Source of the DNA: Actinomycetota bacterium
Lineage (GTDB): Bacteria; Actinomycetota; UBA4738; HRBIN12
Direction: 5' to 3'
DNA: 64,000 bases
Assembly (NCBI GenBank): GCA_040902745.1
Contig: JBBDWR010000012.1
Span: 44,171-108,170, forward strand
The notes beneath the pieces are model-generated. The model worked only from the letters and a program-made list of their open reading frames with translations, was not told the DNA's origin and made no database searches. Shown here one piece after another: positions 1 to 64,000 of this stretch. The translations under genes were made by a program, and so were the position numbers. The stretch's first letter is position 1, and each line of letters opens with the position of its first letter.

Positions 1-207
1 CGAGTGGCTTTCGGCACTGCCAGACCTCCTGATTGGCCCCGGCTGCGGAAGTCGATGTAGGTGACATCGCCTAGTCCAGGGGTTGCCCGGGTGAGAATAG
101 TCTGGTCACGATGGGCTCCCCAATAGGCCATTCGACGAGGATCCCTGGCAGAAGACCTATTCGGCCCAGATCCGGCCGATCTGAGCGGTGGTATCCGCCG
201 AGCGGGC

Positions 208-1023
208 TCAGCAGCTCGGGCCGAGGACCCGATGCTGCAGGGCGGGGAGCGCCTCGCGCACCCGCCGGACCTCGTCGAGATCGAGGTCGGCGAGGATCAC
301 GCCGTCACCCTCCTGGGGACCCTCTGCGACCACGCGGCCCCACGGGTCCGCTATCAAGGAGTGTCCGAAGCACCGGCGTCCCTTCTCGGGCTCGCCCCAA
401 GGTCCCCACTGCGCCGGAGCGATCACGAAGCACTGGTTCTCGATCGCCCGCGCGCGCAGCAGGGCGTGCCAGTGTGCCTCTCCCGTCGTGAACGTGAACG
501 CCGACGGGACGAACACGATCCGCGCGCCGAGCGCCATCAGTCCCCGATACAGCTCGGGGAAGCGGACGTCGTAGCAGATCGACAGACCCACTCTGCCGAA
601 TTCGGTCGATGCGGTCACCAACTCGTGACCGGCCGTGTAGGCGGTCGATTCTTTGATCGGCGCCTGCCCCGGCAGCTCGACGTCGAACAGGTGGATCTTC
701 CGATAGCGCGCAACGAGCTCCCCGGAACGATCCAACAGCAGGCTCGTCGCGAAGGTGTCGTCCCCGTCGCGTTCGGTGACGCTTCCGGCCAGCACCCATA
801 CGCCGGCGGCACGCGCCGCCTCAGACAAGCGCTCGCTGACCGGGCCGGGGATCGACGAGGCGATCTCGCGGTGTCGGCGGAACGAGCCGTGGAACTCGAG
901 CACTTCGGGAAGCGCAGCGAGGTCGGCCCCGTCGGATCCGGCGCGGGCGATCTGCGCGTCTGCGAGGTCGAGGTTCGCCTCGAGATCCTCACCCGATCGC
1001 AACTGACACAGCCCAACGCGCAT
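208..1023 (-). CDS. carbon-nitrogen hydrolase (nitrilase/amidase superfamily)
   Basis: ORF 208..1083. Family-typical N-terminus MRVGLCQL. Glu/Lys/Cys triad contexts ALPEVLEF, YRKIHLFD, LSICYDVRFPE. Start trimmed to ATG 1021-1023. Confidence 0.85.
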   Translation of the reverse strand: MRVGLCQLRSGEDLEANLDLADAQIARAGSDGADLAALPEVLEFHGSFRRHREIASSIPGPVSERLSEAARAAGVWVLAGSVTERDGDDTFATSLLLDRSGELVARYRKIHLFDVELPGQAPIKESTAYTAGHELVTASTEFGRVGLSICYDVRFPELYRGLMALGARIVFVPSAFTFTTGEAHWHALLRARAIENQCFVIAPAQWGPWGEPEKGRRCFGHSLIADPWGRVVAEGPQEGDGVILADLDLDEVRRVREALPALQHRVLGPSC

Positions 1024-1651
1024 GGCGGCCATACTAGGCGCGATGCCTGCGGGTCGGTACGTCGTGATGGACGGCAGCGGCACCCCGGTCGGGACCGAGG
1101 AATTCCGTTGCGCTCCTGGGCCGATGGGGTGGCGCTACTTCGCGCAGATCACCACGCGCGAACCCACTATGCACGAGGAGGTCGTCGATCTCATCACCGA
1201 CGCCGACCACGTTCCGGTGCGCACACGGATCCACACGGGAGAACACGAGGTCTTGCTGATCGCCGAGGGCGACGCGCTGCGCGGGTTCCGTGACGGCGCT
1301 GCGATCGAGGTCGCTTGGGGCCCGCAGCGCCACCTCGACTACCTCTCCCCGGGATACAACGCGGTCACCGGGCTGCGTTTGGACGCGACGAGTGAGATCG
1401 ACGTCGTGTTCATCGACGCGGTCACCTTGGAACCTCGCGACGAGCGGCAACGCTACGAACTGCTCGGCGACGAGGATGTCGAGACCCCAGTGGGAAGGTT
1501 CGCGGCTCGCCGGTGGCGGTACACCGCGCTGAGCAGCGGGTGGAGCCGCGACCTGTGGATCGCCGGCGAAGTAGTGGTCCGCTACGACGACCTGTTCTCC
1601 CTGGAATGGTACGACCCCGGAGCCAGCGGCCCAGTCCCCGGCTCACCATGA
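1022..1651 (+). CDS. hypothetical protein (possibly DUF1089-like)
   Basis: 209-aa ORF with coding-like composition. Start uncertain: ATG 1022 overlaps the divergent gene's start, and ATG 1043 is an alternative. No motif I can name with confidence. Confidence 0.5.
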   Translation: MAAILGAMPAGRYVVMDGSGTPVGTEEFRCAPGPMGWRYFAQITTREPTMHEEVVDLITDADHVPVRTRIHTGEHEVLLIAEGDALRGFRDGAAIEVAWGPQRHLDYLSPGYNAVTGLRLDATSEIDVVFIDAVTLEPRDERQRYELLGDEDVETPVGRFAARRWRYTALSSGWSRDLWIAGEVVVRYDDLFSLEWYDPGASGPVPGSP

Positions 1652-1658
1652 CGGCCCG

Positions 1659-4600
1659 TCATTCCTCGCGAGCGAGCTCGAACCACACGCACACCTCAGC
1701 ATCGTCGCGCTCAACACCCCACCGGTCGGCGACCTGCTCGACGAGCCGTAGCCCCCAGCCGCCGGGCAAGCCTTCGAGTTCCACGGCCGACGCCTCGGCA
1801 CGGACGGGATCGAAGCCGACGCCGTGGTCGGCCACCTCGACCCGCACGTGTGCCTCTTCGATGTCCACGCGAAGCGCGATCAACTCGCCGCGACCGGCGC
1901 CGGAATGCCGGACGCTGTTGGTCACCAGCTCGCTCACGAGCAATCGCACGTCGTCGAGCACGCCCTTGCTGACACGGAAGCGGAGTTCTTCCATCGCGTG
2001 CCGCGCCTCGGGTACCGATGACGGCTCCGCGCGCAGCACCCGTTCCAGCACCCGGCCGAAGGGGCGGACCCGGAGCGCGAGCACGGTGATGTCGTCCTGC
2101 GGGTCCTCGGATCGGAACCCTTCGACCGCCGAAACGATCTGCGTGGCGATCTCGCCGGCGGTTCGACCCACGCTCGCTCGGAGCAGCTCCTCGAGCCGCC
2201 CTTGCCCGAACTCCTCGCCCCCAACGGCGTGCTCGTCGGTCACGCCGTCCGAGTACAGCACCAGCGTGTCGCCGGGTGACAGCTCGACGTCGACGTCGAC
2301 CAGCTCAGGGTCTGGCAGGATGCCGAGGATCGTCCCCGTGCATTCGATCTCGTCGACCTCGCCTCCGTGCCGCAGGACCAGCGGGGACGGATGCCCTCCG
2401 CACGACACGGTTACTCGCGCGACGTCGCCGCCCGGCCGAACCCGCGCGCAGGCGACGGTCGCGTAGCGCTCCGGGTCGGTCTGACGTAGCAGGGATTCAT
2501 TGAGCGTTCGCAGGATCTGACTTGGACGCTGCTGACCCAAGGCGGCCGCTCGGACGGTCTGGCGCGCAACCCCCATCACGGCGGCGGCGGCTGCACCTTT
2601 GCCCATGATGTCGCCGAGTGCAGCGACCCATGCGCCGGCCCACGATTCGAAAACGTCGTAGAAGTCGCCCCCGACCATCGCCGAGTCCATCGCGACGCGG
2701 AACTGTCCGGCGACCTCGATCCCGGGGATCTCGGGAAGGATCGGCGGCAGCAGGCTCCGCTGCAGGATGTCGGCCACCCGCCGACCCTCGGCGTAGAGGC
2801 GTGCGTTCTCGATCGCGGCGGCCGCGCGACGCGAAAGCTCCTGTGCGAGCGCGAGGTCCTCGGAGGAGTAGCGCCGATCGGGCACGGAAGAGAGCAACGT
2901 GATCGCACCGAACGGCCGCTCCCCGGTGGAGAGCGGCACGACGATCGCCGATCGCAGTTCCAGTGCACGGAGCACCTTCGCGATCTCCGGGGTGCGCTCG
3001 AGCGCGACCTCGACCAATCGGGCGGGGATCTCCTCGAGCAACTGGGACCGGTTGGATTCGATCGCCGCCCACGGCCCGAAGGTGTCGGTGCGGCTCGGAG
3101 GATGGCGCTCACGAAGTTCGCGGAGCCATCGCTCCTTCTCGGGATCCGCATGTGCCAAGGCCACGGACTGCAACGCCCCGTTCTCGTCGATCAACTCGAT
3201 CGAGCACATCGTCGCCAGCCGTGGGACGATCGTGCGCGCGACACTTTCGAGGGTCCGCTCGGATTCGATCGAACTCGCGAGCACGGCGCTGACCTCCGCG
3301 AGGAACGCCAGTCGTTCTCGTGCGACCTCGGCTTCGGCGCGAGCCGCGCGCTCCTCGTCGAGCAACCGCTGCCGCTCAGCCTCCGACGCCTTGCGTTCGG
3401 TCAGATCGAGCACGAACCCGATGCAACGGAACGGTTCTGCCTCGAGCAATGCGAGACCGAGCAGCACGGGGACGCGGGTACCGTCCGTGAGCAGATACTC
3501 CTTCTCGAAGGGTTCTGCTCTCCCCGTCGATAGCAGCCGCCGCACCGCAGCTGCGTCGATATCGGCGAACTCGGGTGGCGTCATCGCCGGCCAATCGATC
3601 AGGCCGGCTTCGAGTTCCTCGCGCGTACGGCCGATCATCTCGAGGAACGCCTGGTTCGCGTCGAGGATTTGTCGCTCACCCGCGACCACCGATCCGATAA
3701 CGTTCGACTCCATCAGCAGTCGCAGGCGGGTCTCGCGTTCCCGCTCCGCATCGAGGAGCAGCACTCGCTGTAGGGCGAGGGCGGACTGCCGGGCGATCGC
3801 GACGATCAGATCACGCGCCGCTGCATCGAACGACTGCTCGCTGTCGAAGACGAGGCCGAGGGCGCCGAGTGGCACGCCCCCGCTTTCCAGCGGGATCGAA
3901 GCCCACGAATCGGCGTCGAGCGCTTCTACGAGCGGGGCGAGCATCGGATACCCGCCGACGATCGCCTCCCGAGTCCCGAACCAGAACGGCTCGTGCCTAG
4001 CCACGGCGTCCGTCGCGGGCATGCCCCCTTCCCGGGTGATCCCGTGGGCGATCTCCAGGCCATGCGCGTCGACCGCGGTTGCGCCGGCGAGTTGGAGTTC
4101 ATCCCCGCGCGCCAGGAACACGAACGCCGCCTTCGCATCGAGGGAAGCTGGTCCCTCACGGAGCAGGATGTCGATGACCTGCTGCTCGGAGATCGCGGTC
4201 GCGAGCGCGGCCGTCAGATCCTGCAGACGCTCGGTCCGCCGGTGTGCGCGCTCGGCTCGCGCACGCGCCTCACGCTCGGCGTCGAACAAGAACGCTCGCT
4301 GCAGCGCCTGTGCTCCTGTCCGAGCGATCGACACGGTCATCGCCTGTTCGTCTTCCCCGAAGAGGTGCTCGCTCGCGAACCGAAGCGCGAGCGCGCCCAG
4401 AACTTGGCCGCGGACCGCCAGCGGCGCGACCGCGAGCGCGCCCGCATCGGGATCGTCCTCCGCCGCCACTACGGGGAAGGCGCGATGCACATCGTCCGCC
4501 GATGCGAGCCAGATCGGCTCACCCGACCGCAGGCACGCGGCGACGGGGACATCCGCCGAGGCGGGGAAGCGGGCCCATCGCGCCAACCGATCATCATCGA

Positions 4601-4805
4601 GCCCCGACGCGGCCAGCACGGAGATCTCTCCAGGGCCGACCGGAACCGAGACCGTGGCCTGCGCCGCGTCGAGCGCGACCCGCGACTCCCGCGCGAGCAC
4701 CTCCGCGACCTCTTCCGGTGTCCCGGCCTCCGCGAGCCCTGCTGACACGGCGTGCAAGCGGGCGATGCGCGACAGCACCTCTCGGTCATCAGCGCTCGGA
4801 TTCAC
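1659..4805 (-). CDS. multidomain sensor: GAF/PAS repeats - PP2C (SpoIIE) phosphatase - RsbW-type HATPase (Rv1364c-like, no STAS)
   Basis: ORF 1659..5105. PP2C signature GGDFYDVF..ALGDIMGKG..LVLYSDGVTDE. C-terminal LVSELVTNSVRHSG..GWGLRLV. 5' end trimmed to GTG 4803-4805 because the upstream part overlaps the better-supported gene 4911..5087. Confidence 0.8.
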   Translation of the reverse strand: MNPSADDREVLSRIARLHAVSAGLAEAGTPEEVAEVLARESRVALDAAQATVSVPVGPGEISVLAASGLDDDRLARWARFPASADVPVAACLRSGEPIWLASADDVHRAFPVVAAEDDPDAGALAVAPLAVRGQVLGALALRFASEHLFGEDEQAMTVSIARTGAQALQRAFLFDAEREARARAERAHRRTERLQDLTAALATAISEQQVIDILLREGPASLDAKAAFVFLARGDELQLAGATAVDAHGLEIAHGITREGGMPATDAVARHEPFWFGTREAIVGGYPMLAPLVEALDADSWASIPLESGGVPLGALGLVFDSEQSFDAAARDLIVAIARQSALALQRVLLLDAERERETRLRLLMESNVIGSVVAGERQILDANQAFLEMIGRTREELEAGLIDWPAMTPPEFADIDAAAVRRLLSTGRAEPFEKEYLLTDGTRVPVLLGLALLEAEPFRCIGFVLDLTERKASEAERQRLLDEERAARAEAEVARERLAFLAEVSAVLASSIESERTLESVARTIVPRLATMCSIELIDENGALQSVALAHADPEKERWLRELRERHPPSRTDTFGPWAAIESNRSQLLEEIPARLVEVALERTPEIAKVLRALELRSAIVVPLSTGERPFGAITLLSSVPDRRYSSEDLALAQELSRRAAAAIENARLYAEGRRVADILQRSLLPPILPEIPGIEVAGQFRVAMDSAMVGGDFYDVFESWAGAWVAALGDIMGKGAAAAAVMGVARQTVRAAALGQQRPSQILRTLNESLLRQTDPERYATVACARVRPGGDVARVTVSCGGHPSPLVLRHGGEVDEIECTGTILGILPDPELVDVDVELSPGDTLVLYSDGVTDEHAVGGEEFGQGRLEELLRASVGRTAGEIATQIVSAVEGFRSEDPQDDITVLALRVRPFGRVLERVLRAEPSSVPEARHAMEELRFRVSKGVLDDVRLLVSELVTNSVRHSGAGRGELIALRVDIEEAHVRVEVADHGVGFDPVRAEASAVELEGLPGGWGLRLVEQVADRWGVERDDAEVCVWFELAREE

Positions 4806-4910
4806 GGGTCGGTCGCTCCCGCTCGCCGGGGCAGACACGCCGACATGTTTGGCCGTTCCGGAGGTCGGGAAACATCTCGGTGCAGCCACGCCAACCGAGG
4901 GGGACCCGAC

Positions 4911-5087
4911 ATGCAGCTCGCAATGCTTGCAGCGAATTCCGGCGGCGCGACGATCCTGTGGATCATCGCCGCCATTTTGGTCGTCGCGGGGATCGTGACC
5001 TTGATCCGTGGCGCCGTGGTCTTCGGCATCGTCCTGATCGTCGCCGGACTGCTCGTGGGTCCCGGCGGGGTCAGCATCTTCAGCTGA
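4911..5087 (+). CDS. small two-helix membrane protein
   Basis: ATG 4911 preceded by GAGGGGGA. 58 aa with ILWIIAAILVVAGIVTLI and VVFGIVLIVAGLLVG hydrophobic helices. Confidence 0.6.
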   Translation: MQLAMLAANSGGATILWIIAAILVVAGIVTLIRGAVVFGIVLIVAGLLVGPGGVSIFS

Positions 5088-5104
5088 CGTAGTTCCGGAC
5101 CACA

Positions 5105-5120
5105 CCGCGCCCCGGCGCGG
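5105..5120 (+). terminator. GC hairpin downstream of small membrane gene
   Basis: CCGCGC-CCCG-GCGCGG, 18 nt after stop 5085-5087, in a convergent intergenic region. No U-tract. Confidence 0.3.
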
Positions 5121-5235
5121 CGGTGGCTCCCTCCCACCGGGTCGAGCCCGTGCGCCCGGACCGGGAGGGGGTCTCCCCCGCGCCGGGGCGGTTCCGTGTC
5201 CGATCCCGTCGCGGTGTGGGGGTGGTGCGCGCGCT

Positions 5236-6072
5236 TCACGCCTCGGACCCTTCCTGCGCGCCGGCGGACTCCCGCAGGCGCGCGAGGGTCTTCGAGAGCA
5301 GCCGCGAGACGTGCATCTGTGAGATCCCGATCTCCTCGGCGATCTCGCTCTGGCTGCGATCCTTGATGAATCGCAGGTAGAGGATCTTCCGCTCCCGCGC
5401 GGGTACCCGACGCAGCTCCTCCGCGACGCTCGCCCATTCCTCGATCAACTCGTAGGTTTCGTCCTCGTCGCCCGGATCGATGCCGGGCATCTGCTCGTCA
5501 CCGCCGGGCGCGGGCGCGTCGAGCGACGAGGTCGAATACGCCTCCGACGCATCCATCGCCTCGAGAACGTCGTCCTGGGTCACCTCCGCACGCCGCGCGA
5601 TCTCCTCCACGGTCGGCGACCGACCGAGTTCCTGGCCGAGATCACGGACCACCGAGTTCACCTGCAAGCTGAGTTCCTTCAAACGCCGGGGAACACGCAC
5701 AGCCCACCCCGTGTCGCGGAAGTGCCGCTTGAGCTCACCCACGATCGTGACCGAGGCGAACGTCGCGAATTTCACGCCACGGTCGGGATCGAACCGGTCG
5801 ACCGCCTTCACGAGGGCCATCGACGCGACCTGCTGAAGATCCTCCAACGGTTCGCCTCGGCCGGAGAACCGACGTGCGAGGTAATCGGCCAGCGGGCGGA
5901 ACCGCAGGACGAGATCATCCCGGGCGCCGCCGTCGTCGGCTCTGCGCGAGAAGCGTTCCGCCACCCACGCTTCGTCCGCGTTCGCGGTGCGCGCTGCTTC
6001 GGCGATCGCCTCGGCGTCGTCGGCGTCGACCGCTGTCGTGTCGGCCGATCGAACGGGCGGCTCGTCGGACAT
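5236..6072 (-). CDS. RNA polymerase sigma factor, SigB/SigF (group 3) type
   Basis: Region 2 DLQQVASMALVKAVDRFDPDRGVKFATFASVTIVGELKRHFRD. Region 4 HTH SQSEIAEEIGISQMHVSRLL. ATGA overlap with the upstream anti-sigma-like gene. Confidence 0.9.
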   Translation of the reverse strand: MSDEPPVRSADTTAVDADDAEAIAEAARTANADEAWVAERFSRRADDGGARDDLVLRFRPLADYLARRFSGRGEPLEDLQQVASMALVKAVDRFDPDRGVKFATFASVTIVGELKRHFRDTGWAVRVPRRLKELSLQVNSVVRDLGQELGRSPTVEEIARRAEVTQDDVLEAMDASEAYSTSSLDAPAPGGDEQMPGIDPGDEDETYELIEEWASVAEELRRVPARERKILYLRFIKDRSQSEIAEEIGISQMHVSRLLSKTLARLRESAGAQEGSEA

Positions 6073-6470
6073 CAGGCGTCTCGCGAGGAACCGAGCGGCA
6101 CGGTGAAGGTGACCGACGGGTGTCCGTCGTCGTCCGTGAACGCGAGGTCGTCGACCAGGGCCGACAGGATCTGCGCGCCGAAGGACCCGTGCTCCGTTGC
6201 GGGCGACCAGCCGTCCACACCCCCATCGGTGGCAACCCGCACCTGCACACGATGCTCGCGGGGGTCGATCGCCAGACTCAGCGTCGAGGCCGGCCCCACC
6301 GCGAGCATCCGTCCCGCGGCCTCGTCCACCGCAAGGCGGAGGTCCTCGATCTCGTCGAGCGTCGCATCCAACCGCGCGGCGACCCCGGCGGCGACGGTCC
6401 GGAGTAGGTGGACATGCTGAGGCGTCGCGGTGATCGTGACACTGACGAAGGGGTCGGCGACGGGGCTCAC
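6072..6470 (-). CDS. anti-sigma factor-like protein (UsfX/RsbW-like, no visible ATP-binding motifs)
   Basis: 132 aa, GTG start. Sits immediately upstream of, and translationally coupled to, the sigma gene. IEDLRLAVDEAAG motif resembles the RsbW N-terminus, but N/G boxes were not seen. Confidence 0.6.
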   Translation of the reverse strand: MSPVADPFVSVTITATPQHVHLLRTVAAGVAARLDATLDEIEDLRLAVDEAAGRMLAVGPASTLSLAIDPREHRVQVRVATDGGVDGWSPATEHGSFGAQILSALVDDLAFTDDDGHPSVTFTVPLGSSRDA

Positions 6471-6586
6471 GCGCCGCCTATACTAGCTGCGCTTCGCGCC
6501 CTGCTTCGGACGGGCTCCGGCGCCACGATGGCCGCCCCGGCCGCGATCCGACGGTCGACGCGGCACCGACGCGAGAGGGGTCTCGG

Positions 6587-6907
6587 ATGGATCTCAAGAT
6601 CGATACGCAAGCCCAGGACGACCGAACCGTCATGACGCTCGAGGGTGAGGTGGATCTGTCCACCGCTCCCGCACTCCGACAGCAGCTCGCCTCGATCGTC
6701 GACGGCGGCGCCGACCACGTCGTGGTCGATCTCCGACAGGTCGGATTCATGGACTCGACCGGCCTCGGCGTGCTGATGGGTGCACATCTTCGGCTGCGCG
6801 AGCGAGACGGCGATCTATCGATCGTAGCCGAGGAGGGACCGGTGCTCCGCGTGCTCACGCTCGCGAAGCTCACCGACGTGTTTCCCGTCTCGAGCACCCT
6901 GCCGTGA
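6587..6907 (+). CDS. STAS-domain anti-sigma factor antagonist (RsbV/SpoIIAA-like)
   Basis: 106 aa. LEGEVDLSTAPALRQQL..VVVDLRQVGFMDSTGLGVLMG, with a conserved phosphorylatable Ser context (DSTGL). Confidence 0.9.
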   Translation: MDLKIDTQAQDDRTVMTLEGEVDLSTAPALRQQLASIVDGGADHVVVDLRQVGFMDSTGLGVLMGAHLRLRERDGDLSIVAEEGPVLRVLTLAKLTDVFPVSSTLP

Positions 6908-7284
6908 GCGCTGCCTCACTCGGCGAAACCGAATCCATGGGTGCCACGCTCCGGCTTCGACCCGACCCCGCACTGGCGGCGACCGCCAGGCTCTTCGCTG
7001 CCGCCGTGGCGCGGCGAGCCGGTGTCGGCCAGGAGCGCATCGACGACCTCAAGCTCGCCGTCACGGAGGCGTGCGCCGCGGCGATCGACGCGGGGAGCGC
7101 GGTCGAGATCGACGTAGCCGCCAACGATGGTCGTGTCGCTGTCGTCGTGCGTGCGTCCCGCATCGGCGAGGATCGCGCGAGTGCCCCCGATGCCCCGATC
7201 GGACGTCTCGATCTGATCCGGGCCCTTTTCGATGACGTGGAGACCTCACCGGGGTCGATCAGCTTCTCCCTGTCCCCCACCTGA
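6904..7284 (+). CDS. anti-sigma factor-like protein, paralogue of 6072..6470
   Basis: GTGA overlap with the STAS gene. Shares the IDDLKLAVTEA motif with 6072..6470. No kinase boxes seen. Confidence 0.55.
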   Translation: MSAASLGETESMGATLRLRPDPALAATARLFAAAVARRAGVGQERIDDLKLAVTEACAAAIDAGSAVEIDVAANDGRVAVVVRASRIGEDRASAPDAPIGRLDLIRALFDDVETSPGSISFSLSPT

Positions 7285-7306
7285 CCTCCGGAAACACGCT
7301 CCGTTC

Positions 7307-7331
7307 GGTTGAGGCCCCGTCGAGTGGGTAT
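7307..7331 (+). promoter_or_regulatory. candidate SigF/SigB-type promoter (GGTT-N15-GGGTAT)
   Basis: GGTT 7307-7310 and GGGTAT 7326-7331, about 58 nt upstream of GTG 7389. Matches the GTTT-N14-17-GGGTA(T/C) consensus known for SigB/SigF. Confidence 0.4.
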
Positions 7332-7388
7332 CTCCCATGAGCCCGGAACGACGAGCACGGGAGACATACCATCGGAGGGAAGTAACTC

Positions 7389-7832
7389 GTGACCGTGGAG
7401 CTCGACATCAGCTTGCTGCCCGACACGATGGCCCCCGCTCGCGCACGTCGGGCGATCCGGACCCTACGCGGAACGGTTCCCCGAGACCGCGTCGAGGACT
7501 TGGAACTGCTGGTCAGCGAACTCGTGACGAACGTCGTGCAACACGCGGGCGGACGGGAAACCGTCGAATGGATCCGGATGCACGTTGCAGCCGCGACCGG
7601 CGCGGTCCGCGTCGAGATCTCCGACCCGGGCGCCGGAACCCCTGTTCAACGCGACCCGTACGACGGGCACGTTTCGGGCTGGGGGCTGACCTTCGTGGAT
7701 CGTCTCTCGACGCGGTGGGGTATCGACGAGGACCAAGGGAAAACGGTGTGGTTCGAACTGGATACCGCCGGCGCCGAACGGGGGGAGTCCCCCTCCTCGG
7801 GCCGGTCTGGGAGCGACCTCCGTTTGGGCTAA
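7389..7832 (+). CDS. RsbW-type serine kinase / anti-sigma factor (HATPase_c)
   Basis: GTG start with GGAGGG 10 nt upstream. ELLVSELVTNVVQHAG..DPGAG..GWGLTFVDRLSTRWG. Confidence 0.8.
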   Translation: MTVELDISLLPDTMAPARARRAIRTLRGTVPRDRVEDLELLVSELVTNVVQHAGGRETVEWIRMHVAAATGAVRVEISDPGAGTPVQRDPYDGHVSGWGLTFVDRLSTRWGIDEDQGKTVWFELDTAGAERGESPSSGRSGSDLRLG

Positions 7833-7847
7833 CCCGACAGCGGGTAC
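7822..7847 (+). promoter_or_regulatory. candidate SigF/SigB-type promoter (GTTT-N16-GGGTAC) upstream of csbD
   Basis: GTTT 7822-7825 and GGGTAC 7842-7847, about 80 nt upstream of ATG 7929. CsbD is a classic general-stress regulon member. Confidence 0.45.
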
Positions 7848-7928
7848 GCACAGCAGGTAAACGGTCACGAGCGGTGACCACCGCCATCGATCGGCCGGCA
7901 ACCAGCCGGGCCAACGAGGAGGAACGAC

Positions 7929-8114
7929 ATGGGCGAGAAGATGGACGAAGCCAAGGGCAAGGCCAAGCAAGCGGTCGGCGACGCCACCGACGACGACGAC
8001 CTCAAGCGCGAAGGCAAGATGGACGAGGTCGGCGCCAAGGTCAAGGAGAAGACCGGCGACGCGGTCGACGCGGTCAAGGACAAGACCAAGCAGCTGACCG
8101 ACGACGACCGCTAG
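7929..8114 (+). CDS. csbD: CsbD-family general stress protein
   Basis: 61 aa. KGKAKQAVGDATDDDDLKREGKMDEVGAKVKEKTGDAVDAVKDK repeat pattern. GAGGAGGA RBS. Confidence 0.9.
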   Translation: MGEKMDEAKGKAKQAVGDATDDDDLKREGKMDEVGAKVKEKTGDAVDAVKDKTKQLTDDDR

Positions 8115-8133
8115 GCCTTCACTCGGGCCCCCA

Positions 8134-8164
8134 AGAAGCCCCTGGCGCCATGTCGGGGGCTTCT
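8134..8164 (+). terminator. hairpin after csbD
   Basis: AGAAGCCCC (8134-8142) pairs with GGGGCTTCT (8156-8164), 9-bp stem. No clear U-tract. Confidence 0.45.
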
Positions 8165-8183
8165 GTCATGAGAGCATGCCCGC

Positions 8184-8732
8184 GTGACGAGTGATCAGGG
8201 CTCCGGCGACACCCCTCTCGACGAGGCAGTTGCCCGCGCGGACGAGGAGGAACCGGACGAAGATCCGAAGGAGCGCCTCAACCGCAAGCTGATCGAGGTC
8301 CTGAACGAGCTTCGCGTCGGATTGCCCGGCGTGCAGGTGCTGTTCGCGTTCCTGCTGACGCTTCCGTTCACCGCGGAGTTCGGCAAGATCTCGCCGTTCC
8401 AGCGCGACGTCTACGCGGTCAGCCTGTTCGCGTCGGCGGTGGCATCGCTGCTGATGATCGCCCCGGCCGCCTACCACCGGCATCGGTTCGCAACCATGCA
8501 GCACGAAACGGTCCAGGCGAAGCTCGAGATGCTCGTGACGCAGGGACGCCTCGCGATCGCAGGGCTCGCGACGTTTGCGATCTCGATGTCGCTGGTCGTG
8601 TTCCTCGTCTTCGATGTGATCTTGAGTCTGCGATGGGCGGGCCTCGGCGCAGGGACGCTCGCGTTGGGCTTCCTGTGGTTCTGGTACGGACTCCCGATCT
8701 CGCGCCGGCGTCGAGACCCGACACAGCCGTAG
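8184..8732 (+). CDS. DUF6328-like membrane protein
   Basis: GTG start. LNELRVGLPGVQVLFAFLLTLPF followed by further hydrophobic helices. Confidence 0.65.
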   Translation: MTSDQGSGDTPLDEAVARADEEEPDEDPKERLNRKLIEVLNELRVGLPGVQVLFAFLLTLPFTAEFGKISPFQRDVYAVSLFASAVASLLMIAPAAYHRHRFATMQHETVQAKLEMLVTQGRLAIAGLATFAISMSLVVFLVFDVILSLRWAGLGAGTLALGFLWFWYGLPISRRRRDPTQP

Positions 8733-9761
8733 TCAGGCCGTGAGGGACGCGCGAACAGCCGCGGCGGCCGCCTCGACGTCCGGATCGCCTACGTCGAGGT
8801 GCCAGACGAATCGAACCTTCCACGGCGTCGCGTCCGCGAGCAGTCCATGTTGCTCGAGTCGCTCGGTCGCCTCTTCGGTCGACCACGAACCGATCTGCGC
8901 GAACACCATGTTCGTCTCGACCCGGCTCGGCTCGACCTCGACCGACGGGATCTGCGCCAGCAACTCGGCGAACCTGCGCGCCCGCGCGTGATCCTCGGCC
9001 AGTCGCTGCACGTGATGGTCGAGCGCGTACATCGCCGCAGCCGCGAGAACACCGACTTGGCGCATCGCTCCCCCGAACTGCAGCCGATATCGGAGCGCAC
9101 GCCGGATCGTCCGTTCGTCGCCGACCAGCATCGAGCCGGCCGGTGCGCCGAGGCCCTTGGAGAAGCAGACGTTGATCGAGTCGAACGGCGCGGCCAGTTC
9201 CGCCAGCGACGCTCCCGTCGCGACGTGCGCGTTCCATAGGCGGGCGCCGTCCAGGTGCGTGCGCAGCCCGTGTCGGTCGGCGAGTTCTCGAACCCGCAGG
9301 GCATGCTTCGCTGAGAGCACCAGTCCGCCGCAGGCGTTGTGGGTGTTCTCGAGCGCGACGAGACGGGTGACCGAATCGTCGGCGTCCTCGTCGGTCTGGA
9401 TGAACGGCTCGAGTTGTTCGATCGGCAGCGTTCCGTCCTCGGAATCGAACCCGCGCAACTGCACGCCCGAGAGGGCAGCCGCTCCCCCCATCTCGTACAA
9501 CATCAGATGACTCCGTTGATGACAGAGGATCTCGTCGCCGCTGTTGCACTGGACACGTACCGCGACCTGGTTGCTCATCGTCCCCGTCGGGAACCACATC
9601 GCAGCGTCTTTGCCGAGCAGGTCCGCCACGCGCTCTTGCAGCGCATTGATCGTGGGGTCCTCGCCCGACTCGTCGTCGCCCACCTCGGCTTCGGCGATCG
9701 CTCGGCGCATCTGTGCACCGGGTCGGGTCTTGGTGTCGGAACGCAGGTCGATCGGTCGCAT
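8733..9761 (-). CDS. ltaE: low-specificity L-threonine aldolase (beta-eliminating lyase fold)
   Basis: MRPIDLRSDTKTRP..EVGDD..GEDPTINALQ..FPTGTMSNQ. ATG 9759-9761 with GGAGGAAT RBS. The longer ORF start at 9914 was rejected. Confidence 0.85.
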   Translation of the reverse strand: MRPIDLRSDTKTRPGAQMRRAIAEAEVGDDESGEDPTINALQERVADLLGKDAAMWFPTGTMSNQVAVRVQCNSGDEILCHQRSHLMLYEMGGAAALSGVQLRGFDSEDGTLPIEQLEPFIQTDEDADDSVTRLVALENTHNACGGLVLSAKHALRVRELADRHGLRTHLDGARLWNAHVATGASLAELAAPFDSINVCFSKGLGAPAGSMLVGDERTIRRALRYRLQFGGAMRQVGVLAAAAMYALDHHVQRLAEDHARARRFAELLAQIPSVEVEPSRVETNMVFAQIGSWSTEEATERLEQHGLLADATPWKVRFVWHLDVGDPDVEAAAAAVRASLTA

Positions 9762-9774
9762 CGAGATTCCTCCG

Positions 9775-9794
9775 CCGGAATGTCGACAGTATAC
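9775..9794. promoter_or_regulatory. palindromic operator site (15/20 to GTAGACTGTCGACAGTCTAC)
   Basis: CCGGAATGTCGACAGTATAC, in the ltaE / aminotransferase divergent promoter region. Confidence 0.6.
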
Positions 9795-9842
9795 AATCGC
9801 GCCCCAAGCGCACTGCGTGCGACCGGCAGATAGGGGTGCGAG

Positions 9843-11201
9843 ATGGGCAAGATCGCCAGGGGGCGACTCGAGGGATTGCTCCAGGACGAACAAGCGCGAT
9901 TCACTCGCGAGCACCCCCGCTCCGAGGCGTTGTTCGAACAGGCCAAGGGGTCATTGCTGGGAGGGGTGCCTATGCCCTGGATGACCGAGTGGGCAGGTCC
10001 TTTCCCCGTCTTCGTGACCGAGGCCGAGGGATCCCGGTTCGAGGACGTCGACGGCAACAGCTACGTCGATCTGTGCCTTGGCGACACCGGCGCGATGGCC
10101 GGGCATGCCCCCAAGGCATCGGTGGAGGCGATCGCCGCGCAGGCGGCCAAGGGGATCACCTTGATGCTCCCGACCGAGGACGCGATCTGGGTGGGCCGGG
10201 AGATGCACCGGCGGTTCGGGTTGCCGTATTGGCAGTTCTGCCTGACGGCGACCGACGCCAACCGGTTCACGATCCGCATCGCCCGTGAACTCACCGGCCG
10301 CGACAAGATCCTCGTCTACAACTGGTGCTACCACGGTTCGGTCGACGAGACGATGACGACGATCTCCGACGACGGGTCGCTCCAGCCCCGGCTCGGCAAC
10401 GTCGGACCTCCCGTGGACTTCGCGCTCACGACGCGCGTCGTGGAATGGAACGATCTCGATGCGCTCGAGGCGGCGCTCGCGCACGGGGACGTCGCCTGTG
10501 TGCTTGCCGAACCCGCGCTGACGAACATCGGGATCGTGCCGCCCGACCCCGGTTACCACGACGCCTTGCGAGAGCTGTGCACCAAGTACGAGACGTTCCT
10601 GGTGATCGACGAGACGCACACGATCTGCGCCGGTCCCGGCGGGGCGACCAGGGCCTGGGGGCTCGAGCCGGACTTCGTCACGATCGGCAAGCCGCTCGCC
10701 GCGGGTGTTCCCGCCGCCTCCTACGGCATGAGCGAGAGGGTCGCGCAGATGATCTACGACCGACCCCAGATCCTCGAGCGCTCGGACACGGGAGGGATCG
10801 GCGGCACGTTGTCGGGCAACGCGCTCTCACTCGCCGGGATGCGTGCAACGCTGGACAACGTGTTGACCGATGAGGCTTTCGATCGGATGTTCGCACTGGC
10901 CGAACGCTGGACGGACGGTGTACAGACCGGGATCGAGGCCCACGCCCTTCCTTGGACGGTGCAGCGTCTAGGCGCCCGAGCCGAGTACTGGTTCTGCGAT
11001 CCGACTCCCCGCAACGGTGGACAGGCGGCGGCCGCACACGACGCCGAGCTGGCCCGCTACACACATCTGTTCGCCCTCAACCGAGGGGTGCTCCTCACGC
11101 CTTTCCATAACATGGCGCTGATGAGCCCGGCGACCACGATCGCCGACGTTGACAGGCACACGGAGGTGTTCGCGGAGACCGCGTCGGCGCTCGTCGGCTG
11201 A
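9843..11201 (+). CDS. class-III PLP aminotransferase (glutamate-1-semialdehyde aminomutase-like subgroup)
   Basis: 452 aa. DVDGNSYVDLCLGDTGAMAGH..VIDETHT..TIGKPLAAGVP (PLP-Lys context). Confidence 0.8.
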   Translation: MGKIARGRLEGLLQDEQARFTREHPRSEALFEQAKGSLLGGVPMPWMTEWAGPFPVFVTEAEGSRFEDVDGNSYVDLCLGDTGAMAGHAPKASVEAIAAQAAKGITLMLPTEDAIWVGREMHRRFGLPYWQFCLTATDANRFTIRIARELTGRDKILVYNWCYHGSVDETMTTISDDGSLQPRLGNVGPPVDFALTTRVVEWNDLDALEAALAHGDVACVLAEPALTNIGIVPPDPGYHDALRELCTKYETFLVIDETHTICAGPGGATRAWGLEPDFVTIGKPLAAGVPAASYGMSERVAQMIYDRPQILERSDTGGIGGTLSGNALSLAGMRATLDNVLTDEAFDRMFALAERWTDGVQTGIEAHALPWTVQRLGARAEYWFCDPTPRNGGQAAAAHDAELARYTHLFALNRGVLLTPFHNMALMSPATTIADVDRHTEVFAETASALVG

Positions 11202-11254
11202 CGATGTGCCAGATGCTCGACGCGACGCGGCTGAACGCCCACGAATACGGGCCG

Positions 11255-11839
11255 CTAGGCGTCGTCCTTGCGTAGATGCAGCTCCGCATCGATCTCCAGC
11301 TGCACCTTCTTGCCGACGAGGAATCCGCCGGTCTCGATCGCGACGTTCCATGTCATCCCGAACTCCTCACGGTCGATCTCACCCTTCGCGGTGAACGCCG
11401 CCGTGGTGGTGCCGAACGGGTCGGGACTGACTCCCTCGAAGTCCGCGTCGAGGACGACCTGCCTGGTGACGTCCTTGATCGTGAGATCGCCGACCAACTG
11501 GAACTCGGTCCCTTCCTTCGGCCGGACCTCCTTGGAGCGGAAGGTCAGCTTCGGAAACTGCTCGATGTCGAGGAAGTCTGCGCTCTTGAGGTGCTTGTCA
11601 CGATCGGCGCTGTTGGTTTCGATGCTGGCCGCGTCGATCTCGACCTCGACCCAGCTCTTCAGTGGGTCCTCTTCGAAGTGCACGGCGCCAGAGATCGTGG
11701 TGAATCGACCGCGGGTCTTCGTCAGGACGTGGCGCGCGACGAACGCGGCACTCGTGTGCGCGGGATCGAGGTCCCATGTGCCGGCGAGCGGCGCGTCGAC
11801 CCCGTTCACCTGGCGTCCGGTAATGGTTTCGGTGCTCAT
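11255..11839 (-). CDS. YceI-family polyisoprenoid-binding protein
   Basis: GTWDLDPAHTSAAFVARHVLTKTRGRF..DAASIETNSADRDKHLKSADFLD. Confidence 0.85.
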   Translation of the reverse strand: MSTETITGRQVNGVDAPLAGTWDLDPAHTSAAFVARHVLTKTRGRFTTISGAVHFEEDPLKSWVEVEIDAASIETNSADRDKHLKSADFLDIEQFPKLTFRSKEVRPKEGTEFQLVGDLTIKDVTRQVVLDADFEGVSPDPFGTTTAAFTAKGEIDREEFGMTWNVAIETGGFLVGKKVQLEIDAELHLRKDDA

Positions 11840-11915
11840 GTGATCCCCCTTCTCTCCGGAGTCCTCCCGGTACCAGCAGGTAGGGAAGGAACTTCAGCTT
11901 CTGGGTGTTCTAACC

Positions 11916-11932
11916 GATAGTGAGCTACTATC
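11916..11932. promoter_or_regulatory. inverted repeat GATAGT-N5-ACTATC in the yceI/hxlR divergent region
   Basis: The only AT-rich patch of the window. 6-bp perfect arms. Plausible HxlR operator. Confidence 0.4.
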
Positions 11933-11952
11933 TATTCCAGAGTTACTAAGGA

Positions 11953-12390
11953 ATGTGGAGTCCCCCGATGCCCGACCGACAGCTCGAGACGAACCCCCTG
12001 CTTGCGACCCCTCCGGGAAGAACATCTGCGCGGATGCAACCCGTTCAGGACGAGACCGCCCCGGTGTGTAAGCACTTCCAGCGAGCAGCCGAGATCATCG
12101 GCAAGCGCTGGACAACGCAGATCATCCGCGCCCTGCTTCAGGACGTCAGCCGCTATACCGACATCCGAGTGGCCGTATCCGGCATCTCTGACCACTTGCT
12201 CTCCGAACGACTCAAGGAGCTCGAGTCCGAAGGCATCGTGGCCCGGTGCGTGACCCCCGACACCCCCGTCCGGATCGACTACCGCCTGACGGACAAAGGC
12301 AAGGACCTCACCGGCTCGATCGAGGCGCTCGCTGCCTGGGCCGAACGCTGGGCAGCCGCCGACCCCGGCGCAGCGCCGCCGGAGTCCTAG
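11953..12390 (+). CDS. HxlR-family transcriptional regulator
   Basis: CKHFQRAAEIIGKRWTTQIIRALL..ISDHLLSERLKELESEGIV. The true start may be ATG 12034. Confidence 0.85.
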   Translation: MWSPPMPDRQLETNPLLATPPGRTSARMQPVQDETAPVCKHFQRAAEIIGKRWTTQIIRALLQDVSRYTDIRVAVSGISDHLLSERLKELESEGIVARCVTPDTPVRIDYRLTDKGKDLTGSIEALAAWAERWAAADPGAAPPES

Positions 12391-13412
12391 TCCGGGACGA
12401 ACACCTCGGTGGTGTCGGTCGCTAGTCCCCCGCCCTGACGCATACCCCCGTCGGCGACGTACACACGCCCGCCCCGGACGACCGCCTGGAAGCCGTGGCG
12501 ACGAGAACGCATCGGTGCGAGCGTGCGCCACGTGTTGCCGACCGGGTCGTAGGCCTCGACTTTCCGGTACGCCTTCCCGTTGCCTTCGCCGCCGATCACG
12601 AGGATCTCATCACCGAGCAACGCCACGGCGTAGCCCCCCCGCGGGGTCGGCAACTCCGCGTAGCCGGACGTCCAGTCACCCGTCGACAGATCGAGCGCGT
12701 CGACGTAGCCGAACGGTGTCTGCGCCATCCCGGTCCTGCCGCCGATCGCCCACAGCATGTCGTCGACGACCACTGCTTGGAAATGATCCCGGGCCCTCGG
12801 CATGTCGGGGAGCGAGGTCCATTCGTCCGCGATCGGGTCATAGACGTCAACCCACGGGACGGCGATGTTCTCGCCCGAGATCGGCTCGGCGATCAGGCCA
12901 CCGACGTAGTAGATCAACCCGTCGTGTACGGCGACTCCGCCGGCGCCGCGCTCCCGCCCTTCGGGCATCGGGGCGCCAGAGTCGATCGAGCCCGAGGCGG
13001 GATCGTAGACCCATACCGAATCGGATGCGGGCTTGGGTCTCCCCGGCTGCATCACGAGCCCACCGATCCAGTAGATCCGTCGATCGAGCACCACCGCCTG
13101 GATGTGGTTCAGCACTGCCGGCAGATCGCCCAACGGCACCCAGACGTCGCGGCGGAAGTTGTAGCGCTCGAGCAACGTGCCACCCCAGCCGAGGTAGGCG
13201 AAACGACCGACGCGAGCCATCGCGACCTCGCCGCGGGCGAGACCCGTGCTCTCCCGAGCCAGCCACTGTCCCGAAGCCCCTGCACGAACGACCGCGTCTG
13301 CCTCGGAGCGATCGGCTGCAGGAGCCGCTGGCGGGAGCGTGAGGAACGTCGTCGCGAGCACCACGCACACGACGCCCGCAAAAGGGAGGGATATCCGGCG
13401 ACCCGGGTTCAT
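12387..13412 (-). CDS. secreted Kelch-repeat protein
   Basis: Signal peptide MNPGRRISLPFAGVVCVVLATTFLTLPPAAPAA. Repeated ..IYWIGG / IYYVGG / LWAIGG / ILVIGG blades. ATGA overlap with the upstream gene. Confidence 0.8.
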   Translation of the reverse strand: MNPGRRISLPFAGVVCVVLATTFLTLPPAAPAADRSEADAVVRAGASGQWLARESTGLARGEVAMARVGRFAYLGWGGTLLERYNFRRDVWVPLGDLPAVLNHIQAVVLDRRIYWIGGLVMQPGRPKPASDSVWVYDPASGSIDSGAPMPEGRERGAGGVAVHDGLIYYVGGLIAEPISGENIAVPWVDVYDPIADEWTSLPDMPRARDHFQAVVVDDMLWAIGGRTGMAQTPFGYVDALDLSTGDWTSGYAELPTPRGGYAVALLGDEILVIGGEGNGKAYRKVEAYDPVGNTWRTLAPMRSRRHGFQAVVRGGRVYVADGGMRQGGGLATDTTEVFVPD

Positions 13413-15811
13413 CGTTGTCTATCCGCTCTTGCGTTTCCTGCGGGAGACGCGACTGCCTTCAGTGAATCCCATACGGCTGGGAACGGTGGGCCGGACCCAG
13501 CCGAGGTGCAGAGCAATCCGACCGCGATCCCCTCATCGGCGTCGACCCAGGCGGTCGGCACTGCGACCGGGGGGCCGAGCCACTCGACCGGGCCGGCCGA
13601 CCCCTGATCGACGATGGCGTATCCGGACCGCACGGACGAGGCTTCGGGATCTAGCTCGACGATCAGATCGACGGCCTCCGGGCCGGGCAGGGTGAGATCG
13701 ATCGATCGTCGCGCACCGATCGAGCCCCCGAGTTCGCGCAAGAAGCTGACGCCCCGCTCGCCGAGAGACACCGCGATGTAGTCGTCCTGACCACCGGTAC
13801 CGAGCTGGATCCCGACCGCTTGACGGCCCACCGGCGCGGCTCCGCCGAAGGGCGCCAGGACCCGGGAACGGACCCGAAGTGCAGGCGATCCGGGGTCGAC
13901 GTCGATCCCGACCTGGAAGCCCTGATCCTGGGAGTTGGCGAGCCCGCGTGCCGTACCCGCGGTCGCATCGTCGATCGCGAAGGTTCCCGTCGCACTTCCC
14001 ACGGTCATGCCGGCAGGATCGAACCGATCCGAGTAGTCCGTGACCCCGTCGTTCATCAAGCCGGTGAACCCGCTCCCCAGCAGACCGCCCTGATCGTCCT
14101 CCCCGGGATCCCACGTGAGGCGCAGCGGCACAGCCGTGGTACTTCCGTTCTCAGGATCCACCGCGAATCGGTCGGTCCGGTCGTTTAGGCCGTCGTCGTC
14201 ATCGTCGAGGTCCAACGGATCCGAGGTGAAGTCGCCGTCCGCGTCCGCAGGAGTGTCGGCCGCGGAGCACGGGTCCGTGGCGTTCGCGACCTCGTCGGCG
14301 TTGTCGTATCCGTCTGCGTCTTCGTCGATCGCGGGGTCGTCGATCCCGGAGCACGATGGAGGCGCCCCTCCGTAGTCGTTCGGCTCGAAGACCACGATCC
14401 TGCTCGTCAGGTGATCGGAGACCCAGATCGTTCCCGGGAAGGGGCCGTCGTCCCCTTGCGCCCACACATCCAGTGGCTTCTTCGCGGCAGTGGAGAACAG
14501 CGTGTCGACAGAAGTGACGGCCGTGCCGTCCGGGGTCAGCTGGATCCGCGAAACCCGGTTGTCGAGTAGCGTCGCGACGAGCAGCTCGCCGGTCATGGCA
14601 CCGGCGAAGTTTGACGCGGTGTACTCCGCGATCCCGTTGGTGGATTCGGCGAAGGTCGCGAGCGAACCTCGCTCCGGGCCCGGGTCCAGAAAGGCGCACT
14701 CGACGGGATTGCCCGCCGGGACCGGCGATTGCCCGCCCCACACGTTGGCGGTGTTGGCTCGCGTCGGGTTCGGGGCACCGTTGTAGTCGCCGGGTCCCTG
14801 GACAAGGTGCAAGCTATCCGGTCGAGACTCGCCGGGCTCGCTGGGCTCGTCCGTGCAGATACCCGCCGGCCCTTCCTCCACGGGAAGCCCCCCTGCCCCC
14901 GCGTTCGGACCGTTGTCGGTGGCGTAGAGACGTCCGTTGGAGGCGAGCACGAGGTCGAAGGGGTTGCGGAACCCGGGCGAGTACACCTGCACGGGACCCT
15001 CGGGGACGATCCGAGCCTGGTTACGGCCGTCGTTGCCGCCGAACGGGTCGTTCGCGTCGATCGGGCCGGGCCGCGTGTGGTCGTTCAGCGTGGGGATGTC
15101 GTACGGGAGCTGACCGAGACCCGCGAGATCGACCGAAAGGATCGCACCGGACAGCGCGTACTCCGGAAGGTAGGCAAGCGAAGCGGACGGCGCTCCCATG
15201 TTCGTGTTCCCACCCTGCGCGACGAACAGCGTGTCGGACTCGGGATCCAGCGCGAGGCCGTTCGTCACGTGGACCTCCTCCGAGCGGGGCAATCCGCGAA
15301 CGAGCAGACGATGCACCCACTTCGACCCGTTCCATCGCAGCCTCGAGACGGTCCCGGAGTTCGTGTCGAGCCCCGTGTCGCCGATGTGCATCCCACCGCG
15401 AGGGTCACTGGACGTGACGAACAGCACCGGGTGTTCGGGCTTTCCGGTGACGAGTAGACCGGTCACGAGACGACCGGCTACCGCCGGGTTGGGAGTGCCG
15501 TCATCGTCGTGATTGGGGATCGTCGCGACCTTGACGATCGTCTCCGTTGCGGCCACGCGGAAGTCGTTCGGACCGTCGCGGACCACCGAATACACGTTGA
15601 TCCTTCCGTCGACTTGGCCGACGTAGAGTCGCCCGTCGGGACCGAACTGCAACGAGGTGGGCCGCACCGACACGTGAGCGGCGAGATCAACCTTGCCGAA
15701 GCCGATCGCCGCTCCGTCCAGCTGAGCAGAACCGGCCCCCAGAGTGCCGGCAGCGAGGAGGAACACGGTGATCCCTCGGCCAAGCCGGCGACCTCGGTGC
15801 GAATGGATCAT
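13409..15811 (-). CDS. secreted glucose/sorbosone-dehydrogenase-like beta-propeller protein with thrombospondin type-3 (Ca-binding Asp-rich) repeats and a C-terminal beta-sandwich-like domain
   Basis: Start trimmed to ATG 15809-15811 (MIHSHRGRRLGRGITVFLLAAG signal). SLQFGPDGRLYV, YSPGFRNPFDL, DEDADGYDNADE..DADGDFTSDPLDLDDDDDGLND. Confidence 0.75.
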   Translation of the reverse strand: MIHSHRGRRLGRGITVFLLAAGTLGAGSAQLDGAAIGFGKVDLAAHVSVRPTSLQFGPDGRLYVGQVDGRINVYSVVRDGPNDFRVAATETIVKVATIPNHDDDGTPNPAVAGRLVTGLLVTGKPEHPVLFVTSSDPRGGMHIGDTGLDTNSGTVSRLRWNGSKWVHRLLVRGLPRSEEVHVTNGLALDPESDTLFVAQGGNTNMGAPSASLAYLPEYALSGAILSVDLAGLGQLPYDIPTLNDHTRPGPIDANDPFGGNDGRNQARIVPEGPVQVYSPGFRNPFDLVLASNGRLYATDNGPNAGAGGLPVEEGPAGICTDEPSEPGESRPDSLHLVQGPGDYNGAPNPTRANTANVWGGQSPVPAGNPVECAFLDPGPERGSLATFAESTNGIAEYTASNFAGAMTGELLVATLLDNRVSRIQLTPDGTAVTSVDTLFSTAAKKPLDVWAQGDDGPFPGTIWVSDHLTSRIVVFEPNDYGGAPPSCSGIDDPAIDEDADGYDNADEVANATDPCSAADTPADADGDFTSDPLDLDDDDDGLNDRTDRFAVDPENGSTTAVPLRLTWDPGEDDQGGLLGSGFTGLMNDGVTDYSDRFDPAGMTVGSATGTFAIDDATAGTARGLANSQDQGFQVGIDVDPGSPALRVRSRVLAPFGGAAPVGRQAVGIQLGTGGQDDYIAVSLGERGVSFLRELGGSIGARRSIDLTLPGPEAVDLIVELDPEASSVRSGYAIVDQGSAGPVEWLGPPVAVPTAWVDADEGIAVGLLCTSAGSGPPFPAVWDSLKAVASPAGNARADRQR

Positions 15812-15878
15812 CCCGTCGGCCCTTCTCGTTCCTCCAGCGAACGGGGGGCGACCACAGGGGCTGCCGAAAGCGTCAAGA

Positions 15879-18266
15879 TCACGGTGCGCCGCCGACGAGG
15901 GACGTCGCCTTGAGCGAATCCCACACCGCGGGGAACGTCGGGGCCGGACCCTCGGACGTCGCGGTGACACCCACAGCGAGTCCCGCGGTCGCCGCGATCC
16001 AGCCGGCAGGAACGGATACGGGTGGGCCGAGGGCGATCGCCGGGCCGGCCGCTCCTGCGTTCACCGAGGCGTAGCGAGGCTGCACCGTCGACGCCGCCGG
16101 ATCCACTTCGAGGATGAGATCGACCGCCTCCGGACCCGGCAGGACGAACGGCGTCGATCGGCGCGCGCCGATCGTCCCATTGCGTTCGCGCAAAAAAGAG
16201 ACGCCATCGGCCGTGAGCGACAACTCCACGTAGTCGTCCTGGCCGCCGGTGCCGAGCACGATGCCCACGGCTTGGCCGGGTTCGGGAGCCTGATCACCGA
16301 ACGGAGCCACGACGCGGCCACGCAGCCGGAACGTGCCGCTGGTCGGCCCGATGTCGATCCCCGCCTGGAAGCCGAAGTCCTGCGTGTTCGCTGGGCCGTG
16401 GGAGGTTCCCTCTCCGGCGGCGTCGATCGTGAGCGACCCCGTGGCGCTGCCGACCGTCATGGCCGACGGATCGAAGCGATCCGCGTAGTCGCGCACGCCG
16501 TCGGACATCAGCCCGGTGAACCCGGAATCGAGCAGTCCTCCCGGGCTCGGATCGCCCGCGTCCCACGTGAGCCGCAGCGGCAGCGTGCTCGATCTCCCGT
16601 CGTCCGGATCCACCGCGAAGGCATCGACCTCGTCGCCGAGACCGTCGTTGTCGTCGTCGGGATCGGCACCGTCCGAGGTCAGATCGCCGTCCGCGTCGGG
16701 AGGAACGTCGGCGGCGGAGCACGGATCGGTCCCATTGGCCAGCTCGTCGGCGTTGTCGTAGCCGTCGCCGTCCTCGTCCAACGCGGGGTCGTGCAGGCCG
16801 GTGCAAGGCGGTGGCGTGCCGTCATAGTCGTTGGGCTCGAACACCGCGATCTTTCCCGACGGGTGGTCGGCGACCCAGATCGTTCCGGGGAACGGCCCCG
16901 AGTCGGGTTGCGTCGTCACGTCGAGCGGGCGCTTGGCCACCCCGGAGAAGAGGGTGTCGACCGAAGACGCCGTGCTCCCGTCGGTGGAGAGCTGCACCCG
17001 CGACACGAGGTTGTCCAGCAGGGTTACCAGGAGCAGATCGCCTTGCATCGCGCCCTCGAAGTTCGACGCGGTGTATTCGGCGATCCCGTTGGTCGACTCG
17101 GGGAACGTCGCGAGCGACCCGCGCGCTGGTCCCGAGTCCAAGAAGTCGCACTCCACCGGGTTCGCGCCGACCGCTGCGACCGGAGAGCGGTTCCCCCAGG
17201 TGTTCTCAGTGTTGCCGCGCGTCGGGTTGGGAGCCCCGTTGTAGTCATCCGGTCCTTCGACCAGGTGCAGGCTGTCGAACGCGGTCTCCCCCGGCTCCTG
17301 CGGTTCGTCCGTACACACGCCCCCGGGCCCTTCGCCCGCCGGGAGGCCGCCCGCGCCGGCGTTGGGCCCGTTGTCGGTCGCGTAGAGCAGACCGTTGGAC
17401 GCGAGCAGCACGTCGTACGGATTCCGGAACCCGGGCGAGTAGACCTGCACGGGACCGCCGGGCACGATCTTGGCCTGGTTCCGTCCATCGTTGCCGCCGA
17501 ACGGGTCGTTGGCGTCCGGGCTCCCGGGGCGCGAACGATCGTTGAGGGTCGGCAGCTCGTACGGACCGTTGCCCACAGCGACCAGGTCCACCGACAAGAT
17601 CGCGCCCGACAACGCGTACTCGGGCAAGAAGTTGAACGACGCCGAGGGCGCGCCCATGTTCGTGTGTCCACCCTGCGCGATGTAGAGGGTGTCGGATGCA
17701 GCGTCCACGGCCAAGCCGTTCGTCGCGTGCACCTCTTCGGATCGGGGCAGGCCCACCACGAGCACCCGGTGCCGCCAGCGCGTGCCGGTCCACGCCAGCC
17801 GCGAGAGGGAGCCCGAGTTCGTGTCCAGTCCGGTATCGCCGGTCTCGGAGTTCCCGATCCGCGGGTCGCTGGAGGTCACGTAGAGCACCGGGCGGACGGC
17901 CGTGCCGACCACGAGCATCCCGGTCACGAACCGCCCGGTCACCGACGGATTCAAAGTGCCATCGTCGTCGTGATTCGGGATCGAGCGGACCGCCGAGATC
18001 GTCTCGGTCGCGCCGACCCGGTACGTGTTGGGACCATCGCGGACGATCGCGTATGCGTAGATCTTTCCGTCGAGCTGAGCCACGTAGAGGCGTCCGTCGG
18101 GACCGAACTGCAGCGACGTGGGACGCTCCGAGCGCTCCAGAGACAGCAGGCCTTTGCCGAAGCCGATCGCGGCGCCCCCCGCGCGAACGGGCGCGGCGGC
18201 GAGCACCCCTGCGGCGAGCACCACCGTGAGGAACACCACCCCGACGTGTCGGCGGCGAGTTCTCAT
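15879..18266 (-). CDS. tandem paralogue of 13409..15811 (GSDH-like propeller + TSP3 repeats)
   Basis: Alignable by eye over its full length to the neighbouring gene (SLQFGPDGRLYV, YSPGFRNPYDV, DEDGDGYDNADE). ATGA overlap with the sulfatase gene. Confidence 0.75.
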   Translation of the reverse strand: MRTRRRHVGVVFLTVVLAAGVLAAAPVRAGGAAIGFGKGLLSLERSERPTSLQFGPDGRLYVAQLDGKIYAYAIVRDGPNTYRVGATETISAVRSIPNHDDDGTLNPSVTGRFVTGMLVVGTAVRPVLYVTSSDPRIGNSETGDTGLDTNSGSLSRLAWTGTRWRHRVLVVGLPRSEEVHATNGLAVDAASDTLYIAQGGHTNMGAPSASFNFLPEYALSGAILSVDLVAVGNGPYELPTLNDRSRPGSPDANDPFGGNDGRNQAKIVPGGPVQVYSPGFRNPYDVLLASNGLLYATDNGPNAGAGGLPAGEGPGGVCTDEPQEPGETAFDSLHLVEGPDDYNGAPNPTRGNTENTWGNRSPVAAVGANPVECDFLDSGPARGSLATFPESTNGIAEYTASNFEGAMQGDLLLVTLLDNLVSRVQLSTDGSTASSVDTLFSGVAKRPLDVTTQPDSGPFPGTIWVADHPSGKIAVFEPNDYDGTPPPCTGLHDPALDEDGDGYDNADELANGTDPCSAADVPPDADGDLTSDGADPDDDNDGLGDEVDAFAVDPDDGRSSTLPLRLTWDAGDPSPGGLLDSGFTGLMSDGVRDYADRFDPSAMTVGSATGSLTIDAAGEGTSHGPANTQDFGFQAGIDIGPTSGTFRLRGRVVAPFGDQAPEPGQAVGIVLGTGGQDDYVELSLTADGVSFLRERNGTIGARRSTPFVLPGPEAVDLILEVDPAASTVQPRYASVNAGAAGPAIALGPPVSVPAGWIAATAGLAVGVTATSEGPAPTFPAVWDSLKATSLVGGAP

Positions 18267-19681
18267 GCCGGGAAGGCGAAGCCCGGCGGAACCGGATCGC
18301 AGAGCTGGACCAGCCGCTGATGCAACGAGTCCACCTCGTCGGCGTAGCGGCTCCTGTTCACGACGTTCCGCAGCTCGGAGGGATCGCGATGCAGGTCGTA
18401 CAACTCGAGCTCACCGGTCTCGTACACGGAGTAGAGATAGCGCGGATCGCGGATCGCGCAGTAGGCCGGTACCTCCTTGTTGACGATCCCGAACGCCGCG
18501 TGCTCGATCAGGAACTCCTCACGCCAGGTCGGGTCGGTACCCGCCAACAGGGGCACCAGACTGGAGCCCTCGACCCCCGGCGCCGCGGTTCCGGCCACCT
18601 CTGCGATCGTGGGTGCGAGGTCCACGTTGAGCACGAACCGATCCTGCACGGTGTCCGCAGCGGTGATCGGGTCGTAGCGGATCGCCATCGGCACACGGAT
18701 GCTCTCCTCATAGGGAACGACCTTGCGGTCCCAGCGATGCTCTCCCCACAAGATCCCGTTGTCGGAGAGGAACACGACCAGCGTGTTCGACAAGCGTCCG
18801 GTGTCCTCCAGGGCGGTCAAGATCCGGTCGACCCCTTCGTCGGCGGCCAGCAGGCTCCGGTGCTGGTTGCGCCGGAACTCGTCCATCGCCGCCCGGGTCG
18901 CACCTCGCAGCCGCGATCGGGCACGGATGTACGCCGGCTTGTCGGCGATCCGGTCCTCGTTGTAGCTCGGCGGCCGCCAATCGGTCAGGTCGGAGAAGGC
19001 CGTCGCGTGCCGCGGCGCGGGCGTTGCCGGGCCGTGCGGTGCGTACGGGGTGAAGGTGAGGAACAGGGACTGCTCGGCGTCGGTCCCACGGATGAAGGAG
19101 GCGGCCTGCGCCGCGAGCACGTCTGTGGCATAGTCCTGCTCCGCGTCGCCGAATGCCGTGAGCACGCCGTCGTCCACGAGCGAGTAGTTGAAGTAGTCGG
19201 CGCGCTGGAACGCGAGCCAGCGGTCCCACCCCGGGGGCACGTACGGGCCCTCGTACTGGTTGAGGTACTTGCCGATCAGGGCGGTGCGATACCCCGCGTC
19301 GTGTAACCAGGTCGCGATCGTCGACGAGTCGTCGAACGCGGAGAACCCACCGAACGCACCGCCGTTCGAGTACACGCCCGTCGTGTGCGAGTACTTGCCG
19401 GTGAGGATGGTCGCGCGACTGGGACAGCACAACGGGTTGACGACGAAGGCGTTCGAGAATCCGATCCCCTTGTCGTAGATCTCCGAATGTACGGTCGGCA
19501 TCGTCTGCGGGGTGAGCGCCTCGTGGCGAAGATCGTCCATCACCACGAGGACCACGTTCGGTGGGGAGACAGGCAGCTCGCCCGCGCCGACGGGACCGGG
19601 CGCCGGCAACGCGAGCACGGCGACCACCGTCGCCGTCACCAGCGCGAGCGCGATATACGAGAAGCGTGCAGAGGAACGCAC
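18263..19681 (-). CDS. secreted sulfatase (formylglycine-dependent type)
   Basis: GTG start, signal peptide. NVVLVVMDDLR..NPLCCPSRATILTGKYSHTTG (C-x-P-x-R motif). Confidence 0.85.
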   Translation of the reverse strand: MRSSARFSYIALALVTATVVAVLALPAPGPVGAGELPVSPPNVVLVVMDDLRHEALTPQTMPTVHSEIYDKGIGFSNAFVVNPLCCPSRATILTGKYSHTTGVYSNGGAFGGFSAFDDSSTIATWLHDAGYRTALIGKYLNQYEGPYVPPGWDRWLAFQRADYFNYSLVDDGVLTAFGDAEQDYATDVLAAQAASFIRGTDAEQSLFLTFTPYAPHGPATPAPRHATAFSDLTDWRPPSYNEDRIADKPAYIRARSRLRGATRAAMDEFRRNQHRSLLAADEGVDRILTALEDTGRLSNTLVVFLSDNGILWGEHRWDRKVVPYEESIRVPMAIRYDPITAADTVQDRFVLNVDLAPTIAEVAGTAAPGVEGSSLVPLLAGTDPTWREEFLIEHAAFGIVNKEVPAYCAIRDPRYLYSVYETGELELYDLHRDPSELRNVVNRSRYADEVDSLHQRLVQLCDPVPPGFAFPA

Positions 19682-19774
19682 GGAGGTCCTCCGAGCAGGG
19701 GAGTCGTACGGGTCGAGACGGACGGTATCCCGCGATCGCTGTCCCCCGCAAGGGGGACCTTCGGCGGAGAGCCC

Positions 19775-20683
19775 TTAGTCGGCTCCGGCCGCCGAGCGAA
19801 CCTGCACGCCCGCGTCCTCCTCGAGCACGGTCACGAGCGCCGAATGATCGAGCTCCCCGCCGCCCGAGTCGACGAGCCGTTGCAGCTGCTCCACGACTCG
19901 TTCGAACGCCGGTGTCGGCACGCCGAGTTCCGCCGCGGTCTCCTCGATGATCCGGGCGTCCTTGCGATGGAGCCGGATCCGGAATCCGGGATCGAACGTC
20001 CCGGCGAGCATCCGCTGCCCGTGCACCTCGAGGATCTTGGAACCCGCGAAACCGCCCAGCAGCGCTTCACGAACCTTTGCGGGATCCACGCCGGCCTTCG
20101 CCGCCAGCACGAGCGCCTCGGCGACCGCCTCGATGTTCGCCGCGACGACGAGCTGGTTGCACGCCTTCGTCACCTGCCCGGCACCACTCGGCCCGACCAG
20201 CACGATGCTCTTGCCCAGCACCTCGAAGATCGGCATGGCCCGAGCGAAGTCCTCCTGGCGCCCCCCGACCATGATCGACAAGGCCCCCTCGATCGCACCC
20301 TTCTCGCCCCCAGAAACCGGTGCGTCTAGGAACCCCACCGCCTTCGCCGCGAACACCGCCGCCAGCTTCCGGGTAGCCCCCGGCGAGATAGAAGACATGT
20401 CGATGACCAACTGCCCCGCCCGCACCCCATCAACCACCGGATCCGGCCCCGACACCAACACCGCCTCCACATCCGGCGTGTCCGGCAACATCGTGATCAC
20501 CACATCAACCCGCCCCGCCACCTCCGCAGGACTCTCCCCCCGCTTCGCCCCCGCCGCGACCACCTCATCAACCGATCCCGCCGACCGCGAATGCGCCACA
20601 ACCTCGTACCCCGCCCCCAACAGATTCATCACCATGGGCTTGCCCATGATCCCCACCCCGACAAACCCCACCGTCTCCGTCAT
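19775..20683 (-). CDS. NAD(P)-dependent 3-hydroxyisobutyrate / 2-hydroxy-3-oxopropionate reductase family dehydrogenase
   Basis: VGFVGVGIMGKPMVMNLLGAGYEV Rossmann N-terminus. Family-typical length, 302 aa. Confidence 0.8.
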   Translation of the reverse strand: MTETVGFVGVGIMGKPMVMNLLGAGYEVVAHSRSAGSVDEVVAAGAKRGESPAEVAGRVDVVITMLPDTPDVEAVLVSGPDPVVDGVRAGQLVIDMSSISPGATRKLAAVFAAKAVGFLDAPVSGGEKGAIEGALSIMVGGRQEDFARAMPIFEVLGKSIVLVGPSGAGQVTKACNQLVVAANIEAVAEALVLAAKAGVDPAKVREALLGGFAGSKILEVHGQRMLAGTFDPGFRIRLHRKDARIIEETAAELGVPTPAFERVVEQLQRLVDSGGGELDHSALVTVLEEDAGVQVRSAAGAD

Positions 20684-20839
20684 TCAGCAACTCCCCATGT
20701 ACTCGATGTGATGTGGATCCCTCGTCGCTCCCAGATCACGGATCCCACGACCGGTCAGTAGAGCTCACGGACGAGGTGAGTCCGAGGAAGCCGGCGCCGA
20801 TGAGGCGACGGCGTTCGGGCCCACCTCGTCACGACCAGC

Positions 20840-22180
20840 TCAACCCCCGTCCATTGCCTGGTCCGCGATCTCCAGCGCCTTGTCCAAGACCTCGAACGCA
20901 GAAGCGAGCTCCTCCTCGGAGATGATCAACGGCGGGTTCGTCATGATCGTGTGCCAACGAACGAACGTCGCGACACCGTTGTCGAGAAGGAATCGATTGA
21001 TCGCGATCATCGTGTCGTTCATCGTGTTGAAGGGCGACAGCGGCTCCATCGTGTCGCGATCCTTCACGAGCTCGAGGATCCCGAACAGCCCGATGTTCCG
21101 ATGCAACCCGACGCTCGGGTGGCGCTCCGCGAGCTGCTCGTGATGACGCCGCAGCACCGGGTCCAGCTCGCGCGCGCGTTCGATCAGGTGCTCCTCCTCG
21201 AGCACCTCGATCGCCGCGATCGCCGCCGCGACCCCGAGCGGGTGTGTGTTGTAGGTCAGACCGCTCCAGAACACGTTGTCGGTGAAGTGGTCCGCGACCT
21301 CGGGCCGCAGGCCGACGGCGCCGAGTGGGGCGTAGCTCGATGTCAGCCCCTTCGCCGTCGTGATGATGTCGGGAACGACGTTCCATCGGTTCACGGCGAA
21401 CCACTCACCGCACCGGCCCCATCCGCACATCACCTCGTCGGCGATCATCAAGATCCCGTAGCGGGTGCACAGCTCGCGCACGCCTTCGAGGTAGCCGTCG
21501 GGCGGGATCAGGATCCCGTTGGTGCCAACAACGGTCTCCAGGATGAAAGCCGCGATCGTGTCCGGGCCCTCGAGCTGGATCGTCTCCTCGAGCAGACGCA
21601 GGCTCGTCTCGGCATCGTCCACCGGTCCCTGCGGCCCGTGGTACGGGTCGAGCACGTGCACGACGCCCGGCAATCCGGGCTCGTTCGGCCAGCGCCTCGG
21701 ATCGCCGGTCAGCGTCATCGCCCCGGTCGTCGCACCGTGGTAGCTGCGGTAGCGCGCGAGGATCTTGAACCGTCCGGGCCCCTGCACGAGCCGCGCGATC
21801 TTGATCGCGTTCTCGTTGGCCTCGGCCCCACCCAGGGAGAAGAAGGACTTCTCGATGTCTCCCGGCCAGAGTCCGGCGAGCTTGCGACCCAGGATCGCGC
21901 GCTCCTCGTAGGCCAGCAGCGGCGAGATGAACGGCAGCTTCTCGGCCTGGCGCTGGATCGCCTCGATCACCTTGCGGTTGCCGTGGCCGATGTTCACCGA
22001 CATCAGCTGGCTGTTCAGGTCCAGGTACCGCTTGCCGTCCACGTCCCAGAAATAGACGCCCTCGGCCTTGGCCACCGCGATCGGCGACGCCTTGGCCTGT
22101 GTCGTCCAGTCGTACATCGTGTACCGCTTGGAGAGTTCGACGATCTCCGTCGCGGACAGCGAGCCGCTCTGCTGGCTCAT
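20840..22180 (-). CDS. class-III omega-aminotransferase (beta-alanine/taurine-pyruvate type)
   Basis: Start ATG 22178-22180 overlaps the mmsA stop (ATGA). YFWDVDGKRYLDLNSQLMSVNIGHG..MIADEVMCGWGR..TTAKGLTSSY. Confidence 0.8.
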   Translation of the reverse strand: MSQQSGSLSATEIVELSKRYTMYDWTTQAKASPIAVAKAEGVYFWDVDGKRYLDLNSQLMSVNIGHGNRKVIEAIQRQAEKLPFISPLLAYEERAILGRKLAGLWPGDIEKSFFSLGGAEANENAIKIARLVQGPGRFKILARYRSYHGATTGAMTLTGDPRRWPNEPGLPGVVHVLDPYHGPQGPVDDAETSLRLLEETIQLEGPDTIAAFILETVVGTNGILIPPDGYLEGVRELCTRYGILMIADEVMCGWGRCGEWFAVNRWNVVPDIITTAKGLTSSYAPLGAVGLRPEVADHFTDNVFWSGLTYNTHPLGVAAAIAAIEVLEEEHLIERARELDPVLRRHHEQLAERHPSVGLHRNIGLFGILELVKDRDTMEPLSPFNTMNDTMIAINRFLLDNGVATFVRWHTIMTNPPLIISEEELASAFEVLDKALEIADQAMDGG

Positions 22181-23640
22181 CGCAACCTCTCTTCCACCTC
22201 GTGTCGGAACCATCGTGTCGTAGTGACCTTCGTTCGCGTGTAGAAGCGCCAGGCGTCCTCACCTTGGGTGTGCAGATCGCCGAAGAAGCTCCCCTTCCAT
22301 CCGGAGAAGGGGAAGGGTGCCATCGGGGCGGCGATACCGATGTTGACGCCGATCATGCCGGCCTCGGCGTGCCGCTTGAATCGCCGGGCATGATCGCCCG
22401 ACGTCGTGAAGATCGACGCCATGTTGCCGAACGAACTCGCGTTCATCAGTTCGATCGCAGCGTCGAGGTCGTCGGTGGTCGCCACCGAGAGGATCGGACC
22501 GAACAACTCGTCGCGCCACAGATGCGAATCGCTCGCCACGTCGTCGAAGACCGTGGGACCCAGATAGAACCCGTCGGAGCCGAGCAGATCCCGGCCATCG
22601 CGAACCAGGCGCGCACCACCGGCGATCCCCTGGTCGATGTAATCCGCCAGCTCTTTGCGGCGCTCGTCACGGATCACCGGCCCCATCTGGGTCGACGCGT
22701 CGTCGCCGGGGCCTACCTTCAGCTCACCCGCCGCGTCGGCCAGCTCGCGGGCGAGCACCTCTCCCACCTTGCCGACGCCGACGGCCACCGACCCCGCGAG
22801 GCAGCGCTGCCCCGCCATGCCGAAGGCGCTTGAGATCACCGCATCGATCGTGGGTTCGATCTCCGCGTCGTCCATCACGATCATGTGATTCTTGGCCCCG
22901 CCCAGCGCCTGCGAGCGCTTGCCGTGCGACGCCGAGGTCTCGTAGATGTACTTGGCCACCGGTGCGGAGCCGACGAAGCTGATCGCGTCCACGTCCGGGT
23001 GCGCGAGCAGCCGGTCGACGGTGTCCTTCGCGCCGTGCACGAGTTGCACGACCCCGGCAGGCAACCCCGCCTCGACCGCACATTCGACGAGGGCGACCGC
23101 CGACATCGGCGTGCGCTGCGACGGCTTCAGGATGAACGCGTTCCCCGCGGCGAGCGCGGGAGCCAGCATCCACAACGGGATCATCACCGGGAAGTTGAAG
23201 GGCGTGATGCCGGCTACGACGCCGACCGGGAACCGCGTGAGCTCCATGTCGATGCCCCGCGCGATCTGGTCCAGCCGCGGCCCTTGCAGGCCGGTCGGGG
23301 CGCCGCAGGCGAAGTCCACGACGTCGATCCCCCGTCGAACGTCGCCCCGAGACTCCTGCAGGGTCTTCCCGTTCTCCGCCGTGATGACCTTCGCGATGCT
23401 CTCGAGCTCGCGCTCCAGGATCTGCTTGAAGCGGAACAGCACCTGCGCTCGATCGGGCGCAGGTGTCTCACCCCAGTCGCGCTGCGCACGGACGGCCGCC
23501 TCGACGGCCGCGTCGATCTCCGCGACGCCGGCGTGCGGCAACTCGGCGATCTTCTGGCCGGTTGCGGGGTTCGGGATGTCTTCGACGGGTCCGGTGGCAA
23601 CGCGCCACTCGGATCCGATCAGGTTTGCGACGGTGTGCAT
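22177..23640 (-). CDS. mmsA: CoA-acylating methylmalonate/malonate-semialdehyde dehydrogenase
   Basis: 487 aa aldehyde dehydrogenase. The C-terminal FPFSGWKGSFFGDLHTQGEDAWRFYTRTKVTTTRW is typical of MmsA. Confidence 0.85.
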   Translation of the reverse strand: MHTVANLIGSEWRVATGPVEDIPNPATGQKIAELPHAGVAEIDAAVEAAVRAQRDWGETPAPDRAQVLFRFKQILERELESIAKVITAENGKTLQESRGDVRRGIDVVDFACGAPTGLQGPRLDQIARGIDMELTRFPVGVVAGITPFNFPVMIPLWMLAPALAAGNAFILKPSQRTPMSAVALVECAVEAGLPAGVVQLVHGAKDTVDRLLAHPDVDAISFVGSAPVAKYIYETSASHGKRSQALGGAKNHMIVMDDAEIEPTIDAVISSAFGMAGQRCLAGSVAVGVGKVGEVLARELADAAGELKVGPGDDASTQMGPVIRDERRKELADYIDQGIAGGARLVRDGRDLLGSDGFYLGPTVFDDVASDSHLWRDELFGPILSVATTDDLDAAIELMNASSFGNMASIFTTSGDHARRFKRHAEAGMIGVNIGIAAPMAPFPFSGWKGSFFGDLHTQGEDAWRFYTRTKVTTTRWFRHEVEERLR

Positions 23641-23667
23641 AGGTGGTGCACCTCCTGGGAACTTCGT

Positions 23668-24858
23668 TCAGTCACGAACGGCTGCCGACACGGTGCTCTC
23701 GGTAGCGGTTCCACCCCCCACGACATCCGCGGATCCGTCGATCACGTACGAGTGATCGGCAGCCCAGTGGATCGTCACGCGATCGCCCGTCCGCGGATCC
23801 TCGGCACCGACGCTGTCGTTCAAACGGTGCACCGCGAGGCGTTCACCGGTCGGAAGATCGACGATCAACTGGGTCACCGAGCCAAGGTACACAACCTCGG
23901 CAACCGTCCCGCTGACGTGCGAGGCGTCGGTCGCGGCGTCGGTACCGACCTCACCCGCGGCAAGCTTGATCCACTCCGGTCGTACCGTGATCTGCGCGGC
24001 CGGCGAAGCGACCCCGTTGTCAGGCGCCAGGATCCGCTGGCCGCCGCCGAGGTCCATCACCAGATACCCGGCCTCGCGGCGATCGACGCGGAGCGTGAGC
24101 AGGTTCGATGTCCCGATGAATCCGGCCACGAACGCGCTCGTCGGCCGCTGATACAGCTCGCGCGGTGTCGCGAGCTGCTCGACGACGCCGCCGTGCATGA
24201 CGGCGATCCGATCCGACATCGTCATCGCTTCTTCTTGGTCGTGGGTGACATAGACGAAGGTCGTACCGGTGCGTTGCTGAAGATCCTTGAGTTCCAGCTG
24301 CATCTCCTTGCGCAGCTTGAGGTCGAGCGCGCCCAGCGGTTCGTCCAGCAAGAGCGCCGCCGGCCGATTGACTAACGCGCGCGCCAAGGCCACCCGCTGC
24401 TGCTGTCCGCCGGACAGCTGGCCCGGGCGACGGTCCTCCATGCCCTCCAGCCGCACCGTGTGGATCACCTCGCGCACGCGTTCGTCGATGTCGCTGCGTC
24501 CCAGCTTGCGGATCTTCGGACCGAACGCGACGTTGTCGGCCACCGACATGTGCGGGAACAGCCCGTAGGACTGGAACACCATGTTCACGTTGCGCTTGGG
24601 CGGCGGAACGTTGGTCACGTCCCCGCCCTGCAGCACGATCCGGCCGGCGTCGGGTGACTCGAAGCCCGCGATCATCCGCAGCGTCGTCGTCTTGCCGCAC
24701 CCACTTGGGCCGAGCATCGAGAAGAACTCGCCGCCCGGGATCGTGAACGAGACGTCGTCGACGGCGGTAACGTCGCCGAACCGCTTGGTGACGGCCTCGA
24801 CGCGGATCTCCCCCTCGTGCTGGGTCGCCGCCACCGTCGTGTCGCTGTCGATCGCCAT
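23668..24858 (-). CDS. ABC transporter ATP-binding protein (PotA-like)
   Basis: Walker [10 protein letters not shown], signature [15 protein letters not shown], Walker B LLLDEP. C-terminal TOBE-like extension. Confidence 0.9.
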
Positions 24859-24878
24859 GGTCCGCTACCTTTCGCTGG

Positions 24879-25757
24879 TTACGAGGTCTCGATCTGATTG
24901 AGTTTCGCGAGGCGATACGCCACCAGGGCGAACACCCCCGTGAGCACGAGCATGATGAAGTTCAGAGCCGAACCGGCACCCCAGTTCACGTCCTGCAGGA
25001 TCAGGTCGCGCACGCGCTGACCCATCATGTACGAGTTGGTCCCACCGACGATGTCGGAGGTCACGAAGTCCGTGAGCATCGGGACGTAGACCAGGATCAG
25101 CGCGATGAAGATACCGGGCGCCGCCAACGGGATCAGGATCCTGCGAGCTTGTACCCACCACCCCGCACCCAGATCGGTCGCGGACTCGAACACGGTCGGA
25201 TCGATCGCCTTCATCGCCGCGTAGATCGGGATCGTCGTATACGTGATGTAGGTGGCGCCCAGCGTCAGGATCACGGCGAACTGGCTGAAGATCAGCCAGC
25301 TCACGGGCGGGCCGGGGATCAGCCAGTTCACGATCCCTTCTCTTCCGAGGATCACCTGCCAGGCGTACACCTTGACGATCGGCGCCAGCTCGTCGGCCAA
25401 CACGAGCGCGAGCAGGATCACCAGCTCGAGCCTGCCCGCCTTGAACACCATGTAGTAGGCGAGCGGGATCCCGACCACGAGCATCACCGCCATCGCGGTG
25501 GTCGCGATGAAGACCGTGCGTATCGCGATCTGCAGGTTGAGCGAATTGGTAAGCACCGACGGGTAGTTGTCGAGGCTGAACGCGGTGTCCAATGGCGGAG
25601 CGGCCTCGAAGCTCACCTTCACCATCAGCAGCATCGGCGCCAAAAACAGGATCAGGAGCAGGGTGACGGGCGTGAACAGGATGCCGAACGCGCCCCTTGC
25701 CGAGCTCCCCGTGCGCGACGGGAGCGGCGTCTCCAGGACTTCGGTGGCGCTGGCCAT
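24879..25757 (-). CDS. ABC transporter permease (PotB-like)
   Basis: Real start ATG 25755-25757 (MASATEVLE..), ATGA overlap with the upstream permease. EAA-type loop ESATDLGAGWWVQARRILIPLAAPG. Confidence 0.85.
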   Translation of the reverse strand: MASATEVLETPLPSRTGSSARGAFGILFTPVTLLLILFLAPMLLMVKVSFEAAPPLDTAFSLDNYPSVLTNSLNLQIAIRTVFIATTAMAVMLVVGIPLAYYMVFKAGRLELVILLALVLADELAPIVKVYAWQVILGREGIVNWLIPGPPVSWLIFSQFAVILTLGATYITYTTIPIYAAMKAIDPTVFESATDLGAGWWVQARRILIPLAAPGIFIALILVYVPMLTDFVTSDIVGGTNSYMMGQRVRDLILQDVNWGAGSALNFIMLVLTGVFALVAYRLAKLNQIETS

Positions 25758-26656
25758 CAGTGTCTCGCCGCCGCTTCGACGCCCTCGGTCTGCACGAGCG
25801 CGGCGGTCCCTCCACGCGACTTCAGCAACCACACGGCAAGTCCGATCATCCCGACCTGCAGCACCGAGATCAGCGTCGAGATCGCGTTCACGATCGCCGT
25901 GTGCTCGGGGTTCCGGACGTTGGAGTAGACCCACACAGGGAACGTCTGCTGGAACCCGAGCGTGAACGCGCTGATCTCGTAGTTGTTGAACGACCAGGTG
26001 AACGCGAAGATCGCCGCCGCCCCGAGCGCGGGAGCGATGTGCGGCAAGATGATATGGCGCAGTACTTGAAGCCGCGAGCACCCCAGGTCGATCGCGGCCT
26101 CCTCCTGCACCTTCTGGAACCGGAACAGCTGCGCGGCAACGATCGCTGTGACCAGCGGGAACGTGCAGACCACCTGTGTGGCGATGACCGTTCGCAGACT
26201 GAGGCTGACCTCCAGGCGGCTGTAGAACATCAACGCGGCGATCCCGACGACCAACCATGGCAACACGAGGGGGGCACCGACCAACCCGCTGACCGCGCCG
26301 TGCCCGCGGAAGCGGAAGCGGGTGATCCCGAACGCGCACAAGGTCCCGAGCACCAGGCATGCGGGCGCGACCACGAACGCGACCGCGAAGGAGTTCCCGA
26401 GCGCCTGGCGCAACAACTGGTCGTCGAAGGCGGCGCCGAACCAGCGCAGCGTGACCCCCTCCAACGGGAACGCGAGGATGCTCGAATCGTTGAAGCTGAA
26501 CAGGAACAGGATCAGGATCGGCCCGAACAGGAACACCGCGACCGCACTAAGGAACAGCCGCCACAGCCAGGTGTTCGCCACCTGGCGCGACGATCGCGCG
26601 TGTGCCGGTGCCGGGACGCTGATCCCGACACCGGCCGGTCGCGCGACGTCCGCCAT
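25757..26656 (-). CDS. ABC transporter permease (PotC-like)
   Basis: LFLFSFNDSSILAFPLEG.., EAAIDLGCSRLQVLRHIILPHIAPAL. ATG directly abuts the SBP stop TAG. Confidence 0.85.
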   Translation of the reverse strand: MADVARPAGVGISVPAPAHARSSRQVANTWLWRLFLSAVAVFLFGPILILFLFSFNDSSILAFPLEGVTLRWFGAAFDDQLLRQALGNSFAVAFVVAPACLVLGTLCAFGITRFRFRGHGAVSGLVGAPLVLPWLVVGIAALMFYSRLEVSLSLRTVIATQVVCTFPLVTAIVAAQLFRFQKVQEEAAIDLGCSRLQVLRHIILPHIAPALGAAAIFAFTWSFNNYEISAFTLGFQQTFPVWVYSNVRNPEHTAIVNAISTLISVLQVGMIGLAVWLLKSRGGTAALVQTEGVEAAARH

Positions 26657-27775
26657 CTAGCCGGCCTTCACCTCTGTCCACGCCGCCCGCCACGCCGACG
26701 GATCGTCAGGTGGGCTGGCGGGCAGAGCGTTCTCCAGATCGTAGAGCGAGTCCAGGGACGCCTCTTCGACCACCTCCGGCGGCACCGCGTCGATGATGCC
26801 CTGGTTGGAGGTGAGGTAGTTCCAGTTGGTCGCCGCGTAGATCTGTGGCGGTAGCGACGTGTAGTAGTTCAGCAGTGCGTACGCGGCGTCGATCGCGTCC
26901 GGGTTGGCCTCCGAGGAGATGCCGTACCCGCAGGTCCACAGCATCTGGCCTTCCTTTGCCGCCGCGAACTGCACGTTGACGCCGTCCTTGCGCAGTTGCT
27001 TGGCCGTCCCCGGGTACCCCGACGCGATCACGATCTCGCCGTTCTTGAACAGCGACTTCACCGCGGCCTCGCCCTTCCAGAACGTCCGGAAGTTGTCCTT
27101 GTGATCGATCAGGAACTGCTTGGTTTCCTCCAGCTGTTCGGGCGTCATCTCGAGCGGGTTCTCGATGCCGTTCGCGAGCGCGGCCACGTCGATCGCCGTC
27201 ACGCTGAGGTCTTCGAGCGCCGCGCGGCCCTGGTACTGCGGGTCGAACAGGTCCAGCCATGAGTCGGGCGGGGTCGTGATCTCGTCGGCGTCGTACATGA
27301 TACCCGCCGTTCCCGCGTCGACCGGCACGAGGTAGACCTGACCGTCCTTCTGGACACCTGGCATCTCCTTCATAGCCGGCCAGATCTCGTCCCAGTGCTC
27401 CAGTCTGCTGACGTCGAGCGGTTGGTACATGCCCAGGTCGACCATCTGGGCGGTCGCCTCCTCGACGCAGCTGTTCACGACATCCGCCTCGAACCCGGCC
27501 TGCAGCTGAGCGATCGCTTCGTCGCCGGAGCCGAAGGATTTTGACTCGAGCTGGACCTCCGGGTATTCCTCCTCGAAGGGACCGATGTACTCGGGTTCGA
27601 ATCCGTCGGCGTAGGAGAAGAGTCTGAGCGTGCCGGACGGCTCGCCGGGGGCCGCCGAGGCTCCGTCGTCGCCTCCGGCAGAGGGGTCATCTCCCCCACC
27701 GCAGGCCGCCGCGACGAGCGCGAGGGTGAACAAGAGTGCAACACCGATCAAGGTTCGCCGAGAGAGCCGGGCCAT
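26657..27775 (-). CDS. PotD-like periplasmic substrate-binding lipoprotein (paralogue 1 of 3)
   Basis: Start trimmed to ATG 27773-27775. Lipobox LVAAAC. Aligns by eye with 33537..34646 and 36492..37598. Confidence 0.85.
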   Translation of the reverse strand: MARLSRRTLIGVALLFTLALVAAACGGGDDPSAGGDDGASAAPGEPSGTLRLFSYADGFEPEYIGPFEEEYPEVQLESKSFGSGDEAIAQLQAGFEADVVNSCVEEATAQMVDLGMYQPLDVSRLEHWDEIWPAMKEMPGVQKDGQVYLVPVDAGTAGIMYDADEITTPPDSWLDLFDPQYQGRAALEDLSVTAIDVAALANGIENPLEMTPEQLEETKQFLIDHKDNFRTFWKGEAAVKSLFKNGEIVIASGYPGTAKQLRKDGVNVQFAAAKEGQMLWTCGYGISSEANPDAIDAAYALLNYYTSLPPQIYAATNWNYLTSNQGIIDAVPPEVVEEASLDSLYDLENALPASPPDDPSAWRAAWTEVKAG

Positions 27776-27849
27776 CGCGATACCCCTCCTTAGTGTGCCG
27801 GCCGAGCGACCGTACACGCCTTGTCGCCCGCACGGTAGGCAAGATGACA

Positions 27850-27869
27850 GTAGATTGTCAACCGTTAAC
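27850..27869. promoter_or_regulatory. palindromic operator site (15/20)
   Basis: GTAGATTGTCAACCGTTAAC, about 75 nt upstream of the SBP start at 27775. Confidence 0.5.
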
Positions 27870-28110
27870 CGAGCATCTCACCCTGCCCCCGTCCTCCACC
27901 GTGACCTCGGGTGACAACACGAGCGATCACCACACCGGCCGCGGCTCGCGTCAGATGCGCATCGTCTGCCCGCACCATCCCGACGATCCGGCCGTGTGTG
28001 TCGGGATCCGGTCCCATGTCGGTTGCTTCGGAGCCTTCGCCTCCAGCCATGCGACCCCCTCTCGTGATGCCGCGATCGTAGACGGGTCCGTTGCCGACGG
28101 TCGAACCGCC

Positions 28111-28824
28111 TCAGGAGCGCTCGGGGAGCTTCGCGATATACGCCGCGATCAGCTCGCCGGCCTCCTCGGAATGCGCCTCGAACAACGCGGTCGCCTTCGC
28201 GTCGTCACCGGCCTCGACCGCGTCCACCAATGGGCCGTGTTGCTGGCTGATCGCATCCGTGGAGGGTTGTACACGTTCGTCGAGCTGCAGCAGTGAGCGC
28301 AACATCGGCACGTACCGCTGGAACACTTCCAGCAGGCGTTCGTTGCCGGACAGCTCGCACACCACCTGATGGAAGTCCAGGTCCGCCTGCGAAATCGCCC
28401 GGGAATCGTTCGCCGCGGCCGCTCGCTCGATCGCGTCCGAGAGTGCGCGCAGCCGGCGGATCGACACCTCGTCACCTCGCTTCGCGAGGAGCTTGGCCGC
28501 ACGGCCTTCGATCGCCGCCCGCAACCCATAGATCTCGCGGACGTCTGCTTCGGTGATGCTGACGACGAAGGTTCCGCGCCTCAGTTCCTCCTCGAGCAGC
28601 CCTTCGGCGCGCAGCAATTTGAACGCCTCGCGTACGGGCCCACGGGAAACATTGAGCTGCTGGGCGATCCGGGCCTCGACGAGATGTTCGCCCTGCTCGA
28701 ATCCACCGGCGAGGATCTGCTCTCGGATGCGGTCGGCCGCATCTTCGGCAAGGGAGCGAGGTGGAGACAAGGGTCGCAATCCACCGTCGTCGGTTGCGGT
28801 CGTTCCGGAGCCTCGTTCGCTCAT
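28111..28824 (-). CDS. GntR-family transcriptional regulator (FadR/FCD subfamily)
   Basis: N-terminal wHTH LAEDAADRIREQILAGGFEQGEHLVEARIAQQLNVSRGPVREAFKLLRAEGLL. All-helical C-terminal domain. Confidence 0.9.
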   Translation of the reverse strand: MSERGSGTTATDDGGLRPLSPPRSLAEDAADRIREQILAGGFEQGEHLVEARIAQQLNVSRGPVREAFKLLRAEGLLEEELRRGTFVVSITEADVREIYGLRAAIEGRAAKLLAKRGDEVSIRRLRALSDAIERAAAANDSRAISQADLDFHQVVCELSGNERLLEVFQRYVPMLRSLLQLDERVQPSTDAISQQHGPLVDAVEAGDDAKATALFEAHSEEAGELIAAYIAKLPERS

Positions 28825-28903
28825 CGGTCGTTCCTGTCCCCGGGCTCATCGAGGGGCTACGGTAGGCCCCGCTACCTGCATTGACCGCCGCATCCTAGCA
28901 CCC

Positions 28904-28923
28904 CTAGACTGTCGACAGTCAAC
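28904..28923. promoter_or_regulatory. palindromic operator site (18/20), best match, in the GntR gene's own divergent promoter
   Basis: CTAGACTGTCGACAGTCAAC, between GntR (start 28824) and the aminotransferase (start 28988). Confidence 0.7.
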
Positions 28924-28987
28924 CGATGACGCTCCGCAGGGCGGCGCCCCGAGTGCGTGGCAGCGGGCACGAGGAGGTGCACTCTCC

Positions 28988-30454
28988 ATGGGCTCGTCGA
29001 GCCAGGAGCGCGCGGCGGAGAACACCCGCGACGCGACTATCGAATACCCGTCCGTCACGACCGACCTTCCGGGACCGCGCAGCGCGGAGCTGTTCGAGCG
29101 TACCGACGCGGTGCTGAGTGGCTCGCTCACCGACCACGACGAGGTTCCCTTCGTCGAGTCGCGCAAGCGGGGCTCGATCATCGAGGACGCGGACGGCAAC
29201 ACCTACGCCGACCACGTCTCCGCGTGGGGCTCCACCCCGCTCGGCGCCACCCATCCGCGCGTGATCGCCGCCGTGGGTGAGGCACAGGCCCGTTACGGAA
29301 TGGAGATCTCCGACTACATCCACAACGAGGAGACGGTGCTGTTGTCGGAGCGGCTCGCGCAGATCGCTCCTCGCGGCATCACACGATCGACCTTCGCGGT
29401 CAGCGGAACCCTCGCCGTCGAGGCGGGCGTCAAGCTCGCTCGCGAGGCGACGGGACGTCCGATGATCCTCACGTTCCACGGTCAATATCACGGTGAGGCC
29501 ACCTACCTCACGGCCGGCGCCAGCTCGGATCTCGCGGAGGTCACTACGCAGAGCGCCCAGTACGTCGCCGGGTTGGTCTTCGCCCCGTACCCCAACGCGT
29601 TCCGCGCTCCGTTCCACCAGGGACCCGGGCCCTACGACGACACGATGTACGCCGACTTCATCGAGGACTGGCTACTCGTGCACCAGGTCGAACCCGAGCA
29701 GATCGCGGGCGTGCTGATCGAGCCGATCCTCGGTGAGGGCGGCATCTTGATCCCCTCGCAGGCGTTCTGGGACCGGCTCACCGCGATGCGCGACCGGTGG
29801 GGGTGGAAGTTGATCCTCGACGAAGTCCAGACCGGCTTGGGTCGCTGCGGCCCGATGTTCGCCAGCCAGCGCTGGGAGAACCTGGATCCGGACATCGTCC
29901 TGCTCGGCAAGGGCTTCGCCGGCGGCGGCCAGCCGATCGCCGCGGTGCTCGGCACCGAGGACGTCATGGCCGACTCCGAGCTGCACCTCGGCGGAACGTT
30001 CGCGTGGACGCCCGCCGCCGCTGCGGGTGCGCGGGCATCGATCGACGCGATCCTCGAAGAGAACGTGCTCGACAACGTGTGGGAGATCGAACGCATCGCG
30101 CTCGAAGAACTCGGTCCCGTGGTGGACCGGGTCGAGCAGGTCGGCGCCGTCCGCGCCGCGGGAGCGTTGATCGGCGTGGAGTTCGTCCTCGACAAGGAGT
30201 CGATCGTGCCGGCGCCCGCGTTCCATCGGGACGTACACAACGCGGCCGTGCGCCGCGGCGTGCTCGGGATCACCCAATGGGGCAAGTGGGTCTACCGGAT
30301 GCAGCCGGCACTCAACATGCCGCCCGAGTTGTTCCGCTGGTCGTGTCGAACCCTGGCCGAGGTGATCGAGGAGGTCGCGAAGGATCCGCCCACCGAGCCA
30401 CCGAGCCTGCTCGACCGCGAACCTCCGGTCGAAGGCGGCAGCCGCCGTCGCTAG
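28988..30454 (+). CDS. class-III aminotransferase (4-aminobutyrate/omega-amino acid type)
   Basis: ATG 28988 after GAGGAGGTG. DADGNTYADHVSAWGSTPLG..ILDEVQTGLGRCG..LLGKGFAGG. The long 5' extension of ORF 28553.. was rejected. Confidence 0.85.
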   Translation: MGSSSQERAAENTRDATIEYPSVTTDLPGPRSAELFERTDAVLSGSLTDHDEVPFVESRKRGSIIEDADGNTYADHVSAWGSTPLGATHPRVIAAVGEAQARYGMEISDYIHNEETVLLSERLAQIAPRGITRSTFAVSGTLAVEAGVKLAREATGRPMILTFHGQYHGEATYLTAGASSDLAEVTTQSAQYVAGLVFAPYPNAFRAPFHQGPGPYDDTMYADFIEDWLLVHQVEPEQIAGVLIEPILGEGGILIPSQAFWDRLTAMRDRWGWKLILDEVQTGLGRCGPMFASQRWENLDPDIVLLGKGFAGGGQPIAAVLGTEDVMADSELHLGGTFAWTPAAAAGARASIDAILEENVLDNVWEIERIALEELGPVVDRVEQVGAVRAAGALIGVEFVLDKESIVPAPAFHRDVHNAAVRRGVLGITQWGKWVYRMQPALNMPPELFRWSCRTLAEVIEEVAKDPPTEPPSLLDREPPVEGGSRRR

Positions 30455-31624
30455 TCAGTCCGGGTTCGCGACGGACGGATCCGGCACGGCGTCGGGCACG
30501 CCGGGCAAGACGTATGTCCAGCGGGCATCCCAGGACACCCACGCCTGCCGTCCCACCGAACCCTCGGACAGCCGCGCGTCCAGCGGCGTGACGACCGCGA
30601 GCTTGGACGACTCGGGACCTTCCACCAGGTAGCGAACAACCGCGCCCTGGAACGTCTCCTCCAGCACACGCACCCCGATGCCCGCCTTGCCGTTGGGGCC
30701 TCCCTCGGCGCTGATCCGTAGGTGTTCGGGGCGCAGCAGCAACACACCGGGCGCGCCGGACACACAGCCGGGCGCGCCGCCTGCGACCTGCGCCCGGCCA
30801 CCACCGGGCAGCGTGACCGACCACCCCTCGCCCTCGCGCGACTCGAGCCGCACGGGCACGAGGCTCGCCTGTCCGATGAACCCGGCGACGAACAACGACG
30901 CGGGGCGCAGGTAGATCTCCTCCGGGCTCGCCAGGTGCTCGACCTGCCCTCGGTTCATCACCGCGATGCGGTCCGACATCGTGAGCGCCTCGCCTTGGTC
31001 ATGCGTCACGTACACGAAGGAGATGCCGACTTCGCGCTGGATCCGCTTCAGCTCGAACTGCATCTCCTCGCGCAGCTTCAGGTCGAGCGCCCCGAGCGGC
31101 TCGTCGAGCAACAGCACGGCGGGGCGGTTCGCAAGCGCGCGGGCGAGCGCGACCCGCTGCTGCTGCCCGCCCGACAGCTCACGCGGGTAGCGCTTCGCGA
31201 GGTCGCCGAGCTGCACGGTCTCGAGCGCCCCTCCGATCCGCCGGCGTGTGTCCTCCTTGCCGAGCTTCTTGCGCTCCGGACCGAACGCGACGTTCTGTTC
31301 CACCGTCATGTGGGGGAACAGCGCGTAACTCTGGAACACCAGGTTCGTGTCACGCCGGTAGGGCGGTAGGTCGCTCGCGTCGGATCCGTCGACGAAGATC
31401 TGACCCTCGGTGGGGCGCTCGAAGCCTGCGAGCATCCGCAGCGTCGTGGTCTTGCCACATCCGCTCGGACCTAGCAGCGAGAAGAACTCGCTTCGTCCCA
31501 CAGCGAAGTTCACGTGGTCCACGGCCGTCACGTCGCCGAAGCGCTTGACCACATCGCGCAGTTCGAGCGCGGGAGCATCGCCGCTCGACCGCGGCGCCGA
31601 TGCCTGCTCGGTGCTCGTGCTCAC
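30455..31624 (-). CDS. ABC transporter ATP-binding protein (PotA-like), second system
   Basis: GTG 31622-31624 after [38 protein letters not shown]. Confidence 0.9.
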   Translation of the reverse strand: MSTSTEQASAPRSSGDAPALELRDVVKRFGDVTAVDHVNFAVGRSEFFSLLGPSGCGKTTTLRMLAGFERPTEGQIFVDGSDASDLPPYRRDTNLVFQSYALFPHMTVEQNVAFGPERKKLGKEDTRRRIGGALETVQLGDLAKRYPRELSGGQQQRVALARALANRPAVLLLDEPLGALDLKLREEMQFELKRIQREVGISFVYVTHDQGEALTMSDRIAVMNRGQVEHLASPEEIYLRPASLFVAGFIGQASLVPVRLESREGEGWSVTLPGGGRAQVAGGAPGCVSGAPGVLLLRPEHLRISAEGGPNGKAGIGVRVLEETFQGAVVRYLVEGPESSKLAVVTPLDARLSEGSVGRQAWVSWDARWTYVLPGVPDAVPDPSVANPD

Positions 31625-31655
31625 GTTCGCTCTCCTTCCACCGTGCCGTGCGCGA

Positions 31656-32561
31656 TCACGCGCCTGCCTCCAGCTTCTTGATCCTCGCCGCACGGTACCC
31701 GCCGAAGGCTACTGCGGCCGAAAGCACGAGCAGCAAGAAGCTCATCGCCGAACCGATCCCCCAGTTGCCCGCCTCGAGCACTTGTTCCTGGATCGCGTTG
31801 CCGATCATGCTGCCGCTCGTGCCGCCCACGAGGGCGGGCGTCGCGAACTCGGAGAACATCGGGATGTAGACGATGATGATCGCGACGAATATCCCCGGGG
31901 CGGCGAGCGGCAAGAGGATCTTGCGGAAGCGCGTGGAGAAGCGCGCGCCGAGATCGTCCGCGGCCTCGAGCAGGTCGGGCTCCACAGCCTTCAACGACGC
32001 GTAGATCGGGATCGTCGTGTAGGGGATGTAGGTCGTCGACAGCACGATGATCACGGCGAGCTTGGAGAAAAGCAGCACGTCGATCGGTGCGTCGATGACT
32101 CCGATCGCCTGCAGCGTGTAGTTGATCACCCCTTCGCGGCCCAGCACCATGCGCCATGCATAGACACGGATCAGCGGATTCAGCTCTCCCGCCAGCACGA
32201 AGAGGAGCAACAGCAACAACTCGTAGCGGGCTCGCACGCAGAACGCCAACAGGTACGCGATCGGCATCGCGATCGCGAGCATCACCGCCATCGAGATCGT
32301 GCAGATCAGCACGGTGTTCCACGCGAACTTGAGGTAGGCCGGTTCGCTGAGGATCGCCTGGTAGTTCTCCAACGTGAACCCGCCCGTGCCAGTGATCGAG
32401 CGGTGTTGGAAGCTCATCCACAACAACAGGCCGAGGGGAACGCCGAACAAGACCAGCAGCCACATGCTCGGGGGGAGTGCGTACCCGAACACGCGCACCC
32501 CGACACGCCCGGTGGCCGCCGGTTTGCCCTGCGGATCGAGGCTGAGCTGCTCGGTCGCCAT
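31656..32561 (-). CDS. ABC transporter permease (PotB-like), second system
   Basis: Paralogous by eye to 24879..25757 (WLLVLFGVPLGLLLWMSF.., EAADDLGARFSTRFRKILLPLAAPG). Confidence 0.85.
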   Translation of the reverse strand: MATEQLSLDPQGKPAATGRVGVRVFGYALPPSMWLLVLFGVPLGLLLWMSFQHRSITGTGGFTLENYQAILSEPAYLKFAWNTVLICTISMAVMLAIAMPIAYLLAFCVRARYELLLLLLFVLAGELNPLIRVYAWRMVLGREGVINYTLQAIGVIDAPIDVLLFSKLAVIIVLSTTYIPYTTIPIYASLKAVEPDLLEAADDLGARFSTRFRKILLPLAAPGIFVAIIIVYIPMFSEFATPALVGGTSGSMIGNAIQEQVLEAGNWGIGSAMSFLLLVLSAAVAFGGYRAARIKKLEAGA

Positions 32562-33371
32562 CTACTTCACCTGCCCCGCGAAGACTCCGGCGACGGCGTC
32601 GGCGTCCAACGATCCGCCCGTTCGCTTGGAACCTGCCGCAAGCCGCCACGCGACCAGCACGATGACGACTTGCAACACGGAGACCAACGTGGAGATCGCG
32701 TTCACGATCGGCACATTCTGGGCGTGGCGCAGCGTCGAGAACACCCAGATCGGGAAGGTGATCTCGAACCCACCGGTGAAGAAGCTGATCACGAAATTGT
32801 TGAATGAGTAGCTGAAGGCGAAGATCGCCGACGCCGCGAGCGCCGGCATCACGTGCGGCAGGATGATGTAGCGCAACACCTCCCGCGGCGTGGCGCCCAG
32901 GTCGAGCGCCGCCTCCTCCACACGGCGGTCGAACCGCACGAGCCGCGCGCCGACGATCGCCGCCACGAGCGGGAACGCGACCGTGATGTGCATCAGCGTG
33001 ATCGTCTTGAGGCTCAGTGGCACGTTGATCCTGTTGAAGAAGATCAACGCGCCGACGCCGATCAGAAGCCACGGAACGACGAGAGGAGCGCCGATGAGAC
33101 CAGCAACCGGACCGCGGGCCTTGTAGCGGAACCGCGTCACGGCGAAGGCTGCCAGGGTCCCGAGCAGCAGCGACACCGGCATCACGACGAACGCGACCCC
33201 GACCGAGTTGCGCAGCCCCTCCAGCAACACGGGGTTCGATAGAGCGTCGGTGTACCACTGGCCCGTGAAGCCCTCGAACGGCAGCGCGATGATGATCGAA
33301 TCGTTGAACGAGAACAGCGCGAGGATCAGCAGCGGCCCGTACAGCAACAGCACGACGATCGCGAGGAACAC
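32562..33371 (-). CDS. ABC transporter permease (PotC-like), second system
   Basis: GTG start 33369-33371. No canonical start exists further upstream in frame. LALFSFNDSIIIALPFEG, EAALDLGATPREVLRYIILPHVMPAL. Confidence 0.8.
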   Translation of the reverse strand: MFLAIVVLLLYGPLLILALFSFNDSIIIALPFEGFTGQWYTDALSNPVLLEGLRNSVGVAFVVMPVSLLLGTLAAFAVTRFRYKARGPVAGLIGAPLVVPWLLIGVGALIFFNRINVPLSLKTITLMHITVAFPLVAAIVGARLVRFDRRVEEAALDLGATPREVLRYIILPHVMPALAASAIFAFSYSFNNFVISFFTGGFEITFPIWVFSTLRHAQNVPIVNAISTLVSVLQVVIVLVAWRLAAGSKRTGGSLDADAVAGVFAGQVK

Positions 33372-33453
33372 CAGGCGGAGGACGAGCAGTAACCCCGGCT
33401 TGTGTCGGAGGACGAACCGTTCGACCGAACTCGGCGGCCGGGACCGGTCGACC

Positions 33454-33481
33454 CCGGAGGATCCGCGGTCGATCCCTCCGG
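33454..33481 (-). other. stem-loop in the SBP-permease intergenic spacer
   Basis: CCGGAGGAT..ATCC(C)TCCGG imperfect 9-bp inverted repeat inside the 165-nt gap. Possibly an mRNA stability or processing element. Confidence 0.3.
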
Positions 33482-33536
33482 TCTGCGTCGACCGGACCAG
33501 CGTGTCGTCCTGGCTCAGCGCCTCACCCCGTCCCGC

Positions 33537-34646
33537 TCACGCGGCCTTGAACTCGCGCCACACCTGCTGCCAGGCATCGTAGTTCTCCGGGATCGTGTAG
33601 GGGATCGCGTTCTCGAAGCTCCCGGGATCCTCCAACCCGGCCTCCTCCACGATCTTCGGGTCGACCGCATCGAGCGTGTCCTGGTTGGAGACGAGGTAGA
33701 AGAAGTTCTCCGCCTGCCAGGCCTGCGTCTCGGGTTGCGCGTAATGATCGATCAACGCGTATGCCGCGTCGACATTCTCCGCGTTCGCGCCGATCCCGTA
33801 CCCGCAGGTCCACGTCAGCTGACCCTCGGAGGCGAGCGAGTACTCGACCGGCTCGCCCTCGGCCTTCAACGTCTCGGTCGATCCCTTGTAGCCGGGCGCC
33901 ACGACCACGATCTCGCCGGTCTTGAACAGGTTGGCTTGGTCCGCGTCACCTTTCACCAAGCTGCGGAGCAGTGGCTTCTTGTCGACCAGGAACTGCTTGA
34001 CCTGCTCCAGCTCCGCGTCGTCCAGGTCGAGCGGATCTTCGATGCCGAGCGCCATCGCAGCGACCGCGATCCCCGACAGTGGGTCGTCATCCAGGCCGAT
34101 CCGGCCCGAGTAGGCGTCGTCGAAGACGCTCGCGTACGAGTCGAACCCGGCGGGAACTTCTTCCTCGTTGTACATGATGCCGCTGGTGCCGCCGACCATC
34201 GGCGCGAGATACACCTCGCCGTCGACGGTGACCCCTTCTAGCTCCTTGAACGCCGGAAACATCTGGTCCCAGGCCTCGATCCGCGACGTGTCGATCGGCT
34301 GGAGCAGACCGAGGTTCACCATGCGGACGGTGTCCTCGACACACACGTTCACCACGTCTGCCTGGAACCCGCCCTGCAGCTTCGTCACGGTTTCATCCCC
34401 GCTCGCGAAGGCAGCGGTACGGACGTCCACGTCCGGGTTCGCCTCCTCGAACGGGTCGAGCAGCTCCGGCTCGAAGGCGTCCTCGTACGCGAAGAAGGTG
34501 AGGGAGCCCGAGACCTGTCCGGGATCGGCCGACTCTCCATCGCCGGACCCCGGCGCCGAGTCGCTGCTGCACGCCGCGGCCACCACCATCAGAACAGATA
34601 CAACGACGATCGAGCGCGCGGTCGTACGAGTACGTGGGGCAGTCAT
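33537..34646 (-). CDS. PotD-like substrate-binding lipoprotein (paralogue 2 of 3)
   Basis: Start ATG 34644-34646 (MTAPRTRTTARSIVVVSVLMVVAAAC lipobox). ATGA overlap with the M20 gene stop. Confidence 0.85.
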   Translation of the reverse strand: MTAPRTRTTARSIVVVSVLMVVAAACSSDSAPGSGDGESADPGQVSGSLTFFAYEDAFEPELLDPFEEANPDVDVRTAAFASGDETVTKLQGGFQADVVNVCVEDTVRMVNLGLLQPIDTSRIEAWDQMFPAFKELEGVTVDGEVYLAPMVGGTSGIMYNEEEVPAGFDSYASVFDDAYSGRIGLDDDPLSGIAVAAMALGIEDPLDLDDAELEQVKQFLVDKKPLLRSLVKGDADQANLFKTGEIVVVAPGYKGSTETLKAEGEPVEYSLASEGQLTWTCGYGIGANAENVDAAYALIDHYAQPETQAWQAENFFYLVSNQDTLDAVDPKIVEEAGLEDPGSFENAIPYTIPENYDAWQQVWREFKAA

Positions 34647-35785
34647 ACCGCTGTCTCCTTCTGGGTCGTCGGTGCCGCCGCCAGGGATCCGACGTCGGCG
34701 ATCAGTGCGGAGAAGACACGAGCACATCGGACAACCTCTCGGACGTCGATGTGCTCGTCTGGGTGGTGAGCCGTCCGCAGGTGTCCAGGGCCGAAGACGA
34801 TGACCTCGGAGTGCGACCGATCGGAGAAGCTGTGTGCGTCGGTCCACGAGGGCATCCGTGTGTAACCGGGCTCACGGCCGATCGCGCTTTGGCTCGCTCG
34901 TGCCAGCGCTCGCGGGAGCGCGGCTCCGGGGGAGGTCTCCCACCATCCGCCCGAGTCCTTGAGTTGGAACGTCGCGTCGGAGGCGGCGCAGCGCTCCTCG
35001 ATCTGGCGCCGCACCTCGTCCAGGCTCGGCTCACCGAAGACTCGGGCCGACAGGTAGAAGTCCGCTCGGTCCGGGATCGCGTTCACGGGCTGCGCGGAAT
35101 GCATCCGTTGCACCGAGGTCATGTTGCGCCCGGCGATAGGATGCTCGTGCGTCGTGAACGGCAGCGTCTGCAGCTCAAGGAGCAGACGGGCGGCCTTCTC
35201 GACGGCGTTGTCCCCCTCCTCGATCAGCGAGCCGTGCACCGACCGACCGCCGACCCGCACCCAACCGTCGACGAACCCGGTCTCGGTGAGCGCGATATCG
35301 AGCTCGGTGCCCTCCGAGGCGACCACGAAGCGCGGACGCAGGTTGTCGGCCATCGACCGCGACCCCTTGCCCCCGATCTCCTCGTCGACGACGAATCCGA
35401 GCGCCACGGGCAGACGCTCGAACTCGACGCCGCTCTCGCGCGCCAACACAGCACCGAGGAGGATCGCCACGGCGCAGCCTTTGTCGTCCTGTGCGCCGAG
35501 ACCGCGCACGATCGTCCCGTCGACCCGCGCGCGGCCCGCCCAGTCCCACGTGGGGACGATCGTGTCGATGTGCGCGGTCAAGAGCAGATCCGGACGATCG
35601 TCGTGACCGACCAGCACGTTGGGCCCGGCGCCGGCGACCGACTGCACCTGGACGGGGAGATCGAGCTGGGAGCACCGTCCGGCGAGGTACTCCATCGCCT
35701 CGTGCTCCTGGTCGGAAACCGACGAGATCTCGACCAGGCGGACGAGTTCCTCGGTTGCCCAATCGATCGCGGCCGCGTCTTCCAC
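34643..35785 (-). CDS. M20-family metallohydrolase (ArgE/DapE/amidohydrolase type), paralogue A
   Basis: GTG start after AGAGGGGGA. LLLTAHIDTIVP..GLGAQDDKGC..VVDEEIGGKGS..WTDAH. Confidence 0.85.
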   Translation of the reverse strand: MEDAAAIDWATEELVRLVEISSVSDQEHEAMEYLAGRCSQLDLPVQVQSVAGAGPNVLVGHDDRPDLLLTAHIDTIVPTWDWAGRARVDGTIVRGLGAQDDKGCAVAILLGAVLARESGVEFERLPVALGFVVDEEIGGKGSRSMADNLRPRFVVASEGTELDIALTETGFVDGWVRVGGRSVHGSLIEEGDNAVEKAARLLLELQTLPFTTHEHPIAGRNMTSVQRMHSAQPVNAIPDRADFYLSARVFGEPSLDEVRRQIEERCAASDATFQLKDSGGWWETSPGAALPRALARASQSAIGREPGYTRMPSWTDAHSFSDRSHSEVIVFGPGHLRTAHHPDEHIDVREVVRCARVFSALIADVGSLAAAPTTQKETAV

Positions 35786-35868
35786 GCCTGTCCCCCTCTG
35801 GAGGGGTGCCCGGCGCCGGTGTGAGCCGCTGCGGGTGCGCCCCTCTTCGCCCTGAAGGCGAGCCTAGG

Positions 35869-35888
35869 CCCGATTGTCGACAGTCAGC
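35869..35888. promoter_or_regulatory. palindromic operator site (14/20)
   Basis: CCCGATTGTCGACAGTCAGC, about 85 nt upstream of the M20 start at 35785. Confidence 0.5.
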
Positions 35889-35987
35889 AAGATAGGTGGG
35901 TGCCGGATCACGGTGGTTTCGGGGGCGAATAGTGCCGGATATCGCAGGTGGTCACGCGCAGCCCCTAGCGGGACTCGGCAGATATGA

Positions 35988-36479
35988 CTACTCCTGAACG
36001 AGCAGACGTGTCCAGCGGTAGCTGTGCTTGGCCACGTTGAGGATCGTGAACGTCTCGATCCCATCCACTCCGGGAGCCGTCCGAACACCCTCCTCGAGGA
36101 CGCGGAACATGTGATCGTTGTCGCGGCAGACGACCTCGATCAGCAGGTCGAACGAGCCGGTACACACGGCGATGTAGTCGACCTCGGGGATGTCCTGCAG
36201 CGCCTCGACCGCACCCGCCACCGATCCGCCACGCACCCGGATGCCGATCTCTGCGAAGACGAGCCCCAGTGCCAGCGCGTCCGACACGGCGACGACCTGG
36301 ACGACGCCACGACGCACCATCCGCGCATACCGGTTTCGCACCGTCGCCTCGGACAGCTCGAGGTTGCGGGCGATCTCGGTGAACGGCCAGCGGCCGTCCT
36401 GGTTCAGCTCCTCGATGATCTGGACGTCGGTCTCGTCCAGCGCCCCCCGCAGCACGGGCGTCACCTCCATAGTCGTCAA
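35988..36479 (-). CDS. Lrp/AsnC-family transcriptional regulator
   Basis: LDETDVQIIEELNQDGRWPFTEIARNLELSEATVRNRYARMV HTH plus a C-terminal RAM-like domain. Start is TTG 36479 or ATG 36470. Confidence 0.85.
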   Translation of the reverse strand: MTTMEVTPVLRGALDETDVQIIEELNQDGRWPFTEIARNLELSEATVRNRYARMVRRGVVQVVAVSDALALGLVFAEIGIRVRGGSVAGAVEALQDIPEVDYIAVCTGSFDLLIEVVCRDNDHMFRVLEEGVRTAPGVDGIETFTILNVAKHSYRWTRLLVQE

Positions 36480-36491
36480 CCGCCTCGAAGG

Positions 36492-37598
36492 TCAGGCGGC
36501 CTTGAAGGTACGCCACACCTCGAGCCACCGATCGTAGTTCTCGGGGATCTGCAGCGCGATCGCGGCATCCAGTTGTTCCGGCTGGTCCAGTCGGAGCTGC
36601 TTCACAAGTTCGGGATCGAGCTGGTCGAGCGTCTCCTGGTTGGAAACGACGTAGTTGTAGGTCTCCGCGTAGAACGCCTGCGCCTCGGGACTGGCGTAGT
36701 AGTTCAGCGCGGCGTAGGCAGCGTTCAGACTCTCCTCGGACACGTCGGCCCCCAAGGACATGCCGCACACCCACGCCATCGAACCCTCGGCGGACGACAT
36801 CGCCACGGGGATGTCCTCGCGCTGCATCGCGGCGACGTAGTCGTGGTAGCCGAAGCCCGCGACGATCTCGCCGGTGCGGTAGAGGTTCAAGAAGTCCGCG
36901 TCGCCCTTGAACAGCGTGCGCACCTGATCCTTGTGATCGAGCAGGTACTGCTGGATCTCGTCGAGGTCGGCGTCGTCCAGGTCGTAGGGGTCGGTGTGGC
37001 CCAGAGCCAGCGCGACCAGCGGGATCGTCTCCTGCGGACTGTCGCCCAGGGTGATCTTGCCCGTGAGGGCGGGATCTTCCATCAGCTGGCGGTAGGAAGT
37101 GACCTCGCCCGCCTCTTCGGGGTTGTAGATGATGCCGCTCGTGCCGCCGACGTTGGGGATCATGTAGACCTCACCGTCGTAGGTGATCCCCGACAGTTCG
37201 CGGATCTGTGGGAACAGCGAGTTCCACGCCTCGATCCGGCTCGTGTCGATCGGCTGGATCAGTCCGGCCTGCACCATGCGGGCGGTCTCCTCGGTGCAGG
37301 AGTTGATCACGTCGGCGTGGAACCCTCCCTGCAGCTTCGCCACCGCCTCGTCGTTGTCGGAGAAGTTCGCGGCACGGACCGTGACCTCGGGGTTGGCCTC
37401 CTCGAACGGCCCCAGCACCTCGGGAAGGATCACGTCCTCGTAGCCGTAGATGGTGATCTCGCCGCTGGGCTGACCCGCGGTCGTTCCGCCCTCGCCGCTC
37501 GCGTCCTCCGCGCCGTCGCCGTCGCCGGAACAAGCGGTCGCCACCAAAGCGAGGGCGAACATCACCACAGCGAGCCGTCCGAGTCTGAGTCCAAGCAT
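36492..37598 (-). CDS. PotD-like substrate-binding lipoprotein (paralogue 3 of 3, orphan: no adjacent permease/ATPase)
   Basis: Start ATG 37596-37598 (MLGLRLGRLAVVMFALALVATAC lipobox). Confidence 0.85.
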   Translation of the reverse strand: MLGLRLGRLAVVMFALALVATACSGDGDGAEDASGEGGTTAGQPSGEITIYGYEDVILPEVLGPFEEANPEVTVRAANFSDNDEAVAKLQGGFHADVINSCTEETARMVQAGLIQPIDTSRIEAWNSLFPQIRELSGITYDGEVYMIPNVGGTSGIIYNPEEAGEVTSYRQLMEDPALTGKITLGDSPQETIPLVALALGHTDPYDLDDADLDEIQQYLLDHKDQVRTLFKGDADFLNLYRTGEIVAGFGYHDYVAAMQREDIPVAMSSAEGSMAWVCGMSLGADVSEESLNAAYAALNYYASPEAQAFYAETYNYVVSNQETLDQLDPELVKQLRLDQPEQLDAAIALQIPENYDRWLEVWRTFKAA

Positions 37599-37664
37599 CC
37601 CCGTCCCCCTGTTTGCGCGAGCGCGTCCGCCGCTGCCGACGAACCTTGTGCGTTTCCTACACCG

Positions 37665-37684
37665 GTCGACGGTCGACTGTCTAC
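37665..37684. promoter_or_regulatory. palindromic operator site (17/20)
   Basis: GTCGACGGTCGACTGTCTAC, between the orphan SBP (start 37598) and the divergent SDR (start 37730). Confidence 0.6.
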
Positions 37685-37729
37685 CCACTGTGCTAGCGTC
37701 CGGCGCGCATCAGATGGGAGGCTGCAGCG

Positions 37730-38563
37730 ATGACTTCGGCACGGTTCGAGGGCAAGAACGTGATCGTCACGGGCGGTTCGCGCGGCATCGGTCGCGGGAT
37801 CGTCGACGCGTTCGTCGAGGAGGGCGCACGGGTCTTCGTCGTCGATATCCTCCCCGACGGGCTCCAACGCCTGCTCGCCGAACACCCGCAGGCGGACGCG
37901 TTGGAGACGTTCGTCTGCGACATGGGCGACGTGGACGCCGTGCGAGCGATGGTGCGCGAGGCAGTGGCCCGCATGGGCGAGGTGCACGTGCTCGTGAACA
38001 ACGCGGGCGTACAGCCCGAAGGGTGGGCCAAAGACTTCACGCCCGAGGCGTTCGACGTGTGTATGGCGGTGAACGCGCGCGGCCCGTTCTTCGCGATGCA
38101 GGAGCTGTGCAACGGCTGGGTCTCGCGCGGGACGGCTGGCTCGATCGTGAACATCACCAGCGCGAACGCATTCAAGAACGAAAGCCCGGAGTCCGTCTAC
38201 AACGCGTCCAAGGCAGCGCTGGGAGCGCTGACGAACGCCTTCGCGCACGAGTACGGCCGGTACGGGATCCGCGTGAACGCTGTGGCCCCCGGCGAGACGA
38301 TCACCCCGGAGGCCGAGGCGGAGCTCGCCGCCAACCCCGACGAGCGACGGCTCGTGCGTGAGTACCTACGCCGGATCCCCTTGCAGCACACGGGCGTTCC
38401 CCGCGACCAGGCGATGGCGGTGTTGTTCCTCGCCGGCGACGACGCACGCTTCGTGAGCGCACAGACCCTGATCGTGGACGGCGGCGAACTCGGCGGAGGC
38501 GACTGGTACGACGTCGCCGACGCCCCGCCGCTGCCGCCCGAGGATCGCCCGATCACGGGCTAG
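37730..38563 (+). CDS. short-chain dehydrogenase/reductase (SDR)
   Basis: VIVTGGSRGIGRGI, NNAG, S..Y..ASK triad context (YNASKAA). GGGAGG RBS. Confidence 0.9.
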   Translation: MTSARFEGKNVIVTGGSRGIGRGIVDAFVEEGARVFVVDILPDGLQRLLAEHPQADALETFVCDMGDVDAVRAMVREAVARMGEVHVLVNNAGVQPEGWAKDFTPEAFDVCMAVNARGPFFAMQELCNGWVSRGTAGSIVNITSANAFKNESPESVYNASKAALGALTNAFAHEYGRYGIRVNAVAPGETITPEAEAELAANPDERRLVREYLRRIPLQHTGVPRDQAMAVLFLAGDDARFVSAQTLIVDGGELGGGDWYDVADAPPLPPEDRPITG

Positions 38564-38579
38564 CCACGTCTCGCTTCCC

Positions 38580-38665
38580 TCGTCAACGTGTTGACGAACA
38601 TCTCGTCAAGACGCTGACGGTTCGTCGCCACCACCCCGCAGCAACAACTCGTCAACGTATTGACG
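38580..38665. repeat. three related inverted repeats (CGTCAA-N-TTGACG type) in a convergent intergenic region
   Basis: TCGTCAAC-GT-GTTGACGA at 38580-38597, CGTCA-AGACGC-TGACG at 38604-38619, CGTCAA-CGTA-TTGACG at 38650-38665. Confidence 0.6.
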
Positions 38666-38675
38666 GGAGCACCAC

Positions 38676-39539
38676 CTATGTGACGTCGGGACGGTGCAAG
38701 GGCTGCCCCTTCACACCCAGATCAGCGATCGCCAGGTAGTCCTCACCGACGTTCGCCGTCACCGCGCGATCGAGCGCGTCACCCACGAAGCACATGTTCG
38801 TCGGCGAGTTCAGCCGTTTCGCCTCCCAGTCGTCGACGACGACCTCGAGGGTGCCGTCCGGACGCAGCACGTCCAGGCGGTCGGGACGGTAGTAGGCGAT
38901 GTACATGTTCCCCTCGTTGTCGAACACCAAGCCGTCGGGCACCGTCCGGGCCATCTCCACGACCAACTCACCCGAACCCGCCGAACCGTCTGGCTCGATC
39001 GGGATCCGCCATAGGCGCCCACCCGTGTGCACCTCTTCGGGGTGCGATTGCGCGACCCACAGGGCCGACCCATCCGGCGCCAATGCGCACCCGTTGGGAT
39101 ACCCGCCCACGGCGTCCGACCACACGGACGTTTCGCCGCCCCCGGGCTCCACGCGGAACACCACGCCGTTCAGCGACGACGTCACGTACATGACCCCCGC
39201 CGCATCGAATACCGGCCAGTTCGGCTCGTCGATCGGCGTGCCGGGAGCTCCCGCCGTGTAGGTCTCGACCTTGCCCGTGTCGGGGTCGATCCGCGACACG
39301 TCCTGGCGCACGTAGTCGCACGCGTAGATGTGGCCCGCACCGTCGACCGCCACCCCGAGCACGACCCCGCCCGTGTTCGCCACCTCACGCGAGGACCCGT
39401 CCAGGCCAACCGAGTAGATCTGTCCTCCCTCGCCGCCACAGTAGATGCGGCCGGCGAGCGGATCCCAACACAGCCCTTCCGGGTGCTGCAGGTCCCCCGC
39501 CAACGGCGAGAAGACCTCCGGTGCGAACAGCGCGTCCAT
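38676..39539 (-). CDS. SMP-30/gluconolactonase/LRE-like beta-propeller hydrolase
   Basis: 287 aa. PEGLCWDP..GRIY..G.IY.., YPNGCALAPDGSALWVA, VPDGLVFDNEGNMYIA. Confidence 0.8.
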   Translation of the reverse strand: MDALFAPEVFSPLAGDLQHPEGLCWDPLAGRIYCGGEGGQIYSVGLDGSSREVANTGGVVLGVAVDGAGHIYACDYVRQDVSRIDPDTGKVETYTAGAPGTPIDEPNWPVFDAAGVMYVTSSLNGVVFRVEPGGGETSVWSDAVGGYPNGCALAPDGSALWVAQSHPEEVHTGGRLWRIPIEPDGSAGSGELVVEMARTVPDGLVFDNEGNMYIAYYRPDRLDVLRPDGTLEVVVDDWEAKRLNSPTNMCFVGDALDRAVTANVGEDYLAIADLGVKGQPLHRPDVT

Positions 39540-39564
39540 CGTCCCCGTTCCTCTCTCGCGACGA

Positions 39565-40023
39565 CTACGTCTCGCCGCGTGCCTTCTTCATCGCTGCCTT
39601 GACCTCGTCGGTGTCCAACGTCATCTCGAGGAACCCGACCTGCTCTTCGTAGACCGACGCATCGGCCTGCTCTTTCACCTCGTATTCGAAGATGTGCAAC
39701 ACGGAGAGCCCCAACTGGACTCCCGCCAACGGACCCACCCAGGCCGGATCTCCGTCCCGCACGGTCTCGGCCGCGACTTCGACCGCTTCCGCGTCGGCCG
39801 CGCCGAGCATCACGACGAGGTTCTCGTCACCGTGCTCGTCGACGATCCGTTTGATCAACGCCTGGTTCTCCGGGTCCATGGCGCCGGACGCCGTTCAGAC
39901 GAAGCACTCCGTGCGGACCTCGATCACCTCGGCGCCGGCGCTCTTCGCCACCTCGGCGATCGCCTCGCCGGGTACGGAGTCGCGCTCGCCGAGGGCGATC
40001 ACCTTCTTGCCTTTCAGCTCCAT
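39565..40023 (-). CDS. grdA: glycine/sarcosine/betaine reductase complex selenoprotein A (GrdA) with in-frame UGA = Sec43
   Basis: Reading through TGA 39895-39897 gives [83 protein letters not shown]. This matches the GrdA CFVUTAAGAMD core as I remember it. The ORF track shows only the post-UGA part, 39565..39879. Confidence 0.85.
39856..39886 (-). promoter_or_regulatory. candidate SECIS stem-loop downstream of the grdA UGA
   Basis: mRNA +9..+39 after UGA folds to a 10-bp stem (2 G-U pairs, one bulged A) with a 10-nt loop ACCCGGAGAA. An alternative is the 5-bp UCCGG/CCGGA hairpin. The exact fold is uncertain. Confidence 0.4.
39895..39897 (-). other. in-frame UGA selenocysteine codon of grdA
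   Basis: TGA sits in the conserved C-F-V-U-T context. The frame is continuous from ATG 40021-40023 to TAG 39565-39567. Confidence 0.8.
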
Positions 40024-40066
40024 GTCGGTTGCTTCACCTCCCCTCGTGTGCGTCTCACGCGCCACC

Positions 40067-40447
40067 TCAGGCGCCTTGGTCGCGAAGATGTTCGGGGACC
40101 GGCAGTCCCACGGCCGGTGCGCCGTCCAACAGTCGGCGGATCGCCGCTTCGATGTCGTCGGGCGTCGCGGCGTTGCTCGTGATGCGCTCCACCTCGACGC
40201 CGTCGCGCATCGTGATGTAGGCAGGCAGTCCCGCCACGCGAAGGTCCCGGCAGATCTTCCGGTTGTCCGGTGCGTTCACCTTCACGAGCGTCACCTCGTG
40301 CGCGTACTTTTCGCCGAGCGCCTCCACCGCGGGCATCAGCGCCAGACACGGCTGACACTCCGGTCCCCAGATGTCGACGAGGACGTGGCCCTCGTTGACG
40401 AGGTCGTCGAACTCCTCGACGGTCGCTTCGATCGCCATCGTGTGCAT
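40067..40447 (-). CDS. thioredoxin with atypical WGPECQPC active site
   Basis: ATG 40445-40447 after AGGAGGGGAGGGA. 126 aa. [28 protein letters not shown]. The long 5' ORF extension (to 41599) overlaps grdC and was rejected. Confidence 0.85.
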
Positions 40448-40473
40448 TCCCTCCCCTCCTCTTGGCCTTTCCT

Positions 40474-41793
40474 CTAGGCCTCGAGCGTTACGGACGCGCC
40501 GTCCCACAGCCGGGTGAGTCGGCCGAGGAACAGCGATCCCTTCGCGATCAACATCGTCGTATCGAGCTTGCCGGCCTGCATCCGCGCCAGCGCGTGCGGC
40601 AACCACGGCACCGCCGACGCGATGTGTCCCTGCGTCGGCGAGAACCCGGGCAACCCGTGCGCTCTCGCGAACCCGGCGATCTCGCTCTTGTCCATCTCGC
40701 CACGGACAACCCCGAGTCCCGCGAGCATCTTGTAGTTGCGGTCGGGAACGTCCCCGCCGCCCTGAGGCTCGGTGATCTCGGGGTTGTGGATCTCCACCGC
40801 GTACGTACCGATGTCGGAAACCCGCAGCCCCATCGCGTCCAGCGGCGCACCGACGAGCGACTCGAGCTGGCCCTGCTGCGCGTTGCCCACGCGCACCGGC
40901 ATGCGGCCGATCGCATCTGTGCGCAGCACGGGTCCGTTCGACCCGTCGGCCGGACCCAGCAGCACCGCCATCCCGGCGAGGACGTCCTCGATCACCGGGA
41001 ACCCCTTGTCGAGGGCGCCCTCGAACTTCATCCCGAGCTTGCCAAGCGACCCGCCCGCGACGAGCAGCACGCGCTCCTCGACCCCCGCCTCGATCAGGGC
41101 CGCGGCCACGGCCATCGCGTGCACGGGCGCGGCGCAGAACGACTTCACGTCGATCCCGCTGGCGTTCACGACCCCGCAGTGTTCGGCGACGGCCTTCGCG
41201 AGGTTGCCGCCTCCGCGCTGATAGCGATCGCCGATCGCCTCCTCTCCGCAGCCGATCGCGTGCGTGATCGACCCCGGATCCACGTCGCTGGTCTCGAGCA
41301 AGTGCCGCAGCGCATGCACGGCGCTCGCCTTGATCGTGTAGTTCTCCAGCAGCACGTGCGCCTGCAGCGATTCGTCGAGAGCGTGGGCGGGGGCGAACGC
41401 TCCCACGACCTCGCCGCCGGCGAACAGTCCGAGTTCGCCTTTGCCGGGATCGGGCTCGTCTTTGAGGCGCACCAACTCGAACTGATCGATCTCGGCGAGC
41501 AGCTCGTAGAAGCGGTTCTGCTCCATCACGTCGCCGAACGGTCCGGCCGGCGACGCGCCCTCGACGGGGTGTTGCCACCAGGTTCGCGGACGCTCCCACA
41601 GGTCATCGGGCGCCAGCGCCCCGACGAACACCTGGTTCGGCGGATAGGCGACCGCGTCCTCGTACGAGCGGAGCGCACCGAACAGTTCCGGCCACCGCGC
41701 CTGTTCGCGCCACGGCTTGGACCCGTACCGGACCAGATCAGGGACGTGCTCCAGCACGAACGACGCCGCGAGCACGGCGGCCCGTCTGCTCAC
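40474..41793 (-). CDS. grdC: glycine reductase complex component C, beta subunit-like (GrdC; thiolase/KAS-III-like fold)
   Basis: SFVLEHVPDLVRYGSKP..LRSYEDAVAYPPNQVFVG..GDRYQRGGGNLAKA..DVKSFCAAPVHA..LVAGGSLGKLGMKF..KGSLFLGRLT. GTG 41791-41793 (GGGAGG 6 nt upstream) overlaps the grdB stop (GTGA). ATG 41808 is an alternative. Confidence 0.75.
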   Translation of the reverse strand: MSRRAAVLAASFVLEHVPDLVRYGSKPWREQARWPELFGALRSYEDAVAYPPNQVFVGALAPDDLWERPRTWWQHPVEGASPAGPFGDVMEQNRFYELLAEIDQFELVRLKDEPDPGKGELGLFAGGEVVGAFAPAHALDESLQAHVLLENYTIKASAVHALRHLLETSDVDPGSITHAIGCGEEAIGDRYQRGGGNLAKAVAEHCGVVNASGIDVKSFCAAPVHAMAVAAALIEAGVEERVLLVAGGSLGKLGMKFEGALDKGFPVIEDVLAGMAVLLGPADGSNGPVLRTDAIGRMPVRVGNAQQGQLESLVGAPLDAMGLRVSDIGTYAVEIHNPEITEPQGGGDVPDRNYKMLAGLGVVRGEMDKSEIAGFARAHGLPGFSPTQGHIASAVPWLPHALARMQAGKLDTTMLIAKGSLFLGRLTRLWDGASVTLEA

Positions 41794-43097
41794 GCGGACA
41801 CCTCCCACACGGTCGCCGGCTCCACGTCGGTCTCAACCATCTCGAGCGCGCGTTCCACGATCTTGGTGCGCAGTGCCACTTCTTCCTCCTCGTCCAGCGA
41901 CGGATCCCCGGTCGGGTTCGTGATCGCCGGCCCTCGCACGATCCGGCTGGCTCCCGCCATCTGTGCGATCGTCGGCAACGACGTGATCGTCGCCACCGGG
42001 ATGCCTTTCCGTTCGATCTCTTTCGCAAGCGTCGCCCCGCAACGCGTCCCTGTGCCTCAGGTGCCGGTCAACACCACCGCCTGGACTCCGGCATTGACCA
42101 GCTCGGCCGCGATCTCCTGGCCGAAGCGCGTCGCGGACGCCACGGGCGTGTCCACGCCCGTCGTCGTGTAGAAGGTCGGATGCAACCGGCCGATCCGTCC
42201 CTGGGTCTCCAGCCTTCGCACCGCGTCCAGCGGCACGAGCCGATTGGGATCGGCATTCCCAGCGGTCGTGTCGAAACCTCCGTGGACGGTTTCGTAGGCA
42301 TCGGCCGACATTGAGGCCACTCCGTCGATGGGATAGGCCAGCCAGGCGTGCGCCCGGCGAGAGACGAGGTGATCCGGGTTGCCCTGGGGAACACACCCAG
42401 CCTCCGACACGAGCGCCACCAGCGCCTCGCTCACGTCCGGCACCGGCGACGCCGGCGGCACGACTTCGAACGCAGGCGCCACTTCTGTCTCGAAGGCCTC
42501 GCCGCGGAGCTTGGCGAGCACCAGATCGAGGGCCCGGTCGGCTCCCGACCGATCGACGACCTCGTTGCGTCGGATCCCCCGGGGCAGGTAGCCCGCCTCT
42601 TCTGGCGAGCCCGGGTCGCGCCCCTCGGCGAGCGCCACACCGATGGCGGCGAGCACGGGAAGCGCGTCCTTCATCCCCGCGACGTTCGCGGTGGTCGGAA
42701 CGACGTAGGCACCCCCCTCGGCGGCGATCACCCCGGGGTTCTCGGGGAACATCGCCGTCACGACGGGGATCCCACGTCGCGAGGCCTCGCGGGCGAGCAT
42801 CCCGCAGGCGTAGCCGTAGCGGCCCGAGTTGAAGGCGGGCCCGCACACGAGTACGTCGGGCGCCTCCTCCTCCAGCCAGGCAAGCAGGGTTGCGAGCGCG
42901 GGATCCTCGTGTTCGGCGAAGTAGTCGTCTCCGCACGCCAGCGTGACGTCGACGGGCAGTCCCAGCGGCGTCAGCCCTCGGCCGGGTCCCTGCGGCCCCT
43001 CGAGGCGCACCGGCTCGTGACCTGCGGCCTCCTCGGCACCGAGACCTGCGAAGAATTGGTTCATGTAGTGGACGACGCGAACCGCGGCCGGGCTCAT
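41790..43097 (-). CDS. grdB: glycine/sarcosine/betaine reductase selenoprotein B family (GrdB/GrdF/GrdH) with in-frame UGA
   Basis: MSPAAVRVVHYMNQFFAGLGAEE.. N-terminus. Read-through of TGA 42057-42059 gives ..AVVLTGT-U-GTGTRCGATLAKEIERKGIPVATITS..NPTGDPSLDEEEE... The ORF track splits it into 42057..44066 and 41790..41996, which are in the same frame. 435 codons, typical GrdB size. Confidence 0.85.
42029..42045 (-). promoter_or_regulatory. candidate SECIS hairpin downstream of the grdB UGA
   Basis: GCGUUGC-GGG-GCGACGC (7-bp stem incl. one G-U). The stem starts 11 nt after UGA and the G-rich apical loop starts at +19, consistent with bacterial SECIS geometry. Confidence 0.55.
42057..42059 (-). 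other. in-frame UGA selenocysteine codon of grdB-family gene
   Basis: TGA sits in the conserved LT(S/G)T-U-G-T-x-T-R-C-G-A-T context. Confidence 0.8.
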
Positions 43098-44377
43098 ATC
43101 GTCACTCCCCGCAGTCTGCCGTCCCCGAGTTGCGTCGCGGCGTCGAGGTAGTGCAGCACCGGCACCTGTGCCGGTGCTTCGTGATCCGTTTCGCCGATCA
43201 CGCTCGCGGGCGTCCAGCCGTCCGCGCGCTCCAGAACGTTGCCGGTCGACACCAGTGCGTCTGCTTCTGCGACGTGGTCGGTCAGGCCCCCCTCTTCCGC
43301 GACGATGCCCACGGCGCGAACGCCGAGTTGTTCGCACGCGCGCAGGGTGAGCATCGTGTCGGTGTGGGAGTTGCCCAGCGAATACGTCGTGCAGATCGCG
43401 GCATCCGCGCCGAGTTCCTCGGCTGCGATGTGCGCCGCGCCGTCCGCCATGCGCCGTTTGTCGTCCGCGTCGTCCAGGTATCCCTGGGTCAAGACCGCGC
43501 CGGGACACACCAGCGCGGTGCCGTGCTCGTTTAACAGGCGATGCAGCAAACGCGACCGTTGGATCGTTCCCGTGCTCACGCGCGCCGCGGGTGAGTCGTA
43601 CGCGCCCGCGGTCAAGGCACCATCGAGCAGCGCTCTCGGATCGACGGCGCAGGGACTCACAAGGTCCACGGGCGCTCCGCGCAGGTAGGTCGTCAGCCCC
43701 GGTCCCTCGGCCGTGAACTGCAGGATCGGCACCACCACGGGCAGCTCCCCGGCCACTTCCCCGAGCGCGAACACGGACTCGGTATCCGCGTCGCTGTCCT
43801 CGGCCGTAGCCGAGGCCAGATCCCGGGCCGCTCGGAGCAGTGTGCGGCGGGCGGCCGCGTCGACGTCGGCGAGAGAGGCGCCCTGCGCGGCTACCAGCTC
43901 CAGGACCAGGTTGATCGTCGATCCCCACGGGGTCAGAGATGCCCCCGATCCGTCCATGTCGACGTAGCTGGCCGGGATCGGATCGTCGGGATCGATCAGC
44001 GCTCCCATGTCGAGCGTCGACAACACCGCGATGCCGTCGAGCCGATCTGTTCGTCCCGTGCCGCATAGCGCGTCGGCGGGGCCGAGCACGCCGGGGAAGG
44101 TCGCCGCAGGATCGTCCGCCTTGACCGACGGCACGACGGCGTCGAGGACGTTCGCGATACGAACGGAGTCACCGGGACGAACGACGTGCGCGCGCAACGA
44201 GCCGAGCGCGGGTTCGTCGGAGCACAGGGACTCGACGACGTCGAGGTCGATCTCGAGGAGAGGATCGCCGGGAGTGCGAGAGACGCGCCCTTCCCCATGG
44301 CGCACCTCCCGCACCGCCCGGACGTCGAAAGCCGCGACGGTGAGCGGCGACGCAGAGATGGTACCCGGTCTCGGCAT
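43094..44377 (-). CDS. glycine/sarcosine/betaine reductase component B alpha/beta-type subunit (GrdE/GrdG/GrdI family), lacking the canonical Asn-Cys autoprocessing site
   Basis: ATG 44375-44377. 427 aa. RPGDSVRIANVLDAV.P..K...FPG, LLDGALTAGAYDS.., TQGYLDDADDKRR.., NSHTDTML. ATGA overlap with grdB. The long 5' ORF extension was rejected. Confidence 0.75.
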   Translation of the reverse strand: MPRPGTISASPLTVAAFDVRAVREVRHGEGRVSRTPGDPLLEIDLDVVESLCSDEPALGSLRAHVVRPGDSVRIANVLDAVVPSVKADDPAATFPGVLGPADALCGTGRTDRLDGIAVLSTLDMGALIDPDDPIPASYVDMDGSGASLTPWGSTINLVLELVAAQGASLADVDAAARRTLLRAARDLASATAEDSDADTESVFALGEVAGELPVVVPILQFTAEGPGLTTYLRGAPVDLVSPCAVDPRALLDGALTAGAYDSPAARVSTGTIQRSRLLHRLLNEHGTALVCPGAVLTQGYLDDADDKRRMADGAAHIAAEELGADAAICTTYSLGNSHTDTMLTLRACEQLGVRAVGIVAEEGGLTDHVAEADALVSTGNVLERADGWTPASVIGETDHEAPAQVPVLHYLDAATQLGDGRLRGVTI

Positions 44378-44379
44378 CC

Positions 44380-46035
44380 TCACACCATCCCCCGCTCGGG
44401 GTCCCTCTGTGGCCTGCGTCGCGACCTGCGAGCATCTCGGAGGACCTCCCGGGCGCAATTGCTCCCGTTCGCTCCGGTCACCCCGCCTCCCGGATGTGTC
44501 CCCGCGCCGCACAGGTACAGGCCGCGAACCGGCGAGCGGTACGCGCCGTAGCCGCGGATCGGTCGCAAGAACAGCAATTGGTCCGGCGACATGTCGCCGT
44601 GCATGTGATGGCCGCCGGTGAGCGCGAGCCTTCGCTCGAGATCGAGCGGCGACAAGACCTCGCGATGCAGCACCGATCCCAAAACGTTGGGGAACGCTTC
44701 GCCCACGCGTTCGATCACGCGGTCGGCGATCGCGTCCTTGCGTTCGTCCCACGTTCCGTCGGCCAGTCGGTACGGCTGTGAACGCACGCCGACCGTGACG
44801 ACGTGCTGTCCCGGTGGCGCGAGCGAAGGATCCGACACACTCGGGATACACAGCTCGATGTGCGGCTGGTCGGCCGGTTCGCCCGCCTTCGCGTGTGCCT
44901 GGTCCATGTCGAGGTCCCGCAGGGGCTTCGTGAGCTGGATCAATGCCCGGTGGTAGGGCTGCTCACGGGCCCCGGCGGCCGATCCGGCCCCCGGGAGATC
45001 GTCGAACCCGGCCAGGCGCGGCAGCTCGGAAACGCCAAGGTTGATCTTCATGCTGGCTCCGTCGGTGCGGTAGGAGCGGATCGCCCCGACCACCTCGTGC
45101 GGGAGCTCGCGCTCCCCCACCAGGCCGAGGAATGTCCGTTTGGGATCGGCGTTGGACAACACGAGGTCGGCAAAGAGCTCCTCTCCCGAGCCGGCCAGCA
45201 CCACGCCCGTCGCCCGGCCGCCGCGGATGACGATCCGTTCCACCTCGGCGTCGGTGCGGATCAACACGCCGCGTTCGGTTGCGGCCTCCGCCATGAGCCT
45301 CGTGACCTCTCCCATGCCGCCGCGGACGAATCCCCAGTTCTGCTGGCCGACCCCGCTCGCGTGATCGTGCAACAACACGTACGCGGTGCCGAAGGCCTTC
45401 GGCCCGGCGAGTGTGTTGCTGATCGACTCCCAACCCAGTGCGGATTTCAGCTCGTCGGACTCGAACCACTCGTCGAGGTACTGCGCCATCGAGGTGGTGA
45501 ACAAGAAGCTCAGCTCGGTCAGGCGCTTGCGGTTGCGCAGGCCGAGTCGCGCGAACCACGCGAGCGCCGAAAGATCCCGCCTGCTCGGCGCGCGCGGGTC
45601 GGGCGGGGTCCGGTCGAACACCGGCAGGATCGCCTCCGCGAGGCCGGCCAACCGCTCCTCGAACCGTGGGTAGGCGCGCGCGTCCCGTTTGGAGAACCGC
45701 GCGATCTCCTCGCTCGCCGCTCCAACGTCACCGTGCAAGAATAGGTGCGCGCCGTCCGGATACAGGTTCAGCGAAGGCGTGGCCGCGTCGACGTGCAGGC
45801 CGCGTTCCCGCAGCCGGAAGTCCCGCCAGATCGCGGGCCGCAGCATCGAGAGTACGTAGGCGCCCGGAGACGCCCGGAACCCCGGCGCGAACTCCTCCGT
45901 GGTGCACGCGCCCCCGACCAGCTCGCGACGCTCGAGCACGCACACGCGAAGACCCTCGCGGGCCAACGAGAACGCGGCGACGAGTCCGTTGTGTCCGCCG
46001 CCCACGATGACGACGTCGTAGCGGTTGGTCGTCAC
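44380..46035 (-). CDS. FAD-dependent oxidoreductase, CrtI/phytoene-desaturase-like (PYROXD2-like) paralogue 1
   Basis: GTG start. YDVVIVGGGHNGLVAAFSLAREGLRVCVLERRELVGGACTTEEFAPGFRASPGAYVLSMLRP.. and C-terminal GLYLCGAGTHPGGGVTGANG. Its stop is 2 nt from the grdE-like start. Confidence 0.8.
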   Translation of the reverse strand: MTTNRYDVVIVGGGHNGLVAAFSLAREGLRVCVLERRELVGGACTTEEFAPGFRASPGAYVLSMLRPAIWRDFRLRERGLHVDAATPSLNLYPDGAHLFLHGDVGAASEEIARFSKRDARAYPRFEERLAGLAEAILPVFDRTPPDPRAPSRRDLSALAWFARLGLRNRKRLTELSFLFTTSMAQYLDEWFESDELKSALGWESISNTLAGPKAFGTAYVLLHDHASGVGQQNWGFVRGGMGEVTRLMAEAATERGVLIRTDAEVERIVIRGGRATGVVLAGSGEELFADLVLSNADPKRTFLGLVGERELPHEVVGAIRSYRTDGASMKINLGVSELPRLAGFDDLPGAGSAAGAREQPYHRALIQLTKPLRDLDMDQAHAKAGEPADQPHIELCIPSVSDPSLAPPGQHVVTVGVRSQPYRLADGTWDERKDAIADRVIERVGEAFPNVLGSVLHREVLSPLDLERRLALTGGHHMHGDMSPDQLLFLRPIRGYGAYRSPVRGLYLCGAGTHPGGGVTGANGSNCAREVLRDARRSRRRPQRDPERGMV

Positions 46036-46038
46036 GTC

Positions 46039-46848
46039 CTAGGACGCCCTCACCGCACTGCCACGGCGCGCCACGTATTCGTCGCAGCGCGCGATCAGAT
46101 GGTCGCGCCCGAAGCTCGGATCGTGTCCTCCGTGAACCATGCGCACGGAGAACTCGCGGAGGCGCCGCATCGATGCCACGAAGTCGGGGATCGAGGAGTT
46201 CGGTAGCTCGTCCAGCAGTTCGTCGTCCCGATAGACGGTGTCGCCGGAGAACAAGGTCCCCGTCGCCTCGTCGAACAGCACCATCGAGCCCTGGGTGTGG
46301 CCGGGCGTGTGGAACACGGTGAAGGAACGGTCCCCGAGGTCGACGGTGTCGCCTTCGGTGACGGTGCGGGTCGGCTCGGTGGCGATCAGCGAATATGACG
46401 ACAGTTCGTAGCCGGGCGAGGGCACCGCGTCGATGAACGAGTCCGGCAACGGTGTGCCGTCCTTGGTCAGGGCGTCCTGGAAGTCCTGCGGCATCTCCGA
46501 GGGGATCAGCGTCCCTCCGTCTCGCGCGTTGGCCACGTCCGGAGCTTCCAGCTCGTGGGCGATCCGCTCGTCGAACTCGTGCAGTCCGCCCATGTGGTCG
46601 CTGTGCGCGTGCGTCACGACGGCGATGATCGGCTTGCCCGGATCGGGGCGCAGCGCGTCGACGAACGGCTTGAGCGGAGCGACACCGTTCGCCGTGTCGA
46701 CGAGCAGATCGGCGTCCCGGCCGGGAACAAGCCACACGTTGCCGCGGATCCATGCGTACATGTGCGGCTCGTTGATGCGGAACACGCCGGGCTCGACTTC
46801 GACGGCCTCGAACCACGCCTCGTCGACCGGCAGCGATGATGCGCCCAT
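46039..46848 (-). CDS. MBL-fold metallo-hydrolase
   Basis: ATG 46846-46848 after AAGGGAGG. THAHSDHMGG (HxHxDH), HTPGHTQGS. Confidence 0.85.
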   Translation of the reverse strand: MGASSLPVDEAWFEAVEVEPGVFRINEPHMYAWIRGNVWLVPGRDADLLVDTANGVAPLKPFVDALRPDPGKPIIAVVTHAHSDHMGGLHEFDERIAHELEAPDVANARDGGTLIPSEMPQDFQDALTKDGTPLPDSFIDAVPSPGYELSSYSLIATEPTRTVTEGDTVDLGDRSFTVFHTPGHTQGSMVLFDEATGTLFSGDTVYRDDELLDELPNSSIPDFVASMRRLREFSVRMVHGGHDPSFGRDHLIARCDEYVARRGSAVRAS

Positions 46849-46859
46849 GGCGCCTCCCT

Positions 46860-48032
46860 TCAGCGCGACCGGCCCGCGGGTGACGTGTCCCGCCGGCGGG
46901 TCGCATCGGCGACCAGCTGGTCGGAATCGGACAGCAGGTTCGCGAGCACGCGCGCGCACTCCACCACGTCGTGGAGGGCCACGTGCTCGTCGGGTCGGTG
47001 CGCATTGCGCAGGTGCCCGGATCCGAACACCACGGTGTCGGATCCGGCGATGTCGACGAAGTTGTGCGCGTCGGTCCAGGCGAGCATCCCGTGCTCGCCC
47101 GGCTCGGTACCCCGCACGGACGCGATCGCGCTTCGCATCGCGCCCGCCAGGGGGGCATCGGGCGGGGTCTCGAACGGCTCGGAGATCTCCACGACGTCGA
47201 TGCGGGCATCGTAGCCCGCGGCGATCGTTCGCACTTCGGTGAGCACGTCTGCCGCCGACGGGCCGCCGGCGGTCACCCGGATATCCACGTGGAGCTCGGC
47301 ACGCTCCGGAACGACGTTGAGCCGCTGTCCGCCGTGCAGTTCCCACAACATCGGGAAGTTGCGCCCGAGCGTGCGGTGGGTGTGGGAGGTGAAGTCGGCG
47401 CGCTGCAGGTCGGTCGCGAACGCGACGGCCTTCTCGAGAGCGTTGTCACCTTCCTCGCGCAGGGCGCCGTGCACGGCTCGGCCTTCGAACCGCGCCCAGA
47501 ACTCCGTGAACCCGGCCTCGGCGAGCCCGAGATCCAGCTCAGTGCCTTCGAGCCCGACAACCATCGCCGGACGCAGGTCGTCCGCCATCCGCATCGACCC
47601 CTTGCCACCGACCTCCTCGTCGACGCACAGGCCGATCCCCACGGGCATGTGTGCGAGATCGACCCCGTCGTCGAGCGCCATCTGGAAAGCCAGCATCGCG
47701 GCGACAACGCACCCCTTGTCGTCCTGGGCGCCGAGGCCGTAGAGGAGATCCCCTTCGAGGGTCGCGACCGGCGTGTGATCCCATTCCGGCCGGATCGTGT
47801 CGACGTGTGCGGTAAGCAGCAGTCCGGGAGACCGATCCCACCCGACCAGGAGGTTGTCCGCCGAGCCCTCCACCTGCTGGCGCGTGGACGGGAATCCCAG
47901 CTCCTTGGCCCGGCTCTCCAGGTAGGACACGATCTCATGCTCCTCGTCGGAGTACGAGGTGATCTCCACCTGGCGAACGAGCTCCTCACGTGCCCAATCG
48001 AGCGCGACCGCGGTTTCCACGGCAGATAGCAT
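46860..48032 (-). CDS. M20-family metallohydrolase, paralogue B
   Basis: Aligns by eye with 34643..35785 (LDWAREELVRQVEITSYSDEEH, LLLTAHVDTIRP, GLGAQDDKGC, CVDEEVGGKGS). Start is ATG 48032 or GTG 48020. No SD before either. Confidence 0.8.
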   Translation of the reverse strand: MLSAVETAVALDWAREELVRQVEITSYSDEEHEIVSYLESRAKELGFPSTRQQVEGSADNLLVGWDRSPGLLLTAHVDTIRPEWDHTPVATLEGDLLYGLGAQDDKGCVVAAMLAFQMALDDGVDLAHMPVGIGLCVDEEVGGKGSMRMADDLRPAMVVGLEGTELDLGLAEAGFTEFWARFEGRAVHGALREEGDNALEKAVAFATDLQRADFTSHTHRTLGRNFPMLWELHGGQRLNVVPERAELHVDIRVTAGGPSAADVLTEVRTIAAGYDARIDVVEISEPFETPPDAPLAGAMRSAIASVRGTEPGEHGMLAWTDAHNFVDIAGSDTVVFGSGHLRNAHRPDEHVALHDVVECARVLANLLSDSDQLVADATRRRDTSPAGRSR

Positions 48033-48048
48033 ACTGTCGACAATCGAC
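48029..48048. promoter_or_regulatory. palindromic operator site (16/20) overlapping the M20-B ATG
   Basis: GCATACTGTCGACAATCGAC, at the head of the M20-MBL-flavoprotein-grd operon. Confidence 0.6.
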
Positions 48049-48097
48049 CGTTGTGAACCCCCCTCGTGCACTCGGATCGAACGGATGCCGAGGAGCG

Positions 48098-49054
48098 TCA
48101 GCTGGGCAGGTATCGCTTCCGCAGGGCCGTGGTCGTGCGCGCAGGGAGAGCACCGGCGACGAGAAGCTCTTCGACGGTCACGGAGCAGAAGGTCGAGCGG
48201 TCCGCGAGTAGGCCTCGGTATCGGGCGCACGCGTCTTCGTAGTCCGTATTCCCGGCGGGGTGGACGACGACATACCGACCCCAACTCCACCTGCCGCTCG
48301 GATGCTGGAGCATCGACAGGAGCAAGAGATGCTCGAGCCACATCTCGGCGAGATCGGTTCTCCCTTTGACCGGCTCGATCGCTCCCGGCTTGAAGGCGCG
48401 CGACCTCTCGGCGACCTCGACATACCGCCGGAGGTTCCGCGGCTTCGGTGTCTCCGGCTTCGCTCGGTCGTGGTACCTGATGTCGAGACCCACGATCCCC
48501 TGCGTTCCGTCGCCGAGGTCGAGCGCGAATGCCGCATCGAACGAGACGAGGCTCCCGATGTACGCACGATCGAGGCGCCCCGGGGAGTGCTCGAAGATGA
48601 CGCCGGACACCGTGCCCGGCGCGTCCGGCCACCAGGTATGGACTGCTCGATCGGCGAGGTCGAGGTCGGCGGCCAGATCGCCGAACAGGTTGAAGGCCAT
48701 CGTCGGCGACCACAGCAGATCGGCCCACAGCCGCTGCCGATCGAACGTCTGGCGAGGTTCCTTGGTCGCCGTTCGAGCCGTCGCCGCGTTCCGTGCCCGG
48801 GCGGTCAGGAAGTTCGCGCCGGTCTCTCGGGCATAGTCGAGCGGGAGGCGGCTCCCGACCGGCCGCACGGCCCCTCCCTGCTTCGGCGCGATCGGCTGCG
48901 AACCGATCGGGTGCCCTTTTGCCTCACGCCACTGCGACTGGTGGTAGCGGACGCTGCGACGAAACTCGGTCATCTGCGGTCGCCCCGGCACCCGGTCGTC
49001 GGGCTGCCAGCAGTGCGCGACCTCGAGCTCCTGCCTCGACAGCTCCTCACCCAC
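48098..49054 (-). CDS. hypothetical protein (possible PD-(D/E)xK-like nuclease fold; weak)
   Basis: 318-aa ORF with normal codon bias. GTG 49054 or ATG 48973 start. No motif I can name. FEHSP..D..FDAAF..GLDIRYH is only suggestive. Confidence 0.5.
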   Translation of the reverse strand: MGEELSRQELEVAHCWQPDDRVPGRPQMTEFRRSVRYHQSQWREAKGHPIGSQPIAPKQGGAVRPVGSRLPLDYARETGANFLTARARNAATARTATKEPRQTFDRQRLWADLLWSPTMAFNLFGDLAADLDLADRAVHTWWPDAPGTVSGVIFEHSPGRLDRAYIGSLVSFDAAFALDLGDGTQGIVGLDIRYHDRAKPETPKPRNLRRYVEVAERSRAFKPGAIEPVKGRTDLAEMWLEHLLLLSMLQHPSGRWSWGRYVVVHPAGNTDYEDACARYRGLLADRSTFCSVTVEELLVAGALPARTTTALRKRYLPS

Positions 49055-49240
49055 GTCGCGATCGTACAGCGCTCCTTCGAGAGCATCCCGAGCGCCCTGG
49101 CCCGAACGCGCGGGCGCTCGACCGGTGCTTCGACGCGCTCGCCAGGGGTTCCGGAATGGATGAGGGTCGGCCGCCGAAGCGACCGACCCTCGAAGCTCGC
49201 GCGAGCTAGGAGGCCGCGCGAACGTTGCATGATCCTTGCG

Positions 49241-50716
49241 CTACAGGCCCAGCGACCCCCAAGGTCCGGTGATCGCACACGTGATGCCCGGCACCTGGAC
49301 GTTGACGAACAGCCACTTGCCGTCGGGACTGAAGCGCGGTCCCGCGAACTCCGCGTGACCGATCCCGTCGCCCGCAGACGCACCGTCATCGGGAACCGTC
49401 GGGTCGTAGATCTTGCCCGACGCCTCGATGTAGTGCAGCTGCACACCGACGAGGTTCTCCGCGACGTTGATCAACGAACCGTCGGGCATCAGCGCCCGGA
49501 CGAAGTTCGACGTCTCGTCGCCGTCCTCGGCGATCAGCACCGCACCGCTCGGGCTCGTCCCCATGTTGTCGGGGCCGTCGAGGTCGTCCTCGCTCGTCGA
49601 CTCGTACAGCAGCTTCAGGATGCCTCGCTCGTCGATCTCCCCGCGTCGGATCGTGGGCTTGTACTGCCAGACCTGCCCGAGACCCGCGTCGCCGCCGTCG
49701 GACGAACCGAAGACCACGGCGTTGTTCTGGGGCACCCACGTCGCGCCTTCACCACCGAGGAACTTCGCCGCGCCCTTGGCCCGGCCCAACTTGAAGACGG
49801 CGCTCGCGTCGTCCTCTGCGTTGGCCGGGTCGGGATCGTCGATCGGCACCCAGCGCACCGGCAGCTCCTGCCCGACGACCTGGCCGCGGATCGTGTTGTA
49901 CTTGGGCTCCCCCACGACCTTCAGCATCTGCAGGGCGCCGCCCTCCTTCAGCTTGCCGTAGGTATTCGGTACGAAGCGATAGAACCCGTCCGGGCCCTCG
50001 TCCTCGGTCATGTAGACGACACCGGTCTCGTCGTCGACCGCACCGGCCTCGTGGAGCATCCGCCCCATCGCCTTGATCGGCTGCTTGCGCACGGCCCCGT
50101 TGGCCATCGCCTTGACCTCGAACACGTAGCCGTGCGGCTTCTTGCAGCCCGCGTTCACGCCGGTGACGGTCTCTTCCATCGTGAGCCAGGTGCCCCACGG
50201 AGTCTCGGCTCCGGCGCAGTTCGTGTTCGTGCCGTTGAGCGAGATGAAGTGGTCGACGAGCTCACCGTCCGGCGTGACCTCGAGCGTCGTCGTGCCGCCC
50301 GGGGACTTGCGGTCGTAGGCCGTCGCCGGGTTCCCGATCACGCTGCCGGCGGGGATGTCGTTGCCCTCACCGAGTTCGTGGTTGCGGACGATCCGGTAGT
50401 TGCCGTTCGGTGCCGGGTACACACCCATCCCGTCGTGGATAGGCGGGGTGAGGAACCCGTCCGACATCGCCGAGCCGAACCACCCGAACGTCTTGTAGCT
50501 GAAGCCCGGCGGAAGTGCGAGCTCCGGGCCCGCCGGAACCAGTCCCGTCCCCGGCGTCGCGCCGTGGGTCCTCGCGATCGAATCGAACACCTCTGCCCCG
50601 GCGCCCTTCGACATCAGCGCGGCACCGGTCATCGCGGCGCCGATCACACCGGAGCGGATGAACGCGCGGCGGCTGACCGCCCCACGTCGTCCGGCCCCAT
50701 CCTGCTCGGCGCTCAG
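49241..50716 (-). CDS. PhoX/DUF839-family secreted phosphatase-like protein with Tat signal
   Basis: PPGFSYKTFGW..SDG..HDGMGVYP..YRIVRNHE. The twin-arginine motif SRRAFIRSG lies upstream of the only canonical start (GTG 50647). The 5' end is set provisionally at CTG 50714-50716. Confidence 0.7.
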   Translation of the reverse strand: MSAEQDGAGRRGAVSRRAFIRSGVIGAAMTGAALMSKGAGAEVFDSIARTHGATPGTGLVPAGPELALPPGFSYKTFGWFGSAMSDGFLTPPIHDGMGVYPAPNGNYRIVRNHELGEGNDIPAGSVIGNPATAYDRKSPGGTTTLEVTPDGELVDHFISLNGTNTNCAGAETPWGTWLTMEETVTGVNAGCKKPHGYVFEVKAMANGAVRKQPIKAMGRMLHEAGAVDDETGVVYMTEDEGPDGFYRFVPNTYGKLKEGGALQMLKVVGEPKYNTIRGQVVGQELPVRWVPIDDPDPANAEDDASAVFKLGRAKGAAKFLGGEGATWVPQNNAVVFGSSDGGDAGLGQVWQYKPTIRRGEIDERGILKLLYESTSEDDLDGPDNMGTSPSGAVLIAEDGDETSNFVRALMPDGSLINVAENLVGVQLHYIEASGKIYDPTVPDDGASAGDGIGHAEFAGPRFSPDGKWLFVNVQVPGITCAITGPWGSLGL

Positions 50717-50857
50717 GTCTTCGTCCCGACCTTCGAACGTGCCTTCCCGGACTGTCGCATCCGGCCACCTCCCGGCTCCGGTCGGGGGGAGTGCGAACCG
50801 CCGTTCGGAGCCAGACCGGCGATCCGTGCCCTACTGGACCCTCCCCTGTCCAATGGT

Positions 50858-50877
50858 GCAGACTGTCGACAATCTAC
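50858..50877. promoter_or_regulatory. palindromic operator site (18/20)
   Basis: GCAGACTGTCGACAATCTAC, between the PhoX-like gene and the divergent ORF at 51006. Confidence 0.65.
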
Positions 50878-51005
50878 AGAGCGCCCTCCGCTCCACGCAA
50901 GTGCGCAGGTGAGCATGGCCTGCGAGGATGCAACGGCCTGCCCTACCGCCGTCGACGTAGAAACTGTTATCTATTCCGATCTGGCATTCCGACTGGGAGC
51001 GACGA

Positions 51006-51599
51006 GTGACCGAACGTCTCGAAGGTGCCGATCCGATCCCTCCTGAGGCGATCGACGAACCCGACGAGACGTTCGGCGATGACTCGCAAGAGGTGCTGCT
51101 CGCGGCGATCGCGCTGCGTCACCTCCAGAGCGGTCGCGACGTGTGCGCGCGTCGCGGTTCCGTCGCTCTCCCCGTTCCCGAAACCGGCGAGGCGGCGAGC
51201 GCTCGTTCGGGGACCCCTGTGCTGATCTACGCCTCGGAAGCAGGAGACCGGAAGGTCCCCGCTGCGACCTGGCGCGCGATGTTCATCGGTTGGACGGCGG
51301 CGACCGAAGACGGCGGGCACCCTGCCGGCGACGACCACGTGCCGCCCACCGTGGTCGTCGACCGTGATCGTCCGGCCGACGAACCCGCCGACGACGCGCC
51401 GGAGCGAGATCTGGGAGACGAGCCCGATCCCGACCCGGACGACGAGTCGGACGGAGCCGCAGGCTTCCTCGAGGTGACGACGCTCGAACAACTCCCCGAA
51501 CGCGACTGGGTCGCGACGAACGAGCTCGTTCCCAAGCAGGAGCGACGCGCTCGATATTTCATGCCGCTCGGTCCGCGCCTCGTGCACCTGCCGCCGTAG
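51006..51599 (+). CDS. hypothetical acidic protein
   Basis: 197-aa ORF, GTG start, coding-like third-position GC. No recognisable motif. Confidence 0.45.
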   Translation: MTERLEGADPIPPEAIDEPDETFGDDSQEVLLAAIALRHLQSGRDVCARRGSVALPVPETGEAASARSGTPVLIYASEAGDRKVPAATWRAMFIGWTAATEDGGHPAGDDHVPPTVVVDRDRPADEPADDAPERDLGDEPDPDPDDESDGAAGFLEVTTLEQLPERDWVATNELVPKQERRARYFMPLGPRLVHLPP

Positions 51600-51641
51600 G
51601 CACTCACCGCGCAGGACGGATCGCGATCCACCCCGGTCCTC

Positions 51642-53264
51642 TCAAGCGCGGCGGCGCTTCACGTCGCGGAGCACCTCCCGGGCGCAGTTGCGTCCGTTCG
51701 CGCCGGTGACCCCGCCGCCCGGGTGCGTTCCGGCGCCGCACAGATACAGCCCCTGCAGAGGCGTGCGGTAGTCGGCCCAGCCGCGAACCGGACGCATGAA
51801 CAGCAACTGATCGGGGGACATGTCGCCGTGCAACGCATGACCGCCGGTGAGACCCAGCACCCGCTCGAGGTCGAGGGGCGAGAGGACCTGGCGATGCAGG
51901 ATCTTGTCCGGCAGGTCGGGGAAATACGTGGCGATCTGCGCAACGGTCGCGTCGGCGCGCTCATCGATGATGTCGTCCCAGTGCTCGGCGCCTTCCCGCA
52001 GGTTGTAGGGCTGGGAGTTCACGTCGATCGTCATGATGTGCGTTCCTTCGGGTGACAGCGAAGCGTCGTGCACCGTCGGGAAGCACACCTCCACGTGCGG
52101 ATGATCGGTCGCAGGAACGCCAGACCTCGCCTGCGCCTGCTGCAGGTCCATGTCGCGGATGAAGCCGGTCAGCTCCATGATCCCGGTGTGGTACGGCTGC
52201 ACCCCGCCGTCGGGTAGACCGCGCACGTACGGCAGATCCGACAGCGCGAGATTGATCTTGATGCTCGTTCCGATGCAACGATACGCTTCGAGTGCGCCGA
52301 CGAACTCCTCCGGCAACTCCGCTGGGTCGCACAGGTTCAGGAACGTGCGCTTGGGATCCGCGTTGCTCAACAGCCGCCGACCGTGCAGCTCCTCGCCCCC
52401 AGCCAGCGCAACGCCGAACGCGCGACCGTTCTCGGTCAGGATGCGCTCCACCTCGGCGCCGGTACGCACCTCGCACCCGGCCTCGCGCGCGGCGCCGGCC
52501 ATCAGTTCGGTCAGCGTGCCGATCCCGCCGCGGACGAAGCCCCACTGGCGCACGCCGCCGCCCGTTTCCTCGCCCGCGTGGTCGTGTAGCAACACATACG
52601 CGGTTCCGTTCTCGCTCGGACCGGCGACGCTGTCATTGATCGCGTGCCAGCCGATCGCCGCTCGCACGTGCTCGGACTCGAACCGCTCCCCGAGGAACTG
52701 GGACGCGCTGGTGGTGAACAGGAACGCGGCGTCCAGCAGCATCTTGCGGCTCTTCATCGCAAGCCGGCCGAGCTTGAGCATGCCGCGCAGGTCTTGCAGG
52801 TTGCGCACCCGCGGATCGGGCGCAGTCAGATCGAAAGCGGGAACGACGTTCTTCGCGAGCGCGGCGAGATGCTCCTCGAACGCCGGAAAGGCCTGCGCGT
52901 CCTTCTTGGAGAACCGCGAGATCTCCTCGAGGTTCGGGGCCATCTCGTCCCCGAGATACAGGTGCGCGCCGTCCGGATACAGGTTCAGGGAGGGACCGGC
53001 CGCGTCGACGTGTACCCCCCGGCGTTCCAGGTCCATGTCACGCCAGATCGCCTCGCGCAGCATGCTCAGGACGTACGCACCCGTCGAAGCGCGGAAGCCG
53101 GGAGCGAACTCCTCCGTGACGCAGGCGCCGCCAACGATGTCGCGGCGCTCGAGCACCACGGTCTTGAGGCCGGCGCGCGCGAGATAGAAGCCCGCCACCA
53201 GGCCGTTGTGTCCACCCCCGATCACGATCGCGTCGTACCGGCGATCATCGCTGCTGCTGGCCAC
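51642..53264 (-). CDS. FAD-dependent oxidoreductase, PYROXD2-like paralogue 2
   Basis: GTG 53262-53264 after GAGGAGGG. YDAIVIGGGHNGLVAGFYLARAGLKTVVLERRDIVGGACVTEEFAPGFRASTGAYVLSMLRE... Collinear with 44380..46035. Confidence 0.8.
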   Translation of the reverse strand: MASSSDDRRYDAIVIGGGHNGLVAGFYLARAGLKTVVLERRDIVGGACVTEEFAPGFRASTGAYVLSMLREAIWRDMDLERRGVHVDAAGPSLNLYPDGAHLYLGDEMAPNLEEISRFSKKDAQAFPAFEEHLAALAKNVVPAFDLTAPDPRVRNLQDLRGMLKLGRLAMKSRKMLLDAAFLFTTSASQFLGERFESEHVRAAIGWHAINDSVAGPSENGTAYVLLHDHAGEETGGGVRQWGFVRGGIGTLTELMAGAAREAGCEVRTGAEVERILTENGRAFGVALAGGEELHGRRLLSNADPKRTFLNLCDPAELPEEFVGALEAYRCIGTSIKINLALSDLPYVRGLPDGGVQPYHTGIMELTGFIRDMDLQQAQARSGVPATDHPHVEVCFPTVHDASLSPEGTHIMTIDVNSQPYNLREGAEHWDDIIDERADATVAQIATYFPDLPDKILHRQVLSPLDLERVLGLTGGHALHGDMSPDQLLFMRPVRGWADYRTPLQGLYLCGAGTHPGGGVTGANGRNCAREVLRDVKRRRA

Positions 53265-53290
53265 GTGCCCTCCTCTTTTCCCCGAACGGT

Positions 53291-54532
53291 CTACGCCGTC
53301 AGCCGGTCGTCGAAGTAGACCGCGTTCGCCGCCGGACGCAGCGTGTGCGCGGCGTACATCGCCTGGTTGTACCCGCCGACGGCGATCAGCGCGAGCAGGT
53401 CCCCTTCGTGCACCTCCGGCAGAGGGACGTCCTCCCCGAACAGGTCGTCTCCCTCGTTCACGTTTCCGCTCACCGTCACGCGTTGGGTCGGCTCGGCGTC
53501 GAGCCCGGTGGCGTGCACGATCGTGACCGGGTCGTCGTAGACGAAGCGGTCGTTGATCACGTTCCATCCCACATCGATACCTACGAAGGTCGTCCCCGCC
53601 CGATCGCTCACGGTGACGACCTCTGCGAGCAACACTGCCGACTCGTTCGCGAGGAAGAAGCCCGGCTCCGTTCCCACGACCACGTCGAGGGGACCCAGGT
53701 GCCGAGCGAGGATCGCAGCCCATCGATCCAGGTCGAGCGGTTCCTGACCGGGTTCCAGCGGGAGCCCCTGCCCGCCGCCGGTGTTCACCTCGCGGATCGG
53801 ACAGCCGGCGTCGAGCATTGTGCGCGCCATCCGAGCGACCTCGTTGATCGCGTGGTCCCAGGCTGGGAGATCCTCGGTGAGATAGCCGTCGCCGACATGA
53901 ACGTGCGCGGTGACGATCGACAGGTCGTGCCGGCGCGCGATCGCGATCGCGTCGTCGAGATCCTCCTCGTAGAAGCCGAACTTGGTGGGGCGCTTGGCGG
54001 AGTAGAGCGACTCGCTCTCGCCCCCGGAGGCTGCGCCCGCTCGGGGGTTGAGCCGGATGCCCACCTCCCGTCCCCGCGCGCGCCGTCCGAACCGATCCAG
54101 CTGGCTCGGAAGATCGAGGTTCACATGGAGCCCATCGAAGTCGAGCAGACGGTCGATGTCGCGCTCAGACAGGTTGGTCCCGGTGTGGCTGATCTCCCTC
54201 GGCTCGAACCCGCTCGTGACCGCGTGCTCCACCTCTCCCGGGGTGCATGCGTCGATCCCGACGCTCTCGGGCGAGCCGGGCGCTCCGAGCCCCCGCACGT
54301 AAGCAAGGACCGGCTCCTCGCGTTGGGCCTTCATCGCGAGCCGCACCTTCGGCGCGACGCCGGCGGCGCTCAGAGCGCGCTGCAGGTCCCGCGCCTGCTC
54401 ACCGACCCGCTGCAGGTCGAAGGCGAAGAGAGGAGTCCCGAGCTCGCGGGAGAGATCCGATGCCGATCTTCCGGCGATCTCGAGCTCGCCTCCGACCGAT
54501 CGGACCCCCTCCGTTTCCCACCACGTATCCAA
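53291..54532 (-). CDS. PLP-dependent Orn/DAP/Arg-type (fold III) decarboxylase, paralogue B
   Basis: TTG start. GTPLFAFDL, LAMKAQRE (PLP-Lys), HVHVGDG, NTGGGQGLP, GGYNQAMYAAH. Confidence 0.8.
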   Translation of the reverse strand: MDTWWETEGVRSVGGELEIAGRSASDLSRELGTPLFAFDLQRVGEQARDLQRALSAAGVAPKVRLAMKAQREEPVLAYVRGLGAPGSPESVGIDACTPGEVEHAVTSGFEPREISHTGTNLSERDIDRLLDFDGLHVNLDLPSQLDRFGRRARGREVGIRLNPRAGAASGGESESLYSAKRPTKFGFYEEDLDDAIAIARRHDLSIVTAHVHVGDGYLTEDLPAWDHAINEVARMARTMLDAGCPIREVNTGGGQGLPLEPGQEPLDLDRWAAILARHLGPLDVVVGTEPGFFLANESAVLLAEVVTVSDRAGTTFVGIDVGWNVINDRFVYDDPVTIVHATGLDAEPTQRVTVSGNVNEGDDLFGEDVPLPEVHEGDLLALIAVGGYNQAMYAAHTLRPAANAVYFDDRLTA

Positions 54533-54549
54533 GATGGTCGACAGTCTAC
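54530..54549. promoter_or_regulatory. palindromic operator site (16/20) overlapping the TTG start of decarboxylase B
   Basis: CAAGATGGTCGACAGTCTAC, in the 54-nt spacer between the two decarboxylase genes. Confidence 0.6.
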
Positions 54550-54586
54550 AGTCCGCCTGAAGGGACAGGGAAGAGGCTCTTCCCCA

Positions 54587-55861
54587 TCACACGGACGCCT
54601 GGCGAGCGCCGAAGAACACCGCCTTCGCAGGCGGTCGGAGGCAGTGCACGATCGACATCGACTGCGCATAGCTCCCACAGTTGAGGACGGCGATCACGTC
54701 GCCCTCATGAACCGCGGGCAGCGGCTCGTCTTCCCCGAACAGGTCGTCGCCCTCATTGATGTGGCCGGCGATCGTCACCCGCTGCGTGGGGGGCGCCTCG
54801 GCGGCCGAGGTGACTACGATCGCCTGGCGGCCGTGGTAGATGAATCGGTCGTTCACGAGGTTCCATCCGGCGTCGACGCCCACGAACGTGACGCCGTCGC
54901 GATCCTCCACAGTGACGACCTCCGCGAGCAGCACCGCGCTCTCCTTGGTCAGGAAGTCTCCCGGCTCGACGGCGACGACGACATCGAGCGGCCCGAGGTG
55001 GCGGGCCAACATCTCCGCGTAGGCAGCGAGGTCGAGCGGCTCGTCCGACTCGGTGATCGGCACGCCGAGCCCACCCCCGGTGTTGACCTCCTCGATCGGG
55101 CAACCCTGTTCCCGCAACCACCCGGTCATCTCCGCGACCCGTTGCACCGCCGCTTCGAAGCGCGGGATCTGATCGGTCAGGAATCCGTCCCCGACGTGGA
55201 AGTGCACCGTGTCGATCTCGAGGTCGTGACGACGGGCCGCCTCGAGCGCCTGCTCGAGCTGCTCCGGATAGATCCCGAACTTCGTGGGGCGGTCGGATCG
55301 CGCGTACAGCGTCTGTTCCCCGGTTGTGTATCCGGCCCCGGCGCGTGGGTTGACGCGCAGCCCGATCGTGCGGCCGGGCGCACGTCGTCCGACGCGTTCG
55401 ATCTGCGAAACGAGATCGACGTTCACGTGCACGGGGTGCGCCAGGATCACGTCGAGGTCGCGCTCGGAGACGTTGGTCCCCGTGTAGCTGATCTCCTCCG
55501 AACGCCAGCCCTGCTCGAGCGCGTACAACACCTCACCGGGAGAGCAGGCGTCGATGCCGACGCTCTCGTCCGATCCCGGCGGCCCCAGCCCGCGAAGCAA
55601 CGCGAGCGCTTCGGGCTCTCGCTGCGCCTTGAGGGCGAGCCGCACGAGCGAACGCGCGATACCGGCGCGCAGGTAGGAGGATCGGAGGGCTTCGACCTGC
55701 TCACGGATCCGCTCGAGGTCGTACGCGAACAGCGGGGTTCCGTGGTCGCGAGCGAGCTGTTCGGCATCGCGGCCGGCGATCTGCAGGCGCCCGTCCGTCG
55801 GCTCGAGGCCCGGGCGCGACCACCACGGCCTCGTTCTCGCAGCCGGATCTTTCGTCTGCAT
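54587..55861 (-). CDS. PLP-dependent Orn/DAP/Arg-type decarboxylase, paralogue A
   Basis: ATG 55859-55861 (MQTKDPAARTRPWW..). GTPLFAYDL, LALKAQRE, HFHVGDG, NTGGGLGVP. Confidence 0.8.
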   Translation of the reverse strand: MQTKDPAARTRPWWSRPGLEPTDGRLQIAGRDAEQLARDHGTPLFAYDLERIREQVEALRSSYLRAGIARSLVRLALKAQREPEALALLRGLGPPGSDESVGIDACSPGEVLYALEQGWRSEEISYTGTNVSERDLDVILAHPVHVNVDLVSQIERVGRRAPGRTIGLRVNPRAGAGYTTGEQTLYARSDRPTKFGIYPEQLEQALEAARRHDLEIDTVHFHVGDGFLTDQIPRFEAAVQRVAEMTGWLREQGCPIEEVNTGGGLGVPITESDEPLDLAAYAEMLARHLGPLDVVVAVEPGDFLTKESAVLLAEVVTVEDRDGVTFVGVDAGWNLVNDRFIYHGRQAIVVTSAAEAPPTQRVTIAGHINEGDDLFGEDEPLPAVHEGDVIAVLNCGSYAQSMSIVHCLRPPAKAVFFGARQASV

Positions 55862-55891
55862 GTGCGCCAGGCTACCCGCAGGTCGAGGAGC

Positions 55892-55925
55892 CGCAGGAGG
55901 GGCTCCTTCGCAGGAGGGGCTCCTT
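55892..55925 (-). repeat. perfect tandem duplication of a 17-nt hairpin unit (AAGGAGCCCCTCCTGCG x2 on the minus strand)
   Basis: Units at 55892-55908 and 55909-55925. Each contains an AGGAG-CCC-CTCCT hairpin. Starts inside the TAA stop of the RodZ-like gene. Confidence 0.7.
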
Positions 55926-56874
55926 AGAGACCGGTCACCTTGTTGCCGTTCCAACGCAGGGAGAGTTCCACGACCTCACCGTCGGAAGGCAGCGGAACCC
56001 GCTCGTCGTTCACGGTGAGTCGCACGCCGGACGCGTGACCCAGCACCAACTCGAGATCGTCGCGGGCACGGACCCGCACCCGGCGGCCGGCTTCGAGCGT
56101 CTCGGCGAGCTCGACGTCCCCGTCCGCCGTGGCCTCCACGTACGTGGCCTCGGCGACGCGCAGTTCGACGAGCACCCCGCGGAACACCGGCGGGGTCTCG
56201 CGCCCATCGGCCTCCTCGGGTGCGGCGGGCCCGGCCGGCTCTTCGGCGGGCGGAGCGACGACGGACGACACCGACGGCAGCGGAGCGTTCGGCGTCGCGG
56301 ACGTCCACGGTCGGAACGACACGACGATCGCGGCGAGCGCCGCGATCGCGAGCGCGACGACCACCTTGCCGCGCCAGGTACCACGCGGTCGCGGGGCGTC
56401 CGGAACGAGCGCGATCGCCGGCTCGTCTTCCCCGTCGCCGTTCTCCACGTCGAGCCGGCGCAGCAACGGGACATCGTCGAGCTTCAGCAGTCGCGCGTAC
56501 TCCCGTAAGAACGAACGCTCGTAGGTGCGTCCCGGGAAGGTTTCCGGTGGAGCGTCCTCCTCCAAGGCGTGGAGGTAGCGCTCGGGGATCCGCGTCGCGG
56601 TCGACGCCATCGAGATCGAGACGTCGTGTACGTGCCTCGCCTCGCGCAGCGTCGCCCCGATCGAATCGGCGTCGGGGATCGTGACGGGCTCATCGTCCTC
56701 CGACGGGGCGGTCGAGCCGGGCGCGACCAGCCGGATCTGCTCGGTCTCCTGCTCCGGTCGGTGGTGCGTCCAGCACGAGGGACAGCGATAGGTCTCGGTG
56801 GGCACGGCCAGCGCCGCATCGTCGACCGAGCCTCCACATGCGGGACATCGGTGATGTTCGTCCAACCGGTGCAT
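55924..56874 (-). CDS. RodZ-like cytoskeleton-associated HTH protein with N-terminal zinc-ribbon
   Basis: Start trimmed to ATG 56872-56874. CPACGG..CPSC ribbon, HTH GATLREARHVHDVSISMASTATRIPERYLHALEED, one TM helix, C-terminal DUF4115-like beta domain. Confidence 0.7.
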   Translation of the reverse strand: MHRLDEHHRCPACGGSVDDAALAVPTETYRCPSCWTHHRPEQETEQIRLVAPGSTAPSEDDEPVTIPDADSIGATLREARHVHDVSISMASTATRIPERYLHALEEDAPPETFPGRTYERSFLREYARLLKLDDVPLLRRLDVENGDGEDEPAIALVPDAPRPRGTWRGKVVVALAIAALAAIVVSFRPWTSATPNAPLPSVSSVVAPPAEEPAGPAAPEEADGRETPPVFRGVLVELRVAEATYVEATADGDVELAETLEAGRRVRVRARDDLELVLGHASGVRLTVNDERVPLPSDGEVVELSLRWNGNKVTGL

Positions 56875-57187
56875 GCGATCCCCCTCGGAACACACCGTCG
56901 CCACGATCGGACGGCGCCCCGGGACCGGATCGCGAGAGCCGGGGAAGGTCCGGGGGCCGTCGGACCGACATCTGAAAAGTTGCCCGTTCACCGTACCGCG
57001 TGTGCCCGCGCACGGGAAGGGCGCCCGAACCGCCTGCGGTGGTTGCCACAGGGAAGGCGTGTCATCTAGGCCTTTCGGCTAGGCCCTCCATCCTGCGAAG
57101 GACGGCATTGACTATCACCCACGTCAGGTCGCATGCTCTCCCCCGAACGTCCGACACCTCGCCCGTACGGGAAGGAAGGATCTGCGC

Positions 57188-58204
57188 ATGTCCCCCATCC
57201 GCAAGAGCCCCATCCGAACGGCGGCCATCGCTGCGTGTCTGCTCCTAGTGGTGGGAGCATCCGCGGCCGTAGCCGGCGCCTCACCCAATGGCTCCCCCGT
57301 AGCCCGGGGAACGATCGTCGGTGAAGCCGACCTGGGCATCTCACAGACCGACTCGCCCGACCCCGTGAACGCGGGCAACAACATCCTCTACACGATCGAG
57401 GTCGTGAACGCTGGCCCCGACGTCGCTACGAACGTGTACGTCAGTGGATTCCTCGACGACAACGCGGACCTCCTCTCGATCGAGATCGTCTACGACGACA
57501 AGGATGAGTTCGCTCGTCGCGGCGACGGCCCCTGCGGCAATGAGGGCAACCTTTACTGGTGCAACCTCGGCGATCTCTATCCGTTCGAAGACAGGACGAT
57601 CGAACTCGTCGCGGGCACCGACGACGACTCGATCCCCGAGACCTCCAACGACGTGTCGGTCGGGGCGGATCAGCCGGACGTGGATTCCAAGGGGGCCCTG
57701 CCCAACAACTCCGTCGAGGACACGACTGTCGAGCCGCGCAACCCGAACTCCGACACCGGCTACATCGAGCCGGAAGGTGGCGAGCTCACCACCGACCCCG
57801 GAACGGGCGCGACCGAAGAGGACACGACGGTCCTCACGATGAAGTTCCCCGAGGGCCCGGGCGGAACGGCGAAGGTCAAGGAGCAGAAGTGCGATGAGGC
57901 CGACCCGCTGTTCCCGTGCATCGGCAAGATCGGGAACTTCGTGCCGCCGGACGGCTACGACAGCATCGTCGCCGAGCTGATCTACGACCGTTCGATCACG
58001 CGCGGCCGTCGCCAGCTCCCGCCGGGCCGCAAAGCGTGGCAGGTCTGGTACCAGAAGTTCGACGGCCCGGTCTTCCAACTGCCGAAGTGCAGTGAGAACG
58101 GCAAGGTGGCCCCGTGCGTGCTGGGAGCGAAGCGACTCGAGGACTCCCACGACGTGCGGATCCGCGTGAAGATCAACTCCGACCCAAGGCTTACGACTCG
58201 CTGA
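57188..58204 (+). CDS. secreted DUF11 (conserved repeat) domain protein
   Basis: Signal peptide AACLLLVVGASAAVAGA. DLGISQTDSPDPVNAGNNILYTIEVVNAGPDVATNV. Confidence 0.75.
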   Translation: MSPIRKSPIRTAAIAACLLLVVGASAAVAGASPNGSPVARGTIVGEADLGISQTDSPDPVNAGNNILYTIEVVNAGPDVATNVYVSGFLDDNADLLSIEIVYDDKDEFARRGDGPCGNEGNLYWCNLGDLYPFEDRTIELVAGTDDDSIPETSNDVSVGADQPDVDSKGALPNNSVEDTTVEPRNPNSDTGYIEPEGGELTTDPGTGATEEDTTVLTMKFPEGPGGTAKVKEQKCDEADPLFPCIGKIGNFVPPDGYDSIVAELIYDRSITRGRRQLPPGRKAWQVWYQKFDGPVFQLPKCSENGKVAPCVLGAKRLEDSHDVRIRVKINSDPRLTTR

Positions 58205-61200
58205 CGATCGGTTGGGCCGACGTGCCGGCGATCTTCGGTAGCGCCCGGACGCCGAGTCGTCTGAGGGTGTCCATCCCCTCGGACAGACTCGGGTCCGGGT
58301 CGCGACCGTTCGCATCCGGCAGTTCCGCGATACCGAGCAGGGTCAGAGCGGCCTCGTAGTCCGCACCGCGCGCTCGGGCTGCCCGAAGGCTCTCGTCGAA
58401 GGCCTCCCTGGCGTTGTCGAAGTCGCCGACCTGGAACGTCGCGTAGCCCCGCACGCGGTGAAGCAGGGGTGCCTGCCGGCCCTGCCCCCCCATCTGTGCG
58501 TCGATCAGTAGCGCCGTGTCGGCCAACTCGAGCGCCTCTTTGGAGCGGCCCTCGAAGACGAGGCACTCGGCGATCAGCGCGTCCACCTCGAGCGCATCGG
58601 CCGCTGCCCCGACGTCGGTGAACAGGCGCGCGGCCTCCCGGAGCAATCGCATCGCCTCCTCGTATCGGCCACTCCTGGATTCCAGGCGACCGAGAAAGCT
58701 CGTCGCGAAGGCCACGCCTTGCGGGGTATCGGCGGCCCTCCACACTTGGAGCGCACGTCGGAACGCCGTCGTCGCTTCCTCGTACCGCCCCTGGTCGGAC
58801 TGGATCTCTCCGATGTTCAGCGTGCCGAACGCCGCCACCACCGGGTCTCCGATCCGTTCGCGGGCGTCTCGTCCGCGTTCGTACAGATCGACGGCGTCGT
58901 CCCAACGCCCCCGCCAGTACGCGAACGCACCCAGGTTGTTGTAGACGGCCGCCTGACCGACGACGTCGCCGAGATCCTCGTAGATCTCGAGCGCGCGGGT
59001 CGAATGATGCGCCTCATCGAGCCGCCCGAGTTCCACGTACGCCCAATCCAGGATGAAGAGCGCGTGCGCGAGCGCGTCCCGGTCACCGGATCGCTCCGCC
59101 TCATCGATCGCGCGTTCGCACCACGCGGCTGCATCCGCATACCGTCCCTGGTCCTGCCGGATCGCCCCCTGACACACCAGCAGTTGAGACCGACGCTTCG
59201 CCGCCACTTGTGAGTCGATCGACTCCAGCGTTCGGATCCCTTGATTGACGGCCCGGATCGCCTGCGGATAACGGCCGGCGCGCTCGGCGATCCAGCCCTG
59301 CTTGAGGAGATACTCGCCTTCGCGAACCGCGTCTCCACGAACGAGTCGGAGCGCAGCTTTGACCGATCGGGCGGCTTCGGCAAAGAGTCCTGCCCTATCC
59401 TGCGCATCGGCGAGGGTCGACCACACGGACGCGAGGTCATCCGTCGCAACGTCGGGAAGACCCCGAGCGGCTTCCAACGCTCTTCCGTAGAACTCCGCGG
59501 CCTGGATCGGGGCTGACTTCCCCCGTGCTCGATCGCCCGCGATCCGCGCGTAGCGCCACGCCGCCTCGAACTGACGCGCGTTGAAGAAGTGCAGGGACAA
59601 CAGCTCCGCCTGTTCCTCCGGTACCGGGGAGGTGCGCTCTATCGTTTCGCCGGCCCGCGCATGCAACTCGCGGCGGCGCCGGTACGGAAGAGCCTCATAC
59701 GCGGCGTCGCGCACGAGCGCCCGACGGAACGCCAGACTGCCGTCGGAGCGGACCTCCAGAAACTCGTCCAATCTGCGCCAGTCCTCGTCGCTCGAGGGCA
59801 GGGGATCTTCGTCGAGCAGATCGGCGAGCAGGCCAGGAGAAAACGAAAGGCCGAGCACCGATGCGCGTCGCAAGAGCGCCCGATCCGCAGGGGCCAACCG
59901 ATCGATCCGAGAGTTGACCAGTGCTTCCACAGTCGTCGGCAGGCCTTCCATGCTCCCGGCGGCTCGCACCGCGGCAAGCAGCTCGCGAGCCAGCATCGGG
60001 TTGCCCCCCGATCGTTCTGCAAGCACGCGAACCTCGTGGGCAGGAAGCGGGTCGTCCTCGGTGGCGGCCTCGAGCAGCGCGATGGTGTCCTCGAGATCGA
60101 GAGGAGTCGGGTGCAATCTGACGAGCGACTGCTGCTGCTCTTCCTTCGATTCCGCCTCGCCGTCGCCGTCTGGGCGTCGCATCACGGCCACGAACCACGG
60201 CCGCCCCTCGAGCGAACTCCCGAGTGAGCGCAAGAGATCCGAAGACGCCTCGTCGATCCACTGGGCGTCCTCGATCACGATCAATGTCGGAGCCGGCAAC
60301 AAGACATCCAGCAACTCACCCATGACCGCTTCCAGTCGGTCGCGACGGAAGCGATCGTCGAGCGCGGCCGTCTCCGGTGTCGCCGGCACCTCGATGTCGA
60401 GCGGCACGGCCAGCAAGGGGATCCACGCGACGAGCTGCGGCGCGTTCGCCGCCACGAGTTGATACAGCCGGGTAAGGGAGTCTCCCGCCTCCGCGTTCGA
60501 CGAGACGCCGAGCAGTCGCTCCAAGAGGGCCCTGAACGGCGCGTATGCGGTCGTGCGGCGGTACAGCTCGCACGTCGCCGTCAGCTCGATGAAGTCCTGC
60601 GCCTCGGCGGCGATCTCATCCATCAGCCGAGACTTGCCGATACCCGCCTCGCCGATCACCTCGACCATCCGTCCCTGCCTCGCCCGGGCGCACGCGAACG
60701 AGTCCCGCAGCACAGCAAGTTCCGATCGACGGCCGACGAACGGCGTGTGCATGCTCTCCACAGGCAGGTGCGTTCCGGCGGCCTCCCCCACGGCGAACGC
60801 GCGAACGGGTTTGGCCTTCCCCTTGACGTAAAAGGGTTCGAGTTCGTCGGTCTCGAACATCGTCGTCGAGTGCTCCAGGACGTCCGGCGACGCGAGCACC
60901 TGACCCGGCTCCGCGCGGGCCATCAGCCGGGCGGCGAGATTCACGGTGTCGCCCATCACGGTGTAGGTGCGTCGATACGCAGGACCGATGTCTCCGGCGA
61001 ACACCGCGCCTCGATGGACACCGATCCGCAGCGCGAGCGTGCGAGATCCCGAGGCGATCGCGCGCAGCGCCAGGAGCATCCGTTCCTCGTCGTTGCCGGA
61101 CGAGCGAGGAACGCCACCGGTGAGGATGATCTTGCCGCCACCTTCGTCCACGTCCGTTCCGAGGAAGCACAGCTCGCGTTCATCGACGGCGGTCTGCACG

Positions 61201-62054
61201 TCGCGCAGCAGTTCCTCGAGTGCGGCCGCCGCGACGTCTGGGCCGTCGCGCAGCAGCAACTCCTCCAGTCCCTCGAAACGCAGGAACGCCACCGTCGCTT
61301 GCCGATGCTCAGGGTCGTGCACGCCGGCGAGGATGTGTTCGCGGATCGCGACCGGGATACACGCAAGAAGGGCCTCGGGATCCGCCTCCGCGGCGAACTC
61401 CTCCGGCTCTGCGATCCGACCGGTCGGCACCCGTTTGAGCAACCGACCCGGGCCCTTCTCGGCACCCAGCACGCTCTGTGACAAGGCCGCGGCGGTCGCG
61501 TGGCTGACGACGATCTCTCCGGCATCGGCGGTGTGCTCCATGAGCACGGCGTGGCTCGCCGCCGGACCGGCGATCGTGAACTCCCGATGCGATCCGCCCA
61601 CCAAGAAGAACGCGAACCGCCCGCTGTGCACTCCCACCGACATCCGCAGATTCACCTTGCCGCCGGAGGTCTCCAACTTGCCGATGTCGCGCAGCGTGCG
61701 ACGCATCCAGATCGCGGCCCGGCATGCACGAGCCTCGTGATCGCGTCCGGTGAAGAACAACAACAGCGCGTCGCCGCCGAACTTCAGCAGGCTTCCGCCG
61801 TTGGCGTACGCCAGGGCGAGCATGCCGGTGAAACAGGAATCGATCGCCTCGGTGAGCTCCTCCGCGCCGACCCGTCCCTGTTTCGCGAGACGCTCGGACA
61901 GCTTGGTGAACCCCGAGACGTCCACGAAGCACACACTGCCTTCGACCTCTTCGACCGCGACCGCCGCCCGATCTGCCAGCCGCTGGATCAGCAGGCGCGG
62001 GACGTACGGCGTGACCGTTCGCGGATCCGGCGCCGCTCGGGTCGAGGAGGTCAT
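58191..62054 (-). CDS. tandem class III cyclase-homology domains + STAND/AAA ATPase + TPR array
   Basis: ATG 62052-62054 (ATGA overlap with the upstream cyclase). CHD1 VCFVDVSGFT..LKFGGDALLLFF. CHD2 ..RIGVHRGAVFAGDIG..YTVMGDTVNLAARL. P-loop GEAGIGKSRL. Long TPR-like C-terminus. No HTH. Confidence 0.8.
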   Translation of the reverse strand: MTSSTRAAPDPRTVTPYVPRLLIQRLADRAAVAVEEVEGSVCFVDVSGFTKLSERLAKQGRVGAEELTEAIDSCFTGMLALAYANGGSLLKFGGDALLLFFTGRDHEARACRAAIWMRRTLRDIGKLETSGGKVNLRMSVGVHSGRFAFFLVGGSHREFTIAGPAASHAVLMEHTADAGEIVVSHATAAALSQSVLGAEKGPGRLLKRVPTGRIAEPEEFAAEADPEALLACIPVAIREHILAGVHDPEHRQATVAFLRFEGLEELLLRDGPDVAAAALEELLRDVQTAVDERELCFLGTDVDEGGGKIILTGGVPRSSGNDEERMLLALRAIASGSRTLALRIGVHRGAVFAGDIGPAYRRTYTVMGDTVNLAARLMARAEPGQVLASPDVLEHSTTMFETDELEPFYVKGKAKPVRAFAVGEAAGTHLPVESMHTPFVGRRSELAVLRDSFACARARQGRMVEVIGEAGIGKSRLMDEIAAEAQDFIELTATCELYRRTTAYAPFRALLERLLGVSSNAEAGDSLTRLYQLVAANAPQLVAWIPLLAVPLDIEVPATPETAALDDRFRRDRLEAVMGELLDVLLPAPTLIVIEDAQWIDEASSDLLRSLGSSLEGRPWFVAVMRRPDGDGEAESKEEQQQSLVRLHPTPLDLEDTIALLEAATEDDPLPAHEVRVLAERSGGNPMLARELLAAVRAAGSMEGLPTTVEALVNSRIDRLAPADRALLRRASVLGLSFSPGLLADLLDEDPLPSSDEDWRRLDEFLEVRSDGSLAFRRALVRDAAYEALPYRRRRELHARAGETIERTSPVPEEQAELLSLHFFNARQFEAAWRYARIAGDRARGKSAPIQAAEFYGRALEAARGLPDVATDDLASVWSTLADAQDRAGLFAEAARSVKAALRLVRGDAVREGEYLLKQGWIAERAGRYPQAIRAVNQGIRTLESIDSQVAAKRRSQLLVCQGAIRQDQGRYADAAAWCERAIDEAERSGDRDALAHALFILDWAYVELGRLDEAHHSTRALEIYEDLGDVVGQAAVYNNLGAFAYWRGRWDDAVDLYERGRDARERIGDPVVAAFGTLNIGEIQSDQGRYEEATTAFRRALQVWRAADTPQGVAFATSFLGRLESRSGRYEEAMRLLREAARLFTDVGAAADALEVDALIAECLVFEGRSKEALELADTALLIDAQMGGQGRQAPLLHRVRGYATFQVGDFDNAREAFDESLRAARARGADYEAALTLLGIAELPDANGRDPDPSLSEGMDTLRRLGVRALPKIAGTSAQPIVSES

Positions 62055-63358
62055 CGCTCGGAGGACCCCCGACCCAACAGGAACCACGTCTTGGTCGGCC
62101 CCTTGCCCTTGATCTCAACCAGATGGGGCTCGGAGAACACGTAGCGGTCGCACAGTCGCTCGAACACCGAGTCGGAGACCTGGATGCGTCCCGGGACCCC
62201 GTGCGACTCCAGTCGGCTCGCCATGTTCACGGTGTCGCCCCACAGGTCGTAGGCGAACTTGCGCCTGCCGATCACGCCGGCGACGGCAGGACCCGACGCC
62301 ACGCCGACCCGTACGCCCATCTCGTCGCCGCTCGGCCAACGGGCGCCGATCAGACACTCGATCGCATCCAGCGCCATCTCGGCGGCGGCCTCGGCGTCGT
62401 CTTCTCTCGGTTCCGGCGCGCCGGCCACCGCCATGTACGCGTCGCCGACGGTCTTGATCTTCTCCAAGCCGTGGCGATCGGCCAACTCGTCGAAGCGCGT
62501 GAAGATCTCGTCCAGCGACGCGACCATCTCGGCAGGCGTGGTGCGTCCCGCCTGCTGGGTGAATCCGACGAGGTCGACGAACACGACCGTCACCTCGCCG
62601 TGACCTTCCGCGATGTACTCGGCATCAAGAGCGACGTCACGCTCCTTGAGCCGGTCGACGATGGCCCCAGGCAGGATGTTGCGCAGCAACCGGTCTCCAC
62701 GTTCGCGCTCGCGGTCCAGCTCCTGCTCGCGCAGGTAGAGGAGTCGAACGCCGCGTTCGATCCCGAACGACGCCGCCGTGCCGATCAGGAACGCCGACAC
62801 GAGGAAGAAGTCCGCGAACAACAGATCCACCGTGGAATCGTCGAGCCACGCCAGCATGACGAGGTTCGCATAGCCGATCGTCACGGCGCCGATCACTGTG
62901 GCCCACGTCCACGGGAGCCGGGCAAAGGTGAAGTTGAACGTCAAGATCAGCATCAGCCCGGCGAAACCCCATGCGGAGTCCGCCTCGTTCACGAACACCC
63001 GATAGGTTGCCCACACGACGGCACTCGTCAGCAGCACGAAGGCGAGTTGGGGCTTCCAATACTTCTCGAACGCCCGTGCATAGCTGAATGCGAGGCTCGC
63101 GACGGCGACCGGAACCGCGATCCCATAGCGGAGCAGCGAGTCGATCTCCACGTCGTTCTCGAGCACCAGCAGGGCGAGCAATCCGAACAGGATCCAGGTG
63201 GCGATGCCGAACACGTGGGCCACGCGGACGTACTGGAGGTTGTCTCGGAAGTACGCGTCCTGGAACCGTCGCTCGGTCTGCGGATCGACGAACCGGAGCA
63301 GCCATGGCCGCATCTCGGGGGCGGGTGCCACGAAATCGCGGATCGCAGCGCGGATCAC
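62051..63358 (-). CDS. membrane-anchored class III adenylate/guanylate cyclase (6 TM + CHD)
   Basis: Six hydrophobic helices, then VTVVFVDLVGFT..IKTVGDAYMAVAG..VRVGVASGPAVAGVIG..YDLWGDTVNMASRLES. Confidence 0.85.
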   Translation of the reverse strand: MIRAAIRDFVAPAPEMRPWLLRFVDPQTERRFQDAYFRDNLQYVRVAHVFGIATWILFGLLALLVLENDVEIDSLLRYGIAVPVAVASLAFSYARAFEKYWKPQLAFVLLTSAVVWATYRVFVNEADSAWGFAGLMLILTFNFTFARLPWTWATVIGAVTIGYANLVMLAWLDDSTVDLLFADFFLVSAFLIGTAASFGIERGVRLLYLREQELDRERERGDRLLRNILPGAIVDRLKERDVALDAEYIAEGHGEVTVVFVDLVGFTQQAGRTTPAEMVASLDEIFTRFDELADRHGLEKIKTVGDAYMAVAGAPEPREDDAEAAAEMALDAIECLIGARWPSGDEMGVRVGVASGPAVAGVIGRRKFAYDLWGDTVNMASRLESHGVPGRIQVSDSVFERLCDRYVFSEPHLVEIKGKGPTKTWFLLGRGSSER

Positions 63359-63542
63359 GGGCAGCTCCCGAACCGGGATGGGGAACGAACCAAGCGTCTC
63401 ACGCAGGCATCGTAGTGCGCCGATCCTGCCTCAGGCGAGGGTGGGATGGGGGGGTCCGCACTCCGACCGCGGTTTCCGGATCTCGGCAAGATGGTGCGAC
63501 TGGGTCTAGGTTGGACGTTCCGAGAGCGAGAGGTGGTCAACG

Positions 63543-63947
63543 ATGGCAGGATCGGAGCACCCGAACGTCACGCTGGTTCGCGAAGGGTTCGAAGCCATGA
63601 ACAGGGGCGACATGACCTGGATGCAGGAGCACGTCGCCGACGACATCGTCTGGCATGTGGGCGGAGACAACCGCATGAGTGGTGCCTTCAGGGGCAAGGA
63701 CAAGGTCATGCAGATGATGGGATCGATGGGGTCGGGCGAGATGACGGCGTCCACGCACGACATCGTCGGCAACGACGATCACGTCGTGGTGCTCGGCACA
63801 GCGAAGGTTAGCGCGGGCGACGGGGACACGGTCGAGTACAACTACGTGAACGTGTTCCACATCCAGGACGGCAAGGCCACCGAGGTCTGGGGCATGAGCG
63901 AGGACGACAGCAAGACCGACCCGGTCTTCGACAAGCTCGGCAGCTGA
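63543..63947 (+). CDS. SnoaL/NTF2-like fold protein
   Basis: 134 aa. VTLVREGFEAMNRGDMTWMQEHVADDIVWHV..VNVFHIQDGKATEVW. Confidence 0.7.
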   Translation: MAGSEHPNVTLVREGFEAMNRGDMTWMQEHVADDIVWHVGGDNRMSGAFRGKDKVMQMMGSMGSGEMTASTHDIVGNDDHVVVLGTAKVSAGDGDTVEYNYVNVFHIQDGKATEVWGMSEDDSKTDPVFDKLGS

Positions 63948-64000
63948 GCCGCTGCATGTCTCAGGCGTTCGATCCCGGATACGTGGAAAGCGATCTCGAT

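What the first reader, a model, noticed from the sequence alone, without database searches (positions are those of the whole stretch)
41790..43097. GrdB/GrdH-family selenoprotein B split into two ORFs by an in-frame TGA with a well-placed SECIS-like hairpin
ORF 42057..44066 ends in ..AVVLTGT and ORF 41790..41996 is in the same frame 63 nt downstream. Read-through gives LTGT-U-GTGTRCGATLAKEIERKGIPV.., the conserved selenoprotein B active-site context. The hairpin GCGUUGC-GGG-GCGACGC (42029-42045) begins 11 nt after the UGA, and its G-rich apical loop begins at +19. The real start MSPAAVRVVHYMNQFFAG (ATG 43095-43097) gives 435 codons, the usual GrdB size.
Basis: partly seen in the sequence, partly recalled or inferred. 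Interest (0 to 1): 0.7.

Follow-up and report, generated by a model that had tools for sequence, protein, structure and literature searches.

The report
Selenocysteine GrdB-like reductase subunit, divergent clade
The two ORFs are one gene for a selenocysteine-containing subunit of a glycine-reductase-type enzyme, read through a UGA codon with the help of a conserved RNA hairpin; this is ordinary for the family, but the gene belongs to an unstudied soil-actinobacterial branch that lacks features needed for glycine reduction, so its substrate is probably different.

Summary
Window 41790-43097 (minus strand) is one 435-codon gene. Its in-frame TGA (42057-42059, residue 347) falls on the Sec/Cys column of the selenoprotein B family: TIGR01918 matches end to end at 432 bits, 71 relatives have TGA there, and five have Cys. 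The 7-bp hairpin at 42029-42045 is not significant as a single-sequence fold. Comparative evidence supports it strongly: 98% of cells pair across 71 loci, 3 of 7 pairs show compensatory changes, synonymous sites are frozen inside the stem, and the stem decays in some Cys-codon relatives. The gene sits in a translationally coupled operon, GrdE-like / GrdB-like / GrdC / thioredoxin / GrdA. GrdA carries its own in-frame TGA. The protein falls below every substrate-specific cut-off (GrdB, GrdF, GrdH, PrdB) and fails published GrdB and GrdF motifs. It has UxxGxxC instead of UxxCxxC. Its GrdE-like partner lacks the cysteines that generate the pyruvoyl group. No GrdD lies in the 64 kb window or near any relative of this clade. 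The clade (soil Actinomycetota, Dehalococcoidia) is uncharacterised and sits among amine-uptake and amine-catabolism genes. Verdict: a real selenoprotein gene and a new variant of a known kind; the substrate is unknown.

The parts
41790..43097 (-). GrdB-like selenoprotein B gene: 435 codons plus a TGA stop, with Sec at residue 347
   Evidence: PF07355 at 387 bits and TIGR01918 at 432 bits, full length. Translation. Third-position GC is continuous across the TGA.
42057..42059 (-). In-frame UGA decoded as selenocysteine, in the motif LTGT-U-GTGTRCG
   Evidence: TGA at this column in 71 of 71 genome loci. Cys codons at the same column in L081-L085.
42029..42045 (-). SECIS hairpin: 7-bp stem GCGUUGC/GCGACGC with a GGG loop, 11 nt after the UGA
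   Evidence: It is the centroid structure. 97% of cells pair in 37 actinobacterial loci and 98% in 71 family loci. Compensatory changes occur at 3 of 7 pairs, and 0 of 500 shuffles reach this. Wobble positions are frozen inside the stem. The stem is relaxed in Cys forms.
43094..44383 (-). GrdE-like protein B partner subunit, about 429 aa (start GTG 44383 or ATG 44377), lacking the processing cysteines
   Evidence: PF09338 at 189 bits. Only 116 bits on the GrdG model. The alignment shows GAYDSPAARV where classical GrdE has GN-C-VSACDKN. Overlaps at both ends: GTGA and ATGA.
40474..41793 (-). GrdC (component C beta subunit), 439 aa; its GTG start overlaps the GrdB stop (GTGA)
   Evidence: NF040746 at 509 bits, above the cut-off of 450. 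Junction.
40067..40447 (-). Thioredoxin with a CQPC active site
   Evidence: PF00085 at 59 bits. The best NCBIfam hit is the clostridial Grd-associated TrxA model, below its cut-off.
39565..40023 (-). GrdA selenoprotein A, 152 aa, with an in-frame TGA at 39895-39897 (Sec43, motif CFVU)
   Evidence: PF04723 at 204 bits, full length. NF040748 at 207 bits, above the cut-off of 130. TGA is conserved in all relatives.
44380..46035 (-). FAD-dependent oxidoreductase of the CrtI / amine-oxidase family, translationally coupled to the GrdE-like gene
   Evidence: PF01593 and PF01266. No NCBIfam equivalog is passed. Conserved next to the cassette in L081, L082, L166 and several genome loci.
46039..46848 (-). 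MBL-fold hydrolase, directly upstream in the same operon
   Evidence: PF00753. Syntenic in L081, L082 and L166.
46860..48032 (-). M20 (ArgE/DapE-family) amidohydrolase, the first gene of the apparent operon; its start is uncertain
   Evidence: PF01546 and PF07687. TIGR01910 below its cut-off. Syntenic in L081.
38676..39539 (-). SMP-30/gluconolactonase-like protein immediately downstream of GrdA
   Evidence: PF08450. Conserved after GrdA in L002, L003, L007, L014, L027, L071, L079 and L081.

Best explanation
Window 41790-43097 (minus strand) is a single gene for the selenocysteine-containing subunit of the substrate-specific 'protein B' of a glycine-reductase-type (Grd) complex.

Shown: UGA 42057-42059 lies on the family's Sec column. 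It is followed, after 11 nt, by a conserved 7-bp hairpin whose pairing is maintained by compensatory changes across the family.

Inferred from established knowledge of bacterial Sec insertion: SelB carrying Sec-tRNA(Sec) binds this hairpin while the ribosome sits on the UGA. Sec347 is then inserted and translation continues for 88 more residues.

Shown: the gene is translationally coupled to a GrdE-like partner and to GrdC. A thioredoxin and GrdA follow, and GrdA is a second UGA-containing gene.

Inferred by analogy with the Grd mechanism: Sec347 attacks the alpha-carbon of a carboxymethyl-type substrate X-CH2-COO-, releasing X. The carboxymethyl group passes as a selenoether to Sec43 of GrdA. 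Thioredoxin supplies the electrons, and GrdC handles the resulting acetyl unit.

Shown: this protein and its clade are not the glycine, sarcosine, betaine or proline enzymes as currently defined. They have UxxGxxC instead of UxxCxxC, and the partner lacks the cysteines that make the pyruvoyl group. No GrdD lies in the 64 kb window, or within about 8-10 kb (less on short contigs) of the second-clade relatives.

Inferred: the substrate does not need Schiff-base activation, as is the case for betaine and fluoroacetate. Given the conserved neighbours, it is probably an imported amine-derived compound.
For: Family membership and the Sec column.

Coding continuity.

SECIS evidence:
- The hairpin forms as the centroid structure.
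- In 37 actinobacterial loci, 97% of cells pair, against 23-59% in shifted controls. Pair 18/28 is UA 17, CG 15, UG 1, with no mismatch.
- In 71 family loci, 98% of cells pair. Three pairs have double changes (GC/UA, UA/CG/AU, UA/AU), covering 40 cells, and 0 of 500 shuffles reach this.
- Synonymous positions inside the stem are invariant, while those just upstream vary.
- In relatives where TGA has become TGC or TGT, the stem drops to 4 of 7 and 5 of 7 pairs in two lineages, and a wobble position that is invariant in Sec forms changes in a third.

Operon.

Divergent clade:
- NCBIfam scores are below all equivalog cut-offs.
- The published GrdB and GrdF motifs are not matched (motifs from PMC9751293).
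- The NJ tree separates this clade from the classical one.
- The GrdE-like alignment lacks the processing Cys.
- The partner scores 116 on the GrdG model, against 556-873 for classical partners.
- GrdD is absent from the window and from second-clade loci by tblastn and by profile HMM.

Precedent for such variants having other substrates: FarB/FarE and GrdI (PMC10838667).

Amine-related context recurs in independent relatives.
Against: - No tRNA-Sec, selA, selB or selD lies in the window, so the organism's Sec-decoding capacity is inferred, not shown.
- The hairpin alone is not thermodynamically exceptional, and Rfam reports nothing.
- Part of the covariation is tied to amino-acid changes (Thr/Val, Leu/Met, Cys/Ser) and to a few deep lineage splits, so the number of independent events is small.
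- Two Cys-codon relatives still keep a 7 of 7 stem.
- Absence of the processing Cys is an alignment-based inference. No biochemical data exist for any clade member.
- GrdD could be encoded elsewhere in the genome; the genome-wide scan was inconclusive.
- No SECIS could be defined for the co-operonic GrdA.
- The tree is a simple NJ tree without GrdH, PrdB or FarB reference sequences.
Confidence: 0.85

Rival explanations
1. It is an ordinary glycine reductase GrdB: glycine is reduced to acetyl phosphate and ammonia, and the protein is merely divergent in sequence because it comes from a distant phylum.
For: All core Grd components except GrdD are present and syntenic. The GrdB model still scores 407 bits over the full length. 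The Gaiellaceae subclade keeps the TxGNxTxV part of the GrdB motif. Many public annotations call relatives 'glycine reductase'.
Against: - The score is below the GrdB equivalog cut-off (407 against 602), and only 1 of the 6 published GrdB motif parts is present.
- The partner lacks both processing cysteines needed for the pyruvoyl group that activates glycine (PMC10838667).
- The motif is UxxGxxC instead of UxxCxxC (PMC13188914).
- No GrdD is nearby.
- Classical loci in the same analysis pass all these tests.
Confidence: 0.1
2. It is a betaine reductase (a GrdH/GrdI orthologue) that cleaves glycine betaine to trimethylamine and an acetyl unit.
For: The partner subunit is apparently unprocessed, as described for GrdI (PMC10838667). 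Several relatives are labelled 'betaine reductase' by JGI.
Against: - The GrdH model scores 370 bits against a cut-off of 775. That is lower than its scores on the GrdF and GrdB models, and lower than classical GrdB and GrdF proteins score on the GrdH model (526-577).
- The neighbourhood has PotD/PotF-type ABC transporters, aminotransferases and decarboxylases. It has neither the BCCT/OpuD transporter nor the TrxB seen with GrdHI (PMC6716910).
- No characterised GrdH sequence was available for the tree.
Confidence: 0.1
3. The TGA is a true stop or a nonsense mutation. The locus would then be a pseudogene, or would encode two separate polypeptides (346 aa plus a 68-aa GTG-initiated peptide).
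For: Gene callers split it this way here and in most public relatives. The genome also uses TGA as a normal stop, for example for this gene itself and for its neighbours.
Against: - TGA is at the identical column in 71 of 71 relatives across several phyla, and the only alternative seen there is Cys.
- The 20 codons between the TGA and the GTG are the most conserved of the family and carry coding-type GC3.
- The hairpin shows structure-preserving covariation.
- A second TGA sits at the known Sec position of GrdA in the same operon.
Confidence: 0.02

Closest known systems
Glycine reductase protein B (GrdB with the GrdE proprotein), e.g. Peptoclostridium acidaminophilum or Clostridium sticklandii; NCBIfam TIGR01917
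   Same: The fold family is the same (PF07355, TIGR01918) and so is the length, about 435 aa. Sec is at the same column and the SECIS hairpin is at the same offset. There is an adjacent GrdE-family partner, and the protein works with GrdA (Sec), GrdC and thioredoxin.
   Different: It scores 407 bits against the cut-off of 602. It fails the published GrdB motif. It has UxxGxxC, not UxxCxxC. Its partner has no Asn-Cys processing site, so no pyruvoyl group is expected. No GrdD is in the locus. The host is a high-GC soil actinobacterium, and the surrounding genes are for amine uptake and catabolism.
Betaine reductase GrdH/GrdI (NCBIfam NF040795)
   Same: It is a Sec-containing B subunit paired with an alpha subunit that is not a proprotein. 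This implies a substrate that needs no Schiff-base activation.
   Different: It scores 370 bits against the cut-off of 775. No BCCT betaine transporter and no TrxB are nearby. It clusters with neither the classical GrdB nor the GrdF branch in the tree.
Fluoroacetate reductase FarB/FarE of Synergistota (NF053623; PMC10838667)
   Same: The deviations from canonical protein B are of the same kind. The cysteine pattern after Sec is altered, and the alpha subunit lacks the two processing cysteines. This is a precedent that such variants act on a different carboxymethyl compound.
   Different: The FarE model scores only 68 bits against a cut-off of 675. The window keeps the second Cys (UxxGxxC). The Far operon's antiporter and radical-SAM genes are not part of this operon. 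The phylum and habitat differ.
Sarcosine reductase GrdF/GrdG (NF040794, NF040793)
   Same: GrdF is the best-scoring specific model for the B subunit (432 bits), and GrdG is the best-scoring one for the partner (116 bits).
   Different: Both scores are far below their cut-offs (800 and 780). The GrdF motif (IHGGYDR...TTGTGT) is absent. The partner lacks the processing site that GrdG has.
Bacterial SECIS elements (fdhF-type hairpin immediately 3' of UGA, bound by SelB)
   Same: It is a hairpin inside the coding sequence shortly after the UGA, with a small G-containing apical loop about 19 nt from the UGA. The stem is conserved by covariation.
   Different: The stem is short (7 bp) with a 3-nt loop and no bulged U was identified. 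No Rfam family matches it. SelB binding is untested.

Membership tests
Glycine/betaine/sarcosine/D-proline family reductase selenoprotein B (TIGR01918 / PF07355) | Full-length match to the family model above its cut-off | tested here: met
   TIGR01918 at 432 bits (cut-off 65), residues 7-432 against model positions 1-431 of 431. PF07355 at 387 bits.
Glycine/betaine/sarcosine/D-proline family reductase selenoprotein B (TIGR01918 / PF07355) | Sec (UGA) or Cys at the conserved active-site column | tested here: met
   The window TGA aligns with TGA in 71 of 71 genome loci and with Cys in P0002-P0006.
Glycine/betaine/sarcosine/D-proline family reductase selenoprotein B (TIGR01918 / PF07355) | Adjacent GrdE/PrdA-family partner gene, with GrdA in the system | tested here: met
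   PF09338 gene immediately upstream with an ATGA overlap. GrdA passes NF040748.
Glycine reductase GrdB (TIGR01917 equivalog) | Score at or above the curated equivalog cut-off (602.2 bits) | tested here: not met
   407 bits. Classical loci L030, L033, L037 and L074 score 617-714 in the same test.
Glycine reductase GrdB (TIGR01917 equivalog) | Published GrdB motif YxNx6GGE...CGD...GPxF[NF]AGRYG...AHGGxD[QTAP]...RV[IL]PxD...TxGNxTxV (PMC9751293) | tested here: not met
   Only the CGD part matches, 1 of 6. Most classical loci match the full motif.
Glycine reductase GrdB (TIGR01917 equivalog) | UxxCxxC motif at the active site (PMC13188914) | tested here: not met
   The window has U-G-T-G-T-R-C, i.e. 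UxxGxxC.
Glycine reductase GrdB (TIGR01917 equivalog) | The GrdE partner is a proprotein with the Asn-Cys self-cleavage site that gives a pyruvoyl group | tested here: not met
   Classical GrdE has SGN-C-VSACDKN. The window has AGAYDSPAARVS, with no Cys or Ser at the aligned site. Actual cleavage is not testable here.
Glycine reductase GrdB (TIGR01917 equivalog) | Protein C made of both GrdC and GrdD | tested here: inconclusive
   GrdC is present (NF040746 at 509 bits, cut-off 450). GrdD is absent from the 64 kb window and from all second-clade loci. The rest of the genome is unavailable, and the genome-collection scan was saturated by Bacillota and Synergistota.
Sarcosine reductase GrdF/GrdG | NF040794 at or above 800 bits for the B subunit, NF040793 at or above 780 bits for the partner, and the GrdF motif | tested here: not met
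   432 and 116 bits. The GrdF-specific motif parts are absent. True GrdF and GrdG loci pass.
Betaine reductase GrdH/GrdI | NF040795 at or above 775 bits | tested here: not met
   370 bits.
Betaine reductase GrdH/GrdI | Alpha subunit is not a proprotein (no processing Cys) | tested here: met
   No Cys at the processing site. The GrdI property is taken from PMC10838667. No GrdI sequence or model was available for direct comparison.
D-proline reductase PrdB | TIGR04483 at or above 300 bits; a protein of about 240 aa | tested here: not met
   82 bits over the C-terminal part only. The protein is 435 aa.
Fluoroacetate reductase FarB/FarE | Partner matches NF053623 (FarE) at or above 675 bits | tested here: not met
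   68 bits.
Bacterial SECIS element | Stem-loop shortly 3' of the UGA, conserved in structure across homologues | tested here: met
   7-bp stem 11 nt after the UGA. 98% of cells pair, 3 pairs show compensatory change, and 0 of 500 shuffles reach this. The stem is relaxed in Cys forms.
Bacterial SECIS element | Binding by SelB, and presence of selA, selB, selC and selD in the genome | not testable with these tools
   None of these genes and no tRNA-Sec lies in the window. The rest of the genome is not available.
Selenoprotein A GrdA (NF040748) | Equivalog score at or above 130 bits, with the CxxU motif and UGA at the Sec position | tested here: met
   207 bits. The motif is ECFV-U, with TGA at 39895-39897.

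The most novel reading that the evidence does not exclude
The window would represent a widespread, uncharacterised branch of Grd-type selenoenzyme complexes in soil Actinomycetota, related to Dehalococcoidia versions. On this reading it reductively cleaves a substrate other than glycine, sarcosine, betaine, proline or fluoroacetate. It would work without a pyruvoyl cofactor and possibly without GrdD, so the fate of the acetyl unit might differ from acetyl-phosphate formation. It would be wired into the uptake and catabolism of polyamine-like or other amine compounds through PotABCD-type transporters, class-III aminotransferases, Orn/Arg-type decarboxylases, a CrtI-like flavoprotein, and M20 and MBL hydrolases. 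Natural Cys-for-Sec variants within the clade would make it experimentally tractable.
Probability: 0.35. Interest if true: 0.7.

Novelty: new variant of a known kind. Interest (0 to 1): 0.45.

Why it matters
At the level of the finding as written, this is a correct rescue of a mis-split selenoprotein gene, together with a second one (grdA) in the same operon. Most public gene calls for its relatives are truncated at the same UGA, so the annotation problem is common.

The larger point is that the gene marks a whole clade of Grd-type complexes in abundant, mostly uncultured soil Actinomycetota. That clade fails the defining features of the characterised glycine, sarcosine and betaine enzymes. 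The fluoroacetate reductase precedent shows that such deviations can signal a new substrate.

If so, this clade would add a new reductive C-X cleavage reaction to soil carbon and nitrogen cycling. It would also add a selenium requirement to lineages not usually associated with Stickland-type chemistry.

The family-wide hairpin, with three covarying pairs and natural Cys-codon controls, is a clean comparative example of a SECIS embedded in a strongly conserved coding sequence.

Tried and rejected
- Single-sequence folding of the hairpin region gave z-scores of -0.2 to +0.8, so it is not evidence on its own.
- Rfam at gathering thresholds and ARAGORN over the whole window found no SECIS family, no tRNA-Sec and no other RNA.
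- GrdD was sought three ways. tblastn with a Desulfovibrio GrdD gave a best E of 0.22 in the window. A profile HMM of 10 GrdD sequences, run against all ORFs of the window and of the 85 loci then fetched (L001-L085), hit only the classical loci.
- A weak TrxB-like hit near 53.1 kb turned out to be the FAD-binding motif of a paralogue of the operon's flavoprotein, not a thioredoxin reductase.
- The MBL and FADox genes are adjacent in the same frame, which I suspected might be another read-through. The stop there is TAG, and the two are called as separate, overlapping genes in relatives.
- For the GrdA SECIS, single folds were inconsistent and RNAalifold gave no consensus. A hand-picked 5-bp stem pairs in 73% of cells, which is no better than shuffles or the -1 shifted control. 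It was rejected.
- PDB sequence searches for both protein B subunits found no relatives.
- Literature searches for Grd systems in Gaiellales, Thermoleophilia, other Actinomycetota or Dehalococcoidia, or for GrdD-less systems, found nothing relevant.
- Pseudogene and two-polypeptide readings were considered and rejected (see the rival explanations).
Full report
**1. What is in the sequence.**

The window is 67.5% GC. On the minus strand the mechanical ORFs 42057..44066 and 41790..41996 share a frame. The first ends ...AVVLTGT followed by TGA at 42057-42059. Translating 43097 down to 41790 in one frame gives a 435-residue product with a single internal TGA at codon 347. That TGA is followed by GTGTRCGATLAKEIERKGIPV... 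and then 67 more residues.

The ATG at 43095-43097 is preceded by GGGGAG and overlaps the stop of the upstream gene (ATGA). The terminal TGA overlaps the GTG start of the downstream gene (GTGA). Third-position GC in this frame stays at 0.80-0.85 from 43100 to 41800, straight through the TGA.

**2. Family and the Sec column.**

With Cys substituted for the TGA, the product matches Pfam GRDB (387 bits). It also matches NCBIfam TIGR01918, [quoted passage not shown], from residue 7 to 432 against model positions 1-431 of 431. That is one stretch, at 432 bits.

More than 1,800 homologues were found. The closest (65-78% identity) are almost all called as proteins of about 340 residues ending ...L[TS]GT, meaning they are cut at the same codon. 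Five full-length relatives have Cys there.

A scan of one genome per species returned 80 loci. Every one of the 71 family members in which the motif could be located has TGA at this column. The DNA of the Cys forms has genuine TGC or TGT codons.

**3. The hairpin.**

GCGUUGC-GGG-GCGACGC (42029-42045) starts 11 nt after the UGA and is the centroid structure of the region. Its energy is unremarkable against dinucleotide shuffles, with z between -0.2 and +0.8, and Rfam reports nothing. On its own it proves nothing.

Comparative data decide the matter:
- **Actinobacterial loci.** In a gapless alignment of 37 loci the stem pairs in 97% of cells, against 23-59% for shifted registers. The Arg codon wobble covaries with the first base of the opposite Thr/Val codon (U-A 17, C-G 15, U-G 1, no mismatch).
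- **Synonymous sites.** Third positions inside the stem (columns 15, 21 and 30) are invariant. Those just upstream (columns 6, 9 and 12) vary freely.
- **Whole family.** Across all 71 loci the same stem pairs in 98% of cells. Three of the seven pairs show compensatory double changes: G-C/U-A at 15-31; U-A/C-G/A-U at 18-28; and U-A/A-U at 19-27. The last accompanies a Cys-to-Ser change together with a synonymous GCA-to-GCU change. That makes 40 cells in all, and 0 of 500 shuffles reach it.
- **Natural control.** Where UGA has become a Cys codon, the constraint loosens. The stem has 4 of 7 pairs in L081/L082 and 5 of 7 in L085. In L084 an otherwise invariant wobble position changes. Only L083 is fully unchanged.

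This is the behaviour expected of a SECIS. SelB binding itself is inferred.

**4. The operon.**

Upstream lies a GrdE-family gene (PF09338). Downstream come GrdC (NF040746 at 509 bits, cut-off 450), a thioredoxin with a CQPC site, and GrdA.

GrdA is also split by an in-frame TGA, at 39895-39897, in the motif ECFV-U-TASGAMD. It passes its equivalog model, NF040748, at 207 bits against a cut-off of 130.

Further upstream are an M20 amidohydrolase, an MBL-fold hydrolase and a CrtI / amine-oxidase-like flavoprotein. The flavoprotein and the GrdE-like gene share a GTGA overlap. An SMP-30-like gene follows GrdA.

The five-gene core GrdE/GrdB/GrdC/Trx/GrdA is conserved in about 30 actinobacterial loci. 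The accessory genes recur in the closest sub-lineages. L081, an Actinomycetota MAG, has nearly the same gene order as the window. There GrdB is the Cys form while GrdA keeps its TGA.

**5. Which reductase?**

The protein is below every substrate-specific cut-off:

| Model | Score (bits) | Cut-off (bits) |
|---|---|---|
| GrdB (glycine) | 407 | 602 |
| GrdF (sarcosine) | 432 | 800 |
| GrdH (betaine) | 370 | 775 |
| PrdB (D-proline) | 82 | 300 |

In the same test, Bacillota, Synergistaceae, Desulfovibrio and Thermoanaerobacterales loci pass as GrdB, and two loci pass as GrdF. Dehalococcoidia, a betaproteobacterial locus and all the other actinobacterial members tested fail, like the window.

The explicit GrdB and GrdF motifs published in PMC9751293 match the classical loci. 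No member of the second clade matches either in full, and the window has 1 of the 6 GrdB motif parts.

An NJ tree splits the family into two deep branches. One holds the classical GrdB and GrdF proteins. The other holds Actinomycetota (including the window), Acidimicrobiales, Dehalococcoidia and a few other lineages.

Three further features travel with the second branch:
- **Active-site motif.** It is UxxG(xxC/S), instead of the UxxCxxC regarded as the GrdB signature (PMC13188914).
- **Partner subunit.** It lacks both cysteines of the GN-C-VSAC-DKN processing site that yields the pyruvoyl group. It scores 116-312 bits on the GrdG model, against 556-873 for classical partners.
- **GrdD.** None lies in the 64 kb window, or within about 8-10 kb (less on short contigs) of any second-branch locus. 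It is easily found in classical loci.

The same kinds of deviation were described for FarB/FarE, the fluoroacetate-cleaving variant, and for GrdI of betaine reductase (PMC10838667). The window's partner does not match FarE (68 bits against 675). The locus also lacks the BCCT transporter and TrxB context of GrdHI.

**6. Context.**

The rest of the window is dominated by these genes:
- PotD/PotF-type ABC transporters
- class-III aminotransferases
- an aldehyde dehydrogenase
- a second M20 enzyme
- two Orn/Arg-type PLP decarboxylases
- a paralogue of the operon's flavoprotein

The same gene types flank the cassette in independent relatives. In L166 they form one 11-gene run, and in L167 a PotABC transporter abuts the GrdE-like gene.

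This points to an imported amine-type compound, but it does not identify the substrate. No Sec-insertion genes and no tRNA-Sec are in the window.

**7. Interpretation.**

- **Shown:** this is one gene, UGA sits at the Sec column, a structurally conserved hairpin follows it, and the gene lies in a Grd-type operon with a second UGA gene.
- **Inferred from established knowledge:** SelB-dependent Sec insertion, and a Grd-type mechanism. In that mechanism Sec347 attacks a carboxymethyl substrate, the group is transferred to Sec43 of GrdA, thioredoxin provides the reduction, and GrdC handles the acetyl unit.
- **Inferred from the failed membership tests and the FarBE and GrdI precedents:** the substrate is probably not glycine or sarcosine and needs no Schiff-base activation.

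The rivals (ordinary glycine reductase, betaine reductase, pseudogene or two polypeptides) are less well supported, for the reasons listed under each.

**8. Limits.**

- The tree is a distance tree without characterised GrdH, PrdB or FarB sequences.
- Genome-wide absence of GrdD could not be tested.
- No SECIS could be defined for GrdA.
- No structure exists for the family in the PDB.
- No paper in the searchable library describes Grd systems in these actinobacterial lineages. That is absence of evidence within that library only.

**9. Verdict.**

As a selenoprotein gene it is ordinary for its family, and NCBI already names a close relative at family level. What raises it above routine is that it belongs to an uncharacterised variant clade with defined differences from all characterised members. 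I rate novelty as "new variant of a known kind", with moderate interest.

Noticed in passing
window 39565-40023 (-), TGA at 39895-39897: There is a second selenoprotein gene in the same operon. GrdA (152 aa) is split by an in-frame TGA at the CxxU site (ECFV-U-TASGAMD). The TGA is conserved in all relatives, including those where GrdB has switched to Cys. No conserved SECIS structure could be defined downstream of it.
   Followed up: yes
window 43094-44383 (-): The GrdE-like partner lacks both cysteines of the GN-C-VSAC-DKN self-processing site. It is the most divergent partner tested, at 116 bits on the GrdG model. It is predicted to be uncleaved and to have no pyruvoyl group.
   Followed up: yes
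window 1-64000; loci L001-L029, L041, L043-L070 (second clade): No GrdD (component C alpha) lies in the window or near any second-clade locus, although GrdC is always present. In classical loci GrdD directly follows GrdC. Whether GrdD is encoded elsewhere in these genomes is unknown.
   Followed up: partly
L081/L082, L083, L084, L085 (Cys forms P0002, P0004-P0006): Natural Cys-for-Sec replacements of the GrdB-like protein occur at three or more places inside the actinobacterial clade. In L081/L082 GrdA keeps its UGA while GrdB is the Cys form. These are useful natural controls and expression templates.
   Followed up: yes
window 51642-53723 (-), true start near 53200; 53291-54586 (-) and 54587-55975 (-): A paralogue of the operon's CrtI-like FAD oxidoreductase sits next to two tandem Orn/Arg/DAP-type PLP decarboxylase paralogues. 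The same decarboxylase-flavoprotein pairing lies directly upstream of the Grd cassette in L166.
   Followed up: partly
window 19775-35863: This stretch is an amine-catabolism island. It holds two PotABCD-like ABC transporter sets, two class-III aminotransferases (20840-22258 and 28532-30454; the latter ORF runs ~170 codons upstream of the aminotransferase match, true start not determined), an aldehyde dehydrogenase, a 3-hydroxyisobutyrate-dehydrogenase-like gene, a second M20 hydrolase and AsnC regulators. None passes a specific NCBIfam equivalog cut-off.
   Followed up: partly
L166 10001-11278; L167 10001-11290; most hits: Gene calls on public records split this gene into fragments of about 340 aa and about 70 aa, or keep only the first. 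GrdA is split into 42 aa plus 104 aa. This is a systematic annotation gap for the clade.
   Followed up: partly
L007, L014, L027, L041, L072, L077, L079 (MFD-labelled MAGs): The GrdB-like reading frame is interrupted by apparent frameshifts in several MAGs whose isolate names begin with MFD. These may be assembly indels rather than pseudogenes. L002 lacks the normal stop between GrdB and GrdC.
   Followed up: no
window 48098-49054 (-) and 49241-50830 (-): A PD-(D/E)XK nuclease-family gene and a PhoX alkaline phosphatase lie between the Grd operon and the decarboxylase/flavoprotein module. PhoX is also near the cassette in L081.
   Followed up: no
window 58191-62114 (-) and 62051-63430 (-): There is a large adenylate/guanylate cyclase-AAA-TPR (MalT-like) regulator of about 1300 aa, with a second cyclase-domain gene adjacent.
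   Followed up: no
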